Part shown: positions 1 to 54,787 of the stretch, in pieces
Layout: each line of letters starts with the position of its first letter
Position numbering within the stretch: position 1 is the stretch's first letter
IMG/VR virus record: IMGVR_UViG_3300036790_000516
Span: 1-54,787 of that record
Origin: a virus
Lineage: Duplodnaviria; Caudoviricetes
Direction: 5' to 3' (one strand)
Length of the DNA: 54,787 nt
Position numbers and translations under genes: made by a program
The notes under the pieces: generated by a model
What the model was told of the DNA's origin: nothing
Database searches by the model: none
The model's input: only the letters and a program-made list of their open reading frames with translations

Positions 1-127
1 GTCGTCACCGCCCTCGACGGCGCTGGCGGCGAGACTCCGGCGTCGAACGAGGTCTTCGCCGCCGTCGACGCCAACTCCTCGATCACCATCTGCTGGAACG
101 TGGTCCCGAACGCCTGGGCCTATAACG
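1..127. repeat. Terminal overlap, copy 1 (identical to 54661-54787); marks a circularly closed contig
   Basis: Exact 127-nt identity, with an ORF running in frame through the junction. 127 is a common assembler k-mer. Confidence 0.97.
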
Positions 128-2490
128 TTTACCGCGGGCTGACCTCGGGCTCGGAGATGGTTCTGTCGGGCGTCGGGCTTCCCGTCCCGCAGCCAGCGCC
201 GCTGACCGCCCGCGTCTGTTTCACCGACGGCGGCGCGACCCCGTTCCCGCCCGGCGGCCTGCCCGTCGCCTCGGTCACCAACGAACCCTACGTGTTGATC
301 TCGCCGCCCGCGCTCGCCGGGTTCAATCCGACCGGCCGGGCGCTGGTGACCCTCGCCGGGGCGACCTCCGGCTCCTTCTACGTCGGCAAGTCGGTCGTCC
401 TCGAAGGCACCGGCAGCGCCTATTACAACGGGGTCGCGGCGTCGGTCGTCTCCATCGTCTCTTCGACGCAACTGGTCATTCAATCGGCGACGTGGTCGCC
501 GCCGTCGCGCCCCGGCTTCCAGGACACCGTCGGCGGCGACCTCCAGGACCCCGGCCCGGTCACCGATACCACCCAGCAGGTCGTCCTCTACAAGATGCCG
601 AACTCGCTGACGCTGCCGATCCCCTACACCGACGCGAACGTGGTAGCGCTGTTCCCGATGTGCCCGCCATCCCTCGGCGTCCCTCCATCGGGCGGCACCG
701 GCGGCCCGACCTCCCTCCCCGGCGCAACCGCCTCGGGCGGCATCGTTGGCATGACCTCGCGCATCCCTCAAATGGCCCAGTTCACCAACCGCGTCGCGAT
801 GGCCCTCGGCAACGGATTCGTGCCGCAGGTCTACTGGGACTCGACTGGATCGCCCGTTAATCCCGCCCCGACCGGCCCGATCACCGGCGTTTCGGTCGAC
901 GCCTACGGCGTGGTCACCGTTACCACCTCGACGTCCCTATCGGTCACCGACCCGACGTCCAAAGGCTTCCTGCCCGTCGGCACGAGCGTCGTCCTCGCGG
1001 GGATCGCCGATCCTCTCTACAACGGCGTTTTCGTGGTCATCTCGGTCGCCATCACGACCATGACCTCCTCGTTTACCGTGCGCAATCTGGCGGCAATCGG
1101 CGAGGCCCCGTCGAGCGGAGGCACCTGGACCGACGCCGCCACTCCCATCATCAACGTCTTCCTGCCCGCCTACCCGGCGTGGGCGGCATCGACGATCTAC
1201 GCCGTCAACGCGGTCGTGCAGCCGGACACGCCGAACGGCTTCTACTACACCTGCGTGTTCCCCGGCGAGTCGGGCCTTACCCAGCCGGCGTTCCCCACCA
1301 TCGTCGGCAATCAGATCGAGGACGGCACCGCCGTATGGCAGAACTCCGGCTCGACCGCCGGCCCCGCCCCGCCCGGCGCCGGCCACCTCTCCATCTACTC
1401 CGGCTCGCTGTGGCTCTGGAACACCTGGCCGACCGACTCGACCAACGGCATCGCCGGGCCGACCTCGATCCAGATGTCCGACGTCGACAATCCGTTTTCG
1501 TGGAACCCGGTCAACCAGGCGTTCATCGACAAGGACGACGGATCGGACGGCATGGGCCTGGCGACGTTCACGATCAGCGCCGAGGGCATCCCGCCCGAGG
1601 GCTCCCTGGTGGCGTTCAAAAACTTCGCCGGGTACCAGATCGTCGGCGTCTTTGGCTCCTCCAATTTCGCCATCCAGCGCATCCGCTCCGACATGGGCTG
1701 CTCGGCCCCCCGTACGATCCATTTCGTCCCTGGCTTCGGGATCATGCGCTACGCCCATCTCGGCATCGCCAATTTCGACGGCGTTCGCGATACGTTGATC
1801 AGCGAGGAGGTCCGCCCGTTCCTGTTCGCGTCGAACTCGCGACTGACCGCCGACATCGTCCCCATCGACCCCTACTGGCTGGCGATGTCCTGTTCCGATC
1901 TGACCGCGTCGCCCGCGATGTACGTCACCGCCATCCCGGTCGGCTCGAACTCCCTCGGCGCCCTCACGCGATTGCTGTGCTATGACATCGTCCTCAAATC
2001 CTGGGCCATCATCGACCTCCCGTTCCCGATCTCGACGATCTACCAGGCGCGCTCCTCGGAGGTCACCTCCCCGATCACCTTATTCGGCGGATTCAGCGAC
2101 GGGGTGCTGCAGCGCTGGCAGGCCAACGACCTCTTATGGCTGACCGGCGGCGGGGCGTCGGAGCTTCCCCGGGTCGTCGCCTGGTCGGTCACGCTCGCCG
2201 ACACCGAAGGGCGCACGCCCGACCAAAAGATGCAGTTCCGCCGCGTCACCGTTCGTGGTATATCTAACGGCGCCTCCTCCCTTTCCGTTACTCCCATCAT
2301 CAACGGGAGTCCCTTTACATTGCAGACCTATCCGATCCCCGCGAGCGGAGATTACGAAGTGTTCAGCGGCGTGTTCAAAAACGGCTGGCGGTTCGGCGCG
2401 CGGCTCTCGGGCGCCGGGCCAATTGAGATCGACCGGGTGGGATACCAGCTCGTCGATAAGGCGCTTGGGACGCCGGGGGTGATCTCGTGA
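1..2490 (+). CDS. Tail nozzle / head-closure protein (P22 gp10 / T7 gp12-like position), 3' part of a ~944-aa gene starting at 54316
   Basis: Frame open from base 1 and continuous with 54316-54660. Lies between adaptor and GNAT/ejection genes. Beta-rich C-half; inserted CBM-like segment WAASTIYAVNAVVQP...FYYTC...DGTAVW. Confidence 0.7.
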   Translation, partial: VVTALDGAGGETPASNEVFAAVDANSSITICWNVVPNAWAYNVYRGLTSGSEMVLSGVGLPVPQPAPLTARVCFTDGGATPFPPGGLPVASVTNEPYVLISPPALAGFNPTGRALVTLAGATSGSFYVGKSVVLEGTGSAYYNGVAASVVSIVSSTQLVIQSATWSPPSRPGFQDTVGGDLQDPGPVTDTTQQVVLYKMPNSLTLPIPYTDANVVALFPMCPPSLGVPPSGGTGGPTSLPGATASGGIVGMTSRIPQMAQFTNRVAMALGNGFVPQVYWDSTGSPVNPAPTGPITGVSVDAYGVVTVTTSTSLSVTDPTSKGFLPVGTSVVLAGIADPLYNGVFVVISVAITTMTSSFTVRNLAAIGEAPSSGGTWTDAATPIINVFLPAYPAWAASTIYAVNAVVQPDTPNGFYYTCVFPGESGLTQPAFPTIVGNQIEDGTAVWQNSGSTAGPAPPGAGHLSIYSGSLWLWNTWPTDSTNGIAGPTSIQMSDVDNPFSWNPVNQAFIDKDDGSDGMGLATFTISAEGIPPEGSLVAFKNFAGYQIVGVFGSSNFAIQRIRSDMGCSAPRTIHFVPGFGIMRYAHLGIANFDGVRDTLISEEVRPFLFASNSRLTADIVPIDPYWLAMSCSDLTASPAMYVTAIPVGSNSLGALTRLLCYDIVLKSWAIIDLPFPISTIYQARSSEVTSPITLFGGFSDGVLQRWQANDLLWLTGGGASELPRVVAWSVTLADTEGRTPDQKMQFRRVTVRGISNGASSLSVTPIINGSPFTLQTYPIPASGDYEVFSGVFKNGWRFGARLSGAGPIEIDRVGYQLVDKALGTPGVIS

Positions 2491-2888
2491 CCATGCCCGC
2501 CATTCGCGTCCGCAACTACGTCCCCGGCGAGACTCTCCCTGCCGCGCTGGCGACTGGCTACGAGCAGCGCCGCTGCGACCCTCAGTGGATCTGGCTTGCG
2601 GTCGACAACGCCGACGCCCCGGTCGCCATCCTGGTCGCCGCGCCCGCGCATATCGCGGTGATCCTGATGCGCCTTGTGGCCGTCGATGGCGCGCCGGTCT
2701 CTACGATCCGCGGCCTCGTCCGCCACGTTCTCGCCGAGTGCGCCGCCCGCGGCTACCTCACCTACGTCACCTGGGTCAACCCGCAGCGTCCAGCGGAGGC
2801 GTCGCTGTTGCGCCTGATTTGTCAAACCGGCGGGAAGCAGCTCGTCGAGCCGCAGGTCTGCTGCATCGGTCTAACGGAGGCCGCCTGA
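2487..2888 (+). CDS. GNAT-fold virion assembly protein (P22 gp14 / T7 gp13-like position)
   Basis: Beta-beta-alpha pattern WIWLAVD...VAILVA...LVRHVLAECAARGYLTYVTWV; synteny after the nozzle gene. Confidence 0.55.
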   Translation: MTMPAIRVRNYVPGETLPAALATGYEQRRCDPQWIWLAVDNADAPVAILVAAPAHIAVILMRLVAVDGAPVSTIRGLVRHVLAECAARGYLTYVTWVNPQRPAEASLLRLICQTGGKQLVEPQVCCIGLTEAA

Positions 2889-3178
2889 TGCCCGAGATAC
2901 TTGGGCTCATCCCAACGCTGCTCGGCCTCGGCAACTCCATCTCCGCCCAGCAGCATGCGAACATCCCGTCGCTGCTCCCGCCCGCAGCGTCGACGCCGGG
3001 CACGACGGCCACCGCGCCGCAGGTCACCGCCGCCGCCAATACCGACTACGCCACCAGCGGGTCGCAAGGCGGGGCGGCGCCGAATTTCCTGTCGTCGTTC
3101 TCGGCGCAGAATGGCGGCTCGCCGACGACGCCGTTGCCGTTCAACGCCGATACCTTGAAGGGGTACTTCAATGCCTGA
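2888..3178 (+). CDS. Small putative ejection (internal virion) protein
   Basis: ATG overlaps the previous stop; MPEILGLIPTLLGLG N-terminus; Ala/Thr/Gly-rich. Confidence 0.5.
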   Translation: MPEILGLIPTLLGLGNSISAQQHANIPSLLPPAASTPGTTATAPQVTAAANTDYATSGSQGGAAPNFLSSFSAQNGGSPTTPLPFNADTLKGYFNA

Positions 3179-3869
3179 TTCGCTGGGACAACTCGGGGGC
3201 CTGTTTGGCGGTGGCGGTTCGGGCGGCGGCGGCTCCGGCGGCGGCGGCTCGACCGCAGGCACCGCAGTGTCCGGCGGCCTCGCTGGCGCGGGCGCAATCG
3301 GCAACCTGCTAACCTCGCTGTTATCCGGCGGCGTCACCAGCGGCCTCAACAAGCAACTCAAGTCGATCGAAGGCATGTCCCCGGCGCAATTCTCGTCGAT
3401 GGTGACGAGCGCCGAAGGCCCGATCAACGCCGGTCTGGTCCAGTCCGTGGGCAACCGGGTCCAAGGCGACCTTGCCTCCCGTGGTCTCTCCCAAGCCCCC
3501 GGCATCTTCGCGTCGGAGGAGGCGCAGGCGCTCGGGCCGATCGAGCAGCAGAATTATCAGGTCGCGCTGGAGCAGACGCTGGCGAAACTGGGACTGCCAT
3601 TGTCCTACGCGTCGGTGATTCAGAAGATGCTGCCGGGACAGCAGTCGATGACGCCCGCGTTGCAGGCGTTATTGCGGTCGCTGGCGGCGGGAAACGCTAA
3701 CAAGGCTAGCGCGTCCAGCGGCGGACTGGTCCTCCCCGGCGGTCCCACCTCAGGCTCGATCCCCACGACCGACTCGCCGGTCGATGGCAGCCTCATCGAC
3801 CCTTCCCTGTGGACCGGTGGGACCGATAGTGGCGATCTGGACCTGTCCGCGCTAGGCGTTGGAGGCTAG
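3171..3869 (+). CDS. Putative ejection protein (P22 gp7-like)
   Basis: Gly-rich hydrophobic N-terminus, LASRGL motif, Gln/Ala-rich helices, synteny. Confidence 0.6.
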   Translation: MPDSLGQLGGLFGGGGSGGGGSGGGGSTAGTAVSGGLAGAGAIGNLLTSLLSGGVTSGLNKQLKSIEGMSPAQFSSMVTSAEGPINAGLVQSVGNRVQGDLASRGLSQAPGIFASEEAQALGPIEQQNYQVALEQTLAKLGLPLSYASVIQKMLPGQQSMTPALQALLRSLAAGNANKASASSGGLVLPGGPTSGSIPTTDSPVDGSLIDPSLWTGGTDSGDLDLSALGVGG

Positions 3870-3872
3870 CGC

Positions 3873-5108
3873 ATGGGAGCCTTCGCACAAGCCCTGCAAT
3901 CGCTCGGCGGCCTCGGCAACGACTTGGGGACCGCGCAGCAGAACGTCAAGACGCAGGCGTTTACCGACCAGTCGAACGCGATCAAGCTGCGGCTATTGCA
4001 ACTGGCGTTGTCACAGCAGGAGAAGCCGCCGGTCGATCCTCTCGCGCAGAAGATTGCGACGATCCAGGCCGGGCTGAAGCAGCTAGGATTGCCTCCCATG
4101 ACGCAGGATCAAGCGCTCCAGGTTCTAGGGCTTGCGCCGAAAGCGACTACGGATCGCCAGTTCCCTGTCGCTCCCGGAGGCGAGGTCTACGATACTGCTA
4201 CAAGGACGTTCTCGCAGCCAGTTCCCGAGCGGCCAATCAAGCCCACCGCCGCCACCGAGGCCAAGCCGGTATTTCCAACCGGCGGGGGGCCTGCTTACGG
4301 CGTCTCCCGCGTCAACAGCGCCGGACAACTCGCCATCATCAAGCCGGGCGACCCCGAGTTCACCGACGACGATAAAAAGCTGCTCGACTCGGTGAACGCG
4401 TCGCAGCAAAAGGGACAAGCGGACAAGGCTGCGGCTGCGGCGGCGGCGGCGGCTGCGCGGGAGAAAGCCTACGTAGACGCCTATGCAACGGCGCGAGGCA
4501 AGGTTCAGCAGTATTCGGTGATCGACAAGACCAACGGCCAGCCGGTGATGGTCAACGCCGAGACCATGAACGCGAATCCCGGCCGCTTCGCCGCTGGGAG
4601 CCTCGGCCAGCAGCTCAAGAATCGCGCGGGCGTGTTCGACGAGATCAATTACACGACGGGACAGTTCAATCGGGCGCTCAACGGCCTCACCGACGCGGAT
4701 TTCAAAACGCTGCCCCGCGCGCAAATCGCCATCGCGCTGCAAAGCCGCGATCCCAGTTCCGCAATGTCCGAGTTCATCGGCAGCGAGGCGGCATCGACGC
4801 TCTCGCCCGCGCAGATCGACTACGTCACCGGCCTCGTCTCGTTGCAGGAGTCGGCGATGTCGCTGCGGTCGATCGCTGGAATGGGTCAAGGGTCCGACAC
4901 GCTGCGGAACGCGATCACCGCGATGCTGCCGGGGCCGCAAACGCCGTCGAAGGACTATGCCAACCGGCAGATGAGACTGTTCCAGGGCGAGCTAGAAGCG
5001 CTGCGGCGGTCGGTCCCGGCGTCGTCGCAGCTCGGCATGAGCGGCCAAACAGGTAACGCCGCGGCACCGCCAGCCACCGGAGGCACGCGTACGATCGTGA
5101 TTCAATAA
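3873..5108 (+). CDS. Putative ejection protein
   Basis: GGAGG SD; Ala/Gln-rich helical composition with no Cys; synteny. Confidence 0.55.
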   Translation: MGAFAQALQSLGGLGNDLGTAQQNVKTQAFTDQSNAIKLRLLQLALSQQEKPPVDPLAQKIATIQAGLKQLGLPPMTQDQALQVLGLAPKATTDRQFPVAPGGEVYDTATRTFSQPVPERPIKPTAATEAKPVFPTGGGPAYGVSRVNSAGQLAIIKPGDPEFTDDDKKLLDSVNASQQKGQADKAAAAAAAAAAREKAYVDAYATARGKVQQYSVIDKTNGQPVMVNAETMNANPGRFAAGSLGQQLKNRAGVFDEINYTTGQFNRALNGLTDADFKTLPRAQIAIALQSRDPSSAMSEFIGSEAASTLSPAQIDYVTGLVSLQESAMSLRSIAGMGQGSDTLRNAITAMLPGPQTPSKDYANRQMRLFQGELEALRRSVPASSQLGMSGQTGNAAAPPATGGTRTIVIQ

Positions 5109-6271
5109 TGGCCAACGGAACCGATCGTGAGCAAGTGAATCTCAACGTAGGCGGCCAATCGTTCACGATTGATGCGCCGAAGGGACTGTCTGACGCCGAG
5201 GTGATCTCTAAGGCGATGGCGGCGGACCCTGGGTTTCGAGCGGCCTACGCCGACTTTCGTCGCGGCGCGCAGGCGCAGGCGGCCGCAAGGGCGGCAGGCG
5301 TATCGTCTCCCGGCGTCTCACAATCGCCGCTCAAGCCGCAGATGGAGCAGGCGGGCGCGAGGCATATCGCTAACGAGAAGGAGCTGGCTTACCGGCAATG
5401 GCGCGCGAGACAAAACCCTACGCCGATGACCGACGCGTCCAGCGTCTTACTCCCAGTAGCGGAACTCCCCGAGGCCGTCGCCGCTCTCTCCAGGATGAGC
5501 GCTGCCGATATAGCCCGAGGGGCAGGGCGGGGGCTGTTAAATTTCGCCAAGAAATCCGCTGGTGGCGCGGTCGTTGGCGGCGCGGCTGGAGGCGCGGTCG
5601 GGGGCAAGCGAGGTGCGGAACTCGGTGCCGCTGGAGGCGCTACTCTCGGGACCCTTATCCCCAATCGCGCCTACGCCAATCTCCCTCCTGCCATCGGCCA
5701 CTTTTTCCTCAGCGATGAGGATTACGCGATGGTCAAGGCGGCTCAGGAACTCGCCAAGATACAGGCCGAACTGAAGACGGACTTGCCGGCAGCGCAGGCG
5801 GCGAAAAAGCTGGCCAAGTTGCAGGCCGAGATCGCGGCGGGGCTCAAGGAATCTCCCGAGACCATAGCCGAGCCCGAGAAGGTCCCGTTTCGTCCTGGCA
5901 TGAAGGCGCAACTGAATCGCGGAACGGGAACTGCTTATGATCCCGTAGGGGGCTCGCGCGCCCCCGCATCGTCGTCGTCGAGGCCAATGATACGGCCGCC
6001 GCGAACAGGTGAGGCCTCTGAGTCCATGGCCGCAGGTTCCTCTGGCCTCCGTCCAACCGAGTCCGAGCAGCTCGCCACGTGGCTCAACAAGCAGACGGTA
6101 TGGACGCCGGAGATGGAGCGCGCCGCCGTTCGCGCTTGGGGCGACAAGGCTCGGATGCGCGCAGGCGAGGGCCTCGTCAACTATCGCGCGAGAATCCAAG
6201 GCTACGGCTACGCCGCCCGCGCCGCTCGCGGCATGAGCGACATCGAAAACAATCCGATCATTCGACCGTAA
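5108..6271 (+). CDS. Putative ejection protein
   Basis: GxxxG-rich hydrophobic segment GGAVVGGAAGGAVGG; coupled to the previous gene. Confidence 0.55.
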   Translation: MANGTDREQVNLNVGGQSFTIDAPKGLSDAEVISKAMAADPGFRAAYADFRRGAQAQAAARAAGVSSPGVSQSPLKPQMEQAGARHIANEKELAYRQWRARQNPTPMTDASSVLLPVAELPEAVAALSRMSAADIARGAGRGLLNFAKKSAGGAVVGGAAGGAVGGKRGAELGAAGGATLGTLIPNRAYANLPPAIGHFFLSDEDYAMVKAAQELAKIQAELKTDLPAAQAAKKLAKLQAEIAAGLKESPETIAEPEKVPFRPGMKAQLNRGTGTAYDPVGGSRAPASSSSRPMIRPPRTGEASESMAAGSSGLRPTESEQLATWLNKQTVWTPEMERAAVRAWGDKARMRAGEGLVNYRARIQGYGYAARAARGMSDIENNPIIRP

Positions 6272-6283
6272 AGGAGACAACGA

Positions 6284-6451
6284 ATGGCATTCCACAAAGG
6301 CGATCAACCTTCCGGCGAGGCCCCCGCGACCGCCGTCGGCGACGAGATGTCGCTGCCCGGCCGCGCGCTGGTCCGCAAAAAGGGACGGCATTTCGGCGGC
6401 AAGATGGCCAAACGGCATCACGGGAAGCGCAAGATGGGCAAGCGGGGATAG
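6284..6451 (+). CDS. 55-aa basic protein (not in ORF track)
   Basis: AAGGAG SD; MAFHKGDQ...KRHHGKRKMGKRG*. Confidence 0.7.
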   Translation: MAFHKGDQPSGEAPATAVGDEMSLPGRALVRKKGRHFGGKMAKRHHGKRKMGKRG

Positions 6452-6468
6452 CGGGACGGAGGACGGCG

Positions 6469-6663
6469 ATGCCGCTCGAACATTTTCGCAATAAAGAGGA
6501 CTATAGAAAGTGGACCGCTTATCGCCATATGCACGACATCCCCGCGCCGCATCTGAAACGGGTGAGCGTGGGCGGCAAGGTCCATACGGTCAAGCATTCC
6601 CGCGGACGCAGGACGTCGAAGCGGATGCCCCGTCCGGCGCGACGAAAGGGAGGACGCAAGTGA
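6469..6663 (+). CDS. 64-aa basic protein
   Basis: GGAGG SD; MPLEHFRN...RPARRKGGRK*. Confidence 0.7.
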   Translation: MPLEHFRNKEDYRKWTAYRHMHDIPAPHLKRVSVGGKVHTVKHSRGRRTSKRMPRPARRKGGRK

Positions 6664-6866
6664 GCACACTCGACGACAATCTCGCGAAACGCATGAAGGC
6701 GGCGATGGGCAGCGAACTCGACCCCGAACTGGCGACGCCGCTGACCGCGGGCTGCGAGGAGACTCCCGACCGCGAGGAGTTGTTCCCGCAGTTCTGCGAC
6801 CCGTTCAGGCAGACGAACATGAAGGGCAAGTACAGCCGCAACACGCGGCGGGAGCGGGAGGACTAA
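6660..6866 (+). CDS. Hypothetical protein (68 aa)
   Basis: GGGAGG SD; GTG start overlaps the previous stop (GTGA). Confidence 0.6.
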   Translation: MSTLDDNLAKRMKAAMGSELDPELATPLTAGCEETPDREELFPQFCDPFRQTNMKGKYSRNTRRERED

Positions 6867-6868
6867 CG

Positions 6869-8044
6869 ATGCGACGTTGGCTCATCGGCATCACCCTCGC
6901 CGTCATCGCCGTCGCCGCCTCGCCGCCCGCCCGCGCGCAGGTCCAGCAGGGCAGCCTGACGACCGCGGCGGCGGATTGCGGCAACCCTCCCGCGAACTCG
7001 ACCGGCGCCATCTTCGTCGCCGTCGGCAGCAGCGGCGGCGCGACGGTCACGGCATCGGGGACGTGGAGCGGCACCCTCTCGTTCTTCGGCACCGGCGACG
7101 GCGGCGTCACCTACACCGTCCTGACCAGTCTCAACAACTCCAACGTCTCGACGACGACCGGCAACGGGACGTGGCAGTTCAATCCCACCGCCTACTCGCA
7201 TATCTGCGTGGCGTTCACGACCGCGTCGTCGGGGACCGCTGTCGTCACGATCCGCCTGAGCACCAACTCAGCGGGTCATGGCGGCGGCGGGGGCGGCGGT
7301 GGAGGTGGCATCGGCGGCACCGTCTCCAGCCCGTTCCTGCCCTACGCGAGCGGCGCGGATGCGCTGAGCGATAGCGAGTTCAGCTATGACACCGCAAACG
7401 CGATGGCGTTTTGTTTCGCGGAGTACGACTCGAATGACCCGCCGTGCATCTGGGCGGAGGATATGGCTGTTGATTCCAGCGACAGTTCCATCGGGCTGTC
7501 TACAAATGGCGTTTCCGTTAACGACATCAACGATGGCGTCGAATCATGGTACGGCGGTGGAGTAGCCAGCGTTGGAAATGGGAGCATCACCCTATCGTAT
7601 GTTGGGGCCATCACGGCTGGCGTAAATGGCGGCTTCGGCGGCTCCCTCACCCTCAACGATGCCACCAGCGGCAGTCCGACCCTTACAGCGAACGCCGACT
7701 TCTTTGCGCTCACTCCAGATGATTCCGGCTCCTCCGGACTCGTCATGAACTCATCGACAGCATCGAGCATCGATATTATCGTCGAACCGGGAGGGGACTC
7801 CATCGCCCTGTCCAACTCGACGACCGACCCGGACGACAACATTGGGTTGCAGGCAGTCGCCGGAAGCGGGGCGACGCTGAATGTTACGGATTCGATGGGC
7901 GGATCGATCGCAATACAAAGCGCAGGAGGCATCGGAACCGTCGTCGCGCCGCAGCTGGCCGCCGCCTCTGGGCAAATCTTCGTATGCGTGGACACGACCG
8001 GCATGCTCGTGTCGTCGGCAACGGCTTGCGTTGGAACGAAATAA
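6869..8044 (+). CDS. Signal-peptide-bearing fibre/decoration-like protein
   Basis: Sec signal MRRWLIGITLAVIAVAASPPARA/Q. Beta-sandwich N-domain (GTWSGTLSFFGTGDGG), poly-Gly hinge, C-terminal FVCVDTTGML motif. Confidence 0.7.
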   Translation: MRRWLIGITLAVIAVAASPPARAQVQQGSLTTAAADCGNPPANSTGAIFVAVGSSGGATVTASGTWSGTLSFFGTGDGGVTYTVLTSLNNSNVSTTTGNGTWQFNPTAYSHICVAFTTASSGTAVVTIRLSTNSAGHGGGGGGGGGGIGGTVSSPFLPYASGADALSDSEFSYDTANAMAFCFAEYDSNDPPCIWAEDMAVDSSDSSIGLSTNGVSVNDINDGVESWYGGGVASVGNGSITLSYVGAITAGVNGGFGGSLTLNDATSGSPTLTANADFFALTPDDSGSSGLVMNSSTASSIDIIVEPGGDSIALSNSTTDPDDNIGLQAVAGSGATLNVTDSMGGSIAIQSAGGIGTVVAPQLAAASGQIFVCVDTTGMLVSSATACVGTK

Positions 8045-8057
8045 AAAGGAGACCTCG

Positions 8058-8462
8058 ATGAAACTTCGCATCTGGCTGCCCACGCTAATCCTCCCGCTGG
8101 CGCTCGCTGGACTTACGGCCGCGCAATCGCCGGCGCCAACGACCAAGCCGCCGATCGCTCCGCGTCCGCAAGCGGCTCCATTATCGGCCCCGACGCCAAA
8201 GCCGACGCCCGCGCCCGCCGTCGCCGCCGCCGTCCCCGTCCCGCCCGCGACGCTGGCGACGCTGACCCCTTTGCTAACCGCCCGCGCGAACTACCGCTCG
8301 CAGGTGCTGACCCTTCTCCAGAAGAACCGCGCCAACGAGATCGCCATCGGCAAGATCGAGACCAAAGCGCTGGCCGCCGCCGGCCTTGACTACCATAGCT
8401 CGATGCTGTCGGCGGACGGCAAGACGTTCGTCCCGCGGCAAGGACTGCCGCCGCGGCAATAG
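8058..8462 (+). CDS. Secreted Pro-rich/helical protein, possible fibre chaperone
   Basis: AAGGAG SD; signal MKLRIWLPTLILPLALAGLTAA/Q. Confidence 0.65.
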   Translation: MKLRIWLPTLILPLALAGLTAAQSPAPTTKPPIAPRPQAAPLSAPTPKPTPAPAVAAAVPVPPATLATLTPLLTARANYRSQVLTLLQKNRANEIAIGKIETKALAAAGLDYHSSMLSADGKTFVPRQGLPPRQ

Positions 8463-8465
8463 CCC

Positions 8466-11024
8466 ATGCGGACGCGGATCATCTTTGGGATCGTCGCTGT
8501 CTTGGCGGCACTGCTGCTGCCAGCGTCCGGTTTCTGCCAATTTACCAGCGTGCAGGCCCAGGTGAAAGACGCCAACGGTAAACTCTGGTCCAACTGCACC
8601 GTCAACGCGTCCTTCGTGCCATCGCCGTCGGCGACCACCCAGCCCCTGCTCAATGGGTCGACGTTCCAGACGACGGTCCCGGTCGTGCAATGCGACTCGA
8701 TGGCCAATCTCACCCTGACGCTGGCCGACAACAATCAGGTCCAGGACGGCCACACCGCCCCGCCCGCGTCCCAGTGGAATATCAACGTGGCCTCGGACTC
8801 GGTGTGCTTCGCGGGGCAGAAGTTCTACTTCAACGCGCGATTGACGATCACCGGCGGCTCACAGAACATCACCGCCGCGCTGACCGCCGACGCTCCGATC
8901 CTGCCGACCTGCGGCGGCGGCGGCGGCGGCGACTGTCCCGGCATGACCACCGCGAATCTCGCGCAGCTCTATAATCTCAGCGGCGCGTGCGCGGGCGAGA
9001 TCTGGCTTTACAACGCCCCCGACATCACGAACTTCATCGGCGCGTCCCCGGCCCCGTTCGGCCAGCCGGTAACGACGATGGACCCGGACTTTTACTCCAT
9101 CGACGACAACTGGACCGGGTGCGACGAGTGTTCGACGGGGACGCTGCGGTCAAACGACCTGCTGCTTCAGTACTATGGGACCGACAACGTGACGCTGGGC
9201 TCGTCGGTGGACGTGCAGGCCCTCGGGCAAATCGTAATGGCGGTCGGGTCCGGTTCCTTCGAGCAAGCGGCCTATAACACGAACTCGATCACCTTCACCG
9301 ACATTGCCGACGAGAACGCCGGTGCGCTCCTGGCTGCGAACTCCGTCGATACCATGCTGGGGACGCGGCTGCAAATGTACGCGGGGGATGGCAGCAACAA
9401 CTACGTCGAACTCCGCGGCCCCCCTACGCTCGCGGCGACCGGCGTCTACACCCTGCCCGACGCCCTCCCGGCGATGGATACCAGCTACTTTCTGACCAGC
9501 GACACCATGGGCATCATGTCGTGGGCGGTCGCAGGGGGCGGCGGCGGGGGAACCATCGGAGGCTCGATCGCCTCCGGCCAGCTCGCGTTCGGCGCCGCCA
9601 CCGCGAACGACATCGAAGGCACCGCCAACGCGACGCTGGACGCCTCCGGCGACATTGACCTCGCGGGCACCATCACCGGCGGCACGCTGGCGGGCGCGGG
9701 CACCGCCTGTCTGCACGTCAATAACGCAGGCGTGGTCAGTCCGGCCAGCGGCGACTGCGCGACCGGCGGTTCCGGCTCGGTGACAGAGGTCGATACGACG
9801 ACCCCGCTTGGCGGCGGCCCCATCACGACAACCGGGACGCTAACCTGCCCCACCTGCACGACCAACGCCGCCGCCCTCACCCTTCACGCCATCGTGCTGG
9901 GCGCGGGCGGGCAGGCAACGTCGGCGCTGGGCTCGCTTGGCACGTCTACGACGGTGCTGCACGGCGCGGCGGCCGGAGCCCCGTCCTTTAGCGCCGTCGG
10001 CCTGGCCACCGACGTAACCGGCCAACTCCCCATCGCCGCCGTCGGCAGCGCCGGACTGAGCGGGACCTCGCCGATCTCGATCGCATCGACCGGCGTGATC
10101 TCCTGCTCGACCTGTTCGGCGTCATCGGGAACGGTAACCAGCGTCGCCACGACCTCGCCGATCGCCGGCGGCACGATCACCTCGACCGGGACGCTTTCCT
10201 GCCCGACCTGCATCGTCGCCCCGGCGTCGCCATCGGCGGGCGTCGGCCATTTCGCAGGCTCGACCCAGACGATTACCTCCAGCGCCGTAACGCCGTCCGA
10301 CGCCGCCGGGAACACCTCCGGCTCGGGCAACTTCTGCCTGGTGACCTCCTGCGTGATGACCACGCCGAATCTGGGAACGCCGTCGGTGGTCACGCTTACC
10401 AACGGAACCAGCCTGTCGCTGGCGACCGGGGTCGCCGGCAACCTTGGCGTTACGCACCTGAACTCCGGCACCGGCGCAACCTCGTCGACGTTCTGGCGCG
10501 GCGACGGCTCCTGGGCCTCCCCGTCCGGCAGCGGCACGGTCAACTCCGGCACGCAGTTCGCGCTGGGCGTCTACGCCACCGGCGGGACGGCCATCTCCAG
10601 CGGGCCAACGCCGCCAGCGGCGAACGGGCAGTATTTCGTCGGCTACAACGTCACAGGCAGCGCGGCGGTTACGCCAGCGGCGATCCAGTCCGGTATGACG
10701 CCGACTTCGATCAATAGCGCCGCGACCGCCTACACCATCCTCTACAGCGACAACGAGCGAACCGTGCTGATCGACGTCGCCGCGAGCAACAGCGTCACCA
10801 TCACCCTGCCGACGCCGTCCTCCCTCGGCAACGCGACGTTCACCACGCGCATCGTGAATCACTCGGCGAACGCGGCGACCATCTCGGCGACGACGTTCGA
10901 CATTCAATCGGGCACGCACGGGGCGGGGTCGACGCTGACGCTGCCGTCGGGTCAGAGCTGCCAGTTGTACGTGGACTCGTTCAATTCGTCGACTTGGGAC
11001 GCCGATTGCGTGACGTTGCAATGA
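8466..11024 (+). CDS. Tail-fibre-like protein with N-terminal signal peptide
   Basis: Signal [25 protein letters not shown]. Prealbumin-like N-domain (VKDANGK), poly-Gly hinges, VTSV...CPTC repeats, TFWRGDGSW motif, fibre-type C-domain (AYTILYSD...TITLP). Confidence 0.75.
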
Positions 11025-11635
11025 GAATCGCCGTCCTAGCCGCCCTCGTTATCGCCGTCGCGGCCTCGGCCGGAGCGCAGCCGCCGCCGGCCTTGGCGAC
11101 GCCGCTGGCGCTGACCGCCGTCCCCACCCCCGTCCCCACCCCGCACAGCACGATGTTGACGTGGACCGCCGGACCGCCCGTCGCTGGCGTCACCGTCGCC
11201 GGATTCAACGTCTACCGGTCGGCGACCGCAGGCGGCGAGTCCGGCACGACGCCGATCAATGGCGCGACCCCGATCCCTCCGTCGGCGACCGCCTTCACCG
11301 ACGCCACCGTCGTCGCCGGAGCAACCTCTTTCTACATCGTCGAGGCCCAATCGGCCACCGGCGCGCTTTCCCCGCCGTCGAACGAGATCCGCATCCTGAC
11401 GCCCGGCCTGACCATCACCACCGCGACCGCGACGCCCAAGGGCGCCAACACGATCTACCAGGCGTCCTGGACCGACACGCAGACGAACTCCACCTTCTAC
11501 GCGTTATTCGGCAGCGGGCGAATCGTCGCTTGGGGCGCCAATGTTTTCCATGTGTCGTGGACCGGGGCGACGCTGGCCAATCCGTACCTATCGGTGTGCG
11601 ATTCGGCGGGAAATTGCGAGACGGCCCAGCCGTGA
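11021..11635 (+). CDS. Secreted fibronectin type III domain protein
   Basis: Signal [20 protein letters not shown]; LTW...GFNVYRS...FTDATV...FYIVEA...SPPSNE. Confidence 0.8.
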
Positions 11636-11674
11636 AAGACGTTACAGGGGTTAACATCATCGCGGAGGGCAGTT

Positions 11675-11956
11675 TTGCGCGCATGGGTCGATACGATCAC
11701 GTTTGGCGACATCCTGATAATGGCGACGTTTATCGTTACGGCGATTCTCTCGTGGAGTAATCTCAACTGGCGGGTGACGATCATCGAAACCTGGAAGGAC
11801 GCCTACTATCACAGCGCCGAGAGGCAGGACACCAATATCAACCTGCTGCGGGAGAACGCCGCCAAGCTGACCGCGATCATCGAGGGCCAGGAGCGGCGGC
11901 TGATCCTGCTGGAAGACCGGCAACCCTATCCCGGCCAGCACCGGGCGGGCATCTGA
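11675..11956 (+). CDS. Single-TM plus coiled-coil protein (holin/antiholin-like)
   Basis: TM segment ILIMATFIVTAILSW followed by a heptad-like region; start codon uncertain. Confidence 0.55.
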   Translation: MRAWVDTITFGDILIMATFIVTAILSWSNLNWRVTIIETWKDAYYHSAERQDTNINLLRENAAKLTAIIEGQERRLILLEDRQPYPGQHRAGI

Positions 11957-11983
11957 GATCGAGGACGCAAAAGGAGCGATGGC

Positions 11984-12385
11984 ATGGATGTTTCCAACGT
12001 CGTTATGACCCAGTTCACGTCGAGCGCGGTCGTCGTCTACCTGATGCAGAAGGTTAAGACGGCGAAATGGTTCCCTCTGGTGCAGCAGGGACGTGCGACC
12101 GTGAATCGAATGGTCAGCATCGTCGCGGCGTTCCTGGTCGCGGTCGGCGTCTCGTGGACCTGGTCGCTCGACCAGAGCACCGGGACGCACACGCTGGTCA
12201 TCACCGGCCTGTCGGTCTACGCGCTGCTGCACGGCGCCTGGCACTGGCTCAACCAGTTCGCGCTGCAGGAGACCGTGTACCAGGCGACCGTCAACAAGGT
12301 GTCAGTGACCACCGACGCGACCGACTCGATTCCTGTTAGAGTAGCGCCCGGTGGGGCAGTCGTCGTGCCGGAGGCTAAAGCATGA
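11984..12385 (+). CDS. Holin-like membrane protein
   Basis: AAGGAG SD; 2-3 hydrophobic segments. Confidence 0.6.
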   Translation: MDVSNVVMTQFTSSAVVVYLMQKVKTAKWFPLVQQGRATVNRMVSIVAAFLVAVGVSWTWSLDQSTGTHTLVITGLSVYALLHGAWHWLNQFALQETVYQATVNKVSVTTDATDSIPVRVAPGGAVVVPEAKA

Positions 12386-12549
12386 TCTTCCAACGACCCG
12401 TACCGGGCACGCTGAACCTGATCCTCGTGGTCTTCGCCCTGGTAATGTTCGCCATCGCGGGTTTCGGCTGGCCCGCTCAGATCGAGCCGTATCGCGTAAA
12501 GTTTATCGGCGTGGGACTGTTCTTCCTGACGCTTGCAATGCTGTTCTAA
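12382..12549 (+). CDS. 55-aa two-TM membrane protein (not in ORF track)
   Basis: GGAGG SD, ATGA coupling; MIFQRPVPGTLNLILVVFALVMFAIAGFGW...FIGVGLFFLTLAMLF*. Confidence 0.7.
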   Translation: MIFQRPVPGTLNLILVVFALVMFAIAGFGWPAQIEPYRVKFIGVGLFFLTLAMLF

Positions 12550-12559
12550 AGGGGACTCA

Positions 12560-13195
12560 ATGAACCGACGCACCTTTCTTAACCGTGCGGCCCGCCTAGT
12601 GGCCGCCATCGCTGTCCTTGGCGTCTCCCTGACGCTGACCGGCTGCTCGGCGCTCACCGACCTTCTCAACTGGATTCCGGTCGGCCTGCAGGCGATCTCC
12701 TCGATCCTGTCCCTGCTGTCCGGCGCGGGCGTGGTCGTCGGCCCGGCGATCTCGACGATCATCGGGCTGATCCAGGTCGGCCTGGCCGATCTGCGTCTGG
12801 CCATCGTCGAGTATCAATCGACCGTCCCGCCGCCCGCCGGAGCCCTCGCCAAGATCGACACGTTCCTCGCCGATCTGGTGTCGAACATTGGCAACGTCCT
12901 CCAGCAGCTCCCGACCGGCCCGGCGAGCATCATCACGCTGGTCGTCGGCCTGTTCGAGCTGGTGCTGTCGACGATTGAGGGCTTTTTGATGCAGATTCCG
13001 GCCGCCGCCGCTGGAGCCCTCCCTAAAACGGATGCGGTGTTCAAGCGCGGGATGACGGTCAACGGGGTCGCGGTCTCGATCGGGCCGCGCAAGAACCTGA
13101 CCCGGCGCGCCTTTATCCGCGACTACAATCGACTCGTTGACGCGGGCGGGCAGCCAGGGGCCGCGTTGCCTGAGTCGCTGGCGCAGCATCTATGA
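12560..13195 (+). CDS. Tat-type lipoprotein with amphipathic helices
   Basis: MNRRTFL twin-arginine motif and lipobox LTG/C. Confidence 0.75.
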   Translation: MNRRTFLNRAARLVAAIAVLGVSLTLTGCSALTDLLNWIPVGLQAISSILSLLSGAGVVVGPAISTIIGLIQVGLADLRLAIVEYQSTVPPPAGALAKIDTFLADLVSNIGNVLQQLPTGPASIITLVVGLFELVLSTIEGFLMQIPAAAAGALPKTDAVFKRGMTVNGVAVSIGPRKNLTRRAFIRDYNRLVDAGGQPGAALPESLAQHL

Positions 13196-13890
13196 GCCGG
13201 CGGCGCGGAGCCCGGCCCTCCCCCCGGCACACTCTCGCAGCGGCATCGCCTCATCGCATTCTAGGCGCGACGCCAACGCGGTTCATCCGGCGGCCGGCGA
13301 ACCTGTCCATGTGGCTCAACGACGTGGACGGGGATTGCGTCACCGCCGAGGAGGCGTTCGCCAAGGGGATCGCGCCCGGCGTTTTCATCGGCGACGCCAC
13401 GGTTAGAGTCTGGGCGGCGGCCAACGACGTTCTGAATGGTACCGACCTCATCACCGTTCTCAAATTGATGCAGACGACGGGATTCGCGCAGAACGGGAGT
13501 GTCTACGACGACGGTTCGCCCGTGTCCGTCGATTGGACCAACGTTTCGGTTCTCCAAAACGCCATCGTTCAAGGCCCCGTCAAGATCGGGGTCGCTGGCG
13601 ATCAACTGGAGACCGCCGTACCGGACCCTCCAACGAACGGATGGCTGGCGACCGGTTTCACGCCCGACGCCAACCTCGATCATTGCGTGTCCCTGTGCGG
13701 ATACGGGCCGATCTGGTGGCTGCTGAACGTACTGGGGACGGGAGCGAACCCCGGACCCGTCCAGGAGGCCCCCGGCTACGCGCTGTTCACCTGGAACTCC
13801 ATCGGCGTGATCGACGCGCCCTCGCTCAACGCGATTTGCGGCGAGGCGTGGTTGCGCAGCCCGACAACGCTTTGGACCTCAAAGCGGTGA
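13192..13890 (+). CDS. Papain-like (C1-type) cysteine peptidase
   Basis: NDVDGDC (catalytic Cys), DHCVSLCGY (His), downstream TW motif. Confidence 0.65.
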   Translation: MSRRRGARPSPRHTLAAASPHRILGATPTRFIRRPANLSMWLNDVDGDCVTAEEAFAKGIAPGVFIGDATVRVWAAANDVLNGTDLITVLKLMQTTGFAQNGSVYDDGSPVSVDWTNVSVLQNAIVQGPVKIGVAGDQLETAVPDPPTNGWLATGFTPDANLDHCVSLCGYGPIWWLLNVLGTGANPGPVQEAPGYALFTWNSIGVIDAPSLNAICGEAWLRSPTTLWTSKR

Positions 13891-13915
13891 CGGCGCGACG
13901 CCCGCGTAGTAGAAT
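13887..13915 (+). promoter_or_regulatory. Possible sigma70 promoter
   Basis: GTGACG-17 nt-TAGAAT upstream of 13933. Confidence 0.4.
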
Positions 13916-13932
13916 CCGCGCGAGGTACGGCG

Positions 13933-14487
13933 ATGGCTTTTCGCAAGGACCACGATCAGGGATTGCATCATCTCGAAGAAAAGGTCAACCGTCTTGAGGA
14001 GCGCGTCGATTCAGACGAGCGTCTCAATCATCGCAGGTTCGCGGAACTGGACGCGCGGGTCACAGCGCTAGAGGCCGCGGCCAGCGATGTCCGGTTCATC
14101 ACAATCGTTCAAAACGTCCCCAATGGAGGCTCCACCATGGCTAAGCAGCGCAGATTCGCGGCAGTCGCAACGGTAGGCGTCAACGCAGGCTCGATCGGCA
14201 ACTTTTCGGCAATCCCGTCCCCGGCGGCTTCGGCCTTTGCGACCCCGCCGGTCTTCTCATCCGACAATCCGCTCGCGGTCGTGAGCATCGATACGACCGA
14301 TCCCACCGGCGCGACGGTCAACGTCGCCGTCGATCCCACCGCTACCGGCAGCTTCAACCTGTCGGCAACCTATGCCAATCCCGACGGGGTCGTAGCGACC
14401 GCCGGAACGCTGAACGTCCCGATTCTCGCCGGTCCGCCGCCGCCTCCGGTCGACGTGACCTCCATCACGATTCAGCAGAACTCCTAA
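13933..14487 (+). CDS. Coiled-coil plus Ig-like domain protein with probable internal start at 14137
   Basis: Heptad N-terminus; in-frame GGAGG-N7-ATG at 14125-14139; Ig-like segment PVFSSDNP...FNLSAT. Confidence 0.7.
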   Translation: MAFRKDHDQGLHHLEEKVNRLEERVDSDERLNHRRFAELDARVTALEAAASDVRFITIVQNVPNGGSTMAKQRRFAAVATVGVNAGSIGNFSAIPSPAASAFATPPVFSSDNPLAVVSIDTTDPTGATVNVAVDPTATGSFNLSATYANPDGVVATAGTLNVPILAGPPPPPVDVTSITIQQNS

Positions 14488-14522
14488 CCGTTTTAACCGT
14501 CTGGGCAGGGAGGGCAAGCGGC

Positions 14523-17327
14523 ATGGTTCGACGATTGCGCTGGATGATCCTATCGCTTGCCCTTTTCCTTCCCTCGCCCGCCCACGCCCAGACCGCCACC
14601 GTGACCTGGGGCACGACGTACCAAACGATCCAAGGCTTCGGCGCCGGAAACAACTATATCGGCGCGGCCATGAATCCCTACGACAGCCTTCTCATCGGGA
14701 CGCTGGGGTACTCCTCGCTGCGAATGAGCATCCCCCTGGGGACCAGCTGCAACTCGGTTTCCTCGGGCTGCGCGACCGGCCAAGACAGCGTAACCGATGC
14801 TCAGGCGATGGTGGCCTCGGGCGGCCAGGTCTGGGCCTATAACAACCAATGCACCATCGCCAATTACACGACCTACGCCACACAGGCGTCAAACTTCATC
14901 GCCAGCCTCGCCAATTTCGAAAGCGTTTCCCTGGCCTCGGTCAGCGTACTGAACGAGCCGGACATCGGCAGCTGCGTGCAGGGCGTCGTGGCGTCGGGTT
15001 CCGACGTTGACACCATCGTCCGAAACTTCGGCAGCGCCCTGTCGTCCGCCGGGCAAAGCACCCTGATCATGATGCCGGAGTCGTCCCTCTACAGTTCGCT
15101 GACCGGCGTGGCGGGAACCTGCGCGGGAGACTCCGGCTGCTTTAACCTGGTTGGAGTCGTCGCCTACCATGGGTACGACGCGCCCTCCTCGCCTGCCGAT
15201 CCTTATGGCAATCCGCCCGTGATGTGGGAGACGGAAGCTTCTGCGGGTCCCGGCTACGGTCCGAATGCCCCTGGCTGTTCCGGCGGCCAGTGGTGTCCGA
15301 CGATTGCCGATGCCCTCATGTGGGCAGGACTTGTGGACGACGCCATGGCCGCCGGCAACAGCGCCTACCATTACTTCTGGTTTGTGGACCCCGACAACGG
15401 TTTCGACGGCTGCAACACCTGCAATTTTGCGCTGATCAATCCCACGGAAAGCACGCCCATTTCGATTCGCGCCTATGCAATCGCGCAGTGGGCCAAGTTC
15501 GTGCGGCCGGGTTGGGTGCGCATCGACGTTACCCACAATCCACTGAGCGGAGTGACCTGCACGGCCTTCAAGGACCCCGGGGGCAGCGGAAAGTTCGCCA
15601 TCGTCTGCCCGAACCAAAACGGTTCGAGCCGGGGGATCGCGTACAATTTTTCCGGATTCACAGCCGCGTCCGTGACGCCCTACATAACCGACTCGACCAG
15701 GACGGTCACCGCGCAGACGCCGATCGCCGCCGGAAGTTCGTTCTCCGCAACGCTTGCGGCGGATAGCGTGACGACATTCTTTGGCACCAGCGGCGCTCCG
15801 CCTCCGCCGACGACCACTTTCTACGCATCGACGTCCAGCGGAAGCGACTCGAACGCCGGAACCAGGACGAGCCCCTGGTATCACATCCCAGGCATGACTG
15901 GCGTCACGGGCGTTCCGGCTGCGCACACCGTCGCGGCTGGTGACAGCTACATCCTCAAGGGTGGCGATACCTGGCCTGCCGCGGCCTTCCCGATGCAGCA
16001 GGTGTTTACGGGCAGCAGCTCCAGCACGTCGCCCGTCGGTTGCACCGGGTCGGGCTGCATTTACATCGGCGTGGACCAAACGTGGTTCACCGGAGGCTCG
16101 TGGACGAGGCCAATCTTTAACGGCGGCAACACGCAAGTCGGAACCTATCCGGGCGGAATTCAGAGCGTGGTCGACCTCTATGGCGGCTACTTCGTCCTCG
16201 ACAACATCGAGTTCACCGGCTGGTGGCAGACCGTCAACACGGCGACCACCTGGTCGATCATCAGCATTCGCGCGAGCCAAACCGAGGTAAGGAACAACTA
16301 CATTCACGGCTGGGGGCACGGCGGCACGGCCACGGAGGACAATGCGAGGTTCATCAGCAGCGGCGCGAGCTGCCCGCCTGACATGACCAGCGAGATTGAC
16401 AGCAACGCGATCGACGGTGCCGATACCACGATGGACATGGGCTTTGGCATGGGCGTCGCGGAAGGCTACGTCTATAACAACTATGTCGCGGACACCGTGA
16501 CGCTGATGTTCGGAACCGCTCGCTACTGGTTCGGCAACACGCTGATCGACTCCGGCCCCGACGCGTTCGACCCCGGCTCCCATGGAAATGTGATCGAATC
16601 CGCCGGCTGCCAGATGATCGCGTTCAATAACTACAGCAACGGGGCATACCTCGGGTCGAGCTTCTTCAACACGCCGGTGGACGGCAGCGTCGACTATGAC
16701 TTCAACAACGTGCTGGTCAACCAGGACGGCGTGCAGGCGATTCAGGTGGACGGAGATGGCCTCTCGACGGGCGCTGGATCGGGAATCTACATTTTCAACA
16801 ACATCCTGCAAGAAGGCGCGGCTCAGGGTGGCAATCCGATCAGCCTTCCCACGCGCGGCGGCACGCTGCCGTTCGCCACCATCTACAACAATTTCATGAT
16901 CGCGACAAACGCCACGGTCAACCCAGGCAGCCACACAACGACCATCACGCAATCGAACCAACTGGGCGTCACCAATGCAGCAGCGGCATCGGACGGGTAC
17001 ACGTTCAGCGGAGCCTATCCATTCCTCTCCCCACGTTCATCCTCGCCGACGGTTGCGACGGGCCAGACGGCATCCACCATGAACGCCATTTGTTCCGGGA
17101 TTCCTTCCACAGCGCTGGCTCCAGCAGCAACAGCCTGCCGGAGCGATTCGGCTGTCGGCGTGGGCTACAGAACCACAAACCACACGGTGATCGTCCCGAA
17201 CCGCACGGCGCTTCTGAGGCCCGGTAGCGGCCCGTGGGACATTGGCGCATATCAATTTTCGAGTACGCCGCCGCCGCCGCCGTCGGCGCCGCCGCCCCCG
17301 ACGGGGCTCAAGGGAGTGCCGTTCTGA
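14523..17327 (+). CDS. Secreted GH30-like glycoside hydrolase fused to a parallel beta-helix domain
   Basis: Signal ...PAHA/Q. GH30 motifs YQTIQGFG, LNEPD (acid/base), AYHGY, WETE (nucleophile), QWAKFVRPGWVRI. Second domain FYAS..GSDSNAGT..SPW...GDSYILKGG; ends DIGAYQ...PPTGL. Confidence 0.85.
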   Translation: MVRRLRWMILSLALFLPSPAHAQTATVTWGTTYQTIQGFGAGNNYIGAAMNPYDSLLIGTLGYSSLRMSIPLGTSCNSVSSGCATGQDSVTDAQAMVASGGQVWAYNNQCTIANYTTYATQASNFIASLANFESVSLASVSVLNEPDIGSCVQGVVASGSDVDTIVRNFGSALSSAGQSTLIMMPESSLYSSLTGVAGTCAGDSGCFNLVGVVAYHGYDAPSSPADPYGNPPVMWETEASAGPGYGPNAPGCSGGQWCPTIADALMWAGLVDDAMAAGNSAYHYFWFVDPDNGFDGCNTCNFALINPTESTPISIRAYAIAQWAKFVRPGWVRIDVTHNPLSGVTCTAFKDPGGSGKFAIVCPNQNGSSRGIAYNFSGFTAASVTPYITDSTRTVTAQTPIAAGSSFSATLAADSVTTFFGTSGAPPPPTTTFYASTSSGSDSNAGTRTSPWYHIPGMTGVTGVPAAHTVAAGDSYILKGGDTWPAAAFPMQQVFTGSSSSTSPVGCTGSGCIYIGVDQTWFTGGSWTRPIFNGGNTQVGTYPGGIQSVVDLYGGYFVLDNIEFTGWWQTVNTATTWSIISIRASQTEVRNNYIHGWGHGGTATEDNARFISSGASCPPDMTSEIDSNAIDGADTTMDMGFGMGVAEGYVYNNYVADTVTLMFGTARYWFGNTLIDSGPDAFDPGSHGNVIESAGCQMIAFNNYSNGAYLGSSFFNTPVDGSVDYDFNNVLVNQDGVQAIQVDGDGLSTGAGSGIYIFNNILQEGAAQGGNPISLPTRGGTLPFATIYNNFMIATNATVNPGSHTTTITQSNQLGVTNAAAASDGYTFSGAYPFLSPRSSSPTVATGQTASTMNAICSGIPSTALAPAATACRSDSAVGVGYRTTNHTVIVPNRTALLRPGSGPWDIGAYQFSSTPPPPPSAPPPPTGLKGVPF

Positions 17328-17351
17328 TCGCCGATACGCGACGCCGATCCG

Positions 17352-17777
17352 ATGCCCTGGACCTACCAAATCGTCAACGGAGGGATGCGCTGGCCCGCCG
17401 GGAATCTCCTCGCGCAAGGGTATAGCGGCGCGCCAGGGGCAGTGAACAATCCCGCGATGATCGCCGTCGCCGATTACGGGCCGATCCCGGTCGGCGCGTG
17501 GGAGATCGGCGCGCCCTATGACGACGCCGAGACCGGACCGTTTACGCTGCCGCTCACGCCGACCGCTACGACCGAGACGTTCGGGCGAACCGGATTCAAG
17601 ATCCACGGGGACGACATCGCGCTGGCGGGACTGGAGAGGGCGTCAAAAGGATGCATCGTGCTCGGGAGGTTCGCGCGGGAGGCGATCTGGGCGAACGAGG
17701 ACCGGCGGCTGAACGTCGTAGCGGCGTCGGCGCTGGAGACGACGATGCCCGCGCTACCGGTCGAGGAGATAACTTAG
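17352..17777 (+). CDS. Tlde1/DUF2778 (L,D-transpeptidase fold) protein, candidate endolysin
   Basis: GYSG, GPIP.G.W, GR.GF.IHGD and ASKGCI motifs (His...S.GC). Confidence 0.8.
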   Translation: MPWTYQIVNGGMRWPAGNLLAQGYSGAPGAVNNPAMIAVADYGPIPVGAWEIGAPYDDAETGPFTLPLTPTATTETFGRTGFKIHGDDIALAGLERASKGCIVLGRFAREAIWANEDRRLNVVAASALETTMPALPVEEIT

Positions 17778-17903
17778 CGCCCACGACACCACGAACGCGG
17801 CGCCGACACAGAGCGCCAGGTCGACCGTTACGACGACCGCCCAGAACGCCGCCTGCCGCCAGCCGTTCCACGGGAGATCGTCGTTGTCGGACATCGCAGT
17901 CAT
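17754..17903 (-). CDS. Small membrane protein (49 aa)
   Basis: ATGA coupling to the ATPase stop; one hydrophobic segment. Confidence 0.5.
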   Translation of the reverse strand: MTAMSDNDDLPWNGWRQAAFWAVVVTVDLALCVGAAFVVSWALSYLLDR

Positions 17904-18916
17904 AGCACCCGGTACGTCCCCCGCGTCAGCCGCTCCACCGTCCCCAGCTCGCACTGATCCTCCAGCCACCGCTTCGCCGCCGTTTCGCTCGCGCCGATCC
18001 CCGCCGTCGCCGCCGTCTCCATCACCTGCGCGACGCTGACCGCCGTCCCCGCGGCGACTCCCTTGAGCCAGTCGTCGAGGCCCGGCTGATCCCGCGACTC
18101 GGTCGACGTGGGCACCAGCCCCCCGTCGGTAATCGTCATCCGCAGCACGCGAACCGGATAGTCCGGCGCCATGACGGTGACGACGCGCGCGGGGGACGAG
18201 ACGTCCTTAGGGAACTCTTGTACGATGTCCACCTTCGACGAGGTTAGCGACGACACGACCGCCGACCCCATGATGCGGTCCCGCGGCGACGCATAGACGT
18301 CGTTCACCCGAGGCTTAACCGACAGCCAGGTGCCGACGACCGTCAGCCGCTTCTGCTCGCAGGTCTTGGCGATCTCATAGAAGAAGTCGGCGGTGCAGGC
18401 GGACTCGGTCAACCGGCGGCACAATATCTCCAGGCCGTCGACGAACAGAACCTCCGGGAGATCGCCGTGCCCGTGGAACTTCGGTGAGTTCCACACGATC
18501 TGCACCATATGGGGAAAGGTGCGGTCGATGTCGTCCATCTGCCCAAGCAGCGAGAAACAAGGGATCGACGCGGGGGACAGGCCTAGCGACGCCAGGATCG
18601 AATGCAGGCCGTCGACGGTTTCGTTGAGGGAAATGAGGGCGACGCGGGCCGGGCGCGGGACGTAGACGGCGGTGTCGAGCAGCGGGACGCCGGCGGCGAA
18701 GTCTCCCGCCAGACCGACGATCAGATGGGATTTGTTCGCGCCGGAGGGGCCGGTCACCAGCGAGCAGCGGTAGCGCGGGAACAGCTCGTCGACGATGTAG
18801 TCGCGGCGGGGGCGAATCAGGCGGGCGTCGTCATCGGCGGATAGCGTCGCTGGCGTCGATGGCGTCGCGGGATCGACGTTAGAGGGCGGGTCGAGCCGCA
18901 GGTCGCGGTCGGTCAT
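17900..18916 (-). CDS. RecA-family AAA_25/RepA-like ATPase (helicase-like) with probable C-terminal wHTH
   Basis: YIVDELFP, Walker A GPSGANKS, Walker B LFVDG, IMGS motif, C-terminal RGTY. Start placed at 18916; ORF is open to 19132. Confidence 0.75.
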   Translation of the reverse strand: MTDRDLRLDPPSNVDPATPSTPATLSADDDARLIRPRRDYIVDELFPRYRCSLVTGPSGANKSHLIVGLAGDFAAGVPLLDTAVYVPRPARVALISLNETVDGLHSILASLGLSPASIPCFSLLGQMDDIDRTFPHMVQIVWNSPKFHGHGDLPEVLFVDGLEILCRRLTESACTADFFYEIAKTCEQKRLTVVGTWLSVKPRVNDVYASPRDRIMGSAVVSSLTSSKVDIVQEFPKDVSSPARVVTVMAPDYPVRVLRMTITDGGLVPTSTESRDQPGLDDWLKGVAAGTAVSVAQVMETAATAGIGASETAAKRWLEDQCELGTVERLTRGTYRVL

Positions 18917-18936
18917 CGTGTACAACTCGATGGCAT
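18913..18936 (-). other. 7-codon leader minigene MPSSCTR coupled to the ATPase start
   Basis: GAAGGAG-N7-ATG; its TGA overlaps the ATG at 18916 (ATGA). Confidence 0.45.
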
Positions 18937-19045
18937 AAGAGCGCTCCTTCGACGATAACGTCTCGGGTTCGAAGGAGTTGGAGAGGGCGACGCCGATCAA
19001 ACGCCGCCCAACTCGGTCGAAAGAGACGCTATCGAGCAGGGGAAC

Positions 19046-19189
19046 GAGATAATCAGGACGGCGGGCCGGTGTCAAGCGAATACCCGATGGCGGCGGTGTG
19101 AATTGCGGTGGAGATGTGGAAAACGATAACATGGAAGAGCGGATTCGCTAGAGATTTCCCTTGACATACGGTGGGGGCGGTGGCAGGAT
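19046..19189. promoter_or_regulatory. Divergent sigma70-like promoters
   Basis: TTGACA on the minus strand at 19070-19075; TTGACA-17-CAGGAT on the plus strand at 19161-19189. Confidence 0.5.
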
Positions 19190-19208
19190 GCGCGTCGAGG
19201 GAACGAAA

Positions 19209-20771
19209 ATGAAACGCATCGCCACCGACCGCTCGCGCATCGAGACCTATCAGCACTGCCGCCGTCAGCGGTGGTATGAATATCACCAGGACGGCGTCGG
19301 CATCGTGCCCGTCAAGAAGGCGCTGGCGCTGGCGGTCGGCGGGGCCGTGCATAAGGGACTGGAGACGCTGCTGCGCGGGTCGGCGGCAGTTAATTGGGCG
19401 GCACTAGAGGAAAACGCCGTCGCCGCTGCCCTCGCCGACTTCGCCTCGTTCAAAGGCGGCAATCTCGACATCGGCGGCGAGGTCATCGCCCGGCCGCCGT
19501 CCGATGGGAGCGGCGATGTCGACGAAGCACAGGTCGCCGCCGCCTCCGTCGTTCCCGCGCCCTACGACGACTACCTCTACCGCGAGCAATCGGCGCTGGT
19601 CGAGGCGTTGGTGCGGGCATACGCGCGGCGGCGGCTGCGCCCGCTGCTCGAGGAGTTCGAGGTGCTGGAGGTCGAGCGGGAGGGGGAGTGGAAGCTCGCC
19701 GATCTCGTTACGACGCATCGCCTCAGCGGCCGCGACGTAGAGATTGACGCGTGGGGCGAGGTTGTCTTCCTGTCCCGCCCCGACGCTCTCCTGCGTTCCC
19801 GCGCCGACAACTCCCTGGTCCTGCTGTCATTCAAGACGACCGGCCAGTGGGACGACCGCAAGCGCCGGGACGCCGAACACGATATGCAGGGGCTGAGCGA
19901 GGGGATTGAGATTGAGCGGCGGCTGGGAGAGTGGTACGAATACGTCACCCAGAATCCGCAGCATTGGCAGAGGAAGTGGGACCAGATCATCCCGCCCGCG
20001 ACGTTTTCGTATCTCAATGGATGTACTGCCCCGCCCCGCATTCTCGCCATCCGTTACGAATACCTCCTCAAAGGCGAACGCTGGAAGGACAAGGACCTCG
20101 CCGCGCGCTACTCGATCGACTGGGCGCGTTCCCAGCGGTCCCACCTGATCCGCCCGCACGTTTGCGTCTCGACCCCCTCCCGCGGCGCCAACGCCGGGGC
20201 GTTCCAAATCGGCGACCTCTGCTGGTCGTCGGAGTTCCACATGGAGGATGGCCGGGCGTCGAAACTGGCTTGGCAGAACTGGGACGGACGCCTGGTCACC
20301 GACCTCGACATGACCGTGCGCGAATGGATCGACAAGCTCGATACGGCGGTCGAGACCCTGTCGCCGGCCGACTCGACGCTGGGCACCGAACCGTCCCCGC
20401 TGGGATGGTCCTCGGACGCGCAGGCGGTCGGCTATACGCCCAAGCATCCGCTGGATGCGGTGTTCCTGCCGCCGATGACGGTCTACCGAAACGACGACGA
20501 CCTCCGCGACCTGATCGAGCAGATGGAGGCGCAGGAGACCACCGTCGCTGAACACGTTGCCGCCGTCGAGACCTCCACGAGCGAGGACGAGCGACGGTCG
20601 CTGCTCAATCGCCATTTCCCGCAGACCCGCCGGGCTTGCGAGTATCCCTCGACGTGCGCGTACGTTCGGGTGTGCTATGGCGGGGAGGACATTCGCCGGG
20701 AGCCGCTGGGGTCGGGCCTGTTCAGGCTGCGGGAGGCGAATCATCCCCGCGAAAAGGAGTTCCGCGAATGA
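19209..20771 (+). CDS. Cas4/AddB-like PD-(D/E)xK exonuclease
   Basis: SRIETYQHCRR, GGAVHKGLE, RPDAL...SFKT, C-terminal C-x5-C-x5-C (Fe-S-type Cys cluster). Confidence 0.75.
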   Translation: MKRIATDRSRIETYQHCRRQRWYEYHQDGVGIVPVKKALALAVGGAVHKGLETLLRGSAAVNWAALEENAVAAALADFASFKGGNLDIGGEVIARPPSDGSGDVDEAQVAAASVVPAPYDDYLYREQSALVEALVRAYARRRLRPLLEEFEVLEVEREGEWKLADLVTTHRLSGRDVEIDAWGEVVFLSRPDALLRSRADNSLVLLSFKTTGQWDDRKRRDAEHDMQGLSEGIEIERRLGEWYEYVTQNPQHWQRKWDQIIPPATFSYLNGCTAPPRILAIRYEYLLKGERWKDKDLAARYSIDWARSQRSHLIRPHVCVSTPSRGANAGAFQIGDLCWSSEFHMEDGRASKLAWQNWDGRLVTDLDMTVREWIDKLDTAVETLSPADSTLGTEPSPLGWSSDAQAVGYTPKHPLDAVFLPPMTVYRNDDDLRDLIEQMEAQETTVAEHVAAVETSTSEDERRSLLNRHFPQTRRACEYPSTCAYVRVCYGGEDIRREPLGSGLFRLREANHPREKEFRE

Positions 20772-21055
20772 CCACGCACCCAGCGACGTTCTCCTGCGAC
20801 GTCTGCGGCAAGCGGCGGGACAACGACGTCAATAAGTGGATCGTGATTCATCTCGTCGACGACGAGGACTTCGGTATACGGGAGCCCCTAGGCGGATTTG
20901 GGCTAGGAAACGCGATCACCGTTGGCCATTGGACCGATAAAGCGGCTAAGGCAACTCTGGCCTTCCCAGCACACGCCTGCGGACAAGAACACGCGCTCAT
21001 TCTCGTCTCCCGCTGGCTAGCCCACGGCACTTTCGACGAGGAGCGGGGCAAATAA
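20768..21055 (+). CDS. Small zinc-binding protein
   Basis: CDVCG...HACGQEH. Confidence 0.6.
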   Translation: MTTHPATFSCDVCGKRRDNDVNKWIVIHLVDDEDFGIREPLGGFGLGNAITVGHWTDKAAKATLAFPAHACGQEHALILVSRWLAHGTFDEERGK

Positions 21056-21117
21056 TGCTTGATAATCCACCTGACATACGACTATAAATCGCGCTCGCCA
21101 ACGAGGACAACACGACG

Positions 21118-21303
21118 ATGACCGGGAATCCTATAACGCCTGACGAGTTTTACGCAAGGATGACAGAGCTTCAGCGCGATAAAGGTGGGGATCTTGAGGC
21201 GTGGCACAGTCTCGCCGATAACCTCATGTGTGATCTGCTGCGACAGTTGGGATACGACAGGGGAGTAGACGTGTATATGGCGTCGGAACGGTGGTACGCA
21301 TGA
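21118..21303 (+). CDS. Hypothetical protein
   Basis: GAGG SD; possible promoter TTGATA-18-TATAAA upstream; lower GC. Confidence 0.65.
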   Translation: MTGNPITPDEFYARMTELQRDKGGDLEAWHSLADNLMCDLLRQLGYDRGVDVYMASERWYA

Positions 21304-21530
21304 CCAGGCTTCGAGGCTTCAACGTAAAAGACAACGTGATCACCATTCGCATGACCCGGCGGGTCGCCGACCGCGTCCGCCGCGTGGCCACCAAGAACGA
21401 ACTCACGATGGCGGAGTGGCTCCGGCTGGCGGCGGTCGAGAAGCTCAATCGGGATGATCGGGGCGGCGCGGGCGGCGCGGTCGGGACGGGCGGGGCGGCG
21501 CTGTCGCAGGAGGCCTCTCATGGCGCGTAG
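21300..21530 (+). CDS. Ribbon-helix-helix DNA-binding protein
   Basis: ITIRMT...ADRVRRVA...LTMAEWLRLA pattern. Confidence 0.7.
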   Translation: MTRLRGFNVKDNVITIRMTRRVADRVRRVATKNELTMAEWLRLAAVEKLNRDDRGGAGGAVGTGGAALSQEASHGA

Positions 21531-22554
21531 CGGCGTGATCTACGGCGACACAAACACGTATAAGACGACCGCGGGCGCACATCTGGCTCGCTACATATTC
21601 GACCTCACTGGAAAGGCGACGGTTCTGCTCTCCGCCGATGGCGGCGGCTGGTCGCCCTGCCAGAAGGAAGTCGACGCCGGGATGATCCGCCCGTTTCGCG
21701 TAGACACCGCCACGATCCCGTTGCCGATGCTGCGTAAGGTCTCGCAGGGCTACTGGCCGGTCAATCCTACCGAGAAAGACGTGAGCAAAATCGACTTTCG
21801 CCCAATTAACTGGGACGAGGTGGGCGGGGCTATCGTCGAGGGCTTCACGTCGATCGGGACGATGCTGATGCGCCATGCCGCCGACCGCAACCTCAAGACC
21901 GGCGAGGAGGGCACAACGCCATTCAGCCAGCCAATCATGGTCAACGGCGAGATCAAGATGGAGACGTTTGCGGGATCGTCGCGTGGGCATTACAACTTCG
22001 TCCAGAATCAGGAATACGGTCTGACGATGAACTTTATCTCCTGGCCCGTCGAGTACGTGCTGTTCACGGGCCACGAGAAGAAGACTGAGGACGGCGACCG
22101 CAACACCGTCTACGGAATCGCCGCTCCCGGCAAGGCCATCACCGCGCTGATCCCCACTTGGGTCGGCGACTGCATCCACGCGCAGGATTACCAAGTCAAG
22201 CGGGTGATCAAGGCGCCAAAGATAGACGGCAAGCCGGGCGAGATGGTCGAGGAGGATTCGGTCGATACATTCTGTCGCTACTACTTCAAGAAGCATCCTG
22301 ATCCGTCGACCGGGATCATGTACCCGGCCAAGCCCCGCGTCGCGCATTCCGCCGTCGCCGCGCTCGACCGTGAGTTCCCCGGCGGTTTTTTCGTGCCTAC
22401 AACCGAGCACGGTTTTGACCTCTATCTCAAGGCGCTTGATCGGCTAGCGGCGAGCGAGGGCGAGGACGACGACACGCTTAAGCGGTGGCGAGCGAAGATG
22501 GACGCCAAGCTCGGCCGCACCGCCGCAACGACGTCAGCGGCGTCCGCGAAATAG
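21520..22554 (+). CDS. AAA_24/Sak4-like ATPase (recombination)
   Basis: AGGAGG SD; IYGDTNTYKT Walker A, IVEGFTSI Walker B, FTGHE; located between nuclease and SSB-like gene. Confidence 0.7.
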   Translation: MARSGVIYGDTNTYKTTAGAHLARYIFDLTGKATVLLSADGGGWSPCQKEVDAGMIRPFRVDTATIPLPMLRKVSQGYWPVNPTEKDVSKIDFRPINWDEVGGAIVEGFTSIGTMLMRHAADRNLKTGEEGTTPFSQPIMVNGEIKMETFAGSSRGHYNFVQNQEYGLTMNFISWPVEYVLFTGHEKKTEDGDRNTVYGIAAPGKAITALIPTWVGDCIHAQDYQVKRVIKAPKIDGKPGEMVEEDSVDTFCRYYFKKHPDPSTGIMYPAKPRVAHSAVAALDREFPGGFFVPTTEHGFDLYLKALDRLAASEGEDDDTLKRWRAKMDAKLGRTAATTSAASAK

Positions 22555-22601
22555 TTTCCAGCGCAGTCAATCCAACTAAACGAGAGGAAGGACCAATCAC
22601 C

Positions 22602-23330
22602 ATGGCAACTCCAGCATTCGGCGATCCGCAGTACCAGGACCCAGCAGCGCACGAGGCCGACGCCACTCCGTCCGCGCCAGTCGACATCAACGATCCGCAG
22701 CTCACCTCCGAGGTCATGACCGAGGACGTGACCCAGGATGCTTACGCCATCCCGCCGCCGCCGCCCGACGGCAGGTGGCGCGCAAAGCTCAAGCTCGCCG
22801 AGATGAAAGGCGCGCCCGAGGGCAAGCATTACAAAGCGGTGAAATACGAGAAGATGAACGACGGGAAGTCGTTCTTCGTCGCAAACGTCGAGGCGAGTCT
22901 CATCGACGTTCACGGGAAGCAGGACGGAATCAAGGTCACGAACTATCACGTGAAGTCAGCCGTGGACAAGCGAAAGAACGTCAGCGAGATGTCCACGATC
23001 ACCAAGGCCGCAGGAGGGACGCCGGTCGAGCGTGGGACTCACGCGGATAAAATCGTCGCGCTTGAGAAGGCGCTCGCAGGCGAGCCCGAGGTCATCGTCG
23101 ACACCTTCTGGGAGGCCGCGTGTCAGACGTGCCAAGAGGCGGCCAAGAAGAAGGGCGAGCGGGTGCCGCGGGCGTTCCTGATGGGCATGAACCGCTTCCC
23201 GCAATCAAAGCCGGGACAGTTCGACCCCATGGTCACCTGCCCGGTGTGCAAGTCGATGGTGCGGGCGCAACTCCGCATCGGCCAGTTCTTGAGCGTGAAA
23301 GAGGCGAAGGCGACTCGGGGAATTGCATAG
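22602..23330 (+). CDS. DUF669-like single-stranded DNA-binding protein with zinc ribbon
   Basis: PPPDGRWRAKL motif, two CxxC pairs, follows the Sak4-like gene. Confidence 0.55.
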   Translation: MATPAFGDPQYQDPAAHEADATPSAPVDINDPQLTSEVMTEDVTQDAYAIPPPPPDGRWRAKLKLAEMKGAPEGKHYKAVKYEKMNDGKSFFVANVEASLIDVHGKQDGIKVTNYHVKSAVDKRKNVSEMSTITKAAGGTPVERGTHADKIVALEKALAGEPEVIVDTFWEAACQTCQEAAKKKGERVPRAFLMGMNRFPQSKPGQFDPMVTCPVCKSMVRAQLRIGQFLSVKEAKATRGIA

Positions 23331-23437
23331 GACTCTGGCGCGACTGGGCCATCGTCAGCACCTACCAAGACGACGGCCCTTAACGATGAGAACGCGGGCG
23401 GGGCCAGCGCGTGCGCTAGAGACTGGCCCCAACGAGA

Positions 23438-23511
23438 GCGGGCGTGGCCGAATGGTTAGGCTCCAGTCTTCCAAACTGGTCATCCGAGTTCGATTCTCGG
23501 CGCTCGCTCCA
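23438..23511 (+). tRNA. tRNA-Gly (anticodon TCC)
   Basis: Acceptor stem GCGGGCG/CGCTCGC, anticodon stem CCAGT/ACTGG with loop CTTCCAA, T-arm CCGAG-TTCGATT-CTCGG, discriminator T, encoded CCA. Confidence 0.93.
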
Positions 23512-23532
23512 ATCTTACGAAGGAGGACGACA

Positions 23533-23769
23533 ATGGCATCACGCGGTTCAGCGCTCAGCAGGACGATTCGTTACTTCAAGGAAGCCGAGTACGAAGAGGC
23601 GATGGTCGCACAGGTCAGGGTCGTCGAGATCATGGCCCAGCGAACGAAGTTCCTGGCGGACGTAAAGAAGTCCGCCAAGCCGATCCAGCGAAGGAAACGC
23701 AAGCCCTCACCCGACGCCGGTTCCGTCAGTTCCGTCGCCGAGTTGGACGCGAAGTTGGCGTCGGCGTAG
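23533..23769 (+). CDS. Hypothetical basic protein (78 aa)
   Basis: AAGGAGG SD before the ATG at 23533. Confidence 0.65.
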   Translation: MASRGSALSRTIRYFKEAEYEEAMVAQVRVVEIMAQRTKFLADVKKSAKPIQRRKRKPSPDAGSVSSVAELDAKLASA

Positions 23770-23776
23770 CGGCCAG

Positions 23777-23806
23777 TTGACATGCAGCTATCTTACATCG
23801 TAGCAT
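23777..23806 (+). promoter_or_regulatory. Promoter for the HNH gene (probably leaderless)
   Basis: TTGACA-18-TAGCAT, ATG 6 nt downstream, no SD. Confidence 0.55.
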
Positions 23807-23812
23807 CGGCAA

Positions 23813-24391
23813 ATGAAGCCGTGCTCTCGATGCAAACGGTCGCTGCCGCTAAAGCAGTTCGTCGCGGCAGGGAACACGAGGTCAGGTCGAGGAGCCTTGT
23901 GTACTCAATGTAATCGCGACAGAAACAACAGGCGGAACAGGGCACTACGGGTTCGCGTTTTAAATCACTACTCTGGCGGACTCGCTCAGTGTTCCTGCTG
24001 CGGCGTGGGGATTCTCGAATTTCTCTCGTTGGATCACATTAACGGTGGGGGGAGACGGCATCGCAGGACGATTAAAATTCGCTGGTGGGAATGGCTTATA
24101 AAGAACGGACTTCCCTTGGGGTTTCGCGTTCTTTGCCACAACTGCAACCAGTCGATTGGTCTATACGGCTATTGTCCCCACCAAACGGGCGAGCATGCGC
24201 TGTTGGATGCTTTTGAGTCGTATGATCCCCACGCGCCAAGCAAAAGTCTGAAGCTAACATCGGAACAGGTTCAAGAGATAAGGAAGGCCATCGCCAATGG
24301 AGTACCCCAAATCGCCCTCGCCACCAAATACCGAGTCAGTAGAGCAACAATCTGTCTCATCAACGGAAGAAGGCGATGGGGAGACGCTTGA
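23813..24391 (+). CDS. HNH homing endonuclease with C-terminal HTH
   Basis: CSCCG, LSLDHINGGG, VLCHNCN, CPH; KLTSEQVQEIR...VSRATI; lower GC than flanks. Confidence 0.85.
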   Translation: MKPCSRCKRSLPLKQFVAAGNTRSGRGALCTQCNRDRNNRRNRALRVRVLNHYSGGLAQCSCCGVGILEFLSLDHINGGGRRHRRTIKIRWWEWLIKNGLPLGFRVLCHNCNQSIGLYGYCPHQTGEHALLDAFESYDPHAPSKSLKLTSEQVQEIRKAIANGVPQIALATKYRVSRATICLINGRRRWGDA

Positions 24392-25667
24392 TCACGGCGT
24401 TCCAGTGGTATTTGAAACTGGAAAGGCGGGCACGGGGAAATCCTTTCGTCTGATGCGGGAGTCGCAAGCCAAAGACTCCATCCTCCAGTTATGCAGCACG
24501 ACAGGCATCAGTGCGGTCAATCTTGGCAGCGTCACCCTCAATAGCGTTCTGAAATATTTCGACACCGCGTCCCTGCGCGACTCTTTCCTCTCGGGCCAGC
24601 TCGACCGCACGCTTCACGACCTGGCCCTGCACCGCCGCTGGCTGGCGATCGACGAGGGCTCGATGCTCGAAGCCGACCAGCTCGACCTGATCCATCGCGG
24701 GGTCGAGAAGGCCAACCAGTTCCGCGATCTCGCCGGGCGGCCCTTGGGCATCCGTCTGGTCGGCGACTTCGCGCAGCTCCCGCCGGTGCAAGGGCGATGG
24801 GCGTTCGAGGCCGACTGCTGGCGGCGGTTCGCGGCGGCTACGACCCGCCTGGCGCGCGTATGGCGGCAGGACGGCGGACCCTTCCTCGACGCCTTAAACG
24901 CCGCTCGCGAGGGTCGCGGGGGCGACGCGGCCGACATACTAAGCGCCGCCGGGGCCGAATGGCGCACCGCCCGCGACGAGAACTTCGACGGCACGACGAT
25001 CCTCCCCAAGAACGCGCTGGTCAGCCGGCACAACGAACTCGTCCTGGCGAAGCATCGCGGCGAGGTCATTACCGTCACCTCCCGCCGCTGGGGCAGGCAA
25101 CGCAGCGAGTGGGGCGAGAACCAGCGGACGCGCGAGTGGGGAATACCGCCCAAGGCCGAGTTCAAGATCGGCGCCTACGTGATGATCCTCGCGAACTCCC
25201 CCGGCTTCGAGTGGGCCAACGGAGATTGCGGCCATGTTGAAAGCTACGACGCATCGCCGCTGACCGAGTCGTTCGCGATTCGCCTGGTGCGCACCGGCGC
25301 GCTGGTCGAGATCGCCAAAATCCGCCGCAGGGTCGAGGTCCGCGCCAAGCCCGACGACTGGCCCGACGCCAACCGGTTCGCGCAATGGGGACGGCCATAC
25401 CGCGACCCCGAGCGGCGATGCTACGTGCTCGGCGAGGTGGAGTTTTTCCCGCTGCGGCTGGCGTGGGCGAGCACCGTTCACAAATCGCAAGGACTGTCCC
25501 TCGACGCGGTGCAGGTCGACTACCGCGACCGGTTCTTCGCGTCGCCCGCGATGCTCTACGTCGCGCTGTCCCGGTGCCGCACGCTTGCCGGGCTGCGGCT
25601 GGTCGGCATGAAGGACGTGTTCGTGCGGGCGTGCAACATGGACGCGCGGGTGAGGGACTACGTATGA
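24297..25667 (+). CDS. Pif1/RecD-like SF1B helicase
   Basis: TGKAGTGKS, IDEGSM, GDFAQLPPV, FPLRLAWASTVHKSQG, YVALSR. Start uncertain (24297 or GTG 24405). Confidence 0.9.
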   Translation: MEYPKSPSPPNTESVEQQSVSSTEEGDGETLDHGVPVVFETGKAGTGKSFRLMRESQAKDSILQLCSTTGISAVNLGSVTLNSVLKYFDTASLRDSFLSGQLDRTLHDLALHRRWLAIDEGSMLEADQLDLIHRGVEKANQFRDLAGRPLGIRLVGDFAQLPPVQGRWAFEADCWRRFAAATTRLARVWRQDGGPFLDALNAAREGRGGDAADILSAAGAEWRTARDENFDGTTILPKNALVSRHNELVLAKHRGEVITVTSRRWGRQRSEWGENQRTREWGIPPKAEFKIGAYVMILANSPGFEWANGDCGHVESYDASPLTESFAIRLVRTGALVEIAKIRRRVEVRAKPDDWPDANRFAQWGRPYRDPERRCYVLGEVEFFPLRLAWASTVHKSQGLSLDAVQVDYRDRFFASPAMLYVALSRCRTLAGLRLVGMKDVFVRACNMDARVRDYV

Positions 25668-26884
25668 GAAAGAAGCCGCAATCGTGTTCCGGTTGCGCGA
25701 TGGAGTTCCACGGCCACGATTTTAGCCAAATCGAGGGCACCGGCTCAAACGGCATCATGGTCATCGGCGAGGCCAGCGGCAAGGAGGAGGCCCGCGAGTG
25801 TCTGCCATTCCGCCCGTACGCGCCCTCCGGCGGGGTCCTCGAACGCGCGTTCCGGCGCATGTCCCTCAAGCGCAACCAGTTTTCCATCACCAACTGCGGA
25901 CGCTGCCGACCGCGCAAAGACTGGTTGTCCGATTCGCCGTGGGAGTATGCCGCGCTCCGCCATTGCCGCCCGAATCTGATCGCCGCGATCGCCGAGTTCC
26001 GCCCCCGCGTCATCTGGACGCTGGGCAACCTCGCCATGCGCGAAGTCACCGGCTATAGCGGCGTCGCACGGGAGATGCAGTCGATCTCGCATCTGACCGG
26101 ATACTGCCTGCCGACCGCGCCGGACCTGTCGCCGGTGCCGATCCCGGTCGTGCCCGCGTTTCACACGGCGTACCTGCGCCGCGGGAAAATGTCGCACTTC
26201 GGGCAGCTCACGCGGACGCTCAAGCGGGCGACCAACATCGCGGCGGGGACCGATCGCGATTGGCTGTGGGGCGTTGTGCCGGAGGACCCGGCGACGCATG
26301 GAGGATTACGATATGAAATCCATCCGTCGCTCGACGCTGCACAAGCGTTTGCTGCGCGAGTTAGAGACGGTATCAAGAGTATCGTCTCTTATGACATTGA
26401 GACTCAGGAATCAGCGTCCCTTGACGAGGATGCGCGCGAGGGATTCACAGACACTCGCATTCAGCTTGTCCAGTTCAGTATCGAAAGTGGAGAGGGCATT
26501 GCGATACCTTTCGATGGAGCCTATCGTGGGATTATCGGAGAAATACTGCGAGGACCCAACGTCAAGGTCGGCCACAACGTCTGGCTGTTCGACAACAAAG
26601 TCCTCCGCGCGGCGGGCGAGCGGGAAGGGCTCGACCTGATCCCGCGCGGCACCATCCACGACACCCTCGCCATGTTCCACCACTGGCAGCCGGACCTTCC
26701 CGCCCATCTCCAGTTCGCCGCCAGCTTCGTGTCGTTCCCGTTCCCCTGGAAGCATCTGGCGGCGACCGATCTGGCGTTCTACGGGTGCTGCGACGCGGAC
26801 GCGACGCTGCGGCTGTATACGTTTCTGGAGGCGGCGCTGCGGCGGGACGGGATTTGGGATGACGGCGAGTCGGCCGTCGCGTGA
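25664..26884 (+). CDS. Uracil-DNA glycosylase (family 4-like) fused to a DnaQ-like 3'-5' exonuclease; N-terminal half of the split family A polymerase
   Basis: UDG motifs CSGC, IGEASG..E...PF, ITN..RCRP, TLGNLA, FHTA. Exo I YDIET, Exo II GHN..FD, HDT, Exo III YGCCDAD. Confidence 0.88.
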   Translation: MRKKPQSCSGCAMEFHGHDFSQIEGTGSNGIMVIGEASGKEEARECLPFRPYAPSGGVLERAFRRMSLKRNQFSITNCGRCRPRKDWLSDSPWEYAALRHCRPNLIAAIAEFRPRVIWTLGNLAMREVTGYSGVAREMQSISHLTGYCLPTAPDLSPVPIPVVPAFHTAYLRRGKMSHFGQLTRTLKRATNIAAGTDRDWLWGVVPEDPATHGGLRYEIHPSLDAAQAFAARVRDGIKSIVSYDIETQESASLDEDAREGFTDTRIQLVQFSIESGEGIAIPFDGAYRGIIGEILRGPNVKVGHNVWLFDNKVLRAAGEREGLDLIPRGTIHDTLAMFHHWQPDLPAHLQFAASFVSFPFPWKHLAATDLAFYGCCDADATLRLYTFLEAALRRDGIWDDGESAVA

Positions 26885-26897
26885 TGAAGGAGGGCAA

Positions 26898-27395
26898 GTG
26901 AGCGACGAACAAGATGGCGGCAAGATGTCCGAAGAGATGGCGGAAGAAGCATTACAACGCGAACGGGCCAAATACCTTGAGGAGTTTGGGAAAGTCGGTC
27001 CACACAAGATGCCTGACCAGGGAGGTAAAACTATGGCAATGACTGCTGCCAGTGACTGCTTTTATTGTGACGCTTTATGGGAAATAGATGCGGAACGAAA
27101 GCTGCATCGGCATCCCGATGGAACTGCTTTCGTATATCCCTGCTCGGACGGAAAGTTGCCAGATTATTCACGTATCGTTAGCCAAGATACAGAAACACTT
27201 CTCTCCATTGCTAGGAAGAACGTAGACGATTGGGCCAAGGTTGCCGGTGAGAGGGAACAACTACTGGCCGCCGAGCGCACGAAAACGAAGCGGCTGCGGG
27301 AACTAATGTTGAATGTACTAGATATGGATGGTGATTGGGAAGATAGAGAGCATGCGATGCGGGCCGTGCTTGCCGAGACGGGAGACCAAGCGTGA
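26898..27395 (+). CDS. Hypothetical protein (low-GC insert between polymerase halves)
   Basis: AAGGAGG SD before GTG; second in-frame GGAGG-ATG internally. Confidence 0.6.
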   Translation: MSDEQDGGKMSEEMAEEALQRERAKYLEEFGKVGPHKMPDQGGKTMAMTAASDCFYCDALWEIDAERKLHRHPDGTAFVYPCSDGKLPDYSRIVSQDTETLLSIARKNVDDWAKVAGEREQLLAAERTKTKRLRELMLNVLDMDGDWEDREHAMRAVLAETGDQA

Positions 27396-27577
27396 TCGAT
27401 AGACTGTACACGACGCGCTTCTATCCATGCGGCTGTAGCGCAAACGGTCCTGGGGACGTGCCGCCATATTGTCCGATTCACCGTTCCCTGATCGACATGG
27501 AGAATCTGCTTTCCGACCCAAATACCAGCAAGTATTTTATTAGCGAGCCTCCAGAGTTGGCCGAGACGGGAGAGTGA
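27392..27577 (+). CDS. Small Cys/His protein
   Basis: GTGA coupling; CGC...CPIH. Confidence 0.6.
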   Translation: MIDRLYTTRFYPCGCSANGPGDVPPYCPIHRSLIDMENLLSDPNTSKYFISEPPELAETGE

Positions 27578-27579
27578 CC

Positions 27580-27750
27580 ATGGCGACCAAGAGGACGAAG
27601 GGGAAGCGGTGCCGAAAATGTCGTCATGCGAAGACATCGCACAGAAGCTATGGCTCAAAGTTGTGCAAGGCTAAGGGCGACATGTGCGGATGCCCCGGAT
27701 GGTCACCACAACGCGTTTCCGGCGCTCGTAACCTGAAAGGGGACGGCTGA
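27580..27750 (+). CDS. 56-aa zinc-finger-like protein (not in ORF track)
   Basis: MATKRTKGKRCRKCRHAKTSH...C......CGC; GGGAG SD. Confidence 0.65.
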   Translation: MATKRTKGKRCRKCRHAKTSHRSYGSKLCKAKGDMCGCPGWSPQRVSGARNLKGDG

Positions 27751-27751
27751 G

Positions 27752-28561
27752 ATGACGAAGCTGACGGACGAAGAGCTGGCAGCACAACGTAGACTGTGCG
27801 GGCATCCGGCGCATGTCGGAAGTGTGTGCGCCCGTATGCTCGACAATATCGACGCCCTCCAGCGCGAGAACGCCGAGTTGCAGGCCAAGCTCGCGCCGGG
27901 TCCCTGCCCGCAGAAGCATCCGGCGATGTTCTGGCATGTCGTCACAGAGGACGTTCATTTCCCTCAAGACCCTCCAGGAACGATCCGCTTCAAGAGTAGC
28001 GGTCCCATCTGCGACCTCTGCCTCGCCCTGTCCCGCGTTGCGGATGACGCGACAGTGGCAGAGCACAGTAACCACGTTCAATTCGCGGCGGATATGTATT
28101 CCATTCTCGTTGACCCTTGCGCGGACGGCTCGATCAAAGAGGCTGAGATGTTCGAAACGCTAAAGCGTGCGGCGACGGAACAGCGAGAGACAATTTACCG
28201 TCACGCGGAGGAGTTGAAACGCGCTGCCGATACCGGGAGAGCGACGGGACTGAGTGATGCCGCAGAGCACATGTGTCTGTTTATTGACGAGGATTGGACC
28301 GTTAAATGTTCCTGCGGCTGGTCGAAAAAGTGTAACGAGCGTGAGTACACAAACCTTTTTGCTGGGCACATCCGTGCCCTCGACCCGTCCGCAGCCAAGG
28401 CCCTCGAGGAGACCCACCCCCGCGAGGACATCATCTCCGAGTCCACCGTCACAAACGGCATGGTCGAGATCGGCGGACGGCGCATCGCCGCGCCGGGCTT
28501 CCCCGAGGGCCAAAAGGTCGAGGTCGTGGCGCGGGAACGGCGGGAGCGGCAGGGGCGATGA
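27752..28561 (+). CDS. Hypothetical mosaic protein
   Basis: MTKLTDEELAA N-terminus, coiled coil, Cys pairs; ATGA-coupled to the polymerase. Confidence 0.6.
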   Translation: MTKLTDEELAAQRRLCGHPAHVGSVCARMLDNIDALQRENAELQAKLAPGPCPQKHPAMFWHVVTEDVHFPQDPPGTIRFKSSGPICDLCLALSRVADDATVAEHSNHVQFAADMYSILVDPCADGSIKEAEMFETLKRAATEQRETIYRHAEELKRAADTGRATGLSDAAEHMCLFIDEDWTVKCSCGWSKKCNEREYTNLFAGHIRALDPSAAKALEETHPREDIISESTVTNGMVEIGGRRIAAPGFPEGQKVEVVARERRERQGR

Positions 28562-30195
28562 CCACGCGCGGCTATCTCGGCCAGGTATTCGAGGTGCGCC
28601 CGGTGCTCGCCGCGATGGAGGACCGCGGGATGCCAATTGACGACGCCGCGCGCATCGCCCTGGACGCCGAGTTCACCATCGCGCAACGGGCGCTGGGCGA
28701 GGAGCTGGCCGCCGCCGCGCCGGCCGCCTGCCGCCGCGTCCACCCGAAGGACGGCTACAAGGGGATGCCGCCGGAGGTCAAGGAGTGGCAAAAGCAGGTT
28801 GGTCTGCTCATCACGCCCAACGAACATCGCTTCCAAGAGAAGGGCGACGGCGAGCAATACATCTACGAGGTCCGTACTTTCAACGTCGCCATCATCGATC
28901 CCGAGACGGGAGAACCGACCACAGTAGCCACAACGCGTTGGGCACGCGTCTACGATTTCAACCCGAACAGCAGTCAGCAGCTCCTCGCCTACATGGACGC
29001 GCGGGGGCATAAGCGCCCCAAGTCGCGCAAGAACGAGGACGACGACGGCAACGCCAGGGACACCACGGCCAAGAAGGACCTGCAGCGCCTGGCCTACGAC
29101 CACGACGATCCCTTTTATCTCCGCGTCATCGAGTACCGGGAACTCTCCAAAGCGCGGGGCACCTACATCGACGGGTTCAAGCCGGGCGCCGATGGCTGCG
29201 TCCACACGGCGTTCGGCTTCGCGGGCACCGGGCAGCTCACCTCGCGCAATCCCAACGTGCAGAACTTCCCCAAGCACGGGAGGCTGGCCAAGGCCCTGCG
29301 GCGAATGATCGCGCCGCCGCCGTCCGAGGACCGCGTCGTCATCGAACTCGACTACCGCGCTTTCCACGTGCTGATGACCGGCTTTGCGGCGGAATCGGCG
29401 AACTGGATGCGTCTGGCGCGCCTCGACATGCATTCCTTCGTCGCCTGGCATTTTATGAAGCTGCCCAGCGCCGACGGCCTGTTCGTCCTCGCCGACGATG
29501 ATCTATCCGAACGCCTCGAATGGTTCAAGTCCGACCCCAAACGCGCGTGGGTGCGGGACAAGCAGGCCAAGCCGTCGGACCTCGGCATCGGCTTCGGCAT
29601 GGGGCCTCGCCGCCTGTTCCAGGAGAACATGGAGTATTTCGACGGCGAGCGCGAGGCCCGGAAGTTCCACGACATGCTGCACGGGATATTCCCCGACGTG
29701 ATTTGCGTCTGCCGGGTCGGCGAGCGATGCGACGCGTGGCAGCACCGGGTTCGCTTCGAGGCGCACGAGAAACAGCGGCTGACGACGCCATTCGGCCACC
29801 ACCGCCGGTTCTACGAGGTGTTTCGCTGGGACGCCAAGCGCATGGGATGGGCCAAGGGGGATCAGGCGGAGGAGGCGGTCGCGTTCGTGCCGGCCAATCT
29901 CGCCCACGGCCATCTGCGCGAGGTGATGAAGGACATGAGGCGCGCGGGGCACGACGACCGCTACCGGATGGGCGACCAGATCCACGACGCGCTGGTGTTC
30001 TTCCCGCGGCGCGAGGAGGCCGATGCCTGCCTGGCGGATGTCAGCGCCGCGATGACCGCGCCCAGCCGGGTGATCAGCCATCCAACGCTCGCGCCGGGAG
30101 GCCTGTGGTGCGGGGTGGATGCCAAGATCGGGCCGAACTGGGCTGGGATGGAGAAGGTTAAGATTCGGGCGACGACGACAAAAGGAGTCCGCTAA
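28558..30195 (+). CDS. Family A DNA polymerase, thumb/palm/fingers only (C-terminal half of split enzyme)
   Basis: MEDRGMPID, FNPNSSQQ, YRELSK..GTY, TGQLTSRNPNVQN, motif A DYRAFH, motif B R...AKPSDLGIGFG, TPFGHHR, motif C QIHDAL, G.NW. Confidence 0.92.
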   Translation: MTTRGYLGQVFEVRPVLAAMEDRGMPIDDAARIALDAEFTIAQRALGEELAAAAPAACRRVHPKDGYKGMPPEVKEWQKQVGLLITPNEHRFQEKGDGEQYIYEVRTFNVAIIDPETGEPTTVATTRWARVYDFNPNSSQQLLAYMDARGHKRPKSRKNEDDDGNARDTTAKKDLQRLAYDHDDPFYLRVIEYRELSKARGTYIDGFKPGADGCVHTAFGFAGTGQLTSRNPNVQNFPKHGRLAKALRRMIAPPPSEDRVVIELDYRAFHVLMTGFAAESANWMRLARLDMHSFVAWHFMKLPSADGLFVLADDDLSERLEWFKSDPKRAWVRDKQAKPSDLGIGFGMGPRRLFQENMEYFDGEREARKFHDMLHGIFPDVICVCRVGERCDAWQHRVRFEAHEKQRLTTPFGHHRRFYEVFRWDAKRMGWAKGDQAEEAVAFVPANLAHGHLREVMKDMRRAGHDDRYRMGDQIHDALVFFPRREEADACLADVSAAMTAPSRVISHPTLAPGGLWCGVDAKIGPNWAGMEKVKIRATTTKGVR

Positions 30196-30482
30196 TGCCG
30201 CTGCGACTGCTTGCGCACGAGATCAAGGACGTACGAGACGCTGTTCTGGACTCGATTCGGGGCCGCTACGACACTTACACCTGTCCCGACTGCGACGCCA
30301 ACGTGGAAGTGGATAGCGCCTCGGCCGTGACCATCTTGGACCATTCGATCCCGCCGCTGGTCGACCGCATCCTGGCTATCGTTCACAACGCGGTGCATCG
30401 GGGGATGGCCGAGGCGCAGGCGTCGCCCCCGCCCGCAACCGCTCGATCAGCGCCAGACGATACGCCGCCGCCGCGTCCCTAG
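30195..30482 (+). CDS. Hypothetical protein
   Basis: AAGGAG SD, TAATG coupling, CPDC. Confidence 0.55.
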   Translation: MPLRLLAHEIKDVRDAVLDSIRGRYDTYTCPDCDANVEVDSASAVTILDHSIPPLVDRILAIVHNAVHRGMAEAQASPPPATARSAPDDTPPPRP

Positions 30483-31095
30483 CGTCGTCCTTGTGCGTGC
30501 GGGCGAGGTAGTGATACATCACCGGCGCGGCGGCGATGGCGACCGTTGTCAAGGGCCATCGCGCCGTCCCGATCGCGCCAACGTCCCCGACGAATCGCTC
30601 GCTGCGCACCAGCCCGGTTGCCCGCAGCCGATCCGCCCAGCGGTGGTCCTCGCCGTAGCCGCCTTCCATGGGGACCGCCAGCGCCAGCCCCCGGCGGATC
30701 GGGTTCAGATGGGAGATGTCGCGCCAGTAGAGACGGCCGTCGTCGTGCCATCCCTTCGCGGCGAGGGAGTGGATGGTCGTGCCGAAGGGGGTCCCGTCGA
30801 TGTGGCATTGGAGGCGGAATCCGATCTGGTCGACGACGCCGTCGAGGAGCGGGAGGATGCGGGCGACATAGTCCGGGGGAAGAACATCATCGTCATCGAC
30901 GAAACACAGGTAGTCCGCCCTGGACGCCTGCCGCATCTCCTCGCGATTCCCGCCGAGCGGCAACCTGTCGTCGAAGCGATGGATACGAACGTTCACGCGA
31001 GGCTCGACCTGTGGCTCCAGGATGGCGAGCAGTTGGGCAAGGAACGGCCAGCGGGATGGTTGCGTAAGGATCAGGATGTCCCAGGTGGCGTTCAT
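30376..31095 (-). CDS. Glycosyltransferase family 2-like
   Basis: DILILT, LG.NR, YLCFVDDDD, GED..W. Confidence 0.8.
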   Translation of the reverse strand: MNATWDILILTQPSRWPFLAQLLAILEPQVEPRVNVRIHRFDDRLPLGGNREEMRQASRADYLCFVDDDDVLPPDYVARILPLLDGVVDQIGFRLQCHIDGTPFGTTIHSLAAKGWHDDGRLYWRDISHLNPIRRGLALAVPMEGGYGEDHRWADRLRATGLVRSERFVGDVGAIGTARWPLTTVAIAAAPVMYHYLARTHKDDARDAAAAYRLALIERLRAGATPAPRPSPDAPRCER

Positions 31096-31178
31096 GGCTG
31101 CTCGCACCGGGACACGAGGATGATCAGCGCCACCACCGACAGCACAGCCATCACCGCGTCGAACCAATGTCCGCTCAT
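31092..31178 (-). CDS. 28-aa membrane peptide
   Basis: ATGA-coupled at both ends; MSGHWFDAVMAVLSVVALIILVSRC. Confidence 0.5.
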   Translation of the reverse strand: MSGHWFDAVMAVLSVVALIILVSRCEQP

Positions 31179-31780
31179 GGCCGCTCGCCCCCATCGACCA
31201 GCACGACGTTCTCCGCGCTTGTGTACGATATGGTATACCCAAGGCCCTCCGCCAGCGCCGTCACGCGGTCCAGGCGGTCGTCGTACTCCAGCACGATCAC
31301 CAGCGGCTTGACCCGGTCCCAAGGCCAGCGCTCGAAAATCTCGACCGACGTGCCCTCGGTGTCGATCGAGACGGCCAGAAGCTTGCCGCCGTCGAGGATC
31401 GCCGGGAACTCGTCCACCAGCTCGACGACGGTCGCCTGCGGGACGTAGAAAGGTTCGCTGAACTCCACCTGCCCGCGCCAGTTCATGTAGTTGCGCGCCT
31501 CGGAGGTCGACAGCAGGCCAGCCTCCCAGAACGGCGCGAGACGATGGGAGACGCCGACCGCCGCGTGGACCAGGCGGAGGCGTTGGTTGCGGCCGTGGCG
31601 CGCCAGGAGATTGTCGAAGGCGCGCGAGGGCTCGACCAGCACGCCGGGCCAGCCCTTTTCGACCAGCGCCAGGGTGTTCGAGGCGAAATGGCCGTCGTTG
31701 GCGCCGATGTCGAGGAACGAGCCGCTGCGCCCGCTAACGGCGTCCAGGATCCACTTTTCCTCCTGCGACTGGGAGTACAT
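31175..31780 (-). CDS. FkbM-family methyltransferase
   Basis: YSQ..EE, FLDIGANDG..SNT, GW.GVLVEP, SIDTEG. Confidence 0.88.
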   Translation of the reverse strand: MYSQSQEEKWILDAVSGRSGSFLDIGANDGHFASNTLALVEKGWPGVLVEPSRAFDNLLARHGRNQRLRLVHAAVGVSHRLAPFWEAGLLSTSEARNYMNWRGQVEFSEPFYVPQATVVELVDEFPAILDGGKLLAVSIDTEGTSVEIFERWPWDRVKPLVIVLEYDDRLDRVTALAEGLGYTISYTSAENVVLVDGGERP

Positions 31781-31956
31781 CAACGGTCCTTGGATTCCAG
31801 TCCGTCTTCAACGGCACGCAGAGACTTCCATGCGAGATCGGCTAGGCGCAAGGCCCTCCCAACAGGCCAGTTCTTGCGTGACACATAGTTGCGCTGTAGG
31901 GAGATTTGGGCCAGCCAGGTCGCAACGAAAATGCGCTTGAAGGAATCTTCAGTCAT
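31780..31956 (-). CDS. 58-aa hypothetical protein (not in ORF track)
   Basis: MTEDSFKRIFVATWLAQ...; coupled at both ends. Confidence 0.6.
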   Translation of the reverse strand: MTEDSFKRIFVATWLAQISLQRNYVSRKNWPVGRALRLADLAWKSLRAVEDGLESKDR

Positions 31957-32642
31957 TTCGAGCCCTCGATAACGCCGCGCAACTTCTCCACGTCCCCAGC
32001 CCGCTCCGCCGCCAGCGACCTATAAAGCGCCGTAGGGTCCTGCGCCGCGTGGCGGGCCAACCGCTCCCGCGTGTTCCCGTCCATGGCCGCCTTCCCGTAG
32101 ATATAATGACAATGTTCGATCAGCAGGTCCGGGAGATAGACGCGGCGCCCCAACGCTTTCGCAACGTCCTCGTTCCAGGTGTCGCCGCCGTAGTCGGATT
32201 CGAAGTAAGGCGCGGCCATGTAGCCCAGCGTCTGGACCCAGCGGCGGCTTAGGAACGGATGTGGGATCGCGGTGCCATGGACGACGCCGTCGTCACCGCC
32301 GACGAGGACGATCCTGTCGGGGACGCGGGCGAACGCCTCCTCGACCATTGCGTTCCAGCCGGGCGTTCGAAAGACAATGTCGTCGTTCGCCAGCATGAGA
32401 ATCCCGCCCAGCGCCTGGGGGACCAGCTCGTTCCAGTAGCGGGTCATCACCCGGTCGCGCGCGCCGACGACGACCTTCGCGCCGGTTTGGCCCGCCGACC
32501 TCGCGCTTACCGGATCGTCATCGTCGAACCGGGCGAGGATTTCGATGGCGGACTCGTCGCCGTCCAGCGCCGCATAGGCGGAGTCGGCCATCCGCGCGAA
32601 CTCCATCGGGCGTTTACGGGAGGGTAGCAAGATGCTGATCAT
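31953..32642 (-). CDS. Glycosyltransferase family 2-like
   Basis: ISILLPSR.RP, DDDD, ANDD..F.T.GW, GDTW, IEH.H. Confidence 0.8.
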   Translation of the reverse strand: MISILLPSRKRPMEFARMADSAYAALDGDESAIEILARFDDDDPVSARSAGQTGAKVVVGARDRVMTRYWNELVPQALGGILMLANDDIVFRTPGWNAMVEEAFARVPDRIVLVGGDDGVVHGTAIPHPFLSRRWVQTLGYMAAPYFESDYGGDTWNEDVAKALGRRVYLPDLLIEHCHYIYGKAAMDGNTRERLARHAAQDPTALYRSLAAERAGDVEKLRGVIEGSK

Positions 32643-32645
32643 CGC

Positions 32646-32675
32646 TCACGCCGCCCAGTAGACGCCCGACGCCGC
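32646..32675 (-). pseudogene. Orphaned duplicate 3' end of the upstream glycosyltransferase (AASGVYWAA*)
   Basis: Matches the C-terminus GASGPYWEA* encoded at 33340-33369, on the other side of the RNA ligase. Confidence 0.7.
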
Positions 32676-32681
32676 ACTTCC

Positions 32682-33338
32682 TTATCGCCTTCCCGCAACA
32701 AAGTCCCTCGTCTTGAGTTTTATGATGACGCGTTCACCACGCCCGTCGAATAAGGTTCCAATGGGCCGCGCCACCACGCCCTCCGCCAGTCCCATCCCAA
32801 TGTTTGAAGCAAACGGTAACCGCACCAACGCGACGATTTCAGATAACGACATGCGCCCCAGATAGGGCACAGTGTCTATTCCCAGCTTTGCGGCGACTTC
32901 GTTCACGGCATCGCGCTCCAGCCACCATTTTCCATCCACGAGAGCGTCGAACAAGATGAAGCTTTTGTCGGGACGATAGGCACCTCCTTTCCGGATACCA
33001 GCACCATACCCCTCGCCGTACAGGACAATCTGCGTAGGCTCTACCCACAATTCTCGCATCTTATTGGATGGGAACATGGCGATAAGCGTCTGAATGAACT
33101 CAGCGGGAAGCATCGCCCTTTGTGACCGGCCCCCAAACGAAACGTCGCCATTCGCAGAGAGCATCACTCGTACGTTGGTCCCATCGATCTTCTCGGTCAC
33201 ATCCCATTCAGCAATCGTCGCCAGAACGGGAGATTTGATCTTCGTTGGGTCTACAACGAATGTGGCATCATCTCGTTTAAACAACGTGTCGATCTTGGGG
33301 TATTCAGGTCCCTCGATAACAGTCTGTACCATAGCCAT
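32682..33338 (-). CDS. Rnl2-like ATP-dependent RNA ligase
   Basis: YPKI, TEKIDGTN (motif I), LYGEGYG, FILFD, EGVVARP, KLK; lower GC. Confidence 0.85.
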   Translation of the reverse strand: MAMVQTVIEGPEYPKIDTLFKRDDATFVVDPTKIKSPVLATIAEWDVTEKIDGTNVRVMLSANGDVSFGGRSQRAMLPAEFIQTLIAMFPSNKMRELWVEPTQIVLYGEGYGAGIRKGGAYRPDKSFILFDALVDGKWWLERDAVNEVAAKLGIDTVPYLGRMSLSEIVALVRLPFASNIGMGLAEGVVARPIGTLFDGRGERVIIKLKTRDFVAGRR

Positions 33339-33339
33339 T

Positions 33340-33999
33340 TCACGCCTCCCAGTACGGCCCGCTTGCCCCATACCTGAATCCAAGATGATTCATGCGCACG
33401 CCCGGCATCACGCCGACCCTGAATCCGGCCGCCTCGATCTCCCGGCAGATGGTCTCGTCGGTGTGCCGGGGCTCGCAGGCGGCGAATGTCTTGAGGATGC
33501 CGCGGCGGACGAAGGCGACGCCGCCGACGCTATGGCGGTCGATGATCTCAGATGGCCAGGCGGCAGCGGTTGACCTGTCGGATGACCAAGTGTCCCACTC
33601 AGCGATAAGATTGGCGTTCTCGATCACGCTCACCGCCGTCAGCAGGCCGTACGCGGGATTGGCCCGCAGGATGCGCACGCCGTCGGCGACGAACGTCCTG
33701 CCGAGGATCAAACAGTCGTCGTCGGCGACGATGTAAACGTCCCCCGCCGCGTGCTCCTCGGCGAAACGCTTGGCTTCCATGTGAAACTGGCTCCCGTTCG
33801 AGTCCGTCGAGTGAGCCCGCTGCAAATAGACCTTGGCGTCCTTTTGCATCCACCAACGCCCATGAACCAAGACGGCCATACTATGCCGTAAATCGCGACG
33901 TTCTCCCGACGGAATCCAAGACCGCACGAACACGTCGATCCTCTCCGCCTCCGCCACCTCCGCCGCCCCGCCCGCCTCACCCGGCATCGCCAGATCCAT
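33340..33999 (-). CDS. Glycosyltransferase family 2-like
   Basis: YIVADDDCL, GGVAFVRR, D...C......GF.V, NHLG. Confidence 0.7.
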   Translation of the reverse strand: MDLAMPGEAGGAAEVAEAERIDVFVRSWIPSGERRDLRHSMAVLVHGRWWMQKDAKVYLQRAHSTDSNGSQFHMEAKRFAEEHAAGDVYIVADDDCLILGRTFVADGVRILRANPAYGLLTAVSVIENANLIAEWDTWSSDRSTAAAWPSEIIDRHSVGGVAFVRRGILKTFAACEPRHTDETICREIEAAGFRVGVMPGVRMNHLGFRYGASGPYWEA

Positions 34000-34393
34000 C
34001 GCCGCCCTTTAGCCACGCTCCCTGCGCCGCCGCATCGTTCGCCCCCGTCCACGCCTCCACCTTCACCTTGCGCTTGGCTTGGCGCCGGGCGAACCGCTCC
34101 TGCGCATTCGGCAGCGGCGGATACTTGAGCGCCAACGCTACAGCCTCGCCGGCCAGCCTGGCCACCTCTTTCGCCGTTGGCGGCGTCGGGCTCCGGTGGT
34201 ACTGGAGGTCCAGCAGCCCAGTGATCTTGTCGATCACCGTGTTCAGCCGCGGCTGGTCCCAGCGCGGCTTACGCGCCGACAGCACCTCCCCGAACCACGC
34301 CCGCACCTCCGGCACGTCAAATGGCATGCCGCGCTCCCGCACCGGTTCAAACCTCGCGCTAAACTCCGTCAGATCCAAGTCCAGAATCGCCAT
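33977..34393 (-). CDS. Hypothetical protein
   Basis: GGAGGAG SD; high-GC3 codons. Confidence 0.6.
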   Translation of the reverse strand: MAILDLDLTEFSARFEPVRERGMPFDVPEVRAWFGEVLSARKPRWDQPRLNTVIDKITGLLDLQYHRSPTPPTAKEVARLAGEAVALALKYPPLPNAQERFARRQAKRKVKVEAWTGANDAAAQGAWLKGGDGSGDAG

Positions 34394-34619
34394 CGCCGCT
34401 CCTCCCCCCTCGCCGCTTGTTGAACACCTCGGCCAGTAATCGTTTCACGGCCATCCCTGGGTCCTGATACCACGACCGCCGAGGCCGGGGAAACCGCACG
34501 TTCGCCGCCCCCTCAAGCAACTCCAGCGTCGCTGGATCGTAGTACCGGAGCCAGTTGAAGCATAAATAGCGTAGATACTGACCACGTTGTAGGTCAAATT
34601 TTTGTTGGGGCGTATACAT
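34359..34619 (-). CDS. Hypothetical protein
   Basis: First ORF downstream of the AT-rich region. Confidence 0.5.
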   Translation of the reverse strand: MYTPQQKFDLQRGQYLRYLCFNWLRYYDPATLELLEGAANVRFPRPRRSWYQDPGMAVKRLLAEVFNKRRGGRSGDGDSGLGSDGV

Positions 34620-35085
34620 GAGGCAAGATTATTGGCGCATGTGAGATACCATGTCAAGGACTCTTTTAGGCCCGCGATGGATGGAAGACCGCACAAAATT
34701 GACGAAATATATGTATACGAGGGATGTGTTACAGAATTGAATTCCATATTGCGTGGGCGCTATAACGTTGTTACGTCGTAGGTTGCCAGAACCCGCTATG
34801 GTAGACAAGCATCGATGTTTTATTCCATTATGGAGTGCAAAATGCCATTATGTAGTATCGAAAATCGGCGTTGTGGACTCCATATTGCAAAACTAAGTCG
34901 TTGAGTCTATAGGTACTTACATAGCCGATTCGGTTCGTTGCAATATGGAGTTCCTATACCTACCTACCTACCGTATGCTGTAGCTACGTCCACGCGTTTA
35001 CCCCGCGTGTACTCCGCTTTTAAAAAAAAAATAACGTGCGCCGACGGCGTCGTATCTCAAAACCGCTTTCTCCCCCTTTCGCCTT
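34620..35085. other. AT-rich non-coding region (candidate origin or packaging site)
   Basis: Sharp GC drop, TCCATATTGC x3, TACC tandem, T4A11 tract. Confidence 0.55.
34877..34951. repeat. Perfect 14-bp inverted repeat ACTCCATATTGCAA with 47-nt spacer
   Basis: 34877-34890 is the reverse complement of 34938-34951. Confidence 0.9.
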
Positions 35086-35139
35086 AACTATTGTCGGCGG
35101 GAAATGTCGGCGGATGGGGTAGTTTCGTTACATTGTTGG

Positions 35140-35490
35140 TCACGGCGTCACCGCCGTCCTCGTCATCACCATCGGCTTCAGGAATCCCGTCAAGGCGCGG
35201 GCGTCGTAGCGGATCGTCACCGACTTCATCGCGGCGTCCGTCGTGACCTCCATCGCCGACGGGTCCAGCAGCAGCCCAGCCGCCACCGTCTTCGCCCATG
35301 CGGACGGATTGCAGGCGGGCACGGCTTGCGCCTGGCAGACCGCTGCTTGCGTGGCCACGTAGGACAGCGTGACCGCCTGCTGCTCGAACCACAACAGGTC
35401 GGCGCCGGCCAGCAGCAGGAACAGCAGGACGGGGAGGGTGAGGGCGAACTCGAGCAGGACCGCGCCGCGCTGGCGGCGTTGGCGTCTCAT
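35140..35490 (-). CDS. TadE/TadG-like pseudopilin
   Basis: Basic leader, G/AVLLEFALTLPVLLFLLLAG (Gly-1, Glu+5, EFA..LP consensus). Confidence 0.85.
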   Translation of the reverse strand: MRRQRRQRGAVLLEFALTLPVLLFLLLAGADLLWFEQQAVTLSYVATQAAVCQAQAVPACNPSAWAKTVAAGLLLDPSAMEVTTDAAMKSVTIRYDARALTGFLKPMVMTRTAVTP

Positions 35491-35975
35491 ACGCCCCTCC
35501 CCTCGGCACGAGTGATGGCCGCTTCAGCTTCCTTGATAGTTTTAACGAAGGCCACCATCCGTTGTAGATAGTCCAGCTGGCTGTCCCCCATTGTGTTGCT
35601 TATCAGCTCGTAACGCCCGATTAGGCCGTAGAGCCCCTTGAGCGCCGTTAGCAGCTCCGTTGTCACGTCGTCTCGGTCGCCCCATAGATCCCCCCTCCGC
35701 TGCGGTGGTTTATCGTCGTCCACCTCCGGCCCCGCGATGTCAGGGACCTCCCCGACGGGTTCCGCTGTCTCGGCCGTTACCGGCTGTTCCGGGGGCGCGG
35801 AAAGTATCTCGGGATAGCCGGGGACCGTCACCGCGCGAATGACGATTTCGCTTCCCTGGCGCCAGTCCCGCACGTATTTGGTCCCGTGCAGCGACCGCGC
35901 GACTTGCTGCTCCACTTGGGAGCGCGGGCCGACGAATTCGTAGATCCGCAGCACGCGAACGATATCCTCGCTCAT
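35487..35975 (-). CDS. Hypothetical, apparently chimeric protein
   Basis: GGAGG SD; C-half ELLTALK...AEAAITRAEG resembles common phage early proteins. Confidence 0.6.
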   Translation of the reverse strand: MSEDIVRVLRIYEFVGPRSQVEQQVARSLHGTKYVRDWRQGSEIVIRAVTVPGYPEILSAPPEQPVTAETAEPVGEVPDIAGPEVDDDKPPQRRGDLWGDRDDVTTELLTALKGLYGLIGRYELISNTMGDSQLDYLQRMVAFVKTIKEAEAAITRAEGRGV

Positions 35976-35991
35976 AGATCCCCCCTCCGCT
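35683..35991. repeat. 19-bp direct repeat CATAGATCCCCCCTCCGCT (SD+ATG on the minus strand)
   Basis: Copies at 35683-35701 and 35973-35991. Confidence 0.85.
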
Positions 35992-36076
35992 TGCGCCCCA
36001 CGATCCACATGCACAGGGCGGTCACCAGGCCGCCGATCCACAGGTACGTCGCGGGCGTCATCGTCATGACGTTCAT
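35972..36076 (-). CDS. 34-aa membrane peptide
   Basis: MNVMTMTPATYLWIGGLVTALCMWIVGRKRRGDL*, coupled at both ends. Confidence 0.55.
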   Translation of the reverse strand: MNVMTMTPATYLWIGGLVTALCMWIVGRKRRGDL

Positions 36077-36321
36077 AAGTCCACCCCCTCAAATAGCGCG
36101 TCGAAACAGTTGCCGCAGGTCCCGGAGATCAACAGTTCCCGTTCGTCGGCGGACAGCGACGGGATGGCCCTTTGGATGGTCTGACCACTCGTCCACGCAA
36201 GCCATTGCTTCTCGGGGATGGAGAATCGGAAGGGAGCCTTGCAGCTATCGCAAGTAGCGTCCACAATGACCACCGGCTCCCCGTTGCGCATCGTATCGGC
36301 CACGGCGCGATACATCACCAT
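36073..36321 (-). CDS. Zinc-ribbon protein
   Basis: CDSC...RELLISGTCGNC. Confidence 0.65.
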   Translation of the reverse strand: MVMYRAVADTMRNGEPVVIVDATCDSCKAPFRFSIPEKQWLAWTSGQTIQRAIPSLSADERELLISGTCGNCFDALFEGVDL

Positions 36322-36650
36322 TTCTCTTCGTCGTTGACCTTCGCCACGGCCTTATCGACACGCGTTTTGAGGTCGCTGAACGCCCGACTCGGCGCCTCCT
36401 CTTGAGCCTGGCGCGAATGGTAGGCGTCGAGTTGCGCCTGCATCACTCGCGCTGCGCCAGTCGTCGTAAACTCGACGTTGAGCACGTCCCCCAGCGCGAT
36501 GCCGACGATGGACATCTCGTCCTCGTCGATCCGCACCGTTTGCATCATGGCCACCTTGAAGGCGTCCCGCTCGTCGGGCGGGCCGAATCGCAGCGTCACC
36601 GACCGCTTGCCGTCCGGCGCGAGGGCCAGTCCTACCACTTTGGCTTGCAT
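36315..36650 (-). CDS. Hypothetical protein
   Basis: GGAGG SD; TAATG coupling. Confidence 0.6.
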   Translation of the reverse strand: MQAKVVGLALAPDGKRSVTLRFGPPDERDAFKVAMMQTVRIDEDEMSIVGIALGDVLNVEFTTTGAARVMQAQLDAYHSRQAQEEAPSRAFSDLKTRVDKAVAKVNDEEKW

Positions 36651-36922
36651 TAGCGTCCCTCCGCGCGGACGATGGCCGCCCCTTGAATGAGTTTCGGAAA
36701 GCTTTCCCATGAGATTGTGCGGAAGTCTTTCAGCGTCATAGGCCCGTCGCTACCATAAAACTTCCCGTTCCATTCGACAAAGGCGTCGTATCTTGGCCGT
36801 CCAGTTTCCGGGCAATGGTCGCAGGCCTCGCCAACCATCCAACCAATCGGCGCATAGATTGGAGGCAATACGTCCAACATTTCGTAAAAGCGCTCCTCTG
36901 TCACTTCGATAAAGGTTGTCAT
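36650..36922 (-). CDS. DUF1419-like protein
   Basis: EVTEERFYEMLDVLPP...GE; GGGAGG SD. Confidence 0.6.
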   Translation of the reverse strand: MTTFIEVTEERFYEMLDVLPPIYAPIGWMVGEACDHCPETGRPRYDAFVEWNGKFYGSDGPMTLKDFRTISWESFPKLIQGAAIVRAEGR

Positions 36923-37150
36923 TTCGTCGATCCTCCCGTCGCGTCTTCGATTGGCTCCCCCACCGTCCCAATACCCCCCGGAACGCGTTGAGAGCCTGTT
37001 TGCCGCGTTCCAGCCGTCCAGTTGGACCATCCCCACCTTGAAAGCCGTCCAGCGGCGTCCGGGCGTCCTGCGCCCGAAAACGCCGCCGTCGGCCCCATCG
37101 CCCGCCCCCGGCAACTGGAGGGTAAACGCGGGGGCGGGGAGCTTGTCGTG

Positions 37151-37384
37151 TTAATCGGCCGCGTCCACCACCCCCACCGACAATTCGGCCAGCAATCCCG
37201 CCCTAGCCTGTCCGGTCAACGGCCGGCCGTTGTCGCGGTACAGCTTGCCTCCGCGATGATGACGGTCAAGGTGTTCCGCGTACGCTCGCCACCGGACCGA
37301 GGCACCGCAGAAGGAGCAGCACGTTGTCTTGCCATCGGGATGCGTACTCCCACAGGCATTGCAAAAGTAATCTCGCGGCGCCAT
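37151..37384 (-). CDS. Small zinc-ribbon protein
   Basis: CNAC...CSFCG. Confidence 0.55.
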   Translation of the reverse strand: MAPRDYFCNACGSTHPDGKTTCCSFCGASVRWRAYAEHLDRHHRGGKLYRDNGRPLTGQARAGLLAELSVGVVDAAD

Positions 37385-37445
37385 CTCCCATTCCCTCCCG
37401 TTGCGGCGGTTGGGCGCCCGCCGTTGCGCCCCTTCCCATCGCCGG

Positions 37446-37643
37446 CTACCTCCCGCAGCTGATAATCAGCGCGTCCAGCCCGTTCAGCTTGGGATAGGTC
37501 GTCGGGTCGGCGCCGTTCTCGCAGCTGACCGCCACCTCGCTGATGCTCAGCCGCGACACCTTGTACAAGGCCTTCGCCGTCGTTGCCTTCGCCAGCATCG
37601 CCACGACCAGTACGGTTAACGCCACCGCCGCCAGAATACGCAT
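37446..37643 (-). CDS. Small secreted/membrane-anchored protein with Cys pair
   Basis: GGAGG SD; MRILAAVALTVLVVAMLAKA. Confidence 0.6.
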   Translation of the reverse strand: MRILAAVALTVLVVAMLAKATTAKALYKVSRLSISEVAVSCENGADPTTYPKLNGLDALIISCGR

Positions 37644-37697
37644 GTTCGCCGCCCTCCAGTTGGAACGCTCGATACGCTCCGTTGTCCTACGCTCGCC

Positions 37698-37726
37698 ACC
37701 TTAATCGTATTCGCTACGGATGTCAA
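37698..37726 (-). promoter_or_regulatory. sigma70-like promoter, leftward
   Basis: TTGACA-17-TAAGGT. Confidence 0.6.
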
Positions 37727-37892
37727 GCGGAATCGTCAACGCCAACGAAAATCGGTACTCGTAGTACGACGCTCGCAGCACGACGGCGACGACGCTGGGA
37801 CGCTGGCCGGAGCGCCCGCGAACCTTTCGCCACGCCATCGCCGACCGGGACGCCACGGCGCATCCTTATCGCCATCGCACGCGAATCGCCGA

Positions 37893-37922
37893 TTGACGCG
37901 CTGAATGCGGCCATAGTAGCGT
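37893..37922 (+). promoter_or_regulatory. sigma70-like promoter for a leaderless HTH gene
   Basis: TTGACG-18-TAGCGT, GTG 7 nt downstream. Confidence 0.5.
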
Positions 37923-37929
37923 TTGGCCC

Positions 37930-38250
37930 GTGAACGATCAGGTCACGCCCGTTGAACGTGAAGACTCGAATCGACGCAGGAGGATTCGCTGGCGCAAACG
38001 AACGCGACGCGGACCTGCGTCTCCTGCGGCGCTAGAACGATTGAAAAGCGGCGCGTCTCTTGCCGAAGTCGCGCGTCACGCGCACGCTACGCATCGCGCC
38101 GTGAGTAATTTGTTGACCGGGAAGACGCCGAAGCGCGAGCCGCTCGTCGTCACCGTCGCGCGCGTCCTGCGGGTGAGCGTACCGCGATTGCAGCGAACGA
38201 TAGCGCTGTTCGCGCGGCCGTCGGCGACATCGTCAACGCCTGAACGATAA
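37930..38250 (+). CDS. XRE-type helix-turn-helix regulator
   Basis: SLAEVARHAHATHRAVSNLLTG...VARVLRVS; oriented opposite to its neighbours. Confidence 0.7.
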   Translation: MNDQVTPVEREDSNRRRRIRWRKRTRRGPASPAALERLKSGASLAEVARHAHATHRAVSNLLTGKTPKREPLVVTVARVLRVSVPRLQRTIALFARPSATSSTPER

Positions 38251-38560
38251 CGTTGGCGATGGCGCCAATCGCCGTCAATCGCCGTCCCTGGGAGTAATCA
38301 CCGTAGTCATCATCGCAACGTCGTTAACGTGTTGCTGACGCCGTTGTCGCCGCCGTGGGCGCTGCCGTCGTCGCGGGCGCCCACGCCCACGCCTGCCAGC
38401 GCGTCGTCGTCGCCATCGTCAACGCCATCGCCATCGTCCCGCGCGCCGGCGCCGTCCAGGGGCCCCAATCGCGCGATCGCCAAGCCCCCGCCGCGCGGAG
38501 GGTAGAGGGGACGCGCGGGCGAAAACACCCCTCCGTCGATACCATCTCCCATGCCTCCAC

Positions 38561-38941
38561 CTAAGCCGCTTCGGTTGGCGGGTCCTGCGTCGTGGGAGGC
38601 GGCGTGGGAGGCGGCGGTTCGGGCGGCGGCGATTGCGCTTCGTCCTCGGCGATCATCCCGCCGAGCAGCATGAGATAGGTGATGGCGTCCACGATCCGCC
38701 CGAAAACAGGCTCGCTTGAGTAGGTCTGGCCGTTCTGAACGTAGGACTCTATCGCGTCGAGATGTTTGGTGAGATAGACGAGCAGGACCTTGTTGCGCGG
38801 GAGGTTCAGGCGCGCGGCAAGTCGATTGAAGTTGTCGAAGCGGTTGGCGGTCTGCGAATATTCCTTCCCCTTGGTCTCGCTCATGCGCCGGACCTGCGTC
38901 ACGATTCGCTCGGCGATCCTGTCGAACTCGTCGAAGGTCAT
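38561..38941 (-). CDS. MazG-like all-alpha nucleotide-modification-associated protein (DUF1599/Nmad-like)
   Basis: KGKEYS...FDNF...YLTKH.DAI...RIVDAITYL.LL. Confidence 0.65.
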   Translation of the reverse strand: MTFDEFDRIAERIVTQVRRMSETKGKEYSQTANRFDNFNRLAARLNLPRNKVLLVYLTKHLDAIESYVQNGQTYSSEPVFGRIVDAITYLMLLGGMIAEDEAQSPPPEPPPPTPPPTTQDPPTEAA

Positions 38942-39147
38942 TGAACGATCGACGACTTCGGCTTCGCGAGGTGGGCGTTGATCTCGGCGAGCTGGGCGGC
39001 GATCTCCCAGTTGGCCTGGAGGGTGTGCATGGCGATCGTCACCATGAGCTGGTTGGGGTCGGCGTCCTTGGGGTCGGCGCTGCCCGACTGCTTTGCCAGC
39101 CCGGTGATCATGGCGTTGAATACGTTGCGGCATTCCTTGGCGGTCAT
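38938..39147 (-). CDS. Hypothetical protein (69 aa)
   Basis: ATGA coupling; EIAAQLAEIN motif. Confidence 0.6.
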   Translation of the reverse strand: MTAKECRNVFNAMITGLAKQSGSADPKDADPNQLMVTIAMHTLQANWEIAAQLAEINAHLAKPKSSIVQ

Positions 39148-39560
39148 CGACTCGTCCTCTGCGATCGCAAGGACAGCTCGACGGCCTGCGTCAACGCAGT
39201 CATCGCGGCGTCCAAGGTCACATTCTTGCCCAGCTTGCAGTCGGTAACCTTGTCGGTCGTCCAGTCCCAGTCGGAGCCCTTGACTTTGCTGGCATGGTCG
39301 ACGCAAGACAGCAGCAGCGTTCCCGCATCGTCTTCGATCTTTAGGTCCCCGGTGCCATCGTTGTAGGTGACAGTTAGCAAGGGCGAGGCGGGGGTGGAGA
39401 ACTGTAATGGCCCGTCGATGGTCGCCGTCGTGCAATCGGAGCCAACGCAGGAGGCCTTTTGTATCGGCGAAGTGGGCGGCGTCTTGTCCTGTGACAGCTC
39501 TTGTCGCGCCCACACCGCCAGCGCCGCGAACATCATCGCCGCAATTATCGTTGTCTTCAT
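39144..39560 (-). CDS. Secreted Cys-containing protein
   Basis: Signal MKTTIIAAMMFAALAVWA; four Cys. Confidence 0.65.
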   Translation of the reverse strand: MKTTIIAAMMFAALAVWARQELSQDKTPPTSPIQKASCVGSDCTTATIDGPLQFSTPASPLLTVTYNDGTGDLKIEDDAGTLLLSCVDHASKVKGSDWDWTTDKVTDCKLGKNVTLDAAMTALTQAVELSLRSQRTSR

Positions 39561-39570
39561 CGTCGGTCTC

Positions 39571-39750
39571 CTAGCAGGCCCATAGCGAGCATACGGCGTT
39601 GTAGATCAACTGGCGCATGCGCTTGGCCCTCTTGTGAATTCCACAATGCCCCCAAGTGGACGGCTTGTACCGGTCAAGTTCCGCCCCGCAGGTGCAATGC
39701 TCTCGTTCGATTTCGTCAACCAGGGCCTCCATCTCCTCGCGAACGGTCAT
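39571..39750 (-). CDS. Small Cys/His protein
   Basis: CTC...CGIH. Confidence 0.5.
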   Translation of the reverse strand: MTVREEMEALVDEIEREHCTCGAELDRYKPSTWGHCGIHKRAKRMRQLIYNAVCSLWAC

Positions 39751-39922
39751 CGTTCCTGCCCTCCCGTCGTCTGTCGTCGTCCCAGCCGCCCGAGCGGTGC
39801 CCCGCATCTCCCGCAGATCGCCACCGGCTTCCCGTCGTATCTCCCCAGGCGAAAGCGGTGCGCGAGGCCGGCGGGGGTGCCGTCAACGCAACAATCGCCG
39901 CGGGGGGCGTGCTTGGGGGCGC

Positions 39923-40144
39923 TCACTTGCGCCGCCCTTTCGCGATGCGCCCGGCGAATCGCTTCCCCCACCTCGCCTCGTTGGCCTTCTCGACGTTGAC
40001 CAGCGCGGCGTCCATCTTGGCCTTGGACTTGGACCGGCCGCCCTTGCGCCCCAGCTCCTTGAGGTAGAGGCGCAGGCGCTCGTCGATCCCGGCGCCGGTC
40101 GGCGGCTTGGTCGCTTTCGTCGTTTTCGCCGCCGCGTCGGCCAT
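39923..40144 (-). CDS. Small basic KGG-motif protein
   Basis: YLKELGRKGGRSKSKAK..AA..N. Confidence 0.6.
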   Translation of the reverse strand: MADAAAKTTKATKPPTGAGIDERLRLYLKELGRKGGRSKSKAKMDAALVNVEKANEARWGKRFAGRIAKGRRK

Positions 40145-40154
40145 CGCGCCCGCG

Positions 40155-40216
40155 ACCCTACCACGCCGAAGCCGCTTCCGTCAACGGTTGACAAGCGGCT
40201 TCGCTGGCGTTATCGT
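40155..40216. promoter_or_regulatory. Palindromic back-to-back promoters at the main strand switch
   Basis: Minus: TTGACG-18-TAGGGT. Plus: TTGACA-17-TATCGT. Inverted repeat spans 40167-40203. Confidence 0.7.
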
Positions 40217-40223
40217 CGCCGCC

Positions 40224-40598
40224 GTGATCGCCCCCTCCGCCATCGCCGCGCTGCCGACGCTGGACGACTGGACCTTGCTCCCGTTGCCTCTTACCGCCGC
40301 CGACCTGCGCCGGCGCGAACTCTCCGGCATCAAGTTCCGGCGCGCCCATGTGCGCTACCTGTTGTTCGACCACGGCGCCGGGCGCCTCGGCAACCTCTCC
40401 CGCCCCGACGCCTCCCTGGTCCGCGCCGCCCAGCGCGCCGATTACGCCCGCTACCGCTCCCGCTGCGCGGTCGAAGCGCGCCCGCCGCTCGGCTACCTCC
40501 CCTACCTGTTCCGCTGGCGGGCGTGGCAGAAGCGCGTCTGGCTGACGCACGATCTGAAGACGCGGGCGCGATCCCGGCTGGGGATGGAGGCGGCCTAG
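40224..40598 (+). CDS. Hypothetical protein (probably leaderless)
   Basis: GTG 7 nt after the -10 box; high GC3. Confidence 0.55.
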   Translation: MIAPSAIAALPTLDDWTLLPLPLTAADLRRRELSGIKFRRAHVRYLLFDHGAGRLGNLSRPDASLVRAAQRADYARYRSRCAVEARPPLGYLPYLFRWRAWQKRVWLTHDLKTRARSRLGMEAA

Positions 40599-40600
40599 CG

Positions 40601-40840
40601 ATGGAATTCCCCCCGTGCGCGAACTTCAAGGCCAAACGTGAATGCGGCCGCTCCGCCCTGGTCCTCAGGAACGAGGGGCCGGACCACTGGACGTTCTATT
40701 GCGAGACCTGCCGGTTGATCCAGGTGGTGTCGAAGCCGACGGCCATCGTACGATCGCGCCTGCGGTCGCAGGAGGAAGCGGTGCGCAAGCGGGTGGAGGA
40801 ACGGCGGCGGCGCGAGAGGCGTCCCGTCTATTTCACATGA
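40601..40840 (+). CDS. Zinc-ribbon protein
   Basis: GGAGG SD; C..C and CETC, basic tail. Confidence 0.6.
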   Translation: MEFPPCANFKAKRECGRSALVLRNEGPDHWTFYCETCRLIQVVSKPTAIVRSRLRSQEEAVRKRVEERRRRERRPVYFT

Positions 40841-41235
40841 GCGATCCGCGACAGCCATCGTCGCCCGCGCCGCCGCCGCAACGCGCCCGCCGTCCCGCGC
40901 TCAAGTACAACCACGATCTGGCCGCCCGCTTCGGCATCGACCCCGAGGCCCCGACCGAGCGCGAAACCGTCGGCGGCGACCTGGCCTCCCTCCCCGACCC
41001 TCCCGGCATGGGCCTCCCGGCGTCGACCCAAGCGGCTTCGGCGGGGCCTGCGACCCCCGTCCGCGTGACCGAGGACGCCATCGTCCACGTGATCATCGAG
41101 GAGATGGACGAACTCGCCGCCCGCCTCTCCGTCTACGGCATCGACTTCCCGACCGCCGCACGCCAGCAGATGGTCGACACGGCGATGGCCCTGCTGGCGG
41201 GCGTGCGGCCCGGCGGCGCGCTCAGCGGACGATGA
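40837..41235 (+). CDS. Hypothetical protein
   Basis: ATGA coupling; high GC3. Confidence 0.6.
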   Translation: MSDPRQPSSPAPPPQRARRPALKYNHDLAARFGIDPEAPTERETVGGDLASLPDPPGMGLPASTQAASAGPATPVRVTEDAIVHVIIEEMDELAARLSVYGIDFPTAARQQMVDTAMALLAGVRPGGALSGR

Positions 41236-41250
41236 CGTTATAACGTTATA

Positions 41251-41439
41251 ATGGATAAAGAATTCAAGGATGCGGTCGACCGTGGCGACTTCGGTGCGGC
41301 TCTTAAGCGCAACGACGAGATCAACCGGCAGGTGGATCGAACCGTGCTTAAGAGGTACATCCCGATTATCCTGATCTATGTGGGCGTTTGGGCGGTCGTT
41401 CTCTGGACCGTTGTCCACTTCGTGCGAAAGTATTGGTGA
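41251..41439 (+). CDS. Small membrane protein
   Basis: C-terminal TM segment IPIILIYVGVWAVVLWTVV. Confidence 0.6.
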   Translation: MDKEFKDAVDRGDFGAALKRNDEINRQVDRTVLKRYIPIILIYVGVWAVVLWTVVHFVRKYW

Positions 41440-41458
41440 TTGCCAAAGGGAGACTCCC

Positions 41459-41941
41459 ATGACCACGACCAAAGCCGCTTCGGACGCGATTGATCCAGAC
41501 GTCCCGCCCGCCGCCGCCGAATCCATCATCGCCGACAACAAAGAGAAACGCTCCCGCAGCGACTCGGCCCGCGCCGCCGTCGAAGCCCGCTGGACCGCAG
41601 TGCGCGAGGCCCGCGAGCAATGGATCGCCCCGTTCACCTCCCTCGACATCGAGCGCTCCCTCCAGTACCTCGAAGACCTCCGCCGCATCGCCGAGGACGG
41701 CGCGCGCATCATCGAAACGCGCATGAACGGCGACAAGCACATCCGCTGCGAATGGCGCAAGTGCAGGAAGCCGGTCGCCGGACTGCGTCCCAACGGGACT
41801 CCCTTGTGGGTCTCCTCGTTCCCGGTGCGCGACGTCAAGGACACGAACATCCAGCGGCGGATCTACTTTTGCTCGGAATTGTGCTACCAGACATGGGTCC
41901 GGGAGGGGAGCGGGGCGCGAGGGAGCGAGCCGAAAAAGTGA
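41459..41941 (+). CDS. Zinc-binding (TRASH-like) hypothetical protein
   Basis: GGGAG SD; CEWRKC...YFCSELC. Confidence 0.6.
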   Translation: MTTTKAASDAIDPDVPPAAAESIIADNKEKRSRSDSARAAVEARWTAVREAREQWIAPFTSLDIERSLQYLEDLRRIAEDGARIIETRMNGDKHIRCEWRKCRKPVAGLRPNGTPLWVSSFPVRDVKDTNIQRRIYFCSELCYQTWVREGSGARGSEPKK

Positions 41942-42023
41942 GCGGCCGATACTCCTCGCACGACGATCCGCGCCACCTGCGCCTGCTGGAATCTTCGCGT
42001 GCGCGGCTGCGCCGGAGTCCTCA

Positions 42024-44843
42024 ATGAATTACGCGGCCGTGGAGCGATTCCTCTCAAAACTCCCAATCAGGGATCGCGACAGTTCCAAGGTAGTACCCTT
42101 CCGCTTTTTCCATAACCAGCGGAAGCTGCACCGCGCCGCCGCCGAAATGGCCGACGCGGGCAAGCCCGTCCGCCTGATCGTCTGCAAGGCGCGCCGGGTG
42201 ACTTGTTCCTCCTGGGCCGAAGGCCTCCTGTTCTGCCACTGCCTGGCCTATCCCTCGTCCCACGACCTGATCGTCGCCGACGCCTTCAAAACGTCCAAAG
42301 TGCTGATGCGCGTGCCCAAGGATTTCACTCCGGCGATCCCCTTTCTCAACATCGAGGCCATCGAGCGCGAGGTGCGCTTCCCGCACCCCTCCGGCGAGTC
42401 GCTGATGCAGATCGTCACCGCCGGCAAGGACACCAGCGGCCGCGGCTTTACCGTCTCCGCCCTGCACGCCTCCGAGTGCGCGCATTACGGCTCGCCGGAA
42501 GTCTTCCCGTCGCTGCTGCCCGCGCTGCAGACCCACCGCGACACCATCGGCATCATCGAGACGACGCCGAACGGCCGCGAGGGCGAGGGCGAAGTCTTCT
42601 ACGACATGTACTGGGACGCGGCGGGAGGCAAGTCCGAGTGGAAAGCGATCTTCCTGACCTGGGTTGACGACCCCGCCTGCGTCGCCGACGAGGCCTTCGC
42701 CGCCGACGCGCCCGCCGACGACGAGGAACGCGACCTGCTCAAGCGCGGCCTGACCCTCGGCCAACTCGCCTGGCGCCGCCTCAAGATCGCCTCGCCCGAG
42801 TGCGGCGGCTCGGTCTCCACCTTCCACCAGGAATACGCGACGACGGCGGAGGAGTCCTTCATCGCCTCCGGCTATCCCGCCTTCGAGATGGAGGAAATCA
42901 ACTGGGCGCGCAAGAACGTCCGCGAACCGAAATGGCGCGGCTTCATCGAACGCTCGACCGACGGCGAACTCATCCTGCGCAAGCACGCCGAGGGGACGCT
43001 CAAGTTCTACGAGGACCCCGTCCCCGGCCATTACTACTACCTCGGCTGCGACGCCGCGCGCGGGGACGAGGGGCGCGACTTCTCCGCCATCGTCGGCTTC
43101 GACGGCACGACCGGACATCAGGTCTTCACCTATGCCGACTACTGCCAGCCGGAGATCCTGGGCTGCCACGCCAACTCCCTGGGCCGCCACTACAACCGCG
43201 CGATGATCAACGGCGACCTCACCGGCGGCTACGGCTCCGGCGCGCTCTACACGTTGCGCGAGCTGATGCGCTACCCGAACATCTACCGCTGGAAGGGCAA
43301 GGACGACAAGCTCACCGGCGCGCAGCTGTCGAAGTCGCTGTGGATCGACATCACCTCGTGGATTCGCTCGCAGATGTTCGAGTACATGCGGCTGGCGCTG
43401 CGCGAGGGCGCGGGCAGTTCCGGAGACTACGGGATCGTCCTCTACGACGCCGACCTGGTGTCCCAGATCGAACTCTGCACGCGCAAGGACGTTCGTATCG
43501 ACGTGCGCAAGGGGCACGACGATATTTTATTTGCTTGCTGTTTGGAGGGAACGCTGGTCACAACGAATGAGGGAGTCCGGGCGATAGAGTGCGTCGAAAA
43601 GGCCGAGACGGTCATGTGCCACGATGGCTCAACGGACTTTGTCGTCAGAACCGCCACAAACTTCTATCGCGGCGATCTCATCTCTATCCAGGCGTTAGGC
43701 AGCCACCGCAGATTGCAGCTCACTCGGAATCATCGCGTCTACTACTCCCGCTACGAATGGCGAAAGCGCGGAACGAAAACGCGCAAGAAGATTCGCGTTA
43801 ACGTCGGATGGAAGCCTGCCGGTGAGCTTGCCGTCGGCGATTCGCTTCTCGTGCCGAAACGCAAGGGACTTCACCCCGCGCCATTCACCGACGACCAACT
43901 CTATGTAATGGGCTGGTATCTGGCAGAAGGCTGTATCTGTCGCGGTAACAACATTAGCTTCGCTCTGCACCGTAACGAGAGCGACGTAGCAGAGCAGCTC
44001 GCGCGAATCATGGTTCAGCTTGACCCGCCAACGCCCAAATTTGCCCGAGGTCGGCTCTACGAACGCAACGCGCCACGCTTCAGACAAAGCAAGGGCAACG
44101 GGTTCGTCCTGAGCTACACGTCCGATTATTGGAGCGCGTTGCTGGGCGGAAACTGCGGACGGCTATCGGAGTCAAAGTTCCTCTCGCAAAACCTGTTCGG
44201 CTCAATGGGACTGCTCCCGCTGCTACGCGCCTGGATCGATGGCGATGGCTGCCGCTCGTCCTCGAACCAACGTGAGCATCTATTTTGCAGTACGAAGTCG
44301 GAGCAACTCGTTTGGCAGATTCGTCAAATTCTTATCGACGAGGGTATTTGGTGTACGGTTGCGCGACCGTCGAGCCAAGACATCAACGTCATCCACATGA
44401 CGCCGGAATACTTTACCAAGTTCGCTGCTCCCGGCAAGATGCGAAAGCAACGCGGCGTTGTTCGGCGATTCGAGAAGCGCCACGTCGTCGAAACCGATGA
44501 GGGCTTCTGGACACCAATTAAGATTATCCGGCACGTGCCTCATCGGGGGAATGTATACGACCTCCAGGTGCGCGGTCCCGAGACTTTCGTCGCAGAAGGC
44601 TATGCCGTCCACAACTCGATGCTCGCGAACCTGGCCCGTCTCCATTGGGCGCCGCCGCGGTCCCCGAATCGCATCCGCAGCCGCGACGACGAGATCGAGG
44701 CCGAGGCGCTGAACAAGATGAAGCTGCGCGGGGATCGGGTGGTGGACGACGCGCGCGGGATGCTGGCCCGGCATCACGCCAGGGTGCAGCGGTCGATCGA
44801 CCGGGGCGTGCGGGACGAGGACAACGTCATGGAGGACGCGTGA
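42024..44843 (+). CDS. terL: Terminase large subunit with intein
   Basis: Q motif, KARRVTCS Walker A variant, GRG, LHASE Walker B, ETTPNG, F.QEY, LGCDAARG, HDD. Confidence 0.9.
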   Translation: MNYAAVERFLSKLPIRDRDSSKVVPFRFFHNQRKLHRAAAEMADAGKPVRLIVCKARRVTCSSWAEGLLFCHCLAYPSSHDLIVADAFKTSKVLMRVPKDFTPAIPFLNIEAIEREVRFPHPSGESLMQIVTAGKDTSGRGFTVSALHASECAHYGSPEVFPSLLPALQTHRDTIGIIETTPNGREGEGEVFYDMYWDAAGGKSEWKAIFLTWVDDPACVADEAFAADAPADDEERDLLKRGLTLGQLAWRRLKIASPECGGSVSTFHQEYATTAEESFIASGYPAFEMEEINWARKNVREPKWRGFIERSTDGELILRKHAEGTLKFYEDPVPGHYYYLGCDAARGDEGRDFSAIVGFDGTTGHQVFTYADYCQPEILGCHANSLGRHYNRAMINGDLTGGYGSGALYTLRELMRYPNIYRWKGKDDKLTGAQLSKSLWIDITSWIRSQMFEYMRLALREGAGSSGDYGIVLYDADLVSQIELCTRKDVRIDVRKGHDDILFACCLEGTLVTTNEGVRAIECVEKAETVMCHDGSTDFVVRTATNFYRGDLISIQALGSHRRLQLTRNHRVYYSRYEWRKRGTKTRKKIRVNVGWKPAGELAVGDSLLVPKRKGLHPAPFTDDQLYVMGWYLAEGCICRGNNISFALHRNESDVAEQLARIMVQLDPPTPKFARGRLYERNAPRFRQSKGNGFVLSYTSDYWSALLGGNCGRLSESKFLSQNLFGSMGLLPLLRAWIDGDGCRSSSNQREHLFCSTKSEQLVWQIRQILIDEGIWCTVARPSSQDINVIHMTPEYFTKFAAPGKMRKQRGVVRRFEKRHVVETDEGFWTPIKIIRHVPHRGNVYDLQVRGPETFVAEGYAVHNSMLANLARLHWAPPRSPNRIRSRDDEIEAEALNKMKLRGDRVVDDARGMLARHHARVQRSIDRGVRDEDNVMEDA
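43536..44615 (+). mobile_element. 360-aa intein with LAGLIDADG endonuclease in the terminase nuclease domain
   Basis: N-terminal CCLEGT, block B TRNHRVY, GWYLAEG and AWIDGDG motifs, VYDLQV...AVHN/S; lower GC. Confidence 0.93.
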
Positions 44844-45079
44844 GGCGACGTAAGCATTCAGTGCTGACCATCGGCGAGATACTGCTGGAAACGCGTAGCC
44901 GCGTGGACCTCGCGATGGAATCCCACAACGAAATGCTGTTACAGGCGCTAGACCGTATTCATCGAGCGGTCCTGCGTCTTGGATCCGCGGAGTTTGTTAA
45001 GCGAACGGAAAGATTGGTAAGGGCTCGGCAGCGTGCCGCGAAAGCCCTGGAGACCAAGCGCCACAAGGAACGGAGATAG
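44840..45079 (+). CDS. Hypothetical basic protein
   Basis: GGAGG SD; GTGA coupling. Confidence 0.55.
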   Translation: MRRRKHSVLTIGEILLETRSRVDLAMESHNEMLLQALDRIHRAVLRLGSAEFVKRTERLVRARQRAAKALETKRHKERR

Positions 45080-45081
45080 CG

Positions 45082-45552
45082 ATGCCGTCGCACCAGCTGG
45101 ACCCTAACGACCCCAACAACGTCGCCCGCATCCTCACCTGCGTGGTGATGGAGCACGGCGGCGAGCTGCGTCTCAAGGCCGCCACCTACGACTCCTACGA
45201 AAACGCTCGATTCCTGATTTACGATTATGATAGGCTCACCAACGAAATTGTCCTTCGCGTGACCTCGAACTTCGGTCGCGCCATCGCCGTAAAAGCGGAG
45301 AACGCCAATTGGCTGAGAGCCCCCGAGGACCGGGACGCCCCGACGATCCAGGCCCAACGAAACGTCCAGCGGCGCGTGATCCGCTCCGACGAGGAACTCG
45401 CCGCGTTCGAGGAGGCCAGGACCCGCGAGGCCCAACTGGCGCGGGAGGCCAGCGAGGGCCATGTGCGCACGCGCTTTCGCACCGAACAGACCCCGACGGC
45501 GGCGCAGCCCCGGACGACGACGACGGCGACGACCGACGACCCGGCGGAATAG
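45082..45552 (+). CDS. Hypothetical protein
   Basis: GGAG SD; high GC3. Confidence 0.65.
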   Translation: MPSHQLDPNDPNNVARILTCVVMEHGGELRLKAATYDSYENARFLIYDYDRLTNEIVLRVTSNFGRAIAVKAENANWLRAPEDRDAPTIQAQRNVQRRVIRSDEELAAFEEARTREAQLAREASEGHVRTRFRTEQTPTAAQPRTTTTATTDDPAE

Positions 45553-45872
45553 GCGACGCCATCGACGTTCCCGCCGAGAATCCGCGCCTGCTGTGGGGAA
45601 AGGTCTGGTCGGAGTTCAGTGCGGCGAGGGAAAAGGATCGCACAGGGGCATACCTCTCTTTGCTTCGTGATCTCGCAAGCCATGGTGACATTTTCGTGCC
45701 TGCTCTGATTCAGCCAAAGGACTACGCGGATCTAATTATCCACGTCGAGACGTTCGTCAAAGCCGACACCGGCGCGAAGCAAGGTTCGGCCATCGAGAAG
45801 GTGCAGGAGTTCCTTACCACCGGCGAACTCGAAGCGGTGATCGTGACGGCGGCCGACGGGACGATCAACTGA
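45549..45872 (+). CDS. Hypothetical protein, start codon unclear
   Basis: Protein-like frame (PRLLWGKVWSEF...) coupled by TGATG to the next gene; no ATG/GTG near its 5' end. Confidence 0.45.
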   Translation: MGDAIDVPAENPRLLWGKVWSEFSAAREKDRTGAYLSLLRDLASHGDIFVPALIQPKDYADLIIHVETFVKADTGAKQGSAIEKVQEFLTTGELEAVIVTAADGTIN

Positions 45873-46420
45873 TGCTGCACCATCTCTCCAACGAGAACTT
45901 TTGGGCGTATCTTGCGGGCTTTGTGGATGGCGAGGGGTGTATCTCTCACGGCACAGGGAAAAGCGGGCTTAGCCTTCGCATCTCCCAAAGCCGGGAACGC
46001 GGTCGAAGTTTGCTCACTCAAATTGCAACCGCGTTGGTGGGGAAGGCCGGATTGCGACCGGACTTTAGGATTCTTTGCTTGTCAAATTCCGAGAAATCTC
46101 GATCCCGTCGGCACAGTCATAAACAAGATCACTATCTCTTGGTGATTGGCGGTCCCCCCGCCCTTGTCGTGCTAGAGGGCCTGCTACCTTATTTGCAAAT
46201 CAAAAAGGTGGCGGCGTTGGATGCGATACGCTTCGCAAAATTATACCCCTGTCGGTCGGCGGGCCGTGGATACCGAAAGACCCTATGTAGATACGGTCAT
46301 CCAATGGAAGGCGATAACCTAAAGGTATATCTCGTCAGGCGCCAAGGAGTCGTTGTTCGGAAGGATCATTACTGCATCGCCTGCCAACGCCGACGTGGGC
46401 AAAAACGGAAGGCTGTGTAA
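45872..46420 (+). CDS. Free-standing LAGLIDADG homing endonuclease with C-terminal Zn-binding motif
   Basis: AYLAGFVDGEGCI, LLPYLQIKK, KTLCRYGH...CIAC; lower GC. Confidence 0.85.
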   Translation: MLHHLSNENFWAYLAGFVDGEGCISHGTGKSGLSLRISQSRERGRSLLTQIATALVGKAGLRPDFRILCLSNSEKSRSRRHSHKQDHYLLVIGGPPALVVLEGLLPYLQIKKVAALDAIRFAKLYPCRSAGRGYRKTLCRYGHPMEGDNLKVYLVRRQGVVVRKDHYCIACQRRRGQKRKAV

Positions 46421-47932
46421 GTGGCCGCCTATACAATTTTCCGCACCTCGGAAGGCGCGTCCCCCCGTAACACTCCCGACTCGGCCACCGACAAGGACAT
46501 CCGTTCGCGCCAGATCGACGAGCTGTGCCGCCTTAGCGAAGACGCCCGCCGCGAGGTCTACGGCACCGGGGCCGACAACGACACCCGCGACTTTTACAAT
46601 CTCCGGACGCGCTCGCGCAAGGCCCCGACCTACAAGCCGTACATCGCCGCGCCCCAGCTCCAGATGCTTCTGCTCTCGGACGCCGCCGACCTCACCGACG
46701 GCCAGGTGCGCGTGTCCATCGTCAACAAACGCTCCGGCCGCGACGCCCAGCGCGAGAAGGCCTTCCAGGCGCACTGGAAGCAGGAGAAATGGTCCCTGCA
46801 GCTCCTCCAGGCGCAGGTCTATTCCCAGTTCGCCGGGACCGCCTGGCTGCACGGCTACTACGACCCTCTCGCCGACGACGGCGAAGGTTCCGCCCGCCTG
46901 GTCGCCCGCGAGCAGCGCTCGGTCTACTGCGATCCCATCTCCCCCTGGCCCGAACAGTGGTCCTTCCAGATCATCGAGGACAACCTCTACCTCGACGAGA
47001 TCAAGCGCCGCTGGCCGGACAAGGCGGGCCTCATTCGCGCCCGCACCGCCCGCGCCGAAACCCTCGCCGGCCCGCCCGCCGGCGGGATCGAGATGCCCCC
47101 CGGCCCGATGTCGGTTACCGTGCGCGGCCTGCCCGGCGGCGAGCAATACTCCAGCGATGGCATCCTGCGCGTCCGCCATCTGTTCGCCCGCGACTCAACC
47201 CTGATCGAGCCGACCGAGATGCAGCGCGCGACGTTCACCGCCCGCCATCTCCCTATCCCCCGCTACCTCCCCAAGTACCCCTTTGGCCGGTATATCGTCG
47301 ACGCCGAAGGAACGATCCTGGTCGACGGCGACGCCTGGCTGCCGCTCGACCGCTACTGGCCCGCGATTCCCGTCTGGTCGCTGCCGCCGTGGGACTCGGC
47401 GTGGTGCCCGTCGCCGGTCAAAATCTCCCGCCTGCTCCAGGAAGCCGCCGAGCGCCTGATGACGCAAACCTACGAGAACGCCTATCGCCAGAACAACGGG
47501 ATGCTCCTGCTCCCCGAGGAGTCCGGGCTGACGGCGGACTCGGTCGGCGGCCTCCCCGGCGAGATCCTGACCCTCGCGCCGAACTCCCAACGCGAGCCCA
47601 AGGTCCTCTACCCGCCGCAGATGCCCTCGCAGATGATCCAGCTCCCGATGCAGTATCTCCAGCTCCAGCGCGACCTCCAAGGATTCAGCCAGTCGCGGCA
47701 GGGCAACCCCGGCGCGGGGAACGTCGGCGCGGATTTGTTCGACGCGTCGGTGACGCAGTCGCAGTCGATCACCCGGCTAAAGGCGCGGCTGTTCGCCTAT
47801 AGCGTCGAGAAGGCGGCGCAACTTTTGTTCTACTGTATGACCCGCTTCTACAATAAGGAGCGCCTCTTCTGGCTCGCGGGGCCGAACAAGCAGCCGGACG
47901 CGGGCGGCTCGGGAGGCGACGATGGCGTCTAA
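46421..47932 (+). CDS. Portal protein (P22-like), main part
   Basis: Position, size, GTAWL.GYYD, VYCDP, helical clip/stem pattern, DLQG. Confidence 0.8.
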   Translation: MAAYTIFRTSEGASPRNTPDSATDKDIRSRQIDELCRLSEDARREVYGTGADNDTRDFYNLRTRSRKAPTYKPYIAAPQLQMLLLSDAADLTDGQVRVSIVNKRSGRDAQREKAFQAHWKQEKWSLQLLQAQVYSQFAGTAWLHGYYDPLADDGEGSARLVAREQRSVYCDPISPWPEQWSFQIIEDNLYLDEIKRRWPDKAGLIRARTARAETLAGPPAGGIEMPPGPMSVTVRGLPGGEQYSSDGILRVRHLFARDSTLIEPTEMQRATFTARHLPIPRYLPKYPFGRYIVDAEGTILVDGDAWLPLDRYWPAIPVWSLPPWDSAWCPSPVKISRLLQEAAERLMTQTYENAYRQNNGMLLLPEESGLTADSVGGLPGEILTLAPNSQREPKVLYPPQMPSQMIQLPMQYLQLQRDLQGFSQSRQGNPGAGNVGADLFDASVTQSQSITRLKARLFAYSVEKAAQLLFYCMTRFYNKERLFWLAGPNKQPDAGGSGGDDGV

Positions 47933-48233
47933 TCCGAACGCGACTCTCCCAACGCCGACGCCCAAGTCCGCCGACGACTCCGCCGTCTCAAAGTCGGTCA
48001 AGTGGACGCCCGCCGCCGCCGACGATCACTTCGAGGTCCGTCTCGCCGAGGGCTCGATCACGCCGATGTCCAAGGACGCCTACCACAAGCTGGCCCTCGA
48101 ACTCAAAAAAGCCGGTGCGATCGACGTTCTCCACCTGCTCCTCGCGCTCGACTGGCCGGACGCCGAAGAGACCGCCGCCGCCGTCGAAAACGAGATGAAG
48201 CTCGCCGCGCTGGCCAAGGTGACGCGCAAATGA
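47922..48233 (+). CDS. Probable separate C-terminal (crown) module of the portal
   Basis: FEVRLAEGSITPMSK...LKKAGAIDVLHLLLALDWPDAEE resembles P22-type portal C-termini; has its own GGAGG SD. Confidence 0.6.
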   Translation: MASNPNATLPTPTPKSADDSAVSKSVKWTPAAADDHFEVRLAEGSITPMSKDAYHKLALELKKAGAIDVLHLLLALDWPDAEETAAAVENEMKLAALAKVTRK

Positions 48234-48769
48234 ACTCGCCGGGCGTGATTCAGCGGCTTCTCCAGCTTTTGCAATCGCAGCCGGCACCGAAGCCGCCTGC
48301 ATCGCTTGCGCCGCCCGCTCCGCCTCCGCCCCCTCTTCCGCCGGGAATGCTCAAGACCGGCAACATCGACGTGAACCACCGTCCAGTGATCTGGAACGAC
48401 GATGGCTCTCCTAGCACGATCTATTCCGCTACAGTTCCGGTAGGCAACGGCCAGTGGGCGCTGGTTCCCACGATCGCAGGGGGCAAGTTTCTAACGCCCG
48501 ACGGCAGGATCCCCAAGGAGTCGGACCGAAGGGCGATGCAGGCGCTTGAGGACGCTGCGCTAGCGCAGTATCGGGCCAGCGGTGAACATCTTGGTCTGTT
48601 CGCGTCGCAGCAGGCGGCGGATGACTACGCTAATCGCACTCACGCTTGGATGCCCAACGGCGGGCAGGAGCAGGTCTTCCTGCCGAACTATAGCGGCGAT
48701 AGCAACATGCCTTTACCCAGGGCCGAGTATGAAAGGGCGTTGAAGCAGAAAACGCAGACGGCCAAATGA
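48230..48769 (+). CDS. Hypothetical virion-associated domain protein
   Basis: GNID...RP...NDDGS.ST...LVPTI...GEHLGLF...A..YA motif recalled from phage internal proteins. Confidence 0.55.
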   Translation: MNSPGVIQRLLQLLQSQPAPKPPASLAPPAPPPPPLPPGMLKTGNIDVNHRPVIWNDDGSPSTIYSATVPVGNGQWALVPTIAGGKFLTPDGRIPKESDRRAMQALEDAALAQYRASGEHLGLFASQQAADDYANRTHAWMPNGGQEQVFLPNYSGDSNMPLPRAEYERALKQKTQTAK

Positions 48770-49014
48770 ACTCGCCCCCAGCGCCGCCGACGGCTCGCCC
48801 GCTCTCGTCGGCGCTCCCCCCTCCCCGCCCCCTCCCCCGTCCCCATTGCCAATGGCGCTCGGTCCCGTGGCTGGCGCGGTTCTTCGGCCGCTCCGAGCGC
48901 CTGATCCGCATGTGGTGCCGGGACGGAACCTTCGCGCATCTCTCCGTCTACCGCGATTCGCGCGGGCGTTTTTGGGTCGCCATGCCCGACGAGGGCGCAA
49001 TTACCATCCAGTAG
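48766..49014 (+). CDS. Excisionase/MerR-like HTH protein
   Basis: SV..LARFFGRSERLIRMWCRDG. Confidence 0.6.
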   Translation: MNSPPAPPTARPLSSALPPPRPLPRPHCQWRSVPWLARFFGRSERLIRMWCRDGTFAHLSVYRDSRGRFWVAMPDEGAITIQ

Positions 49015-49076
49015 TCCCCGTATCCCGGAAGCCTCACCCTTGTAACCGCCCTCCCCGGTCCCGCACTCTCGCCGTC

Positions 49077-49364
49077 GTGAAGATCTCAGACGGCCGCTCG
49101 CTGGTCGACTTCGAACTGATCGACATCGATCCGTTCTTCGACGCCAACGGCTGGCGCGGCGTCCGCGTCGCCGTCAACGGCGTCCCGGCGGCCCCGTTCA
49201 CCTTTCACAAATCCGTCCACGAGCAGTTCCTCACCGATGCCGCCTGGCTGGCCTACCTCGCCCGCCAAGGCGCGATGATGATCTCTCGCGGCCTGATCTA
49301 CGGAGCCGAGCGGCCGCAGTCACCGGCCGACGGCCTGACCTCGTACGACATGGGAGCGAACTGA
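49077..49364 (+). CDS. Hypothetical protein
   Basis: High-GC3 frame from the GTG at 49077. Confidence 0.55.
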   Translation: MKISDGRSLVDFELIDIDPFFDANGWRGVRVAVNGVPAAPFTFHKSVHEQFLTDAAWLAYLARQGAMMISRGLIYGAERPQSPADGLTSYDMGAN

Positions 49365-49435
49365 TGGCCAAAGGCGCGTTCAAGGGACGGCGCATGGGCA
49401 AGACGTCCACCCGGCGCGGCGGCAAGCGCTACTAG
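49364..49435 (+). CDS. 23-aa basic peptide MAKGAFKGRRMGKTSTRRGGKRY
   Basis: GGGAG SD; TGATG coupling. Confidence 0.6.
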   Translation: MAKGAFKGRRMGKTSTRRGGKRY

Positions 49436-49526
49436 CGCCGACGCCGACGCCAACGATTTTCCAATCGAGACTCGCCATCGGTCTCTCCGGCCTTGCGCCG
49501 GATCGTGGCGATGAAAGGAGGCCAAA

Positions 49527-49592
49527 ATGTTTGAAGATCAGCCCGTGCAGAACAAAAGGCGGGGACATCGTCGTGGCGGGAAGCGCAAGTAA
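49527..49592 (+). CDS. 21-aa basic peptide MFEDQPVQNKRRGHRRGGKRK
   Basis: Full GAAAGGAGG SD 5 nt before the ATG. Confidence 0.7.
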   Translation: MFEDQPVQNKRRGHRRGGKRK

Positions 49593-49637
49593 GCGCTGAC
49601 CGGCTCGGCACAAGGAACGTGAAGGGAAGGGGCGCTC

Positions 49638-49677
49638 GACGGGGGACGACTGAAGGGATGGGAGTCGTCCTCCCGTC
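49638..49677 (+). promoter_or_regulatory. Strong RNA hairpin without U-tract
   Basis: GACGGGGGACGACT pairs with AGTCGTCCTCCCGTC. Confidence 0.6.
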
Positions 49678-49704
49678 AGCAATCGCAGCGAGGGAGGACT
49701 CACA

Positions 49705-49902
49705 ATGCCGGACAAGTTCAGCAGCGACAAGTACGACCTGATGCTCACGCCGATCGACGAAAAAGGGAACATGACCAAGAACGATCCCTCGGTGGCCAAT
49801 CCGCCGACCGAGATCGACCCGCCCGACCCGACCGGCCTGATGCACGGGCTCGACAAGGGCGGCTCGACGGCCAAGGACGGCAAGGTAAGACGGCGAGGGT
49901 AA
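49705..49902 (+). CDS. Small head-region protein with basic tail
   Basis: GGGAGG SD. Confidence 0.65.
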   Translation: MPDKFSSDKYDLMLTPIDEKGNMTKNDPSVANPPTEIDPPDPTGLMHGLDKGGSTAKDGKVRRRG

Positions 49903-49908
49903 CTGGCG

Positions 49909-50367
49909 ATGGCGAGCGGCGGTTTCGATCCACGTATGCTTCTCTCGATGCTGTCGTCCCGCGCAGGCGGTGACGCTGGCAACGCTGGCTCCGGCGCGAC
50001 CGGTACCGGCACCGCCGATGCCGCCGTGGGCTCGGCCGCGACCCAGCTCCAAGGCGCCGACCCCGCCTACGGCCTCAAGCAGCTCATGCAGATCAAGAAG
50101 GACCTGGCGGCGATGATCACCCAGTACGCCTTTCGCGTTCCCGGCGCGTCCCGCGCGCTCTCGTCCTGCCTCAAGGGCCTGGACTCCGGGATCAAGGAAA
50201 TGCAGACGGCGCAATCGACGATGCAGGCGGTGAACGGTCCCGGCGGCGGCGGCGGCGCTCCAGGCGGGGCGTCCGGCGGCCCCATAGCGCTCTCGGCCAT
50301 CCCGCAGCCATCGCCTCCCGGCGCCCTCGGCGCGTCGCCGCCGCAAGGCTCCGGTTCCGGGATGTAG
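49909..50367 (+). CDS. Gly/Pro-rich helical head-region protein
   Basis: Position before the scaffold; central helical hairpin. Confidence 0.6.
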   Translation: MASGGFDPRMLLSMLSSRAGGDAGNAGSGATGTGTADAAVGSAATQLQGADPAYGLKQLMQIKKDLAAMITQYAFRVPGASRALSSCLKGLDSGIKEMQTAQSTMQAVNGPGGGGGAPGGASGGPIALSAIPQPSPPGALGASPPQGSGSGM

Positions 50368-50402
50368 CGACGTTGTAGCGACGACGAAAAGGGAGAACGA
50401 CG

Positions 50403-51167
50403 ATGACGTTACAAGAACTGCTGGCGCAAGCCGACCTCGGCGACGACTTCGACATCGAGGTCAAGGGGAACAAGTTTAAGGTGGGCGACCTGCGCGGCAT
50501 GTCTCGCGCCGTCGACGCTGAAAAGCGCGTCATGGAACTAAAGCGCAGGGAGGCCGAGAAGCTGGCCGACGACGCCTCTCAGCTCCTCGCCGGTCTCAAC
50601 GAAGCCGCCGCGAAGAACAAGACGGTTCAGCAGAAGACCGACGCCAACGCGGGCTACGACTGGAGGACCGATCCCCTCTACGCCCCCGTGGTCTCCGAAA
50701 TCGCCGCCGTCATGGCCGAGGCCAAGCGCGCGGTCGACCTCGCCGAGACCCAGCGCAAGCAACTGGAACAGGTCTCCTCCATCTACGCCTTCGAGCGCAT
50801 GCGCACCGAGTACGAGCGCTCCGGCTACAAGGACAAATCCTTCGAGGAGCTGGCGCAGGAAGCCATCGCGGCCAAACAGTACGACCGCTTCGGCCTGCCC
50901 ACGCTTGGCCCCTCGATCACCCGCCTGACCGAGCCGACCCGCATCAAGGCCGCACAGGACGAGGCGGTCAAAGCCGCCCGCGCGACCTGGGACGCCGAGC
51001 AGAACGCCGCCGCCGCTGCACCTGGGCGTGGCGGGGCCGCTCGCATCACCACGCAGAAGGCCGCGACGGCCGCGCCGCCCAACAAGCGCATCGAGGACCT
51101 CACCGCCGAGATGGTCGCCGCCGATCCCGACGTGCAAGCGGCGATGCGCGGGGAGAGCGTCTCGTGA
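50403..51167 (+). CDS. Capsid scaffolding protein
   Basis: Charged coiled-coil composition upstream of the capsid gene. Confidence 0.7.
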   Translation: MTLQELLAQADLGDDFDIEVKGNKFKVGDLRGMSRAVDAEKRVMELKRREAEKLADDASQLLAGLNEAAAKNKTVQQKTDANAGYDWRTDPLYAPVVSEIAAVMAEAKRAVDLAETQRKQLEQVSSIYAFERMRTEYERSGYKDKSFEELAQEAIAAKQYDRFGLPTLGPSITRLTEPTRIKAAQDEAVKAARATWDAEQNAAAAAPGRGGAARITTQKAATAAPPNKRIEDLTAEMVAADPDVQAAMRGESVS

Positions 51168-51454
51168 GCGCTCCTCTGGCGGAACGATTCCCCGGTCTCT
51201 ACGCGGGCAAGCCGTCCGGCTATCGCCCCTCGCTCGCCGAGGTCGTCTCGATCGTGCTGACCTCGCGCGGGGTCAACGATGTCGGCGTCGCCAGGGACCT
51301 GGTCGACACGATCACCGATTGGCAATCGCAGGCCGCGCGGCCGTCGGGCCAGCCGTACCAGCAGTATCGGCAGACCGTGCAGGCGCAGCCGCAGCCAGAG
51401 CGGGTAACGCCGCCGAGCGTGCCACCGTTACCGCTGCAATCGATTAAGAAGTAG
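51164..51454 (+). CDS. Hypothetical protein
   Basis: GTGA coupling; GGAG SD. Confidence 0.55.
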   Translation: MSAPLAERFPGLYAGKPSGYRPSLAEVVSIVLTSRGVNDVGVARDLVDTITDWQSQAARPSGQPYQQYRQTVQAQPQPERVTPPSVPPLPLQSIKK

Positions 51455-51494
51455 TCCCACGTTCGACGTTCGTTTCGTCCAAGGAGAGGCCCAC

Positions 51495-52478
51495 ATGGCG
51501 TCAGTCATCGGAACTGGAATAGCGAGCCCACCGGCCGCGCTGGTCAACACCGTTCAAGCGATCGTGCAGAAGTTCATCAGCCCGGTCCTGGGCGATCAAG
51601 TGCTTCTCCCATCGCCGACCCTCTGGGCGCTGGTCCGCCGCGGCAAGAAAATGGCCGGCGGCGCCCTGGTCTACCCCGAGTTCTTCTCCGAGGAGACCAC
51701 CGGCGGGGCCTACTACGGCGCCCAACTCCTCAACACCGCGCTGCAAGATGTCGTGCAGCCGGCCGAGCAGCAATGGCGGTTCTACTACGAGGCCGTCGTG
51801 CTGCCTTACACCGACATCATCCTCGGGCGGGGCGGCTACGCGGGCGTCGACATCGTCCGCCAGAAGTTCCAGACCGCCGCGGGCTCGTTCATGCAGAAGC
51901 TGGCGCGCGCCTTGTGGGGGACTGCGCCGCAGAACACCTCCCTTGACATCGACAACATCCCCGCGTGGCTGGGCTCGACGACCAACACCATCGCGGGCAT
52001 CAACCGTTCAACCGCCGCGAACGCCTTCTGGCTGCCGCAGGCCCCTATTAGCGGCGGCGCGGCCCCTCTAACCGCCGCCGTCGCCGATTCCCAGTACTGG
52101 CAGACGGTGTTCGGCTACGACGAGCCGGACATCATGGTGATGAACAACACCTCCTACGCGTCGTTCAAGCAGCAGTTCCAGCAGAACATCCGCTACATGG
52201 ACAACATGCAGGACAAGGAAGCGCTGCAGGCCGGGTTCCGCTACCACTTCCTGTTCAACAACTGCATCGTGCTGGCGGATCGCAACGCCCCCGCGACGAC
52301 CGCGTGGATCATGAACTCGAAATATATGTTCCCGGTGTTCCACGAGGCCGACTATTTCACCATCGACCCTTGGGTAAAGCCTTCGAATCAGCGCATCCTC
52401 GTGAGCAATATCTATCTCACCTGGCAGCTCGCCGACCTCTCGCCGCGCATGGGCGGGGAAATCTACAGCATCACCTAA
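51495..52478 (+). CDS. Major capsid protein (HK97 fold)
   Basis: AAGGAG SD, 327 aa, follows the scaffold; GG.LVYP, IAGINRS, PDIMVM, LNSKY-like and PR motifs. Confidence 0.8.
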   Translation: MASVIGTGIASPPAALVNTVQAIVQKFISPVLGDQVLLPSPTLWALVRRGKKMAGGALVYPEFFSEETTGGAYYGAQLLNTALQDVVQPAEQQWRFYYEAVVLPYTDIILGRGGYAGVDIVRQKFQTAAGSFMQKLARALWGTAPQNTSLDIDNIPAWLGSTTNTIAGINRSTAANAFWLPQAPISGGAAPLTAAVADSQYWQTVFGYDEPDIMVMNNTSYASFKQQFQQNIRYMDNMQDKEALQAGFRYHFLFNNCIVLADRNAPATTAWIMNSKYMFPVFHEADYFTIDPWVKPSNQRILVSNIYLTWQLADLSPRMGGEIYSIT

Positions 52479-52509
52479 GCGCCGACGCGCGAGGAAAGGA
52501 CCAACGCAA

Positions 52510-52965
52510 ATGGCAATCGTCAATTCGGTAGGCACCGCAACCGCCGGCTATGGCTCCGGGTATCTGGTTCAAAAGGTCGCGCAACCGCTCGTCGATGGCG
52601 CGAACACGATCACCCTCTCAACCTCGGTGGTCCCTCTCGCCAGGGGCAAGATCCGCGCCAAGGTGTATGGCGCGGCGGGCACTTCCCCGGCCCTCACCGA
52701 CATCTACGCGACCGCGACCGACGGGACCAACACGGTCCGGCTCGGCGCGCTCTCGCTCCATCCAGCGGCGGCGGTCGCGCTGTCGGCGACCTCGTGGGTC
52801 GAGATGATCGGCGAGTTCCTGATGGACACCGGCTTGGCGTCGGGCAACGGCGGCGCATCCGGCGATCTGATCGGCACCGGCGCGACCTCCTTCTCGGTCG
52901 TTATCACCCTCTCGGGCACCGGCGAGACGGCCACCGCCGACGTCGAACTCTGCGGAGAGCCGTAG
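52510..52965 (+). CDS. Putative capsid decoration protein
   Basis: Beta-rich 151 aa directly after the capsid gene and before a terminator. Confidence 0.55.
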   Translation: MAIVNSVGTATAGYGSGYLVQKVAQPLVDGANTITLSTSVVPLARGKIRAKVYGAAGTSPALTDIYATATDGTNTVRLGALSLHPAAAVALSATSWVEMIGEFLMDTGLASGNGGASGDLIGTGATSFSVVITLSGTGETATADVELCGEP

Positions 52966-52996
52966 AACGCGGGCGTCGATCCAAAGTTCCTCCCAG

Positions 52997-53035
52997 GGGG
53001 CGGCGGGCGGCAACGCCTCCCGCCCCTTTCGTTTT
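52997..53035 (+). terminator. Rho-independent terminator
   Basis: GGGGCGG...CCGCCCC stem followed by TTTCGTTTT. Confidence 0.75.
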
Positions 53036-53051
53036 GTAGAGCGGAGACGCG

Positions 53052-54299
53052 ATGCTCGTCGGCGATATCGTCCAGAAAATCCGAACCGCGATCACCGACC
53101 AGCCGCAAACGCTGGGCGTCCCGACCGCGACCGCAGTCGCAGGCGGCGCTGGCGCCCTGCTCCCGAACGGCAACTACTGGCTCATCGTCACCCAGCGCAA
53201 TCCCTGGGGCGAGACGCTGGGCGCCGCTGAAATCGGCCCCATCGCGGTCGGCGTCGGCCAGCTCATTACCGTATCGACGATCACCCTGCCCGGCGCAACC
53301 TACGCCCGCGCCTACCTCACGTTCGCCTCGGGCCAGGGCGGCGCTCCGGGCGGCGAGAACTCCTTTGTCGAGGTGCCGACTTCCTTCCAGGTCACCTCGT
53401 TCAACATCGCCGCGCAGCCGACCGGCGCTGGCCAGCCGCCCACCCGCAACTCGGCCTACAACCCGGACACCGACGGCGACTCCTTTTCCTGCGCGACCCT
53501 CTACGACTGGACCAACGACGCGCTCAAGCTGGCTTCCCAAATCTGCGGCGGCCTGATCGACTACGCCGGCGTCGCGACCATCGTCGGCAATCCCACCTAC
53601 ATCGTCCCCGGCCAATGGCGGGACATCGGCGATGTCTGGTACGACGGCTATCCCCTGGCGTCCGATAAAGTCGGCAATTTCTTCCGGCGCAACGCCATCA
53701 CCGCGTCGGTGCTGTCCCAGGTCGCCATGTCGGTCTTCGACAACCGCCTGGCGATCGAGGTCTGGCCGCAGCCCGCGCGGACGGCGGGACAAACGACGCT
53801 GGCCGCGCCGCTGACCTCCTTCGGCAACTCCCTCACCGCCGTATCGCTGGCCCAGTTCCTGCTTACCAACGGCATGGTCCAGGTCGAGAACGAGATCATG
53901 GCCTACGCGCCGATGACCGGGAACACGCTCGGCAATCTGATCCGGGGCTTGGGGGGGTCGACCGCCGCCGCCCATCCCACCGGCTCCCTGGTCACCGAAC
54001 TCAACCTGTTCTTCCACGGCTGGCGGATGTACAACCCGACGTTCCAGCCGGGGCAGTCGATGACCGCGATCCCGGTCCCGGTCGGCTGGGAGACGCTGTT
54101 CCATCTCTACGGCCTGGCCCGCGCGCGCCTCGCCGAGCAGGACACCGACCAGTACGCCAAGCTCTACGCCCAGTACGAGAACGGGCTGAAGTCCTGGTAT
54201 AAGACCAATCGAGTGGTCGTTGGACCGCGTCAGGTCGGCGACTCCAGCGCCTCGCTTGAGGTTCTTCCCAATTTGGGCGGCGGTTGGATAATTCCATGA
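53052..54299 (+). CDS. Head-tail adaptor (P22 gp4 / T7 gp11-like) with inserted beta domains
   Basis: N-terminal helix VGDIVQKIR, LYDWTNDAL, IEVWPQP, C-terminal helices; synteny. Confidence 0.65.
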   Translation: MLVGDIVQKIRTAITDQPQTLGVPTATAVAGGAGALLPNGNYWLIVTQRNPWGETLGAAEIGPIAVGVGQLITVSTITLPGATYARAYLTFASGQGGAPGGENSFVEVPTSFQVTSFNIAAQPTGAGQPPTRNSAYNPDTDGDSFSCATLYDWTNDALKLASQICGGLIDYAGVATIVGNPTYIVPGQWRDIGDVWYDGYPLASDKVGNFFRRNAITASVLSQVAMSVFDNRLAIEVWPQPARTAGQTTLAAPLTSFGNSLTAVSLAQFLLTNGMVQVENEIMAYAPMTGNTLGNLIRGLGGSTAAAHPTGSLVTELNLFFHGWRMYNPTFQPGQSMTAIPVPVGWETLFHLYGLARARLAEQDTDQYAKLYAQYENGLKSWYKTNRVVVGPRQVGDSSASLEVLPNLGGGWIIP

Positions 54300-54315
54300 T
54301 AACAAAGGACTTAGC

Positions 54316-54787
54316 GTGCTACGACCAGTAGTGCAAGGGCCGTTCACGAAGGGAATAATTTCGAGTTCCGACCCGATCACCCAGCCGAAGGGATCGGTCT
54401 CGCGGATCTCGAACCTTCTCTATACCGTCCGCGGCGCGCTGACCGCCTGCGACGGGACCGCCGTCGTCAACGCCTTCGACGGCCTTGCCGCGCCCGGCCT
54501 GCGCGGACGGTTCGAGTCGACGACCCTGTTCGAGCCGATTGGCGTCGCTCCCTACTACCTCGTCCTCGCGCCCGACGCGTCCTTCCCGCTCGGCCCTCCT
54601 CAGGACCTCGCCGTCTCGACGACCGGCTCCGGCACGCTCCCCGCCGACACCTATTACTACGTCGTCACCGCCCTCGACGGCGCTGGCGGCGAGACTCCGG
54701 CGTCGAACGAGGTCTTCGCCGCCGTCGACGCCAACTCCTCGATCACCATCTGCTGGAACGTGGTCCCGAACGCCTGGGCCTATAACG
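54316..54787 (+). CDS. 5' part of the nozzle gene (continues at base 1)
   Basis: AAAGGA then GTG at 54316 (MLRPVVQGPFTKGII...); 115 codons to 54660 are in frame with base 1. Confidence 0.8.
   Translation, partial: MLRPVVQGPFTKGIISSSDPITQPKGSVSRISNLLYTVRGALTACDGTAVVNAFDGLAAPGLRGRFESTTLFEPIGVAPYYLVLAPDASFPLGPPQDLAVSTTGSGTLPADTYYYVVTALDGAGGETPASNEVFAAVDANSSITICWNVVPNAWAYN
54661..54787. repeat. Terminal overlap, copy 2
   Basis: Identical to 1-127. Confidence 0.97.

Follow-up and report, generated by a model that had tools for sequence, protein, structure and literature searches.

The window, meaning the whole stretch of 54,787 nucleotides that was analysed, is a complete podovirus-like genome of 54.8 kb, from an uncultured phage, with a terminal repeat of 127 bp, across which the gene of the 944-aa protein runs. 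Its fibre genes sit 3' of the genes for internal proteins and 5' of the lysis genes, within a region (6869-17327) that the sequence-only reading took as a whole for a signal-bearing tail-fibre module. That description was overstated: a lysis cassette is also part of the region, as are three genes without a leader, and its 934-aa protein is a GH30 enzyme (Table 1). Directly upstream lies a small leaderless gene whose product, in BLASTP, is 38-49% identical to homologues in four kin loci (L083 9708-9941, L084 9697-9930, L098 9654-9932 and L090 3317-3547), each of them directly 5' of a signal-bearing gene in the fibre slot. The 232-aa protein gave no match in a family search, and the 184-aa protein is 36% identical to L098 18993-19451.

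Table 1. Features of the fibre region, with neighbouring and late genes relevant to it.
Feature	Position	Strand	Content or evidence
Small leaderless protein	6510..6866	+	C-terminal ~50 residues conserved in four kin loci
391-aa fibre-like protein, class B	6869..8044	+	Signal 1-23 (ARA before Q), 6 Cys
134-aa exported protein	8058..8462	+	Signal (TAA before Q), Pro-rich linker, small helical C-domain, no Cys
852-aa fibre (8466..11024), signal peptide	8466..8537	+	24 residues, GFC before Gln
852-aa fibre, class A N-domain	8538..8915	+	~125 aa, transthyretin-like beta-sandwich; begins at mature N-terminus
852-aa fibre, shaft and tip	8916..11024	+	Gly hinges, three CxxC-ended repeats, FWRGDGSW domain
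204-aa exported protein	11021..11635	+	Signal (AGA before Q), Pro-rich linker, FN3-like segment
93-aa protein, holin- or i-spanin-like	11675..11956	+	N-terminal membrane helix, coiled-coil-like tail
133-aa membrane protein, holin-like	11984..12385	+	Hydropathy
55-aa protein, holin/antiholin-like	12382..12549	+	Two membrane helices
211-aa predicted Tat-exported lipoprotein	12560..13195	+	NRRTFLN, then LTG before C
232-aa protein	13192..13890	+	No signal
184-aa protein, signal-less	13933..14487	+	Coiled-coil N-part (weak coiled-coil matches), beta-rich C-part
934-aa secreted enzyme	14523..17327	+	Signal (AHA before Q), GH30 and beta-helix, 18 Cys
141-aa Tlde1/YkuD-like protein, signal-less	17352..17777	+	PF10908 E 8.3e-10; phrog_24118 E 1.6e-30
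415-aa late protein, leaderless	53052..54299	+	Between capsid and nozzle-like genes; adaptor-like by position
944-aa nozzle-like virion protein, leaderless	54316 wrapping to 2490	+	3' part 1..2490

All six N-termini proved to be as first described, five being Sec-type and one Tat-type. The five Sec-type ones have the n-h-c organisation of signal peptides with Gln at +1 in 5/5, and the one at 12560 combines RRxFL with a lipobox (L-T-G-C). Before the predicted cut stand MRRWLIGITLAVIAVAASPPARA in the 391-aa protein (then QVQQG), MKLRIWLPTLILPLALAGLTAA in the 134-aa protein (then QSPAP), 24 residues in the 852-aa protein (then QFTSV), 19 residues in the 204-aa protein (then QPPPA) and MVRRLRWMILSLALFLPSPAHA in the 934-aa protein (then QTATV); in the lipoprotein, MNRRTFLNRAARLVAAIAVLGVSLTLTG precedes the Cys of the lipobox. 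Each Sec-type signal carries 1-3 Arg/Lys, an uncharged core of 10-15 residues, rich in Ala, Leu and Gly, and small residues at -3 and -1. When a crude n-h-c rule was run over 53 called ORFs, its only positives outside the region were two small ones (37446-37643 and 39144-39560, both on the minus strand), and the clustering of signals within the region exceeds chance.

Could such N-termini result from miscalled ORFs or start codons, or be hydrophobic by chance? The gene calls are our own, derived from ORF lists, and the GC-rich DNA contains many spurious ORFs. Against this, GGAGG-type ribosome-binding sites lie 5' of 6869, 8058 (AAGGAG, 7 nt from the start), 12560 and 14523, while the start at 8466 is 3 nt past the preceding stop and that at 11021 overlaps its preceding stop as ATGA, suggesting translational coupling. 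In the 852-aa protein the conserved domain abuts the leader, starting at Gln25, so that any start 3' of the called one would truncate the domain. Moreover, leaders are kept by relatives in independent assemblies. As such, an artefact is extremely improbable, and the starts of the signal-bearing genes appear credible rather than truly lying downstream of the hydrophobic segments.

The fibre-like features reported for the 852-aa protein are all present: Gly runs, three CxxC repeats (G-x-[LIV]-[ST]-C-x-x-C at residues 457, 543 and 575), FWRGDGSW and a fibre-type C-terminal region, the latter common to 207 viral-contig stretches. The FWRGDGSW-containing domain (~residues 590-715) is common to ordinary phage fibres. 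Among the matches listed, the N-domain is conserved while the C-termini are mosaic, at 524-2247 aa. The protein thus has a tail-fibre architecture of conserved N-domain, hinges and mosaic C-terminus. The best BFVD matches of the N-domain are phage proteins, annotated tail fibres included, but Foldseek with its AF2 model (pLDDT 90.8) returned no PDB match at E <= 0.001, and solved fibre anchors gave neither a sequence match nor a confident fold match. With the transthyretin-like domain of carboxypeptidase D the VIA Z-score is 8.6, but the fold is a common beta-sandwich, and Z of 7-8.6 may reflect this common arrangement only.

Whether homologues in related phages keep the signals was a question raised with the first reading, and they do. 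In four kin phages, whose capsid is 81-83% and portal 53-54% identical, leaders are found on nearly all large genes of the fibre slot (4 leader-bearing ORFs in L083, 2 in L084, 5 in L098 and 5 in L090). Word-search relatives of the 852-aa N-domain have leader and Gln in 7/7 cases; the leader sequence itself varies among them and the mature N-terminus is conserved. An exhaustive search with an N-domain profile gave a family of 2137 representatives, with a hydrophobic leader in 134 of the best 150, or 132/153 of the best listed under a stricter rule. Among the matches listed, 134/137 leader-bearing members have an [AGSCT]-Gln junction, and in nine leaderless ones the predicted mature N-terminus coincides with the translation start (M, MS or MSG), Gln being absent in 8/9. 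Since these start at the predicted cut, mostly without Gln, they support both the cleavage site and a tie between Gln and export; their existence also means that the N-domain does not require export.

These data bear on whether the hydrophobic N-termini are instead left uncleaved and tether the proteins to the membrane, as signal anchors or as SAR-like segments that can be released; fibres would then stay at the inner membrane up to lysis, or the segments would serve in infection. The length and Ala-, Leu- and Gly-rich composition of the cores would suit this, and SAR endolysins show that phages employ releasable N-terminal anchors. Conversely, small residues at -3/-1, Gln at +1, the [AGSCT]-Gln junctions, leaderless members starting exactly at the predicted cut, and variable leaders before a conserved mature N-terminus all speak for cleavage. 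Furthermore, the first residues of the mature N-domain form its first strand in the AF2 model, leaving no linker. We consider tethers improbable.

The mature parts are also rich in paired Cys, as had been noted. Each of the four signal proteins that contain Cys has an even number in its mature part (6, 20, 2 and 18); in the 852-aa fibre 16/20 fall within shaft and tip, as near-neighbour pairs, and the 204-aa protein has its two near the C-terminus. Across the window, Cys makes up 1.91% of leader proteins (even in 4/4) versus 1.04% of other proteins (even in 10/24). Within the N-domain family (137 leader-bearing and 9 leaderless members, from the best listed of 2137), columns 20 and 52, which are mature residues 20 and 52 of the class A N-domain, covary: among leader-bearing members 92 have both Cys, 45 neither and 0 a single one, versus 0, 4 and 5 of the leaderless members (Fisher p 2.4e-7). 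At columns 85/96 the leader-bearing members have both in 80, neither in 55 and a single Cys in 2. Mature Cys are even in 116/137 leader-bearing members (p 4e-17) versus 4/9 leaderless ones; these counts come from related sequences, so that the p-values overstate independence. Cys content in the family is 2.0% with and 0.9% without leader. Ordinary fibres with the FWRGDGSW domain have 0.16% Cys, the leaderless ones being almost Cys-free, and the sole CxxC case among them, L034, has a leader too. In L107 a leader fibre of 1751 aa with 32 Cys adjoins a 2179-aa internal protein with 0 Cys. New findings are the covariation of Cys pairs with the leader and the existence of family members without one. 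These Cys statistics favour extracytoplasmic formation of disulfides. With signals conserved, Cys pairs tied to the leader, and leaderless FWRGDGSW fibres almost free of Cys, export of the signal-bearing fibre-type proteins is well supported, and we hold it to be highly likely.

In the 391-aa protein a Gly10 hinge links a conserved N-domain of ~110 aa to a variable C-part, and Pfam and PHROG gave no match; its relatives P0156, P0157 and P0159 keep leader and Gln and differ at their C-termini, and P0158 shares only the hinge-proximal part. The 134-aa protein, with no family match, is possibly a periplasmic helper. The lipoprotein, with many amphipathic or hydrophobic helices in its mature part, has a weak PHROG match only and no relative in the kin loci. 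In the 934-aa protein, a secreted enzyme of bacterial type, ~residues 23-430 form the TIM barrel and beta-sandwich of GH30 and ~430-930 a right-handed beta-helix; its atlas structure match is a GH30 cluster (TM 0.81 by target), and many of its 38 relatives carry PF02055/PF17189 and bear the names endo-xylanase or O-glycosyl hydrolase. In the closest, a leader is present, with AQ before T at the cut. As cellular relatives carry a like leader, its signal needs no special explanation, and most simply it would be a free secreted glycan depolymerase. Its beta-helix is 36% identical to a signal-bearing 572-aa L084 protein.

Between these genes, 11675-12549 is predicted to encode the membrane proteins of a lysis cassette. 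The 133-aa protein is 39% identical to L084 19016-19408, which adjoins a gene for a SleB-like wall hydrolase, and the 93-aa protein resembles the small membrane protein L084 19424-19660 by position and N-terminal motif. The Tlde1/YkuD-like protein is a candidate endolysin. Since endolysin candidates lack a signal, the phage would need holins that open the inner membrane.

Podovirus fibres and tailspikes of the T7 gp17 and P22 gp9 type have no leader and are assembled in the cytoplasm. The fibres described here resemble them in gene position after the internal virion proteins, in joining mosaic distal parts to a conserved N-domain and in the C-terminal domain of the 852-aa protein, found in many ordinary phage fibre genes. 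They differ in carrying numerous paired Cys and a Sec signal that looks cleavable, with Gln at +1. Our literature search found no publication describing signal-bearing phage fibres. The mosaic adhesive trimer (MAT) fibres of Bdellovibrio bacteriovorus are Sec-exported, trimeric and phage-fibre-like, with swappable tips, some of which have disulfides, and a PelB leader served to produce one of them at full length, so export of phage-fibre-like proteins is feasible (Caulton et al. 2024, PMC10769870). They too have a signal, directly after it an invariant ~130-aa beta-rich N-domain, and then a variable fibre, a likeness in layout; MAT genes are chromosomal in the predator, which bears the fibres on its own surface, whereas ours belong to the late operon of phages that look virulent. 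Pantoea stewartii WceF, a tailspike-like beta-helix trimer that is exported and acts on polysaccharide, comes closest to the 934-aa enzyme and to a role off the virion, but it is a host gene product with a Tat signal, neither a GH30 fusion nor phage-borne (PMC7949094). With WceF and the MAT fibres, there is precedent for exported proteins of tailspike or fibre type that serve off the virion. Gln at +1 in 5/5 matches the Q-rule for Bacteroidetes signal peptidase I substrates, in which the peptidase exposes Gln as predicted here (Bochtler 2018 PMC5837995; Szczesniak 2023 PMC10653852); the phages here have a GC content of 55-65%, and their host may not be Bacteroidota. Proteins encoded by Porphyromonas gingivalis phages follow the host Q-rule, but unlike ours are not linked to tail parts (Matrishin 2023 PMC10367356).

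So what would signal-bearing fibres do? We propose that the 391-, 852-, 134-, 204- and 934-aa proteins are Sec substrates of the host and would cross the inner membrane unfolded, to be cut by signal peptidase I directly before Gln; the exposed Gln could then become pyroglutamate by cyclisation, as happens in 'Q-rule' bacteria. Folding and disulfide formation would follow outside the cytoplasm, the Q-rule and disulfide machinery of the host being assumed, while fibreless particles would be made in the cytoplasm. Holin lesions from the adjacent lysis cassette would then merge cytoplasm and periplasm, and the conserved fibre N-domains would dock onto the particles after merging or later in the lysate.

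Alternatively, the proteins may be exported and never join the particle, acting in the envelope, on the infected-cell surface or free after lysis, in masking or destroying receptors (superinfection exclusion, no re-adsorption to debris), in adhesion or in glycan remodelling. All evidence for export fits this equally, secretion of the 934-aa protein is nothing unusual for a GH30 enzyme, and MAT fibres of the same layout sit on a cell surface (PMC10769870). WceF retains a head-binding-like domain (PMC7949094), and modification of the host envelope is the role suggested for the Q-rule proteins of Porphyromonas phages (PMC10367356). Host recognition would then fall to the nozzle-like or the 415-aa protein. 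A signal-less fibre had been reported missing, and none was recognised in the genome, these two leaderless late proteins aside, which could themselves bind the host; the 415-aa protein has a weak PHROG 'tail protein' match, is 47-54% identical in three kin, and its AF2 model (pLDDT 35) is unusable. However, the fibre slot in five kin phages holds mosaic proteins of 850 to ~2500 aa with a fibre-type C-domain, with no other fibre candidate found, and the nine family members without leader cannot be envelope factors before lysis. Lysogenic conversion is unlikely, because no integrase was found among the scanned ORFs and the phage carries its own replication genes. The close N-domain subfamily occurs in 0 of 185,579 species genomes in two motif-limited scans. 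We regard proteins that never join the particle as a serious but rather unlikely alternative.

Exported, disulfide-bonded host-recognition fibres docking on particles around lysis are the best explanation as a whole, one we put forward tentatively. Against it counts that 50,697 phage records yielded one weak match only. Of its parts, the presence of the fibres on virions is evenly balanced, and their joining at lysis, the time and place of attachment that we infer, falls a little short of that. The 391-aa and 852-aa proteins are most likely the host-recognition fibres of the phage. Fibre-type host-recognition parts would thus very probably fold outside the cytoplasm, the compartment in which the rest of the particle is built.

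The five Sec-type N-termini and the single Tat/lipobox N-terminus described in the sequence-only reading proved, on inspection, to be exactly as stated there. For export through Sec and cleavage by signal peptidase I, we looked for a basic n-region, a hydrophobic h-region of 7-15 residues and, at -3 and -1, residues that are small and carry no charge. All five N-termini have this anatomy, with 1-3 basic residues, an uncharged core of 10-15 residues and small residues at -3/-1, and in each of them Gln is the first mature residue. The Tat-lipoprotein pattern was taken as an S/T-R-R-x-F-L-K-like motif ahead of the h-region plus a lipobox [LVI][ASTVI][GAS]C; the product starting at 12560 carries NRRTFLN and then L-T-G-C at residues 26-29, and is on this pattern predicted to be a Tat-exported lipoprotein. 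GGAGG-like sites precede the starts at 6869, 8058, 12560 and 14523, while the start at 8466 lies 3 nt past the preceding stop and that at 11021 overlaps a stop as ATGA, indicating coupling. Prepilin-type signals were rejected, as the G↓F-type motif is absent. The GFC↓Q junction of the 852-aa protein was also considered as that of a lipoprotein, and this was rejected because Phe at -1 is unsuited to a lipobox and relatives lack the Cys. When a crude signal rule was applied to the 53 called ORFs, it flagged just two small early ORFs outside this region, which begin with MKTTIIAAMMFAALAVWA (an ORF that contains four Cys) and MRILAAVALTVLVVAMLAKA, respectively.

Positions of window features discussed in the text
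Feature	Position	Strand	Remarks
Direct terminal repeats	54661-54787 and 1-127		127 bp each; within the nozzle-like gene
Nozzle-like protein, 944 aa	54316 to 2490		spans the terminal repeat
133-aa protein	2487-2888	+	immediately downstream of the nozzle-like gene; conserved in three kin (44-49% identity)
Three proteins rich in Gly/Ala/Gln, of internal-protein kind	3171-6271		span of the group
Small, very basic protein	6284-6663		RRGG/RKGGR-like tail
391-aa protein	6869 (start)		Sec-type leader
134-aa protein	8058 (start)		Sec-type leader
852-aa fibre-type protein	8466 (start)		Sec-type leader
N-domain of the 852-aa protein	8538..8915		
204-aa protein	11021-11635		Sec-type leader
Three small membrane-protein genes	11675-12549		
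211-aa protein	12560 (start)		predicted Tat-type lipoprotein
Leaderless gene	13192		
Leaderless gene	13933		
934-aa protein	14523 (start)		Sec-type leader
Tlde1/YkuD-like candidate endolysin	17352		leaderless
TadE-like pseudopilin	35140-35490	-	PF07811, E 5.3e-6
Early ORF with signal-like N-terminus	37446-37643	-	begins MRILAAVALTVLVVAMLAKA
Early ORF with signal-like N-terminus	39144-39560	-	begins MKTTIIAAMMFAALAVWA
Large terminase, intein-interrupted	42024-44843	+	Pfam Intein_splicing, Hint_2, LAGLIDADG_3
LAGLIDADG/HNH-like gene	45872-46420		free-standing
Portal, SU10/P22-like	46421-47932		
Capsid protein, SU10-like	51495-52478		
415-aa protein	53052-54299		

The record is that of a complete virus with direct terminal repeats, a GC content of ~64% and a single tRNA-Gly. 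It carries replication genes of its own (family A polymerase, helicase, UDG), and no integrase was found among the ORFs scanned. Since sheath, tube and tape-measure genes are absent from the window, we regard the phage as podovirus-like. Its late genes are those tabulated above for the terminase, portal, capsid, 415-aa, nozzle-like and 133-aa proteins and for the three Gly/Ala/Gln-rich ones. In T7 the fibre gene comes after the internal core genes, and the gene order of the window is similar. The terminal repeat encodes an FN3-like motif, YYYVVTALDGAGGETPASNEV, and a similar motif occurs in the 204-aa leader protein. The terminase intein includes a LAGLIDADG-type endonuclease region, with the free-standing LAGLIDADG/HNH-like gene downstream, and the early region contains an isolated gene for a TadE-like pseudopilin. 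Small, very basic proteins with an RRGG/RKGGR-like tail are encoded immediately 5' of the fibre genes, both in the window and elsewhere (L084:8607-8804 and L107:9750-9947, on viral contigs of other phages); they may be internal peptides of the virion or associate with DNA. L107 also has a protein at the position equivalent to that of the 133-aa protein.

Four other viral contigs are true kin of the window phage: L083 (G001), L084 (G002), L098 (G005) and L090, the last being syntenic with it. G001 and G002 are 81-83% identical to the window phage in the capsid protein and 53-54% in the portal, and G001, G002 and G005 are 47-54% identical to it in the 415-aa protein and 48-53% in the nozzle-like protein. 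We surveyed the interval from the internal-protein genes to the lysis genes, and signals are kept on proteins in this slot in all four contigs. Proteins with a leader followed by Gln measure 133, 767, 2247 and >1231 aa in L083, 794, 67, 917, 246 and 204 aa in L098, 130, 943, 2151, 493 and >825 aa in L090, and ~2480 aa in L084, which also has a 572-aa protein with a leader ending ASA↓T. The leaderless proteins in these slots are all short, namely conserved proteins of 76-92 aa and, from L084, one protein of 96 aa plus a doubtful ORF of 198 aa. Runs of leader-bearing genes in the fibre slot were moreover found in the unrelated phages L038 (a complete 70-kb record), L041 and L060.

In the 852-aa protein, the N-terminal ~125 residues of the mature chain are modelled as a confident beta-sandwich (pLDDT 90.8), which aligns with 5aq0_B at Z 8.6 and an rmsd of 2.3 A over 79 residues, a seven-stranded sandwich of the transthyretin/carboxypeptidase-regulatory-like kind. 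This is a common fold that proves no function. A Foldseek search of the domain against the PDB gave no match at E <= 0.001, and its best viral structural neighbours (BFVD) are phage proteins, annotated tail fibres among them. A word-based search yielded seven relatives of 524-1297 aa, all seven with leader and Gln and with unrelated C-terminal parts; across relatives, whose lengths span 524-2247 aa, identity in the N-domain is 47-62%. As judged from sequence, the 852-aa protein thus has the conserved N-domain and variable, recombining distal parts of a fibre. The Gly hinges, the three CxxC-ended repeats and the RGDGSW motif that had been claimed for it are all present, the last as FWRGDGSW. 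Its residues ~590-715 match 207 viral stretches within fibre-like genes, but the protein gave no match in Pfam, PHROG and PDB sequence searches.

A profile of the mature domain, run against 1.84 billion representatives, retrieved 2137 proteins at E <= 0.001, 1000 of them at E <= 1e-10. Among the best 150 of these 2137, the domain mostly begins at residue ~19-30, preceded by a hydrophobic leader in 134 and by a short prefix in 16. We classed 153 family members, of which 137 bear a leader, nine start directly at the domain and seven are truncated or unclear; a stricter n-h-c rule is passed by 132 of the 153. An [AGSCT]-Gln junction is found in 134 of the 137. In the nine leaderless members the first strand is preceded by no more than M, MS, MSG or MAGG. 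The Gln is missing from eight of the nine and is therefore part of the cleavage site and not of the fold. With one such leaderless member (P0124), a viral-contig search recovered a leader-bearing fibre in L107 and an unrelated gene in L108. No cultured relative emerged, 50,697 phage records giving one weak match, and in two motif-limited scans of species genomes 0/76 and 0/24 motif matches were confirmed, which is weak evidence that the subfamily is absent from them.

The cysteines of the N-domain follow the leader. At alignment columns 20 and 52, both residues are Cys in 92 of the 137 leader-bearing members, neither in 45 and one only in none, a lack of single cysteines that is the pattern a disulfide predicts; the nine leaderless members have both in none, neither in four and one only in five. 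By Fisher's test the two groups differ at p 8e-5 in 'both' and at p 2.4e-7 in 'one only', values that overstate independence because the sequences are related. At columns 85 and 96 the counts for both, neither and one only are 80, 55 and 2 with a leader against 1, 8 and 0 without. The mature Cys count is even in 116/137 leader-bearing members (p 4e-17 against one half) and in 4/9 leaderless ones, at Cys contents of 2.0% and 0.9%, respectively. Cys content in the window is 1.91% for the leader proteins (counts even in 4/4) and 1.04% for the other proteins (even in 10/24). Of the fibre genes with the FWRGDGSW domain, the 61 ORFs that the leader rule did not flag have 0.16% Cys, and the single CxxC case among such fibres, L034, has a leader at its real start. 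In the unrelated phage contig L107 (3220-15199), a 1751-aa leader fibre has 32 Cys and the adjoining 2179-aa internal-type protein none. Both the link between paired cysteines and leader and the leaderless family members are new here.

With signal anatomy, the Gln(+1) rule, leader conservation and the cysteines as four independent lines of evidence, export of the window's leader proteins is well supported and, as far as sequence can tell, highly probable. In Bacteroidetes, substrates of signal peptidase I follow a Gln(+1) rule (PMC5837995), and so do proteins of unknown function encoded by Porphyromonas phages (PMC10367356; PMC10653852). All five window signals and 134 of the 137 leader-bearing family members match this Bacteroidetes pattern. 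We found no literature linking Acidobacteria, glutaminyl cyclase and signal peptides.

That the stretch 6869-17327 is as a whole a fibre module, as had been proposed, does not hold, for it also contains three small membrane-protein genes and two leaderless genes. One of these membrane proteins is 39% identical to a kin-phage protein adjoining a wall-hydrolase gene. The 391-aa protein represents a second fibre class, whose relatives P0156, P0157 and P0159 have the N-domain, the leader and the Gln in common with it and diverge after the Gly hinge; P0158 has the post-hinge segment of the 852-aa fibre, which shows that modules are shuffled. Pfam and PHROGs returned nothing usable for the ten module proteins, the 852-aa, nozzle-like and 415-aa proteins had no match when searched against PDB sequences, and single-protein viral-contig searches found no close relatives of the 934-aa, 411-aa and 391-aa proteins.

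The 934-aa protein is a predicted GH30 enzyme, by model and sequence a TIM barrel and C-terminal beta-sandwich fused to a beta-helix. In the Atlas it has a structural match to GH30 that covers 391 residues at TM 0.81 by target, and it falls below the Pfam cut-off for PF17189 (17.4 bits vs 22); many of its 38 relatives are named endo-xylanase or O-glycosyl hydrolase, and relatives carry PF02055/PF17189. Its closest relatives start with leaders ending AQ↓T, and the simplest reading is that of a secreted enzyme that was captured. As to the host, its Atlas neighbours give no more than a hint of Acidobacteriota or Bacteroidota. Many of the GH30 relatives P0161-P0192, some of them in NCBI records, have leaders ending Ala-Gln, so that the Gln(+1) habit may be common in the bacteria from which these enzymes come.

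Do the exported proteins then end up on the virion? We infer that both fibre classes belong to the virion, from their architecture, the position of their genes, the fibre domain they share with other phages and because no other candidate was seen. The 415-aa late protein, whose AF2 model reaches a pLDDT of 35, may be an adaptor or a leaderless fibre, and candidate docking partners fold poorly from four-sequence alignments. Exported fibre-like proteins can also serve roles outside the virion, as the Bdellovibrio MAT fibres (PMC10769870) and the Pantoea stewartii tailspike-like protein WceF (PMC7949094) illustrate. MAT fibres are Sec-exported, phage-like and able to trimerise; their likeness to the window proteins is one of architecture, and they are encoded by the cell that displays them, whereas the window genes are phage-borne. 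Target proteins of phage DGRs lack signal peptides according to PMC6199706. In all, export together with incorporation of the fibres into virions is a possibility that we rate somewhat below even.

If the fibres are incorporated, heads and tails would be assembled in the cytoplasm, while the fibres would leave by the Sec route and, in the periplasm, acquire a pyroglutamate cap and disulfide cross-links, their docking onto particles being delayed until holin merges the two compartments. The argument for docking at lysis is purely topological: none of the endolysin candidates has a leader, so the inner membrane must be opened by holins, and fibres would then be able to reach the particles. We tentatively propose such split-route fibre assembly, as an extracytoplasmic last step of virion assembly, for a large lineage of uncultured tailed phages with more than 2000 distinct N-domain proteins. 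For no tailed phage did we find such a last step described, nor, among the papers that literature searches listed, exported or signal-bearing tail fibres or tailspikes.

Tail fibres set host range and are the parts engineered most often. The link between leader and paired cysteines is a simple sequence test, applicable to any phage genome, that sorts fibres by folding compartment. If the fibres of a large phage group do mature outside the cytoplasm, they would have to be expressed in the periplasm when made as recombinant proteins, and the type of leader, here the Gln(+1) rule, would be usable for host prediction. Furthermore, fibreless particles and free fibres at lysis would alter how burst size and adsorption are read in these phages. 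By the textbook rule, tailed-phage particles are completed in the cytoplasm, and to this rule the lineage would be a broad exception.

Follow-up and report, generated by a model that had tools for sequence, protein, structure and literature searches.

The locus analyzed here raises the question of whether two open reading frames (ORFs), one encoding a UDG-exonuclease module and the other a family A DNA polymerase (PolA) domain, with four small genes between them, are the parts of a single enzyme and, if so, whether the intervening genes divided it. Both lie in the complete, metagenome-assembled 54.8-kb genome of a soil phage, all 54,787 nucleotides of which are hereafter called the window; all features discussed are on the + strand. 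The UDG-exonuclease ORF is directly preceded by the gene for a Dda/PIF1-like SF1 helicase (24297..25667; Pfam AAA_30/PIF1/UvrD_C_2, phrog_325 at 3.7e-46), the stop and start codons of the two genes overlapping as ATGA, and in most of the related loci tblastn places a helicase gene 5' of the polymerase. A re-reading of the ORFs, overlaps, GC and GC3 upholds what the original prediction stated about the sequence, namely the ends of the two ORFs, the ATGA coupling and the four lower-GC small genes between them.

The UDG-exonuclease ORF (25664-26884), identified by a Pfam UDG match and by homology to fused relatives, encodes a protein of 406 aa (subunit 1) that is homologous to the N-terminal ~400 aa of these relatives, consists of a family-4 UDG-like domain (~aa 1-180) and a 3'-5' exonuclease domain (~aa 205-400), and ends with GIWDDGESAVA. 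It matches the UDG superfamily profile PF03167 with 59.8 bits against a cut-off of 24.3 (E 4e-16), and comparison of the subunit 1 profile to the PDB identifies family-4 UDGs (4zbx, 9e-20; 1ui0, 1e-15) and, at 1e-12, UDGs denoted "SPO1 DNA polymerase-related". Family 4 UDGs are characterized by motif A (GE[AG]PG), motif B (HPS) and four cysteine ligands of an Fe-S cluster. The active-site region of the window protein reads GEASG and FHTAY, compared with GEGPG and FHPSY in TM0511; among 18 sequences, C8 and C11 are nearly invariant, and C81 and C101 are invariant. The motifs of the DEDDy exonucleases are DxE (Exo I), Nx3FD (Exo II) and Yx3D (Exo III). Residues D244, E246, N305, F309, D310, Y373 and D377 of subunit 1 are invariant in 18 sequences, and we take D244/E246 to be Exo I, N305/D310 Exo II and Y373/D377 Exo III. 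Given that no Pfam exonuclease profile matches subunit 1 at E ≤ 0.01, the exonuclease assignment is based on these motifs and on homology to the fused PolAs.

The polymerase ORF (28558-30195, 545 aa, subunit 2; phrog_17 at 2e-37) matches the DNA_pol_A profile PF00476 with 86 bits against a cut-off of 34.3 (E 3.3e-24), and the Klenow and Taq chains in the PDB match it with E values of 1e-11 to 1e-9. E263/D265, R333/K338 and H476/D477, which we take to comprise the carboxylates required for catalysis (motifs A and C) and the lysine of motif B of PolA, are invariant in 16 sequences. In the HDE motif of family A polymerases, glutamate follows His-Asp; here, the residue after D477 is not glutamate but alanine in the window and serine in the consensus. 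Among the phage-database matches listed for the polymerase half, none comes from a T7-like phage. The protein begins with MTTRGYLGQV, and tblastn matches to it in eight split relatives begin at query residues 1 to 6.

Relatives in which both parts are encoded in one open frame are common. This is the case in 25 of the 25 assessed IMG/VR loci (916-1353 aa, a range for contigs with the whole gene, three of the 25 contigs being cut), in 13 of 14 further loci, and in 52 of the 65 metagenome loci where the UDG-exonuclease match reaches the C-terminal end. The window halves align end to end with these fused proteins. Because the fused relatives hold both parts in one frame, the two ORFs represent halves of one UDG-exonuclease-polymerase family A enzyme, as originally predicted. 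The comparison with homologues that had been proposed as a check identifies both fused and split forms, with the fused form the majority state (67 of 75 distinct loci). The statement that SPO1-type polymerases are single chains thus stands for the majority but not as a rule for PolAs in general, since exonuclease/polymerase fission has already been published for T7-like cyanophage PolAs (PMC10201439).

The gap between the halves amounts to 1,673 bp and is filled by four tightly coupled ORFs, which we denote i1 to i4. A GTG overlapping the stop codon of the UDG-exonuclease ORF (GTGA) opens, as read from the sequence, a mini-ORF of six codons (26881..26901), the stop of which overlaps the GTG start of i1; this GTGA resembles the stop/start overlap at the junctions of the relatives compared (L067, L106, L124 and L133), so that the mini-ORF appears to be a junction relic. 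A Shine-Dalgarno-like sequence, GAAGGAGG (26886..26893), lies a few nucleotides 5' of the i1 GTG at 26898. In the ORF list, i1 spans 26898..27395 (165 aa) or, from an ATG at 26859, 178 aa. It is followed by i2 (27392..27577, 61 aa, Cys-rich) and i3 (27574..27750, 58 aa, basic, with a CxxC...CxC pattern), the starts of which overlap the preceding stops as GTGA, and, after a 1-nt spacer, by i4 (27752..28561, 269 aa), the stop of which overlaps the polymerase ATG (ATGA). The insert ORFs have a GC content of 0.52-0.61 and a GC3 of 0.50-0.71 (0.50 in i1, 0.71 in i4), versus 0.64-0.66 and 0.78-0.87, respectively, in the two halves. No terminator-like site is detected on the + strand inside the insert.

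Neither Pfam nor PHROG families match i1, i2 or i4, and i3 yields only a weak match to phrog_1311 (1.9e-4, unknown function). An exhaustive HMMER search with i1 retrieves the protein itself and three marginal matches at E ≥ 4e-5, and the best score of its Atlas search is 0.88; a search of 5.8 billion proteins with i4 retrieves i4 itself and one partial match at 30% identity, and its Atlas search gives nothing above 0.81. In 120 related loci, none of the four has a tblastn match at E ≤ 1e-5. Thus, i1 and i4 are ORFans, and, given the lack of homologues, the case that i1 to i4 are genes comes from their packing, start/stop coupling and gene calls. No nuclease family is found among them in Pfam or PHROGs, which does not fit a split by a free-standing homing endonuclease of the mobE/nrdA type in the window; such a gene does occur at the junction of one relative (see below).

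For a metagenome-assembled genome with an insert of deviating GC content, an assembly chimera or a sequencing error, such that the insert or the stop codon would be absent from the real phage, has to be considered. This is extremely unlikely. A 13,462-bp contig produced by another assembler, possibly from the source sample, covers 26400-29000 and thereby the two junctions, with 0 differences. The i4/polymerase junction (28405-28756) is also bridged by a 352-nt contig of a different study, in which further pieces of the insert turn up as well, and a stretch inside i1 (27028-27302) agrees at 0 differences with a contig of 275 nt from a second study. No joints or indels are reported in the comparison of the window with matching contigs, and the UDG-exonuclease tail and the polymerase start are shared with diverged relatives. 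Misassembly, which the original prediction had asked to exclude, is excluded by these contigs.

The same junction is found in 11 distinct metagenome contigs, those for which the DNA context of the split was read: the exonuclease part ends with WDD-x-VAA followed by a stop, and the polymerase begins with M-T-T-R-G-Y. The tail of the general form WDD...[VA][AT]A-stop is present in eight split loci and in four more where the contig ends after the stop, and the polymerase start, where it is on the contig, is M/V-x-[TIH]-R-G-Y, most often M-[ST]-T-R-G-Y. A purine-rich Shine-Dalgarno-like tail together with an [A/G]TGA stop/start overlap marks the junction in many related soil phages. In addition, 61 of the 103 non-self proteins from a search for proteins of near length, assessed as protein sequences, end at most 22 aa after the conserved tryptophan; several of these stand-alone UDG-exonuclease proteins are encoded on 42-64-kb contigs, and one stand-alone relative, 87% identical to subunit 1, ends with WDDGEAAA.

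The content of the junction varies. In L067, the insert is 0 nt, and the exonuclease and polymerase genes overlap directly as GTGA; other inserts at the same site are 190, 238, 241, 313, 606 and 676 nt long and unrelated in content, and, as in the window, consecutive genes there are joined through stop/start overlaps. Where readable, the cargo comprises an HNH endonuclease (HNH_3 at 2e-12, seen at the junction only in the relative L072/L073), a cupin (Cupin_2 at 4e-8), an ORF with a DPPY motif, and ORFans. The split alleles do not form one clade on the UDG-exonuclease tree (AU p 1.8e-142), and two other lineages (L058 and L144), one of which carries a Mom gene, split independently at or near the same boundary, which shows at least three independent cuts in the sequences compared. 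Given that the junction occurs both without an insert and with unrelated inserts, the split appears older than the insert in the window, and the four genes appear to be exchangeable cargo; the link implied originally, that the insert caused the split, is not supported by this comparison. The order in which the split came first is deduced from an unrooted comparison, and the opposite order, with a mobile gene inserting, creating the stop and start codons and later being deleted to leave a scar, is equally compatible with L067. The patchy distribution of the split state among fused relatives implies that the junction was either spread by recombination or repeatedly lost by re-fusion; excess flank identity is 0.076 in split-split versus 0.033 in fused-fused pairs, in what is a weak co-conversion test over 39 codons. 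An HNH homing-type endonuclease is observed in the junction of one relative.

These comparisons bear on the two ways in which the halves could still be joined. In the first, the insert would be a group I or group II self-splicing intron, or some other element acting at the RNA level, and its removal would restore the UDG-exonuclease-polymerase frame. Introns with ORFs occur in polymerase genes of HMU phages (cited in PMC10580990), e.g., those of the SPO1 type, the insert sits exactly at the domain boundary, and a U-ended 5' exon (GAU) with a G-ended insert (AUG) can, in principle, be selected in frame. A search of positions 26500-28900 on both strands yields 0 Rfam matches at E ≤ 10, a screen that long ORF-bearing introns can escape; however, the four ORFs fill the insert nearly base for base, leaving no space for a ribozyme core, the same stop and start are kept at the 0-nt insert of L067, and the inserts of 190-676 nt are themselves single ORFs of unrelated sequence. 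An intron is thus very improbable. The other way, the production of a fused protein by programmed frameshifting, stop-codon bypass or protein trans-splicing, has hardly any likelihood. In arrangements of the L067 type, the frames overlap by 4 nt, so that a -1 shift might in principle join the two products, but no slippery heptamer is seen there by eye, and in the window the halves are separated by 1,673 nt with many stops in the other frames. Homology to the fused relatives ends ~6 aa before the subunit 1 stop and is preceded by a head of ~4 aa in subunit 2; such extensions are too short for split-intein halves flanking the gap, and no Hint or intein Pfam match is found in either half or in i1-i4, in agreement with the earlier observation that split-intein motifs are missing at both ends.

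The two polypeptides are predicted to interact. Co-folding of the halves, each with its own alignment, yields a median ipSAE of 0.85 versus 0.00 for the best of three controls, a pass that may reflect the model's memory of single-chain PolA structures, where these domains are in contact, and that shows likeness rather than binding. The mark is reached by 116 of 157 solved complexes and 2 of 215 mismatched pairs, counts that hold roughly here because the alignments were our own. The runs share at least 77% of contacts, with partner pLDDT of at least 87, and the tightest contacts connect polymerase Tyr6 with exonuclease residues 392-398 and 336-341, which flank the cut. The products might nevertheless not form one enzyme, with an exonuclease-less PolA acting alone and the UDG-exonuclease being a separate repair or editing factor or on its way to loss. 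PolAs without an exonuclease domain exist (PMC10201439), cargo between the halves could uncouple their dosage, and the binding is predicted from the co-fold. Nevertheless, both halves keep the invariant residues in many split lineages, the conserved Trp398 and Tyr6 that flank the cut are predicted to pack together, and PolAs are described as structurally requiring the exonuclease domain for stability (PMC10201439), so that separate products are unlikely.

Given that the split recurs in diverged phages, that the catalytic residues are kept and that the co-fold passes its controls, a two-subunit polymerase, maintained rather than accidental, is the best reading, in line with the original prediction; its further suggestion that proofreading and uracil sensing are detachable was speculation. 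We consider it probable that a replicative family A polymerase is produced from two cistrons, with the split first and the cargo later. The cut falls in a short linker between the last exonuclease helix, which ends at the conserved Trp, and the first polymerase element, a conserved Gly-Tyr, leaving the family-4 UDG-like domain and the proofreading 3'-5' exonuclease on subunit 1 and the polymerase domain on subunit 2. The intercistronic junction would then have become a landing site for cargo genes, in the window the four lower-GC ORFans. All six genes are likely to be on one transcript, with ribosomes terminating and re-initiating from gene to gene, and the two polypeptides would re-associate through the native exonuclease/polymerase (and UDG/polymerase) interface, forming a heterodimer equivalent to the fused replicase.

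The closest published case is the S-SBP1-like split PolA of T7-like cyanophages (Czernecki et al. 2023, NAR, PMC10201439). There, too, exonuclease and polymerase are two genes derived from a fused ancestor; according to that report, the termini created by the fission are predicted to be exposed to solvent, the co-folded halves can be superposed on fused relatives, and they are interpreted as two interacting components. In contrast to the UDG-PolA, which carries the UDG with the exonuclease half, the S-SBP1-like enzyme belongs to PolA cluster #5 (T7-like) and, as described there, has neither a UDG nor genes between the halves (four ORFs in the window; 0 to 1,673 nt across relatives). It arose by a 1-nt frameshift that left the ORFs overlapping, described as one recent event, whereas the window and its relatives have the Shine-Dalgarno and [A/G]TGA coupling junction, their split alleles are not one clade, and at least two further lineages (L058 and L144) are split at this boundary or close to it. 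The UDG domain, the four intervening ORFs and the matches listed for the polymerase half speak against membership of the T7-like subfamily; the two systems would work alike.

Other phages also encode an essential replication enzyme in two cistrons: the gp43 family B polymerase of Aeromonas phages 25 and 44RR is split as 43A/43B, and nrdA of phage Aeh1 is split by mobE (PMC2988022). According to that review, an untranslated spacer or a homing-endonuclease gene separates the cistrons, the halves co-purify and are active, and whether the endonuclease made or invaded the split is left unclear. The enzymes concerned, a family B polymerase and a ribonucleotide reductase, are cut at other points of the fold, and no nuclease is found among the four ORFs of the window. 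In "fractured genes", ordered halves at one locus likewise flank a free-standing mobile gene, and the published model has the invading gene provide the upstream stop and downstream start codons with overlapping coding sequences (Dassa et al. 2009, PMC2677866); their definition requires split-intein halves by which the protein is religated, and the window has none. The MEP401-type OM43 phages, a marine group, also have a split DNA polymerase, for which the authors left open the explanation by an intron (PMC10580990).

A broader view, possible but rather doubtful, is that the exonuclease/polymerase linker of UDG-PolAs is a portable "landing pad". A short Shine-Dalgarno-stop/start coupling cassette would divide the essential polymerase gene into two cistrons of an operon with a protected, co-expressed slot, repeatedly reused for accessory genes, and would spread from one phage lineage to another through recombination or through homing driven by an endonuclease. 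Such movement would explain the same junction in unrelated UDG-exonuclease backgrounds and the differing closest relatives of the two halves of one phage. The slot contents seen include an HNH endonuclease, a Mom-family DNA modification gene, a DPPY-motif methyltransferase-like ORF, a cupin and ORFans.

These findings extend PolA exonuclease/polymerase gene fission, reported once before in T7-like cyanophages, to a second, unrelated subfamily, and show that it has happened repeatedly, with no fewer than three independent cuts at one boundary or close to it. In practical terms, PolAs that are split in nature and have a separable proofreading/UDG module could serve as models for engineered split polymerases. 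The alleles form a series, from fused through split without an insert and split with cargo to apparently re-fused, which bears on how an essential enzyme tolerates cutting, on whether homing endonucleases make or colonize cuts, a question open for T4-like gp43, and on whether phages place accessory or anti-defence genes inside an indispensable operon in order to express them safely.

The window, 54,787 bp long, comprises a complete viral genome that has direct terminal repeats. Its PHROG matches, among them those to the large terminase, the portal and the major head protein, are those of a tailed phage. On the + strand, overlapping stop and start codons link a run of genes that begins with a Dda/PIF1-like helicase (24297–25667) and continues through a 406-aa ORF (25664–26884) and four small ORFs, denoted i1 (26898, or alternatively 26859, to 27395), i2 (27392–27577), i3 (27574–27750) and i4 (27752–28561), to a 545-aa ORF (28558–30195). 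The 406-aa protein contains a family-4 UDG domain (4e-16 with Pfam and 9e-20 in a profile comparison with solved UDGs), followed by residues, invariant in 18 relatives, that we interpret as Exo motifs I, II and III. The 545-aa protein corresponds to the polymerase domain of family A enzymes (Pfam, 3e-24; Klenow and Taq are matched as well), with the residues of motifs A, B and C invariant across 16 sequences. Motif C is H-D-E in Klenow and T7; at 29983–29988 (pol residues 476–477) the window has H-D-A instead, the family consensus being H-D-S, and the alignment of the pol half indicates that the second carboxylate is missing from the whole group. The small ORFs have lower GC (0.52–0.61) and GC3 (0.50–0.71) than the two halves, in which GC3 is 0.78 and 0.87. 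Upon re-reading of the ORFs, their coupling and the composition of the insert, the sequence-level description in the original prediction, namely UDG-exonuclease and polymerase ORFs separated by four coupled genes of lower GC, proved right in every detail. Directly 3' of the pol ORF, on the opposite strand (30376–33383), are two glycosyltransferase-like genes (phrog_14775, 1e-32, and phrog_14945, 1e-27) and an RNA-ligase-like gene (phrog_548, 2e-22), which may have a role in DNA or cell-surface modification.

Comparison with homologues, proposed along with the original prediction, finds the relatives mostly with a single frame and some of them split. Both parts are in one open frame in all 25 IMG/VR relatives assessed (L003 was left out as too distant), with a length of 916–1353 aa where the whole gene is on the contig (three contigs are cut), and likewise in 13 of another 14 IMG/VR contigs. 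The two ORFs of the window are therefore the halves of a single enzyme. In the alignment with the fused relatives, the first ORF of the window stops about 6 residues past the conserved Trp that closes the exonuclease domain, and the second one starts about 4 residues ahead of the conserved Gly-Tyr at the beginning of the polymerase domain, with no part missing and none duplicated. Tails of this length are too short to be the halves of a split intein, in agreement with the earlier notion that none is present.

An assembly chimera is countered by a 13,462-bp contig from a different assembler, which covers 26400–29000 with zero differences, in a run that may be the source sample, and by a 352-nt contig from a run of another study, which bridges the junction of i4 and the pol ORF; the latter run contains other pieces of the insert as well. 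An intron was considered as well and rejected, given that an Rfam scan at E<=10 detects no intron or other RNA family and that the four ORFs nearly fill the insert. The flanks of the insert share no repeats beyond short matches of the size expected by chance, and no target-site duplication is seen.

A protein search with the UDG-exo half, limited to proteins of similar length, retrieves 103 non-self proteins, 61 of which end no more than 22 residues past the same conserved Trp, usually as WDD-x(1-14)-[VA][AT]A. Several of these are encoded on contigs of 42–64 kb, and one, 87% identical to the UDG-exo half, ends with WDDGEAAA. A scan of JGI metagenome contigs, some of them identical to IMG/VR ones, identifies 80 loci: 52 fused, 8 split, 4 with a stop followed by the contig end within 43–78 nt, 15 with the junction off the contig, and one that runs off the contig end. 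Removal of identical sequences and the requirement of a full UDG-exo match leave, besides the window, 67 fused loci and 8 split ones. In all split loci, the UDG-exo gene ends with codons that make up a GGAGG-like Shine-Dalgarno sequence, and next comes ATGA or GTGA, where the UDG-exo stop and the start of the following gene overlap; the pol gene, where on the contig, starts with M/V-x-[TIH]-R-G-Y, most often M-[ST]-T-R-G-Y.

The content of this junction varies. In L067, there is nothing between the halves (0 nt), and the overlap provides the start of the pol gene; L124 and L133 contain one small ORF of unknown kind (238 and 190 nt, respectively), the same as in L062, where its start alone is on the contig. 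An ORF of unknown kind is present also in L106 (241 nt), a cupin in L112 (313 nt; 4e-8), an ORF with a DPPY motif and no Pfam match in L061 (606 nt), an HNH_3 endonuclease in L072/L073 (676 nt; 2e-12), and the four ORFans i1–i4 in the window (1,673 nt). The split is thus not restricted to this phage and was not made by the four-gene insert, the main correction to the original reading, since the same junction occurs elsewhere with no insert or with unrelated cargo. The UDG-exo stop of the window keeps the GTGA, which opens a mere 6-codon mini-ORF; a strong Shine-Dalgarno sequence and the GTG start of i1 come next. In 120 of the related loci, tblastn detects none of i1–i4 at E<=1e-5, and two IMG/VR scans reveal no relatives of i1 and i4. 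Among 5.8 billion proteins, i4 has one weak partial match, an exhaustive HMMER search with i1 gives three marginal matches, and the Atlas scores of 0.81 and 0.88 for i4 and i1, respectively, come with no family. Because the insert contains no + strand terminator-like site and all the genes are coupled, the simplest reading would be a single transcript, with termination and re-initiation from gene to gene; the counts in a promoter and terminator scan are no higher than the shuffle level.

Co-folding of the halves, both supplied with their own alignments, an analysis suggested together with the predicted two-subunit polymerase, passed its controls, with a median ipSAE of 0.85 vs 0.00 for the best of three. 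Of 157 solved complexes, 116 reach the mark for a pass, as do 2 of 215 mismatched pairs, a rough calibration given that our own alignments were used for the halves. The runs share at least 77% of the contacts, and the partner pLDDT is at least 87. In the models, the tightest contacts are between pol Tyr6 and exonuclease residues 392–398 and 336–341, and UDG residues 174–180 contact pol residues 409–420. Because single-chain PolA structures hold the same exo/pol interface, the predicted association may reflect likeness to these structures rather than binding.

Other cuts in the family are independent of the window-type junction. The L058 locus (6983–10205; 34% identical) was split independently at the boundary used in the window; its halves flank a 55-aa hydrophobic, membrane-like ORF, and its junction sequences are unrelated to those of the window type. 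In a clade of ~49-kb phages, the cut immediately follows Exo III, about 20 residues ahead of this boundary, and 19 of the 103 protein matches are stand-alone UDG-exo proteins of this type; in L144 (6001–9252), which belongs to the clade, a UDG-exo protein of 368 aa is followed by a Mom-family protein (175 aa; 1.2e-27) and a pol half of 524 aa. This cut is counted as an independent fission within the family. Among known systems, fission of the PolA gene between exo and pol is documented, "for the first time", from S-SBP1-like T7-like cyanophages, where it arose by a frameshift, with no genes between the parts (PMC10201439). The halves of the split gp43 of Aeromonas phages and of the mobE-split nrdA can reassemble, and the same question, whether endonucleases make splits or invade them, is raised there (PMC2988022). 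"Fractured genes" have the same layout as the window but with split inteins (PMC2677866). No split UDG-PolA, or cargo genes inside one, was reported in the literature searched, most subscription journals and supplements being outside its range.

In a quick tree of 76 UDG-exo sequences, the split state requires at least seven changes, forced by well-supported branches. Holding together the eight split alleles with the window-type junction costs 279.9 log-likelihood units (AU p 1.8e-142), with the group defined by the trait but the test run on this quick tree after it had been seen. The polymerase tree requires four changes for four split rows. The closest pol half is that of L104 (64% identity, rank 1 of 79), whereas its UDG-exo half ranks just 58, with 57% identity; such different closest relatives of the two halves imply frequent recombination around the junction. 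The junction itself may have spread laterally, by recombination or homing, a reading supported by the HNH gene in L072/L073; the excess of nucleotide identity in the 39 codons before the cut over the rest of the gene is small (0.076 for split-split, 0.061 for fused-split and 0.033 for fused-fused pairs), a co-conversion signal too weak to show homing. Alternatively, an old split may have been followed by many re-fusions. The fused L014 (~9186–9440) keeps the WDD of the split alleles, followed by a 40-residue linker ahead of R-G-Y, as if a once split gene had become fused again.

The polymerase gene of the fused relatives is a mobile-element hotspot. In L002 (~7527–8038), an in-frame insertion at the GQxT/SRNPN motif starts with Cys and ends with His-Asn before Ser and is therefore an intein. 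Large in-frame insertions are found also in L023 (7217–8001) and L026 (9182–10269) and, as gaps between tblastn pieces, in L052, L053, L057 and L060; those other than the L002 insertion are in the UDG, exo or pol parts. Elsewhere in the window, the 939-aa large terminase ORF (42024–44843, + strand) gives weak intein-type matches at residues ~505–864 (Intein_splicing at 34.3 bits, just below the cut-off of 35.8, plus Hint_2 and LAGLIDADG_3) and is likely to contain an intein that includes a homing endonuclease. Two free-standing HNH genes on the + strand, one just 5' of the helicase (23813–24391; phrog_2255, 4e-13) and the other between the terminase and the portal (45872–46420; phrog_5046, 9e-10), have GC3 of 0.58 and 0.56 vs ~0.8 in their neighbours and look like further mobile genes of this genome.

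The INPHARED phage database contains only distant matches (22–29% identity) and no cultured relative to name. Three GTDB contigs match, from a Terracidiphilus MAG, a Solirubrobacterales MAG and an uncultured Acidobacteriota MAG, the last one 2.5 Mb in length. The Terracidiphilus contig (L141, 969–4166) combines a helicase match (query residues 36–385) and UDG-PolA in one uninterrupted open frame; the helicase may be fused to the polymerase here, or else stop-to-stop reading may have joined them artefactually. The 2.5-Mb contig contains an exo-only fragment (L143, 4962–5651; 57% identity to residues 187–383) that may be a prophage remnant. These matches are a hint, nothing firmer, at soil Acidobacteriota or Actinomycetota as hosts. 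The two-gene UDG-PolA of the window is real and maintained, and its four-gene insert appears to be cargo in an apparently older, reusable intercistronic junction.

Follow-up and report, generated by a model that had tools for sequence, protein, structure and literature searches.

The family A DNA polymerase (PolA) of a complete 55-kb genome from an uncultured phage, in which it is the sole DNA polymerase, carries other residues at the positions thought to govern sugar selection and minor-groove sensing in this family, and the same replacements are fixed throughout a large clade of homologues. Read from its sequence, the enzyme is, with a probability of roughly 0.68, an active, proofreading replicative polymerase whose sugar and minor-groove pocket is built in another, charge-neutral way. 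The window, that is, the whole stretch of 54,787 nucleotides that was analysed, covers a virus record that is complete, with repeats at its termini and phage structural genes. The polymerase subunit and its motifs lie at the following positions, with the residues that they replace given in E. coli Pol I numbering:

28558..30195, + strand: family A DNA polymerase domain subunit (thumb, palm, fingers), 545 aa, assigned by Pfam, phrog and structural model.
28720..28953, + strand: β-rich insertion in the thumb region, residues ~55-132, from the secondary structure of the model.
29227..29244, + strand: TGR motif, read as TGQLTS; Gln226 (CAG, 29233-29235) replaces R668.
29350..29367, + strand: motif A, DYRAFH; the catalytic Asp265 (29350) is kept, His270 (CAC, 29365-29367) replaces E710.
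29554..29598, + strand: motif B (O-helix), RDKQAKPSDLGIGFG; K338 corresponds to K758, L342 to F762 and F346 to Y766.
29869..29919, + strand: motif 6 (helix Q); E438 for R841, A442 for N845 and A446 for Q849; R454 corresponds to K857.
29983..29991, + strand: motif C, HDA; H476 corresponds to H881, the catalytic D477 to D882; A478 for E883.

The subunit matches Pfam DNA_pol_A (PF00476; 86 bits against a cut-off of 34.3, E 3.3e-24) and phrog_17 (E 2.1e-37), and its AlphaFold2 model (pLDDT 92.2, pTM 0.86) has the Bst, Taq and Klenow polymerases as top Foldseek matches (E ~5e-17, probability 1.00, TM ~0.6). The strands of the thumb insertion span residues 61-67, 100-113 and 120-132 of the model, and the profile alignment to Klenow skips this region; Klenow-type enzymes, in contrast, possess a helical thumb without the β-rich insertion. 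Among the residues that characterize family A, the aspartates of motifs A and C (D265 and D477) and the lysine of motif B (K338) are invariant or nearly so, whereas the arginine of the TGR motif is Gln226, the glutamate steric gate located five residues past the motif A aspartate is His270, and R841, N845 and Q849 of motif 6 are absent in either of the two possible alignment registers.

Translation of positions 29221-29991 and the DNA itself confirmed the residues and coordinates originally read for TGQLTS, DYRAFH, KPSDLGIGFG (within motif B, with Leu at 29581 and Phe at 29593), AFVPAN (29881-29898) and HDA. Four independent alignments, namely phmmer to Klenow, a profile of 40 sequences aligned to Klenow, MAFFT with the E. 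coli PolA of NC_000913.3 and BLASTP to N4 gp39, agree that Q226 corresponds to R668 and H270 to E710. The register of motif 6, however, depends on the alignment: the profile and MAFFT place N845 at A442 and Q849 at A446, as the original prediction had it, whereas single-sequence phmmer shifts the motif by one residue (R841 to E439, N845 to F443 and Q849 to N447). The former register is favoured because a subclade retains Gln at column 446, because the downstream basic residue R/K454 aligns with K857 and because helix 437-463 runs unbroken in the AlphaFold2 model; F443 and N447 are then conserved neighbours within the motif. It had further been stated that both catalytic aspartates and the motif B Arg/Lys remain, which holds for the aspartates and K338, but not for the arginine: R333 is located five residues ahead of K338, whereas canonical R754 lies four residues ahead of the lysine, and its place is taken by a conserved Asp/Asn (D334). 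The exchange of HDE for HDA in motif C is present, but not special to the clade, as N4 gp39 has HDA, and SP-10 and ctLwi270 have HDS.

Rather than marking sporadic decay, the substitutions turned out to be coordinated and fixed in the clade. Gln226 was found in 262/263 homologues that cover the column (120/120 and 142/143), His270 in 263/265 (118/120 and 145/145), and both residues occur together in all 57 related IMG/VR loci that give a polymerase ORF. The lone Arg at column 226 stems from a 238-aa fragment whose last residues depart from the family consensus, and the two homologues without His270 have Phe at this position and all catalytic residues. The homologues span about 33-71% identity; an alignment of 40 of them with a mean column identity of 33% contains only 19 invariant columns, among which are Q226, H270, R333, K338 and L342 as well as the catalytic D265 and D477. 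Judged by these columns, the invariance of Q226 and H270 is more than chance. R333 is present in 260/261, D/N334 in 252/259, K338 in 261/263 and L342 in 240/263 homologues, H292 and H476 are conserved, and column 478 holds Ser or Ala in most homologues, with Glu kept in three loci and Asp in two. Column 346, the Y766 position, varies (168 F, 81 N, 13 L and 1 Y) and does so together with columns 445/446 of motif 6 in phylogenetically independent pairs, which were drawn on a FastTree phylogeny of 218 rows with the trait columns left out: F and P go in the same direction in 11 pairs, in opposite directions in none and show no difference in three, and L and Q go in the same direction in eight pairs and in opposite directions in none. 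The expectation that a multiple alignment would reveal the altered residues co-varying as a clade was thus borne out, with Q and H together in every locus and column 346 changing with motif 6.

The clade comprises 358 clusters at 50% identity with E<=1e-30; the Q/H signature was followed through the best 150 of these 358 strong representatives. One PolA locus and no PolB was found in 34/34 clade genomes, 30 of which are at least 90% complete. The TGR arginine is kept in five of five reference PolAs (E. coli PolA, N4 gp39, SP-10, Arthrobacter phage Amavida and ctLwi270), and the gate is Glu in all four that could be aligned there. Cultured relatives with more than ~25% identity are absent among 50,697 phage records, and the search for cellular or prophage copies in species-representative genomes gave only three matches, all of them on MAG contigs of 1-11 kb, whose binning is a mere hint at Terriglobia as hosts. 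No description of a PolA with Gln in the TGR motif or His at the gate was found in the full-text literature, the figures and supplements of PMC10201439 and PMC13697223 aside; the sole change of the TGR motif reported in the text of PMC10201439 is Thr-to-Ala, in one of 19 clusters. The UDG-exo-PolA clade of this enzyme is large and undescribed, and its members have so far come only from metagenomes.

The remaining part of the replicase and the DNA that separates it from the polymerase subunit are encoded upstream:

25664..26884, + strand: UDG (family 4) and 3'-5' exonuclease subunit, 406 aa, assigned by Pfam and motifs.
25766-25780, + strand: UDG motif A, GEASG, by motif conservation.
26159-26173, + strand: UDG motif B His within FHTAY, by motif conservation.
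26390-26404, + strand: Exo I (DIE), by motif conservation.
26573-26593, + strand: Exo II, by motif conservation.
26780-26794, + strand: Exo III, by motif conservation.
26885..28557, + strand: insert of 1.67 kb, which divides the polymerase gene where exo and pol meet.
26859/26898-27395, + strand: first orphan ORF of the insert, with a GTG at 26898 behind AGGAGG.
27752-28561, + strand: second orphan ORF of the insert, whose stop overlaps the ATG of the pol gene as ATGA.

The UDG partner invoked in the original prediction is real and its motifs are intact. Pfam UDG matches ORF 25385-26884 with 59.3 bits (cut-off 24.3), and the NCBIfam family-4 UDG matches fall under their cut-offs; UDG motif A, the motif B His and Exo I-III are kept across 117 fused homologues. 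UDG precedes the exonuclease and PolA, as in other UDG-PolAs, but here on a separate polypeptide. This UDG-exo segment forms the N-terminal half of a single UDG-exo-pol ORF in 47/57 related loci, whereas the two parts are separate in 7/57, and polymerase-only forms of 505-569 aa make up ten of the 11 best protein matches. The split recurs in related genomes and is not confined to the window. Both halves are intact ORFs with RBS-like sequences and overlapping start and stop codons. The foreign DNA, with a GC content of 57.3% compared to 64.2% for the genome, sits exactly at the exo/pol domain boundary. Neither of its ORFs belongs to a Pfam, PHROG or NCBIfam family, and tblastn against the phage collection and 59 related loci gave no match to either; an ESM Atlas search with the second ORF gave no lead, and no convincing repeats were found in the insert flanks. 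No sign of an intein, intron or homing endonuclease was found either. Upstream of the UDG-exo gene lies a Dda-like helicase gene, whose stop overlaps the ATG at 25664. Two glycosyltransferases and an FkbM-type methyltransferase are encoded just downstream of the polymerase, an RNA-ligase-family gene adjoins it, and the genome also encodes a 410-aa AAA_25 protein (17900-19132) and several conserved proteins without assigned function.

The foreign DNA that interrupts the gene and the absence of several residues essential in Klenow could be taken as signs of inactivation, with the gene in decay or no longer catalytic. This is hardly credible, since the replacement residues are themselves invariant over 33-71% identity, the catalytic aspartates and the lysine are kept, the enzyme is the only polymerase in 34/34 genomes, and both halves are intact in a split that recurs in relatives. 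The claim that the enzyme is active is very probably correct, judging by the conserved aspartates, K338, H292, H476, the UDG and Exo motifs and its status as sole PolA.

How might such an enzyme work? The ORF at 28558-30195 would be the polymerase subunit of a two-piece replicase with the UDG and 3'-5' exonuclease protein (25664-26884) as partner, and the two polypeptides would assemble into the architecture of the fused homologues. In Bst polymerase, Q797, R615, E658 and D830 are described as a close electrostatic cluster (PMC10520511); they correspond to Q849, R668, E710 and D882. In canonical Pol I, the polar cluster of R668, E710 and Q849, next to D882, surrounds the incoming nucleotide's sugar and the minor groove at the terminal base pair; in the clade, it is replaced as a set, with Gln226 for R668, His270 (rarely Phe) for E710 and Ala/Ser446 for Q849. 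Fixed change extends to F762 (now Leu), Y766 (Phe/Asn/Leu), R841 (Glu), N845 (Ala/Ser) and E883 (Ser/Ala), and the O-helix arginine has moved by one position. The enzyme would probably still polymerise dNTPs on a template by the ordinary two-metal mechanism and proofread its product. The metals would then be bound by D265 and D477 and the triphosphate by K338, R333 and H292, a still-bulky sugar gate would consist of His270 and Leu342, and hydrogen bonds in the minor groove would come from Gln226 and probably Asn447. A charged Arg-Glu pair would be swapped for a neutral Gln-His pair, and the rewiring would represent another route to the same job with the substrate class unchanged. The roles of Gln226, His270, Asn447 and R333 were assigned from position in the sequence, not from geometry, and that the job is the same is argued solely from conservation and from the lack of any other polymerase in these genomes. 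Measured against Klenow mutants, an enzyme without R668, E710, Q849, N845 and R841 should be crippled. The displaced arginine, together with the Asp that is conserved where R754 would stand, suggests that the triphosphate may indeed be handled in another way.

It was also considered whether the changed pocket relaxes or shifts sugar selectivity (towards rNTPs, ddNTPs or 2'-modified nucleotides) and might even allow the enzyme to start chains, thereby replacing a primase. All three sugar-contacting residues, E710, F762 and Y766, are changed, and the primase postulated to be missing was indeed not detected: the genome lacks Toprim_2 and Prim-Pol, and the N4 primase (gp43) has zero match in the window. 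This bears out the missing primase weakly, as the search covered two families plus N4 gp43, and the AAA_25 protein and the conserved proteins have no assigned function. In other polymerase families, rNTPs are kept out by bulky aromatic gates. In the clade, the gate is occupied by His or Phe and in no case by a small residue, which argues for excluding ribonucleotides rather than admitting them. Furthermore, Leu is described as frequent at the F762 position among the natural sequences of several PolA clusters (PMC10201439), which speaks against a shift in sugar selectivity. This explanation is therefore very unlikely.

Another possibility is that the pocket was rewired to suit non-standard templates or substrates, either abasic sites that arise through the fused UDG or an unrecognised DNA modification. 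R668, N845 and Q849 are described as fidelity and mismatch-sensing residues (PMC10520511), and weaker minor-groove checking could let the enzyme cross the abasic sites left by uracil removal; in SP15-like UDG-PolAs, dU is excised ahead of the fork and the abasic site is bypassed with dA, and SPO1/SP15-type phages are described as having T-modified DNA (PMC13697223). The UDG motifs are intact across the clade, and the two glycosyltransferases, the methyltransferase and the RNA-ligase-family gene adjoin the polymerase. However, the Arg is kept in the UDG-PolAs of N4, SP-10 and ctLwi270 and the Glu gate in those of N4 and SP-10 (with SPO1, YerA41 and phiLo not compared), so that UDG fusion alone does not demand the rewiring. 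Proofreading is intact as well, which does not fit a dedicated lesion-bypass enzyme. Genes for modification pathways were likewise not found: thymidylate-synthase/hydroxymethylase-family genes occur in 0/33 clade genomes, TGT/DpdA and PurZ-like (adenylosuccinate-synthetase family) genes in 0/34 each, and Pfam revealed no known base-modification pathway and no hmU-type pathway in this genome. The MazG-like gene that had been proposed was not found: nothing was detected in this genome at E<=1, nor among 60 further ORFs scanned with Pfam at E<=0.01, and none of 34 clade genomes has a MazG match over the cut-off. The conserved neighbour genes include no nucleotide-metabolism family. Known base modifications reside mostly in the major groove, and changes such as these are not needed for them. 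Adaptation to non-standard templates or substrates is thus unlikely, although these searches address known modification genes and one of an unknown kind may still be present. Nothing in the genome ties the substitutions to unusual DNA, and the modified-nucleotide, ribonucleotide or lesion-bypass purpose suggested in the original prediction found no support, given the bulky gate, the lack of modification genes and the intact proofreading.

If the charge-neutral solution is correct, its implications reach beyond this phage. R668, E710, R754 and Y766 are called invariant across family A (PMC10520511); the accepted explanation of how ribonucleotides are rejected and correct base-pair geometry is sensed builds on them and on Q849. 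A natural clade of 358 clusters replaces this textbook network as a set, and its enzyme, which has kept proofreading, appears to serve complete phage genomes of 55-70 kb as their sole replicase. The textbook network would then be one solution and not a requirement. The clade offers a natural experiment on fidelity and sugar selection, in which Gln/His can be compared with Arg/Glu, and three co-varying combinations of motif B and motif 6 with one another, and it may yield polymerases of biotechnological use. It is tempting, though distinctly doubtful, to go further and assume that the chemistry by which the Q/H clade checks the sugar of the nucleotide and the minor groove is truly different. 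This could take the form of re-targeted or relaxed selectivity, of a coupling to UDG-made abasic sites, or of another metal preference, the latter because a His lies by the metal site and two carboxylates are lacking. If so, abundant soil and freshwater phages would carry an unrecognised kind of DNA, or the clade would provide a natural scaffold with properties of engineered Klenow and Taq mutants.

The closest parallels include several phage enzymes. SPO1-like (SPO1, SP-10) and SP15-like (YerA41, phiLo) polymerases, described as UDG-PolA fusions with a catalytically intact family-4 UDG (Czernecki 2023, PMC10201439; Missoury 2026, PMC13697223), share the order UDG, 3'-5' exonuclease, PolA with the clade, in which UDG motif A and the motif B His are likewise retained. 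SP-10 has HDS in motif C like most of the clade; unlike the clade, it keeps R668, E710 and the canonical motif A, its identity is only ~22%, and its UDG-exo half barely matches. The YerA41 enzyme is described as 1306 aa long with Insert 1, Insert 2 and a C-terminal domain of ~80 aa (PMC13697223), whereas fused members of the clade have ~900-950 aa, a comparison by size alone; sequence matching to the PDB copy searched brought up no such enzyme. N4 gp39 shares the UDG-exo-pol order and HDA in motif C with this phage, and the N4 replication module contains the same kinds of genes next to the polymerase, i.e. a Dda-like helicase, a nuclease and a Sak4-like protein. However, gp39 keeps the TGR arginine, the Glu gate and the motif 6 R/N/Q, which the clade does not, its identity is 23%, and the UDG-exo half of this phage has no N4 match; close kinship to N4 is ruled out on these grounds. 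N4 replication proteins beyond the helicase and the polymerase have zero match in the window. The N4-like cluster #17 is described as having Phe at B3 and having lost the UDG catalytic residues (PMC10201439), whereas the clade has Leu at B3 (240/263) and intact UDG motifs. The 2-aminoadenine polymerase DpoZ was rejected as well: a fused homologue reaches 31.6 bits against the NCBIfam phage_DpoZ_1 cut-off of 500, and PurZ is absent from 34/34 genomes.

The nearest deposited phage record is ctLwi270 (MW202554.1), a metagenomic podovirus that encodes UDG-exo and pol as two adjacent ORFs and gives the best reference match for both halves (UDG-exo, E 5.6e-21; pol, E 9.9e-16). Its motif C is HDS, its TGR arginine is kept and its pol ORF is shorter (408 aa); phmmer places a Glu five residues past the catalytic Asp, the gate column being unaligned by the clade HMM. 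The T7-like polymerases of S-SBP1-like cyanophages are described as having exonuclease and polymerase on separate genes (Czernecki 2023, PMC10201439), which makes the clade, with its recurrent exo/pol split, a second PolA lineage with both activities on separate polypeptides. S-SBP1-like enzymes form another PolA cluster (T7-like, with Tyr at B3), whereas the N-terminal piece of this phage also carries UDG, and 1.67 kb of compositionally foreign DNA with two orphan genes lie between its two pieces. With bacterial Pol I (Klenow, Bst and Taq), finally, the clade shares the fold and the equivalents of both catalytic aspartates, K758, H734, H881, R821/822, K857 (as R/K) and N675/P674. It differs by R668Q, R682H/L, E710H, F762L, Y766F/N/L, R841E, N845A/S, Q849A/S and E883S/A and by an Asp at R754 with the Arg one residue earlier, and an N-terminal UDG takes the place of the Pol I 5' nuclease.

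The segment 29221-29991 translates exactly into the motif strings on which a coordinated rewiring of the sugar gate and minor-groove network had been proposed, and the named codons are found in the DNA (CAG for Gln at 29233, CAC for His at 29365). With E. coli PolA from NC_000913.3 as numbering reference, Gln226 of the polymerase (numbering of the ORF 28558-30195) corresponds to R668 and His270 to the steric gate E710 in all four alignments, namely phmmer against Klenow chains, a profile built from 40 sequences and aligned to those chains (E 9.3e-32), MAFFT of 120 homologues with E. coli PolA, and BLASTP against N4 gp39; R668Q and E710H thus stand as predicted. The same alignments equate K338 with K758, L342 with F762, F346 with Y766 and H476-D477-A478 with H881-D882-E883. 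Leu in place of F762 is already known from several PolA clusters (text of PMC10201439). Of the motif B Arg and Lys thought to remain, the Lys is retained as K338, but the Arg is located five residues before it, and a conserved Asp/Asn occupies the place of R754. The single uncertain place in the residue assignment is motif 6: the profile and MAFFT align R841/N845/Q849 with E438/A442/A446, in agreement with the predicted N845A and Q849A, whereas single-sequence phmmer is shifted by one residue (E439/F443/N447). The former register is favoured because Gln is found at column 446 in 17/261 homologues and 9/57 related loci, the conserved basic R/K454 then lands on K857, the helix 437-463 of the AlphaFold2 model is unbroken and could not accommodate the gap of one residue set by phmmer, and changes at column 446 go together with changes at the Y766 position.

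Relatives were collected by a word-indexed search (best 120 of 232 used) and, among 1.84 billion cluster representatives, by an exhaustive search with HMMER (best 150 of 358 at E<=1e-30); a clade HMM served to place the resulting 267 proteins on the numbering of the query. Gln226 is present in 120/120 and 142/143 proteins of the two sets and His270 in 118/120 and 145/145, that is, in 262/263 and 263/265 homologues. The lone Arg at the Gln226 column belongs to a 238-aa fragment whose last residues are off the family consensus, and the two proteins without the gate His carry Phe there together with every catalytic residue. Furthermore, 59 related IMG/VR loci were retrieved, and all 57 from which a polymerase ORF was obtained (all except L004 and L053) encode both Gln and His; both are also among the 19 invariant columns of a 40-sequence alignment. 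D265, H292 and D477 are invariant among homologues covering those columns, R333 is found in 260/261, K338 in 261/263 and L342 in 240/263 homologues, and column 346 contains F (168), N (81), L (13) or Y (1). The substitutions are therefore coordinated and fixed in the clade rather than sporadic. Gene decay was rejected on these grounds: with the replacement residues fixed clade-wide and the catalytic core invariant, it is very improbable.

Three combinations dominate at columns 346, 445 and 446, namely F346 with P445 and A/S446, N346 with L445 and A/S446, and L346 with V445 and Q446. Without the trait columns, 218 clade rows and three outgroups were used to build a FastTree tree, a quick one whose supports call for caution; on it, column 346 has changed 15 times or more and column 445 18 times or more. 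Phylogenetically independent pairs link F346 to P445 (11 the same way, 0 opposite, 3 without difference; sign test ~0.001) and L346 to Q446 (8 the same way, 0 opposite; ~0.008), and those for N346 with L/H445 (3 the same way, 0 opposite, 2 without difference) are too few for a test. According to a passage of PMC10520511, the Bst residues equivalent to Q849, R668, E710 and D882 form a close electrostatic cluster, and all five residues of that passage differ in the clade. Arg to Gln and Glu to His together take one positive and one negative charge out of the cluster, a pattern that a coupled replacement would be expected to leave.

The window is a complete virus record with direct terminal repeats (54,787 bases, 64% GC; IMG/VR) and encodes a terminase, a portal and an SU10-like major capsid protein. 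Its replication module reads in order:

19161-20771, plus strand: PD-(D/E)XK nuclease
21454-22554, plus strand: Sak4-like protein
22485-23330, plus strand: conserved protein, function not assigned
24297-25667, plus strand: Dda-like helicase
25664-26884, plus strand: UDG and 3'-5' exonuclease ORF
between the UDG-exonuclease and polymerase ORFs, plus strand: two orphan ORFs
28558-30195, plus strand: polymerase-domain ORF

The gene families conserved next to the polymerase across the clade consist of replication and recombination proteins, plus unknowns. The protein at 22485-23330 (~200-290 aa) recurs in the Sak4-like/helicase interval of 33 related loci and the window (34 cluster members); it carries a C-terminal CxxC...CxxC pair without a family match and sits where the N4 module has its SSB gene. 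Elsewhere, the large terminase ORF 42024-44843 (939 aa) probably contains an intein, judging from its C-terminal half, which gives weak matches to Hint/intein-splicing and LAGLIDADG domains (Intein_splicing 34.3 bits, slightly below the cut-off of 35.8). A Tlde1-domain protein (17352-17777; Pfam 39.6 bits, phrog_24118 E 1.6e-30) and a TadE-like protein (35140-35490; 26.9 bits) are also encoded.

UDG, exonuclease and polymerase form one ORF of ~830-1400 aa in 47/57 related loci, the longer ones containing insertions; the polymerase part is its own ORF in 7, and 3 are cut by the locus edge. In the window, the two halves lie 1,673 bases apart, separated exactly at the exonuclease/polymerase boundary by a compositionally foreign insert (26885-28557; GC 57.3% versus 64.2% for the genome). 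Its first orphan ORF has a GTG start behind AGGAGG, and the stop of the second overlaps the polymerase ATG (ATGA). Neither has relatives by tblastn in the phage collection and the 59 related loci or a Pfam, PHROG or NCBIfam family, the second gave no lead in the ESM Atlas, and signatures of inteins, introns and homing endonucleases were not found in the insert. Polymerase-only forms of 505-569 aa account for 10 of the 11 best protein matches (P0002-P0012), and several of these come from 48-64 kb contigs, so the split seems common to the nearest relatives of the window. By analogy with the fused homologues, we infer that the two polypeptides would assemble together. Clade polymerases are often 1,000-1,700 aa long and align with the query over 2-4 distinct segments (P0121-P0267; loci L020, L024, L038, L049, L052, L053 and L058), which suggests that large insertions, possibly inteins, are frequent inside these genes.

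The upstream ORF encodes a family-4 UDG (Pfam 59.3 bits) with motif A (GEASG), the motif B His and all three exonuclease motifs, which are likewise conserved in 117 fused homologues. The AlphaFold2 model of the polymerase is confident (pLDDT 92.2, pTM 0.86) and matches Bst, Taq and Klenow in Foldseek (E ~5e-17, TM ~0.6). It contains an additional beta-hairpin-rich thumb insertion (residues ~55-132; 28720-28953), which recalls one described for phiKMV-like PolAs in the text of PMC10201439. Searches covering the PolA and PolB families detected one PolA locus and no PolB in 34/34 clade genomes including the window, 30 of which are at least 90% complete (CheckV). The protein is most likely an active replicative DNA polymerase, given that the catalytic core does not vary, the proofreading and UDG centres are intact, the replacement residues are under strong purifying selection and no other polymerase of these two families was found. 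In other polymerase families, aromatic gates keep ribonucleotides out. As the gate is bulky in every homologue, sugar discrimination would be expected to persist, and altered sugar selectivity or priming is improbable with a gate that is always His or, rarely, Phe.

Although the coordinated rewiring proved real, the functional interpretation attached to it in the original prediction is without genomic support and partly contradicted. Pfam detected no nucleotide-modification or dNTP-pool enzymes in 60 further ORFs of the window, and the MazG-like gene cited for an adaptation to modified nucleotides is absent from its genome. Among clade genomes, the thymidylate-synthase/hydroxymethylase family is found in 0/33, and TGT, the adenylosuccinate-synthetase (PurZ) family and MazG over the cut-off in 0/34 (one weak 16-bit match to MazG). 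Adaptation of the pocket to abasic sites made by the UDG in cis, or to an unrecognised modification, is unlikely but keeps some weight because SP15-like UDG-PolAs couple uracil excision with abasic-site bypass (text of PMC13697223) and because a gene cluster lies directly downstream of the polymerase (30376-33383, minus strand). This cluster comprises a family-2 glycosyltransferase, an FkbM-type methyltransferase, a second glycosyltransferase-like gene (PHROG only) and an RNA-ligase-family gene, with no demonstrable link to DNA modification or repair.

The clade scores far under every NCBIfam cut-off and has no cultured relatives above ~25% identity in 50,697 phage records. Cellular genomes hardly contain it: three matches were found in 185,579 species-representative genomes, a sign that it is not commonly integrated; these matches (L066-L068, contigs of 1-11 kb in Terracidiphilus/Terriglobia and Salinisphaerales MAGs) give a weak hint of hosts. 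No description of the clade was found in full-text literature, coverage of PMC10201439 and PMC13697223 being of the running text, and its enzyme deserves biochemical study. In the text of Czernecki et al. (PMC10201439), PolAs fall into 19 clusters with strictly conserved crucial catalytic residues, the sole change reported in the TGR motif is Thr to Ala in one cluster, and UDG-PolAs are either N4-like (degenerate UDG, Phe at the F762 position) or unclustered SPO1/SP-10/SP-15 types; an SP15-like group including the 1306-aa YerA41 polymerase was added by Missoury et al. (text of PMC13697223). The clade shares the UDG-exonuclease-polymerase order with all of these UDG-PolAs. The predicted change of HDE to HDA in motif C is present but not peculiar to the clade: N4 has HDA as in the window, SP-10 and the metagenomic podovirus ctLwi270 have HDS, and HDE and HDD occur inside the clade in three and two loci, respectively. 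In contrast, the TGR Arg and the gate Glu, which the clade lacks, are both kept in E. coli PolA, N4 gp39, the SP-10 polymerase and Arthrobacter phage Amavida gp56; the Arg is also kept in ctLwi270, the nearest deposited record, and is thus present in every reference tested, as is the Glu in every reference aligned at the gate.
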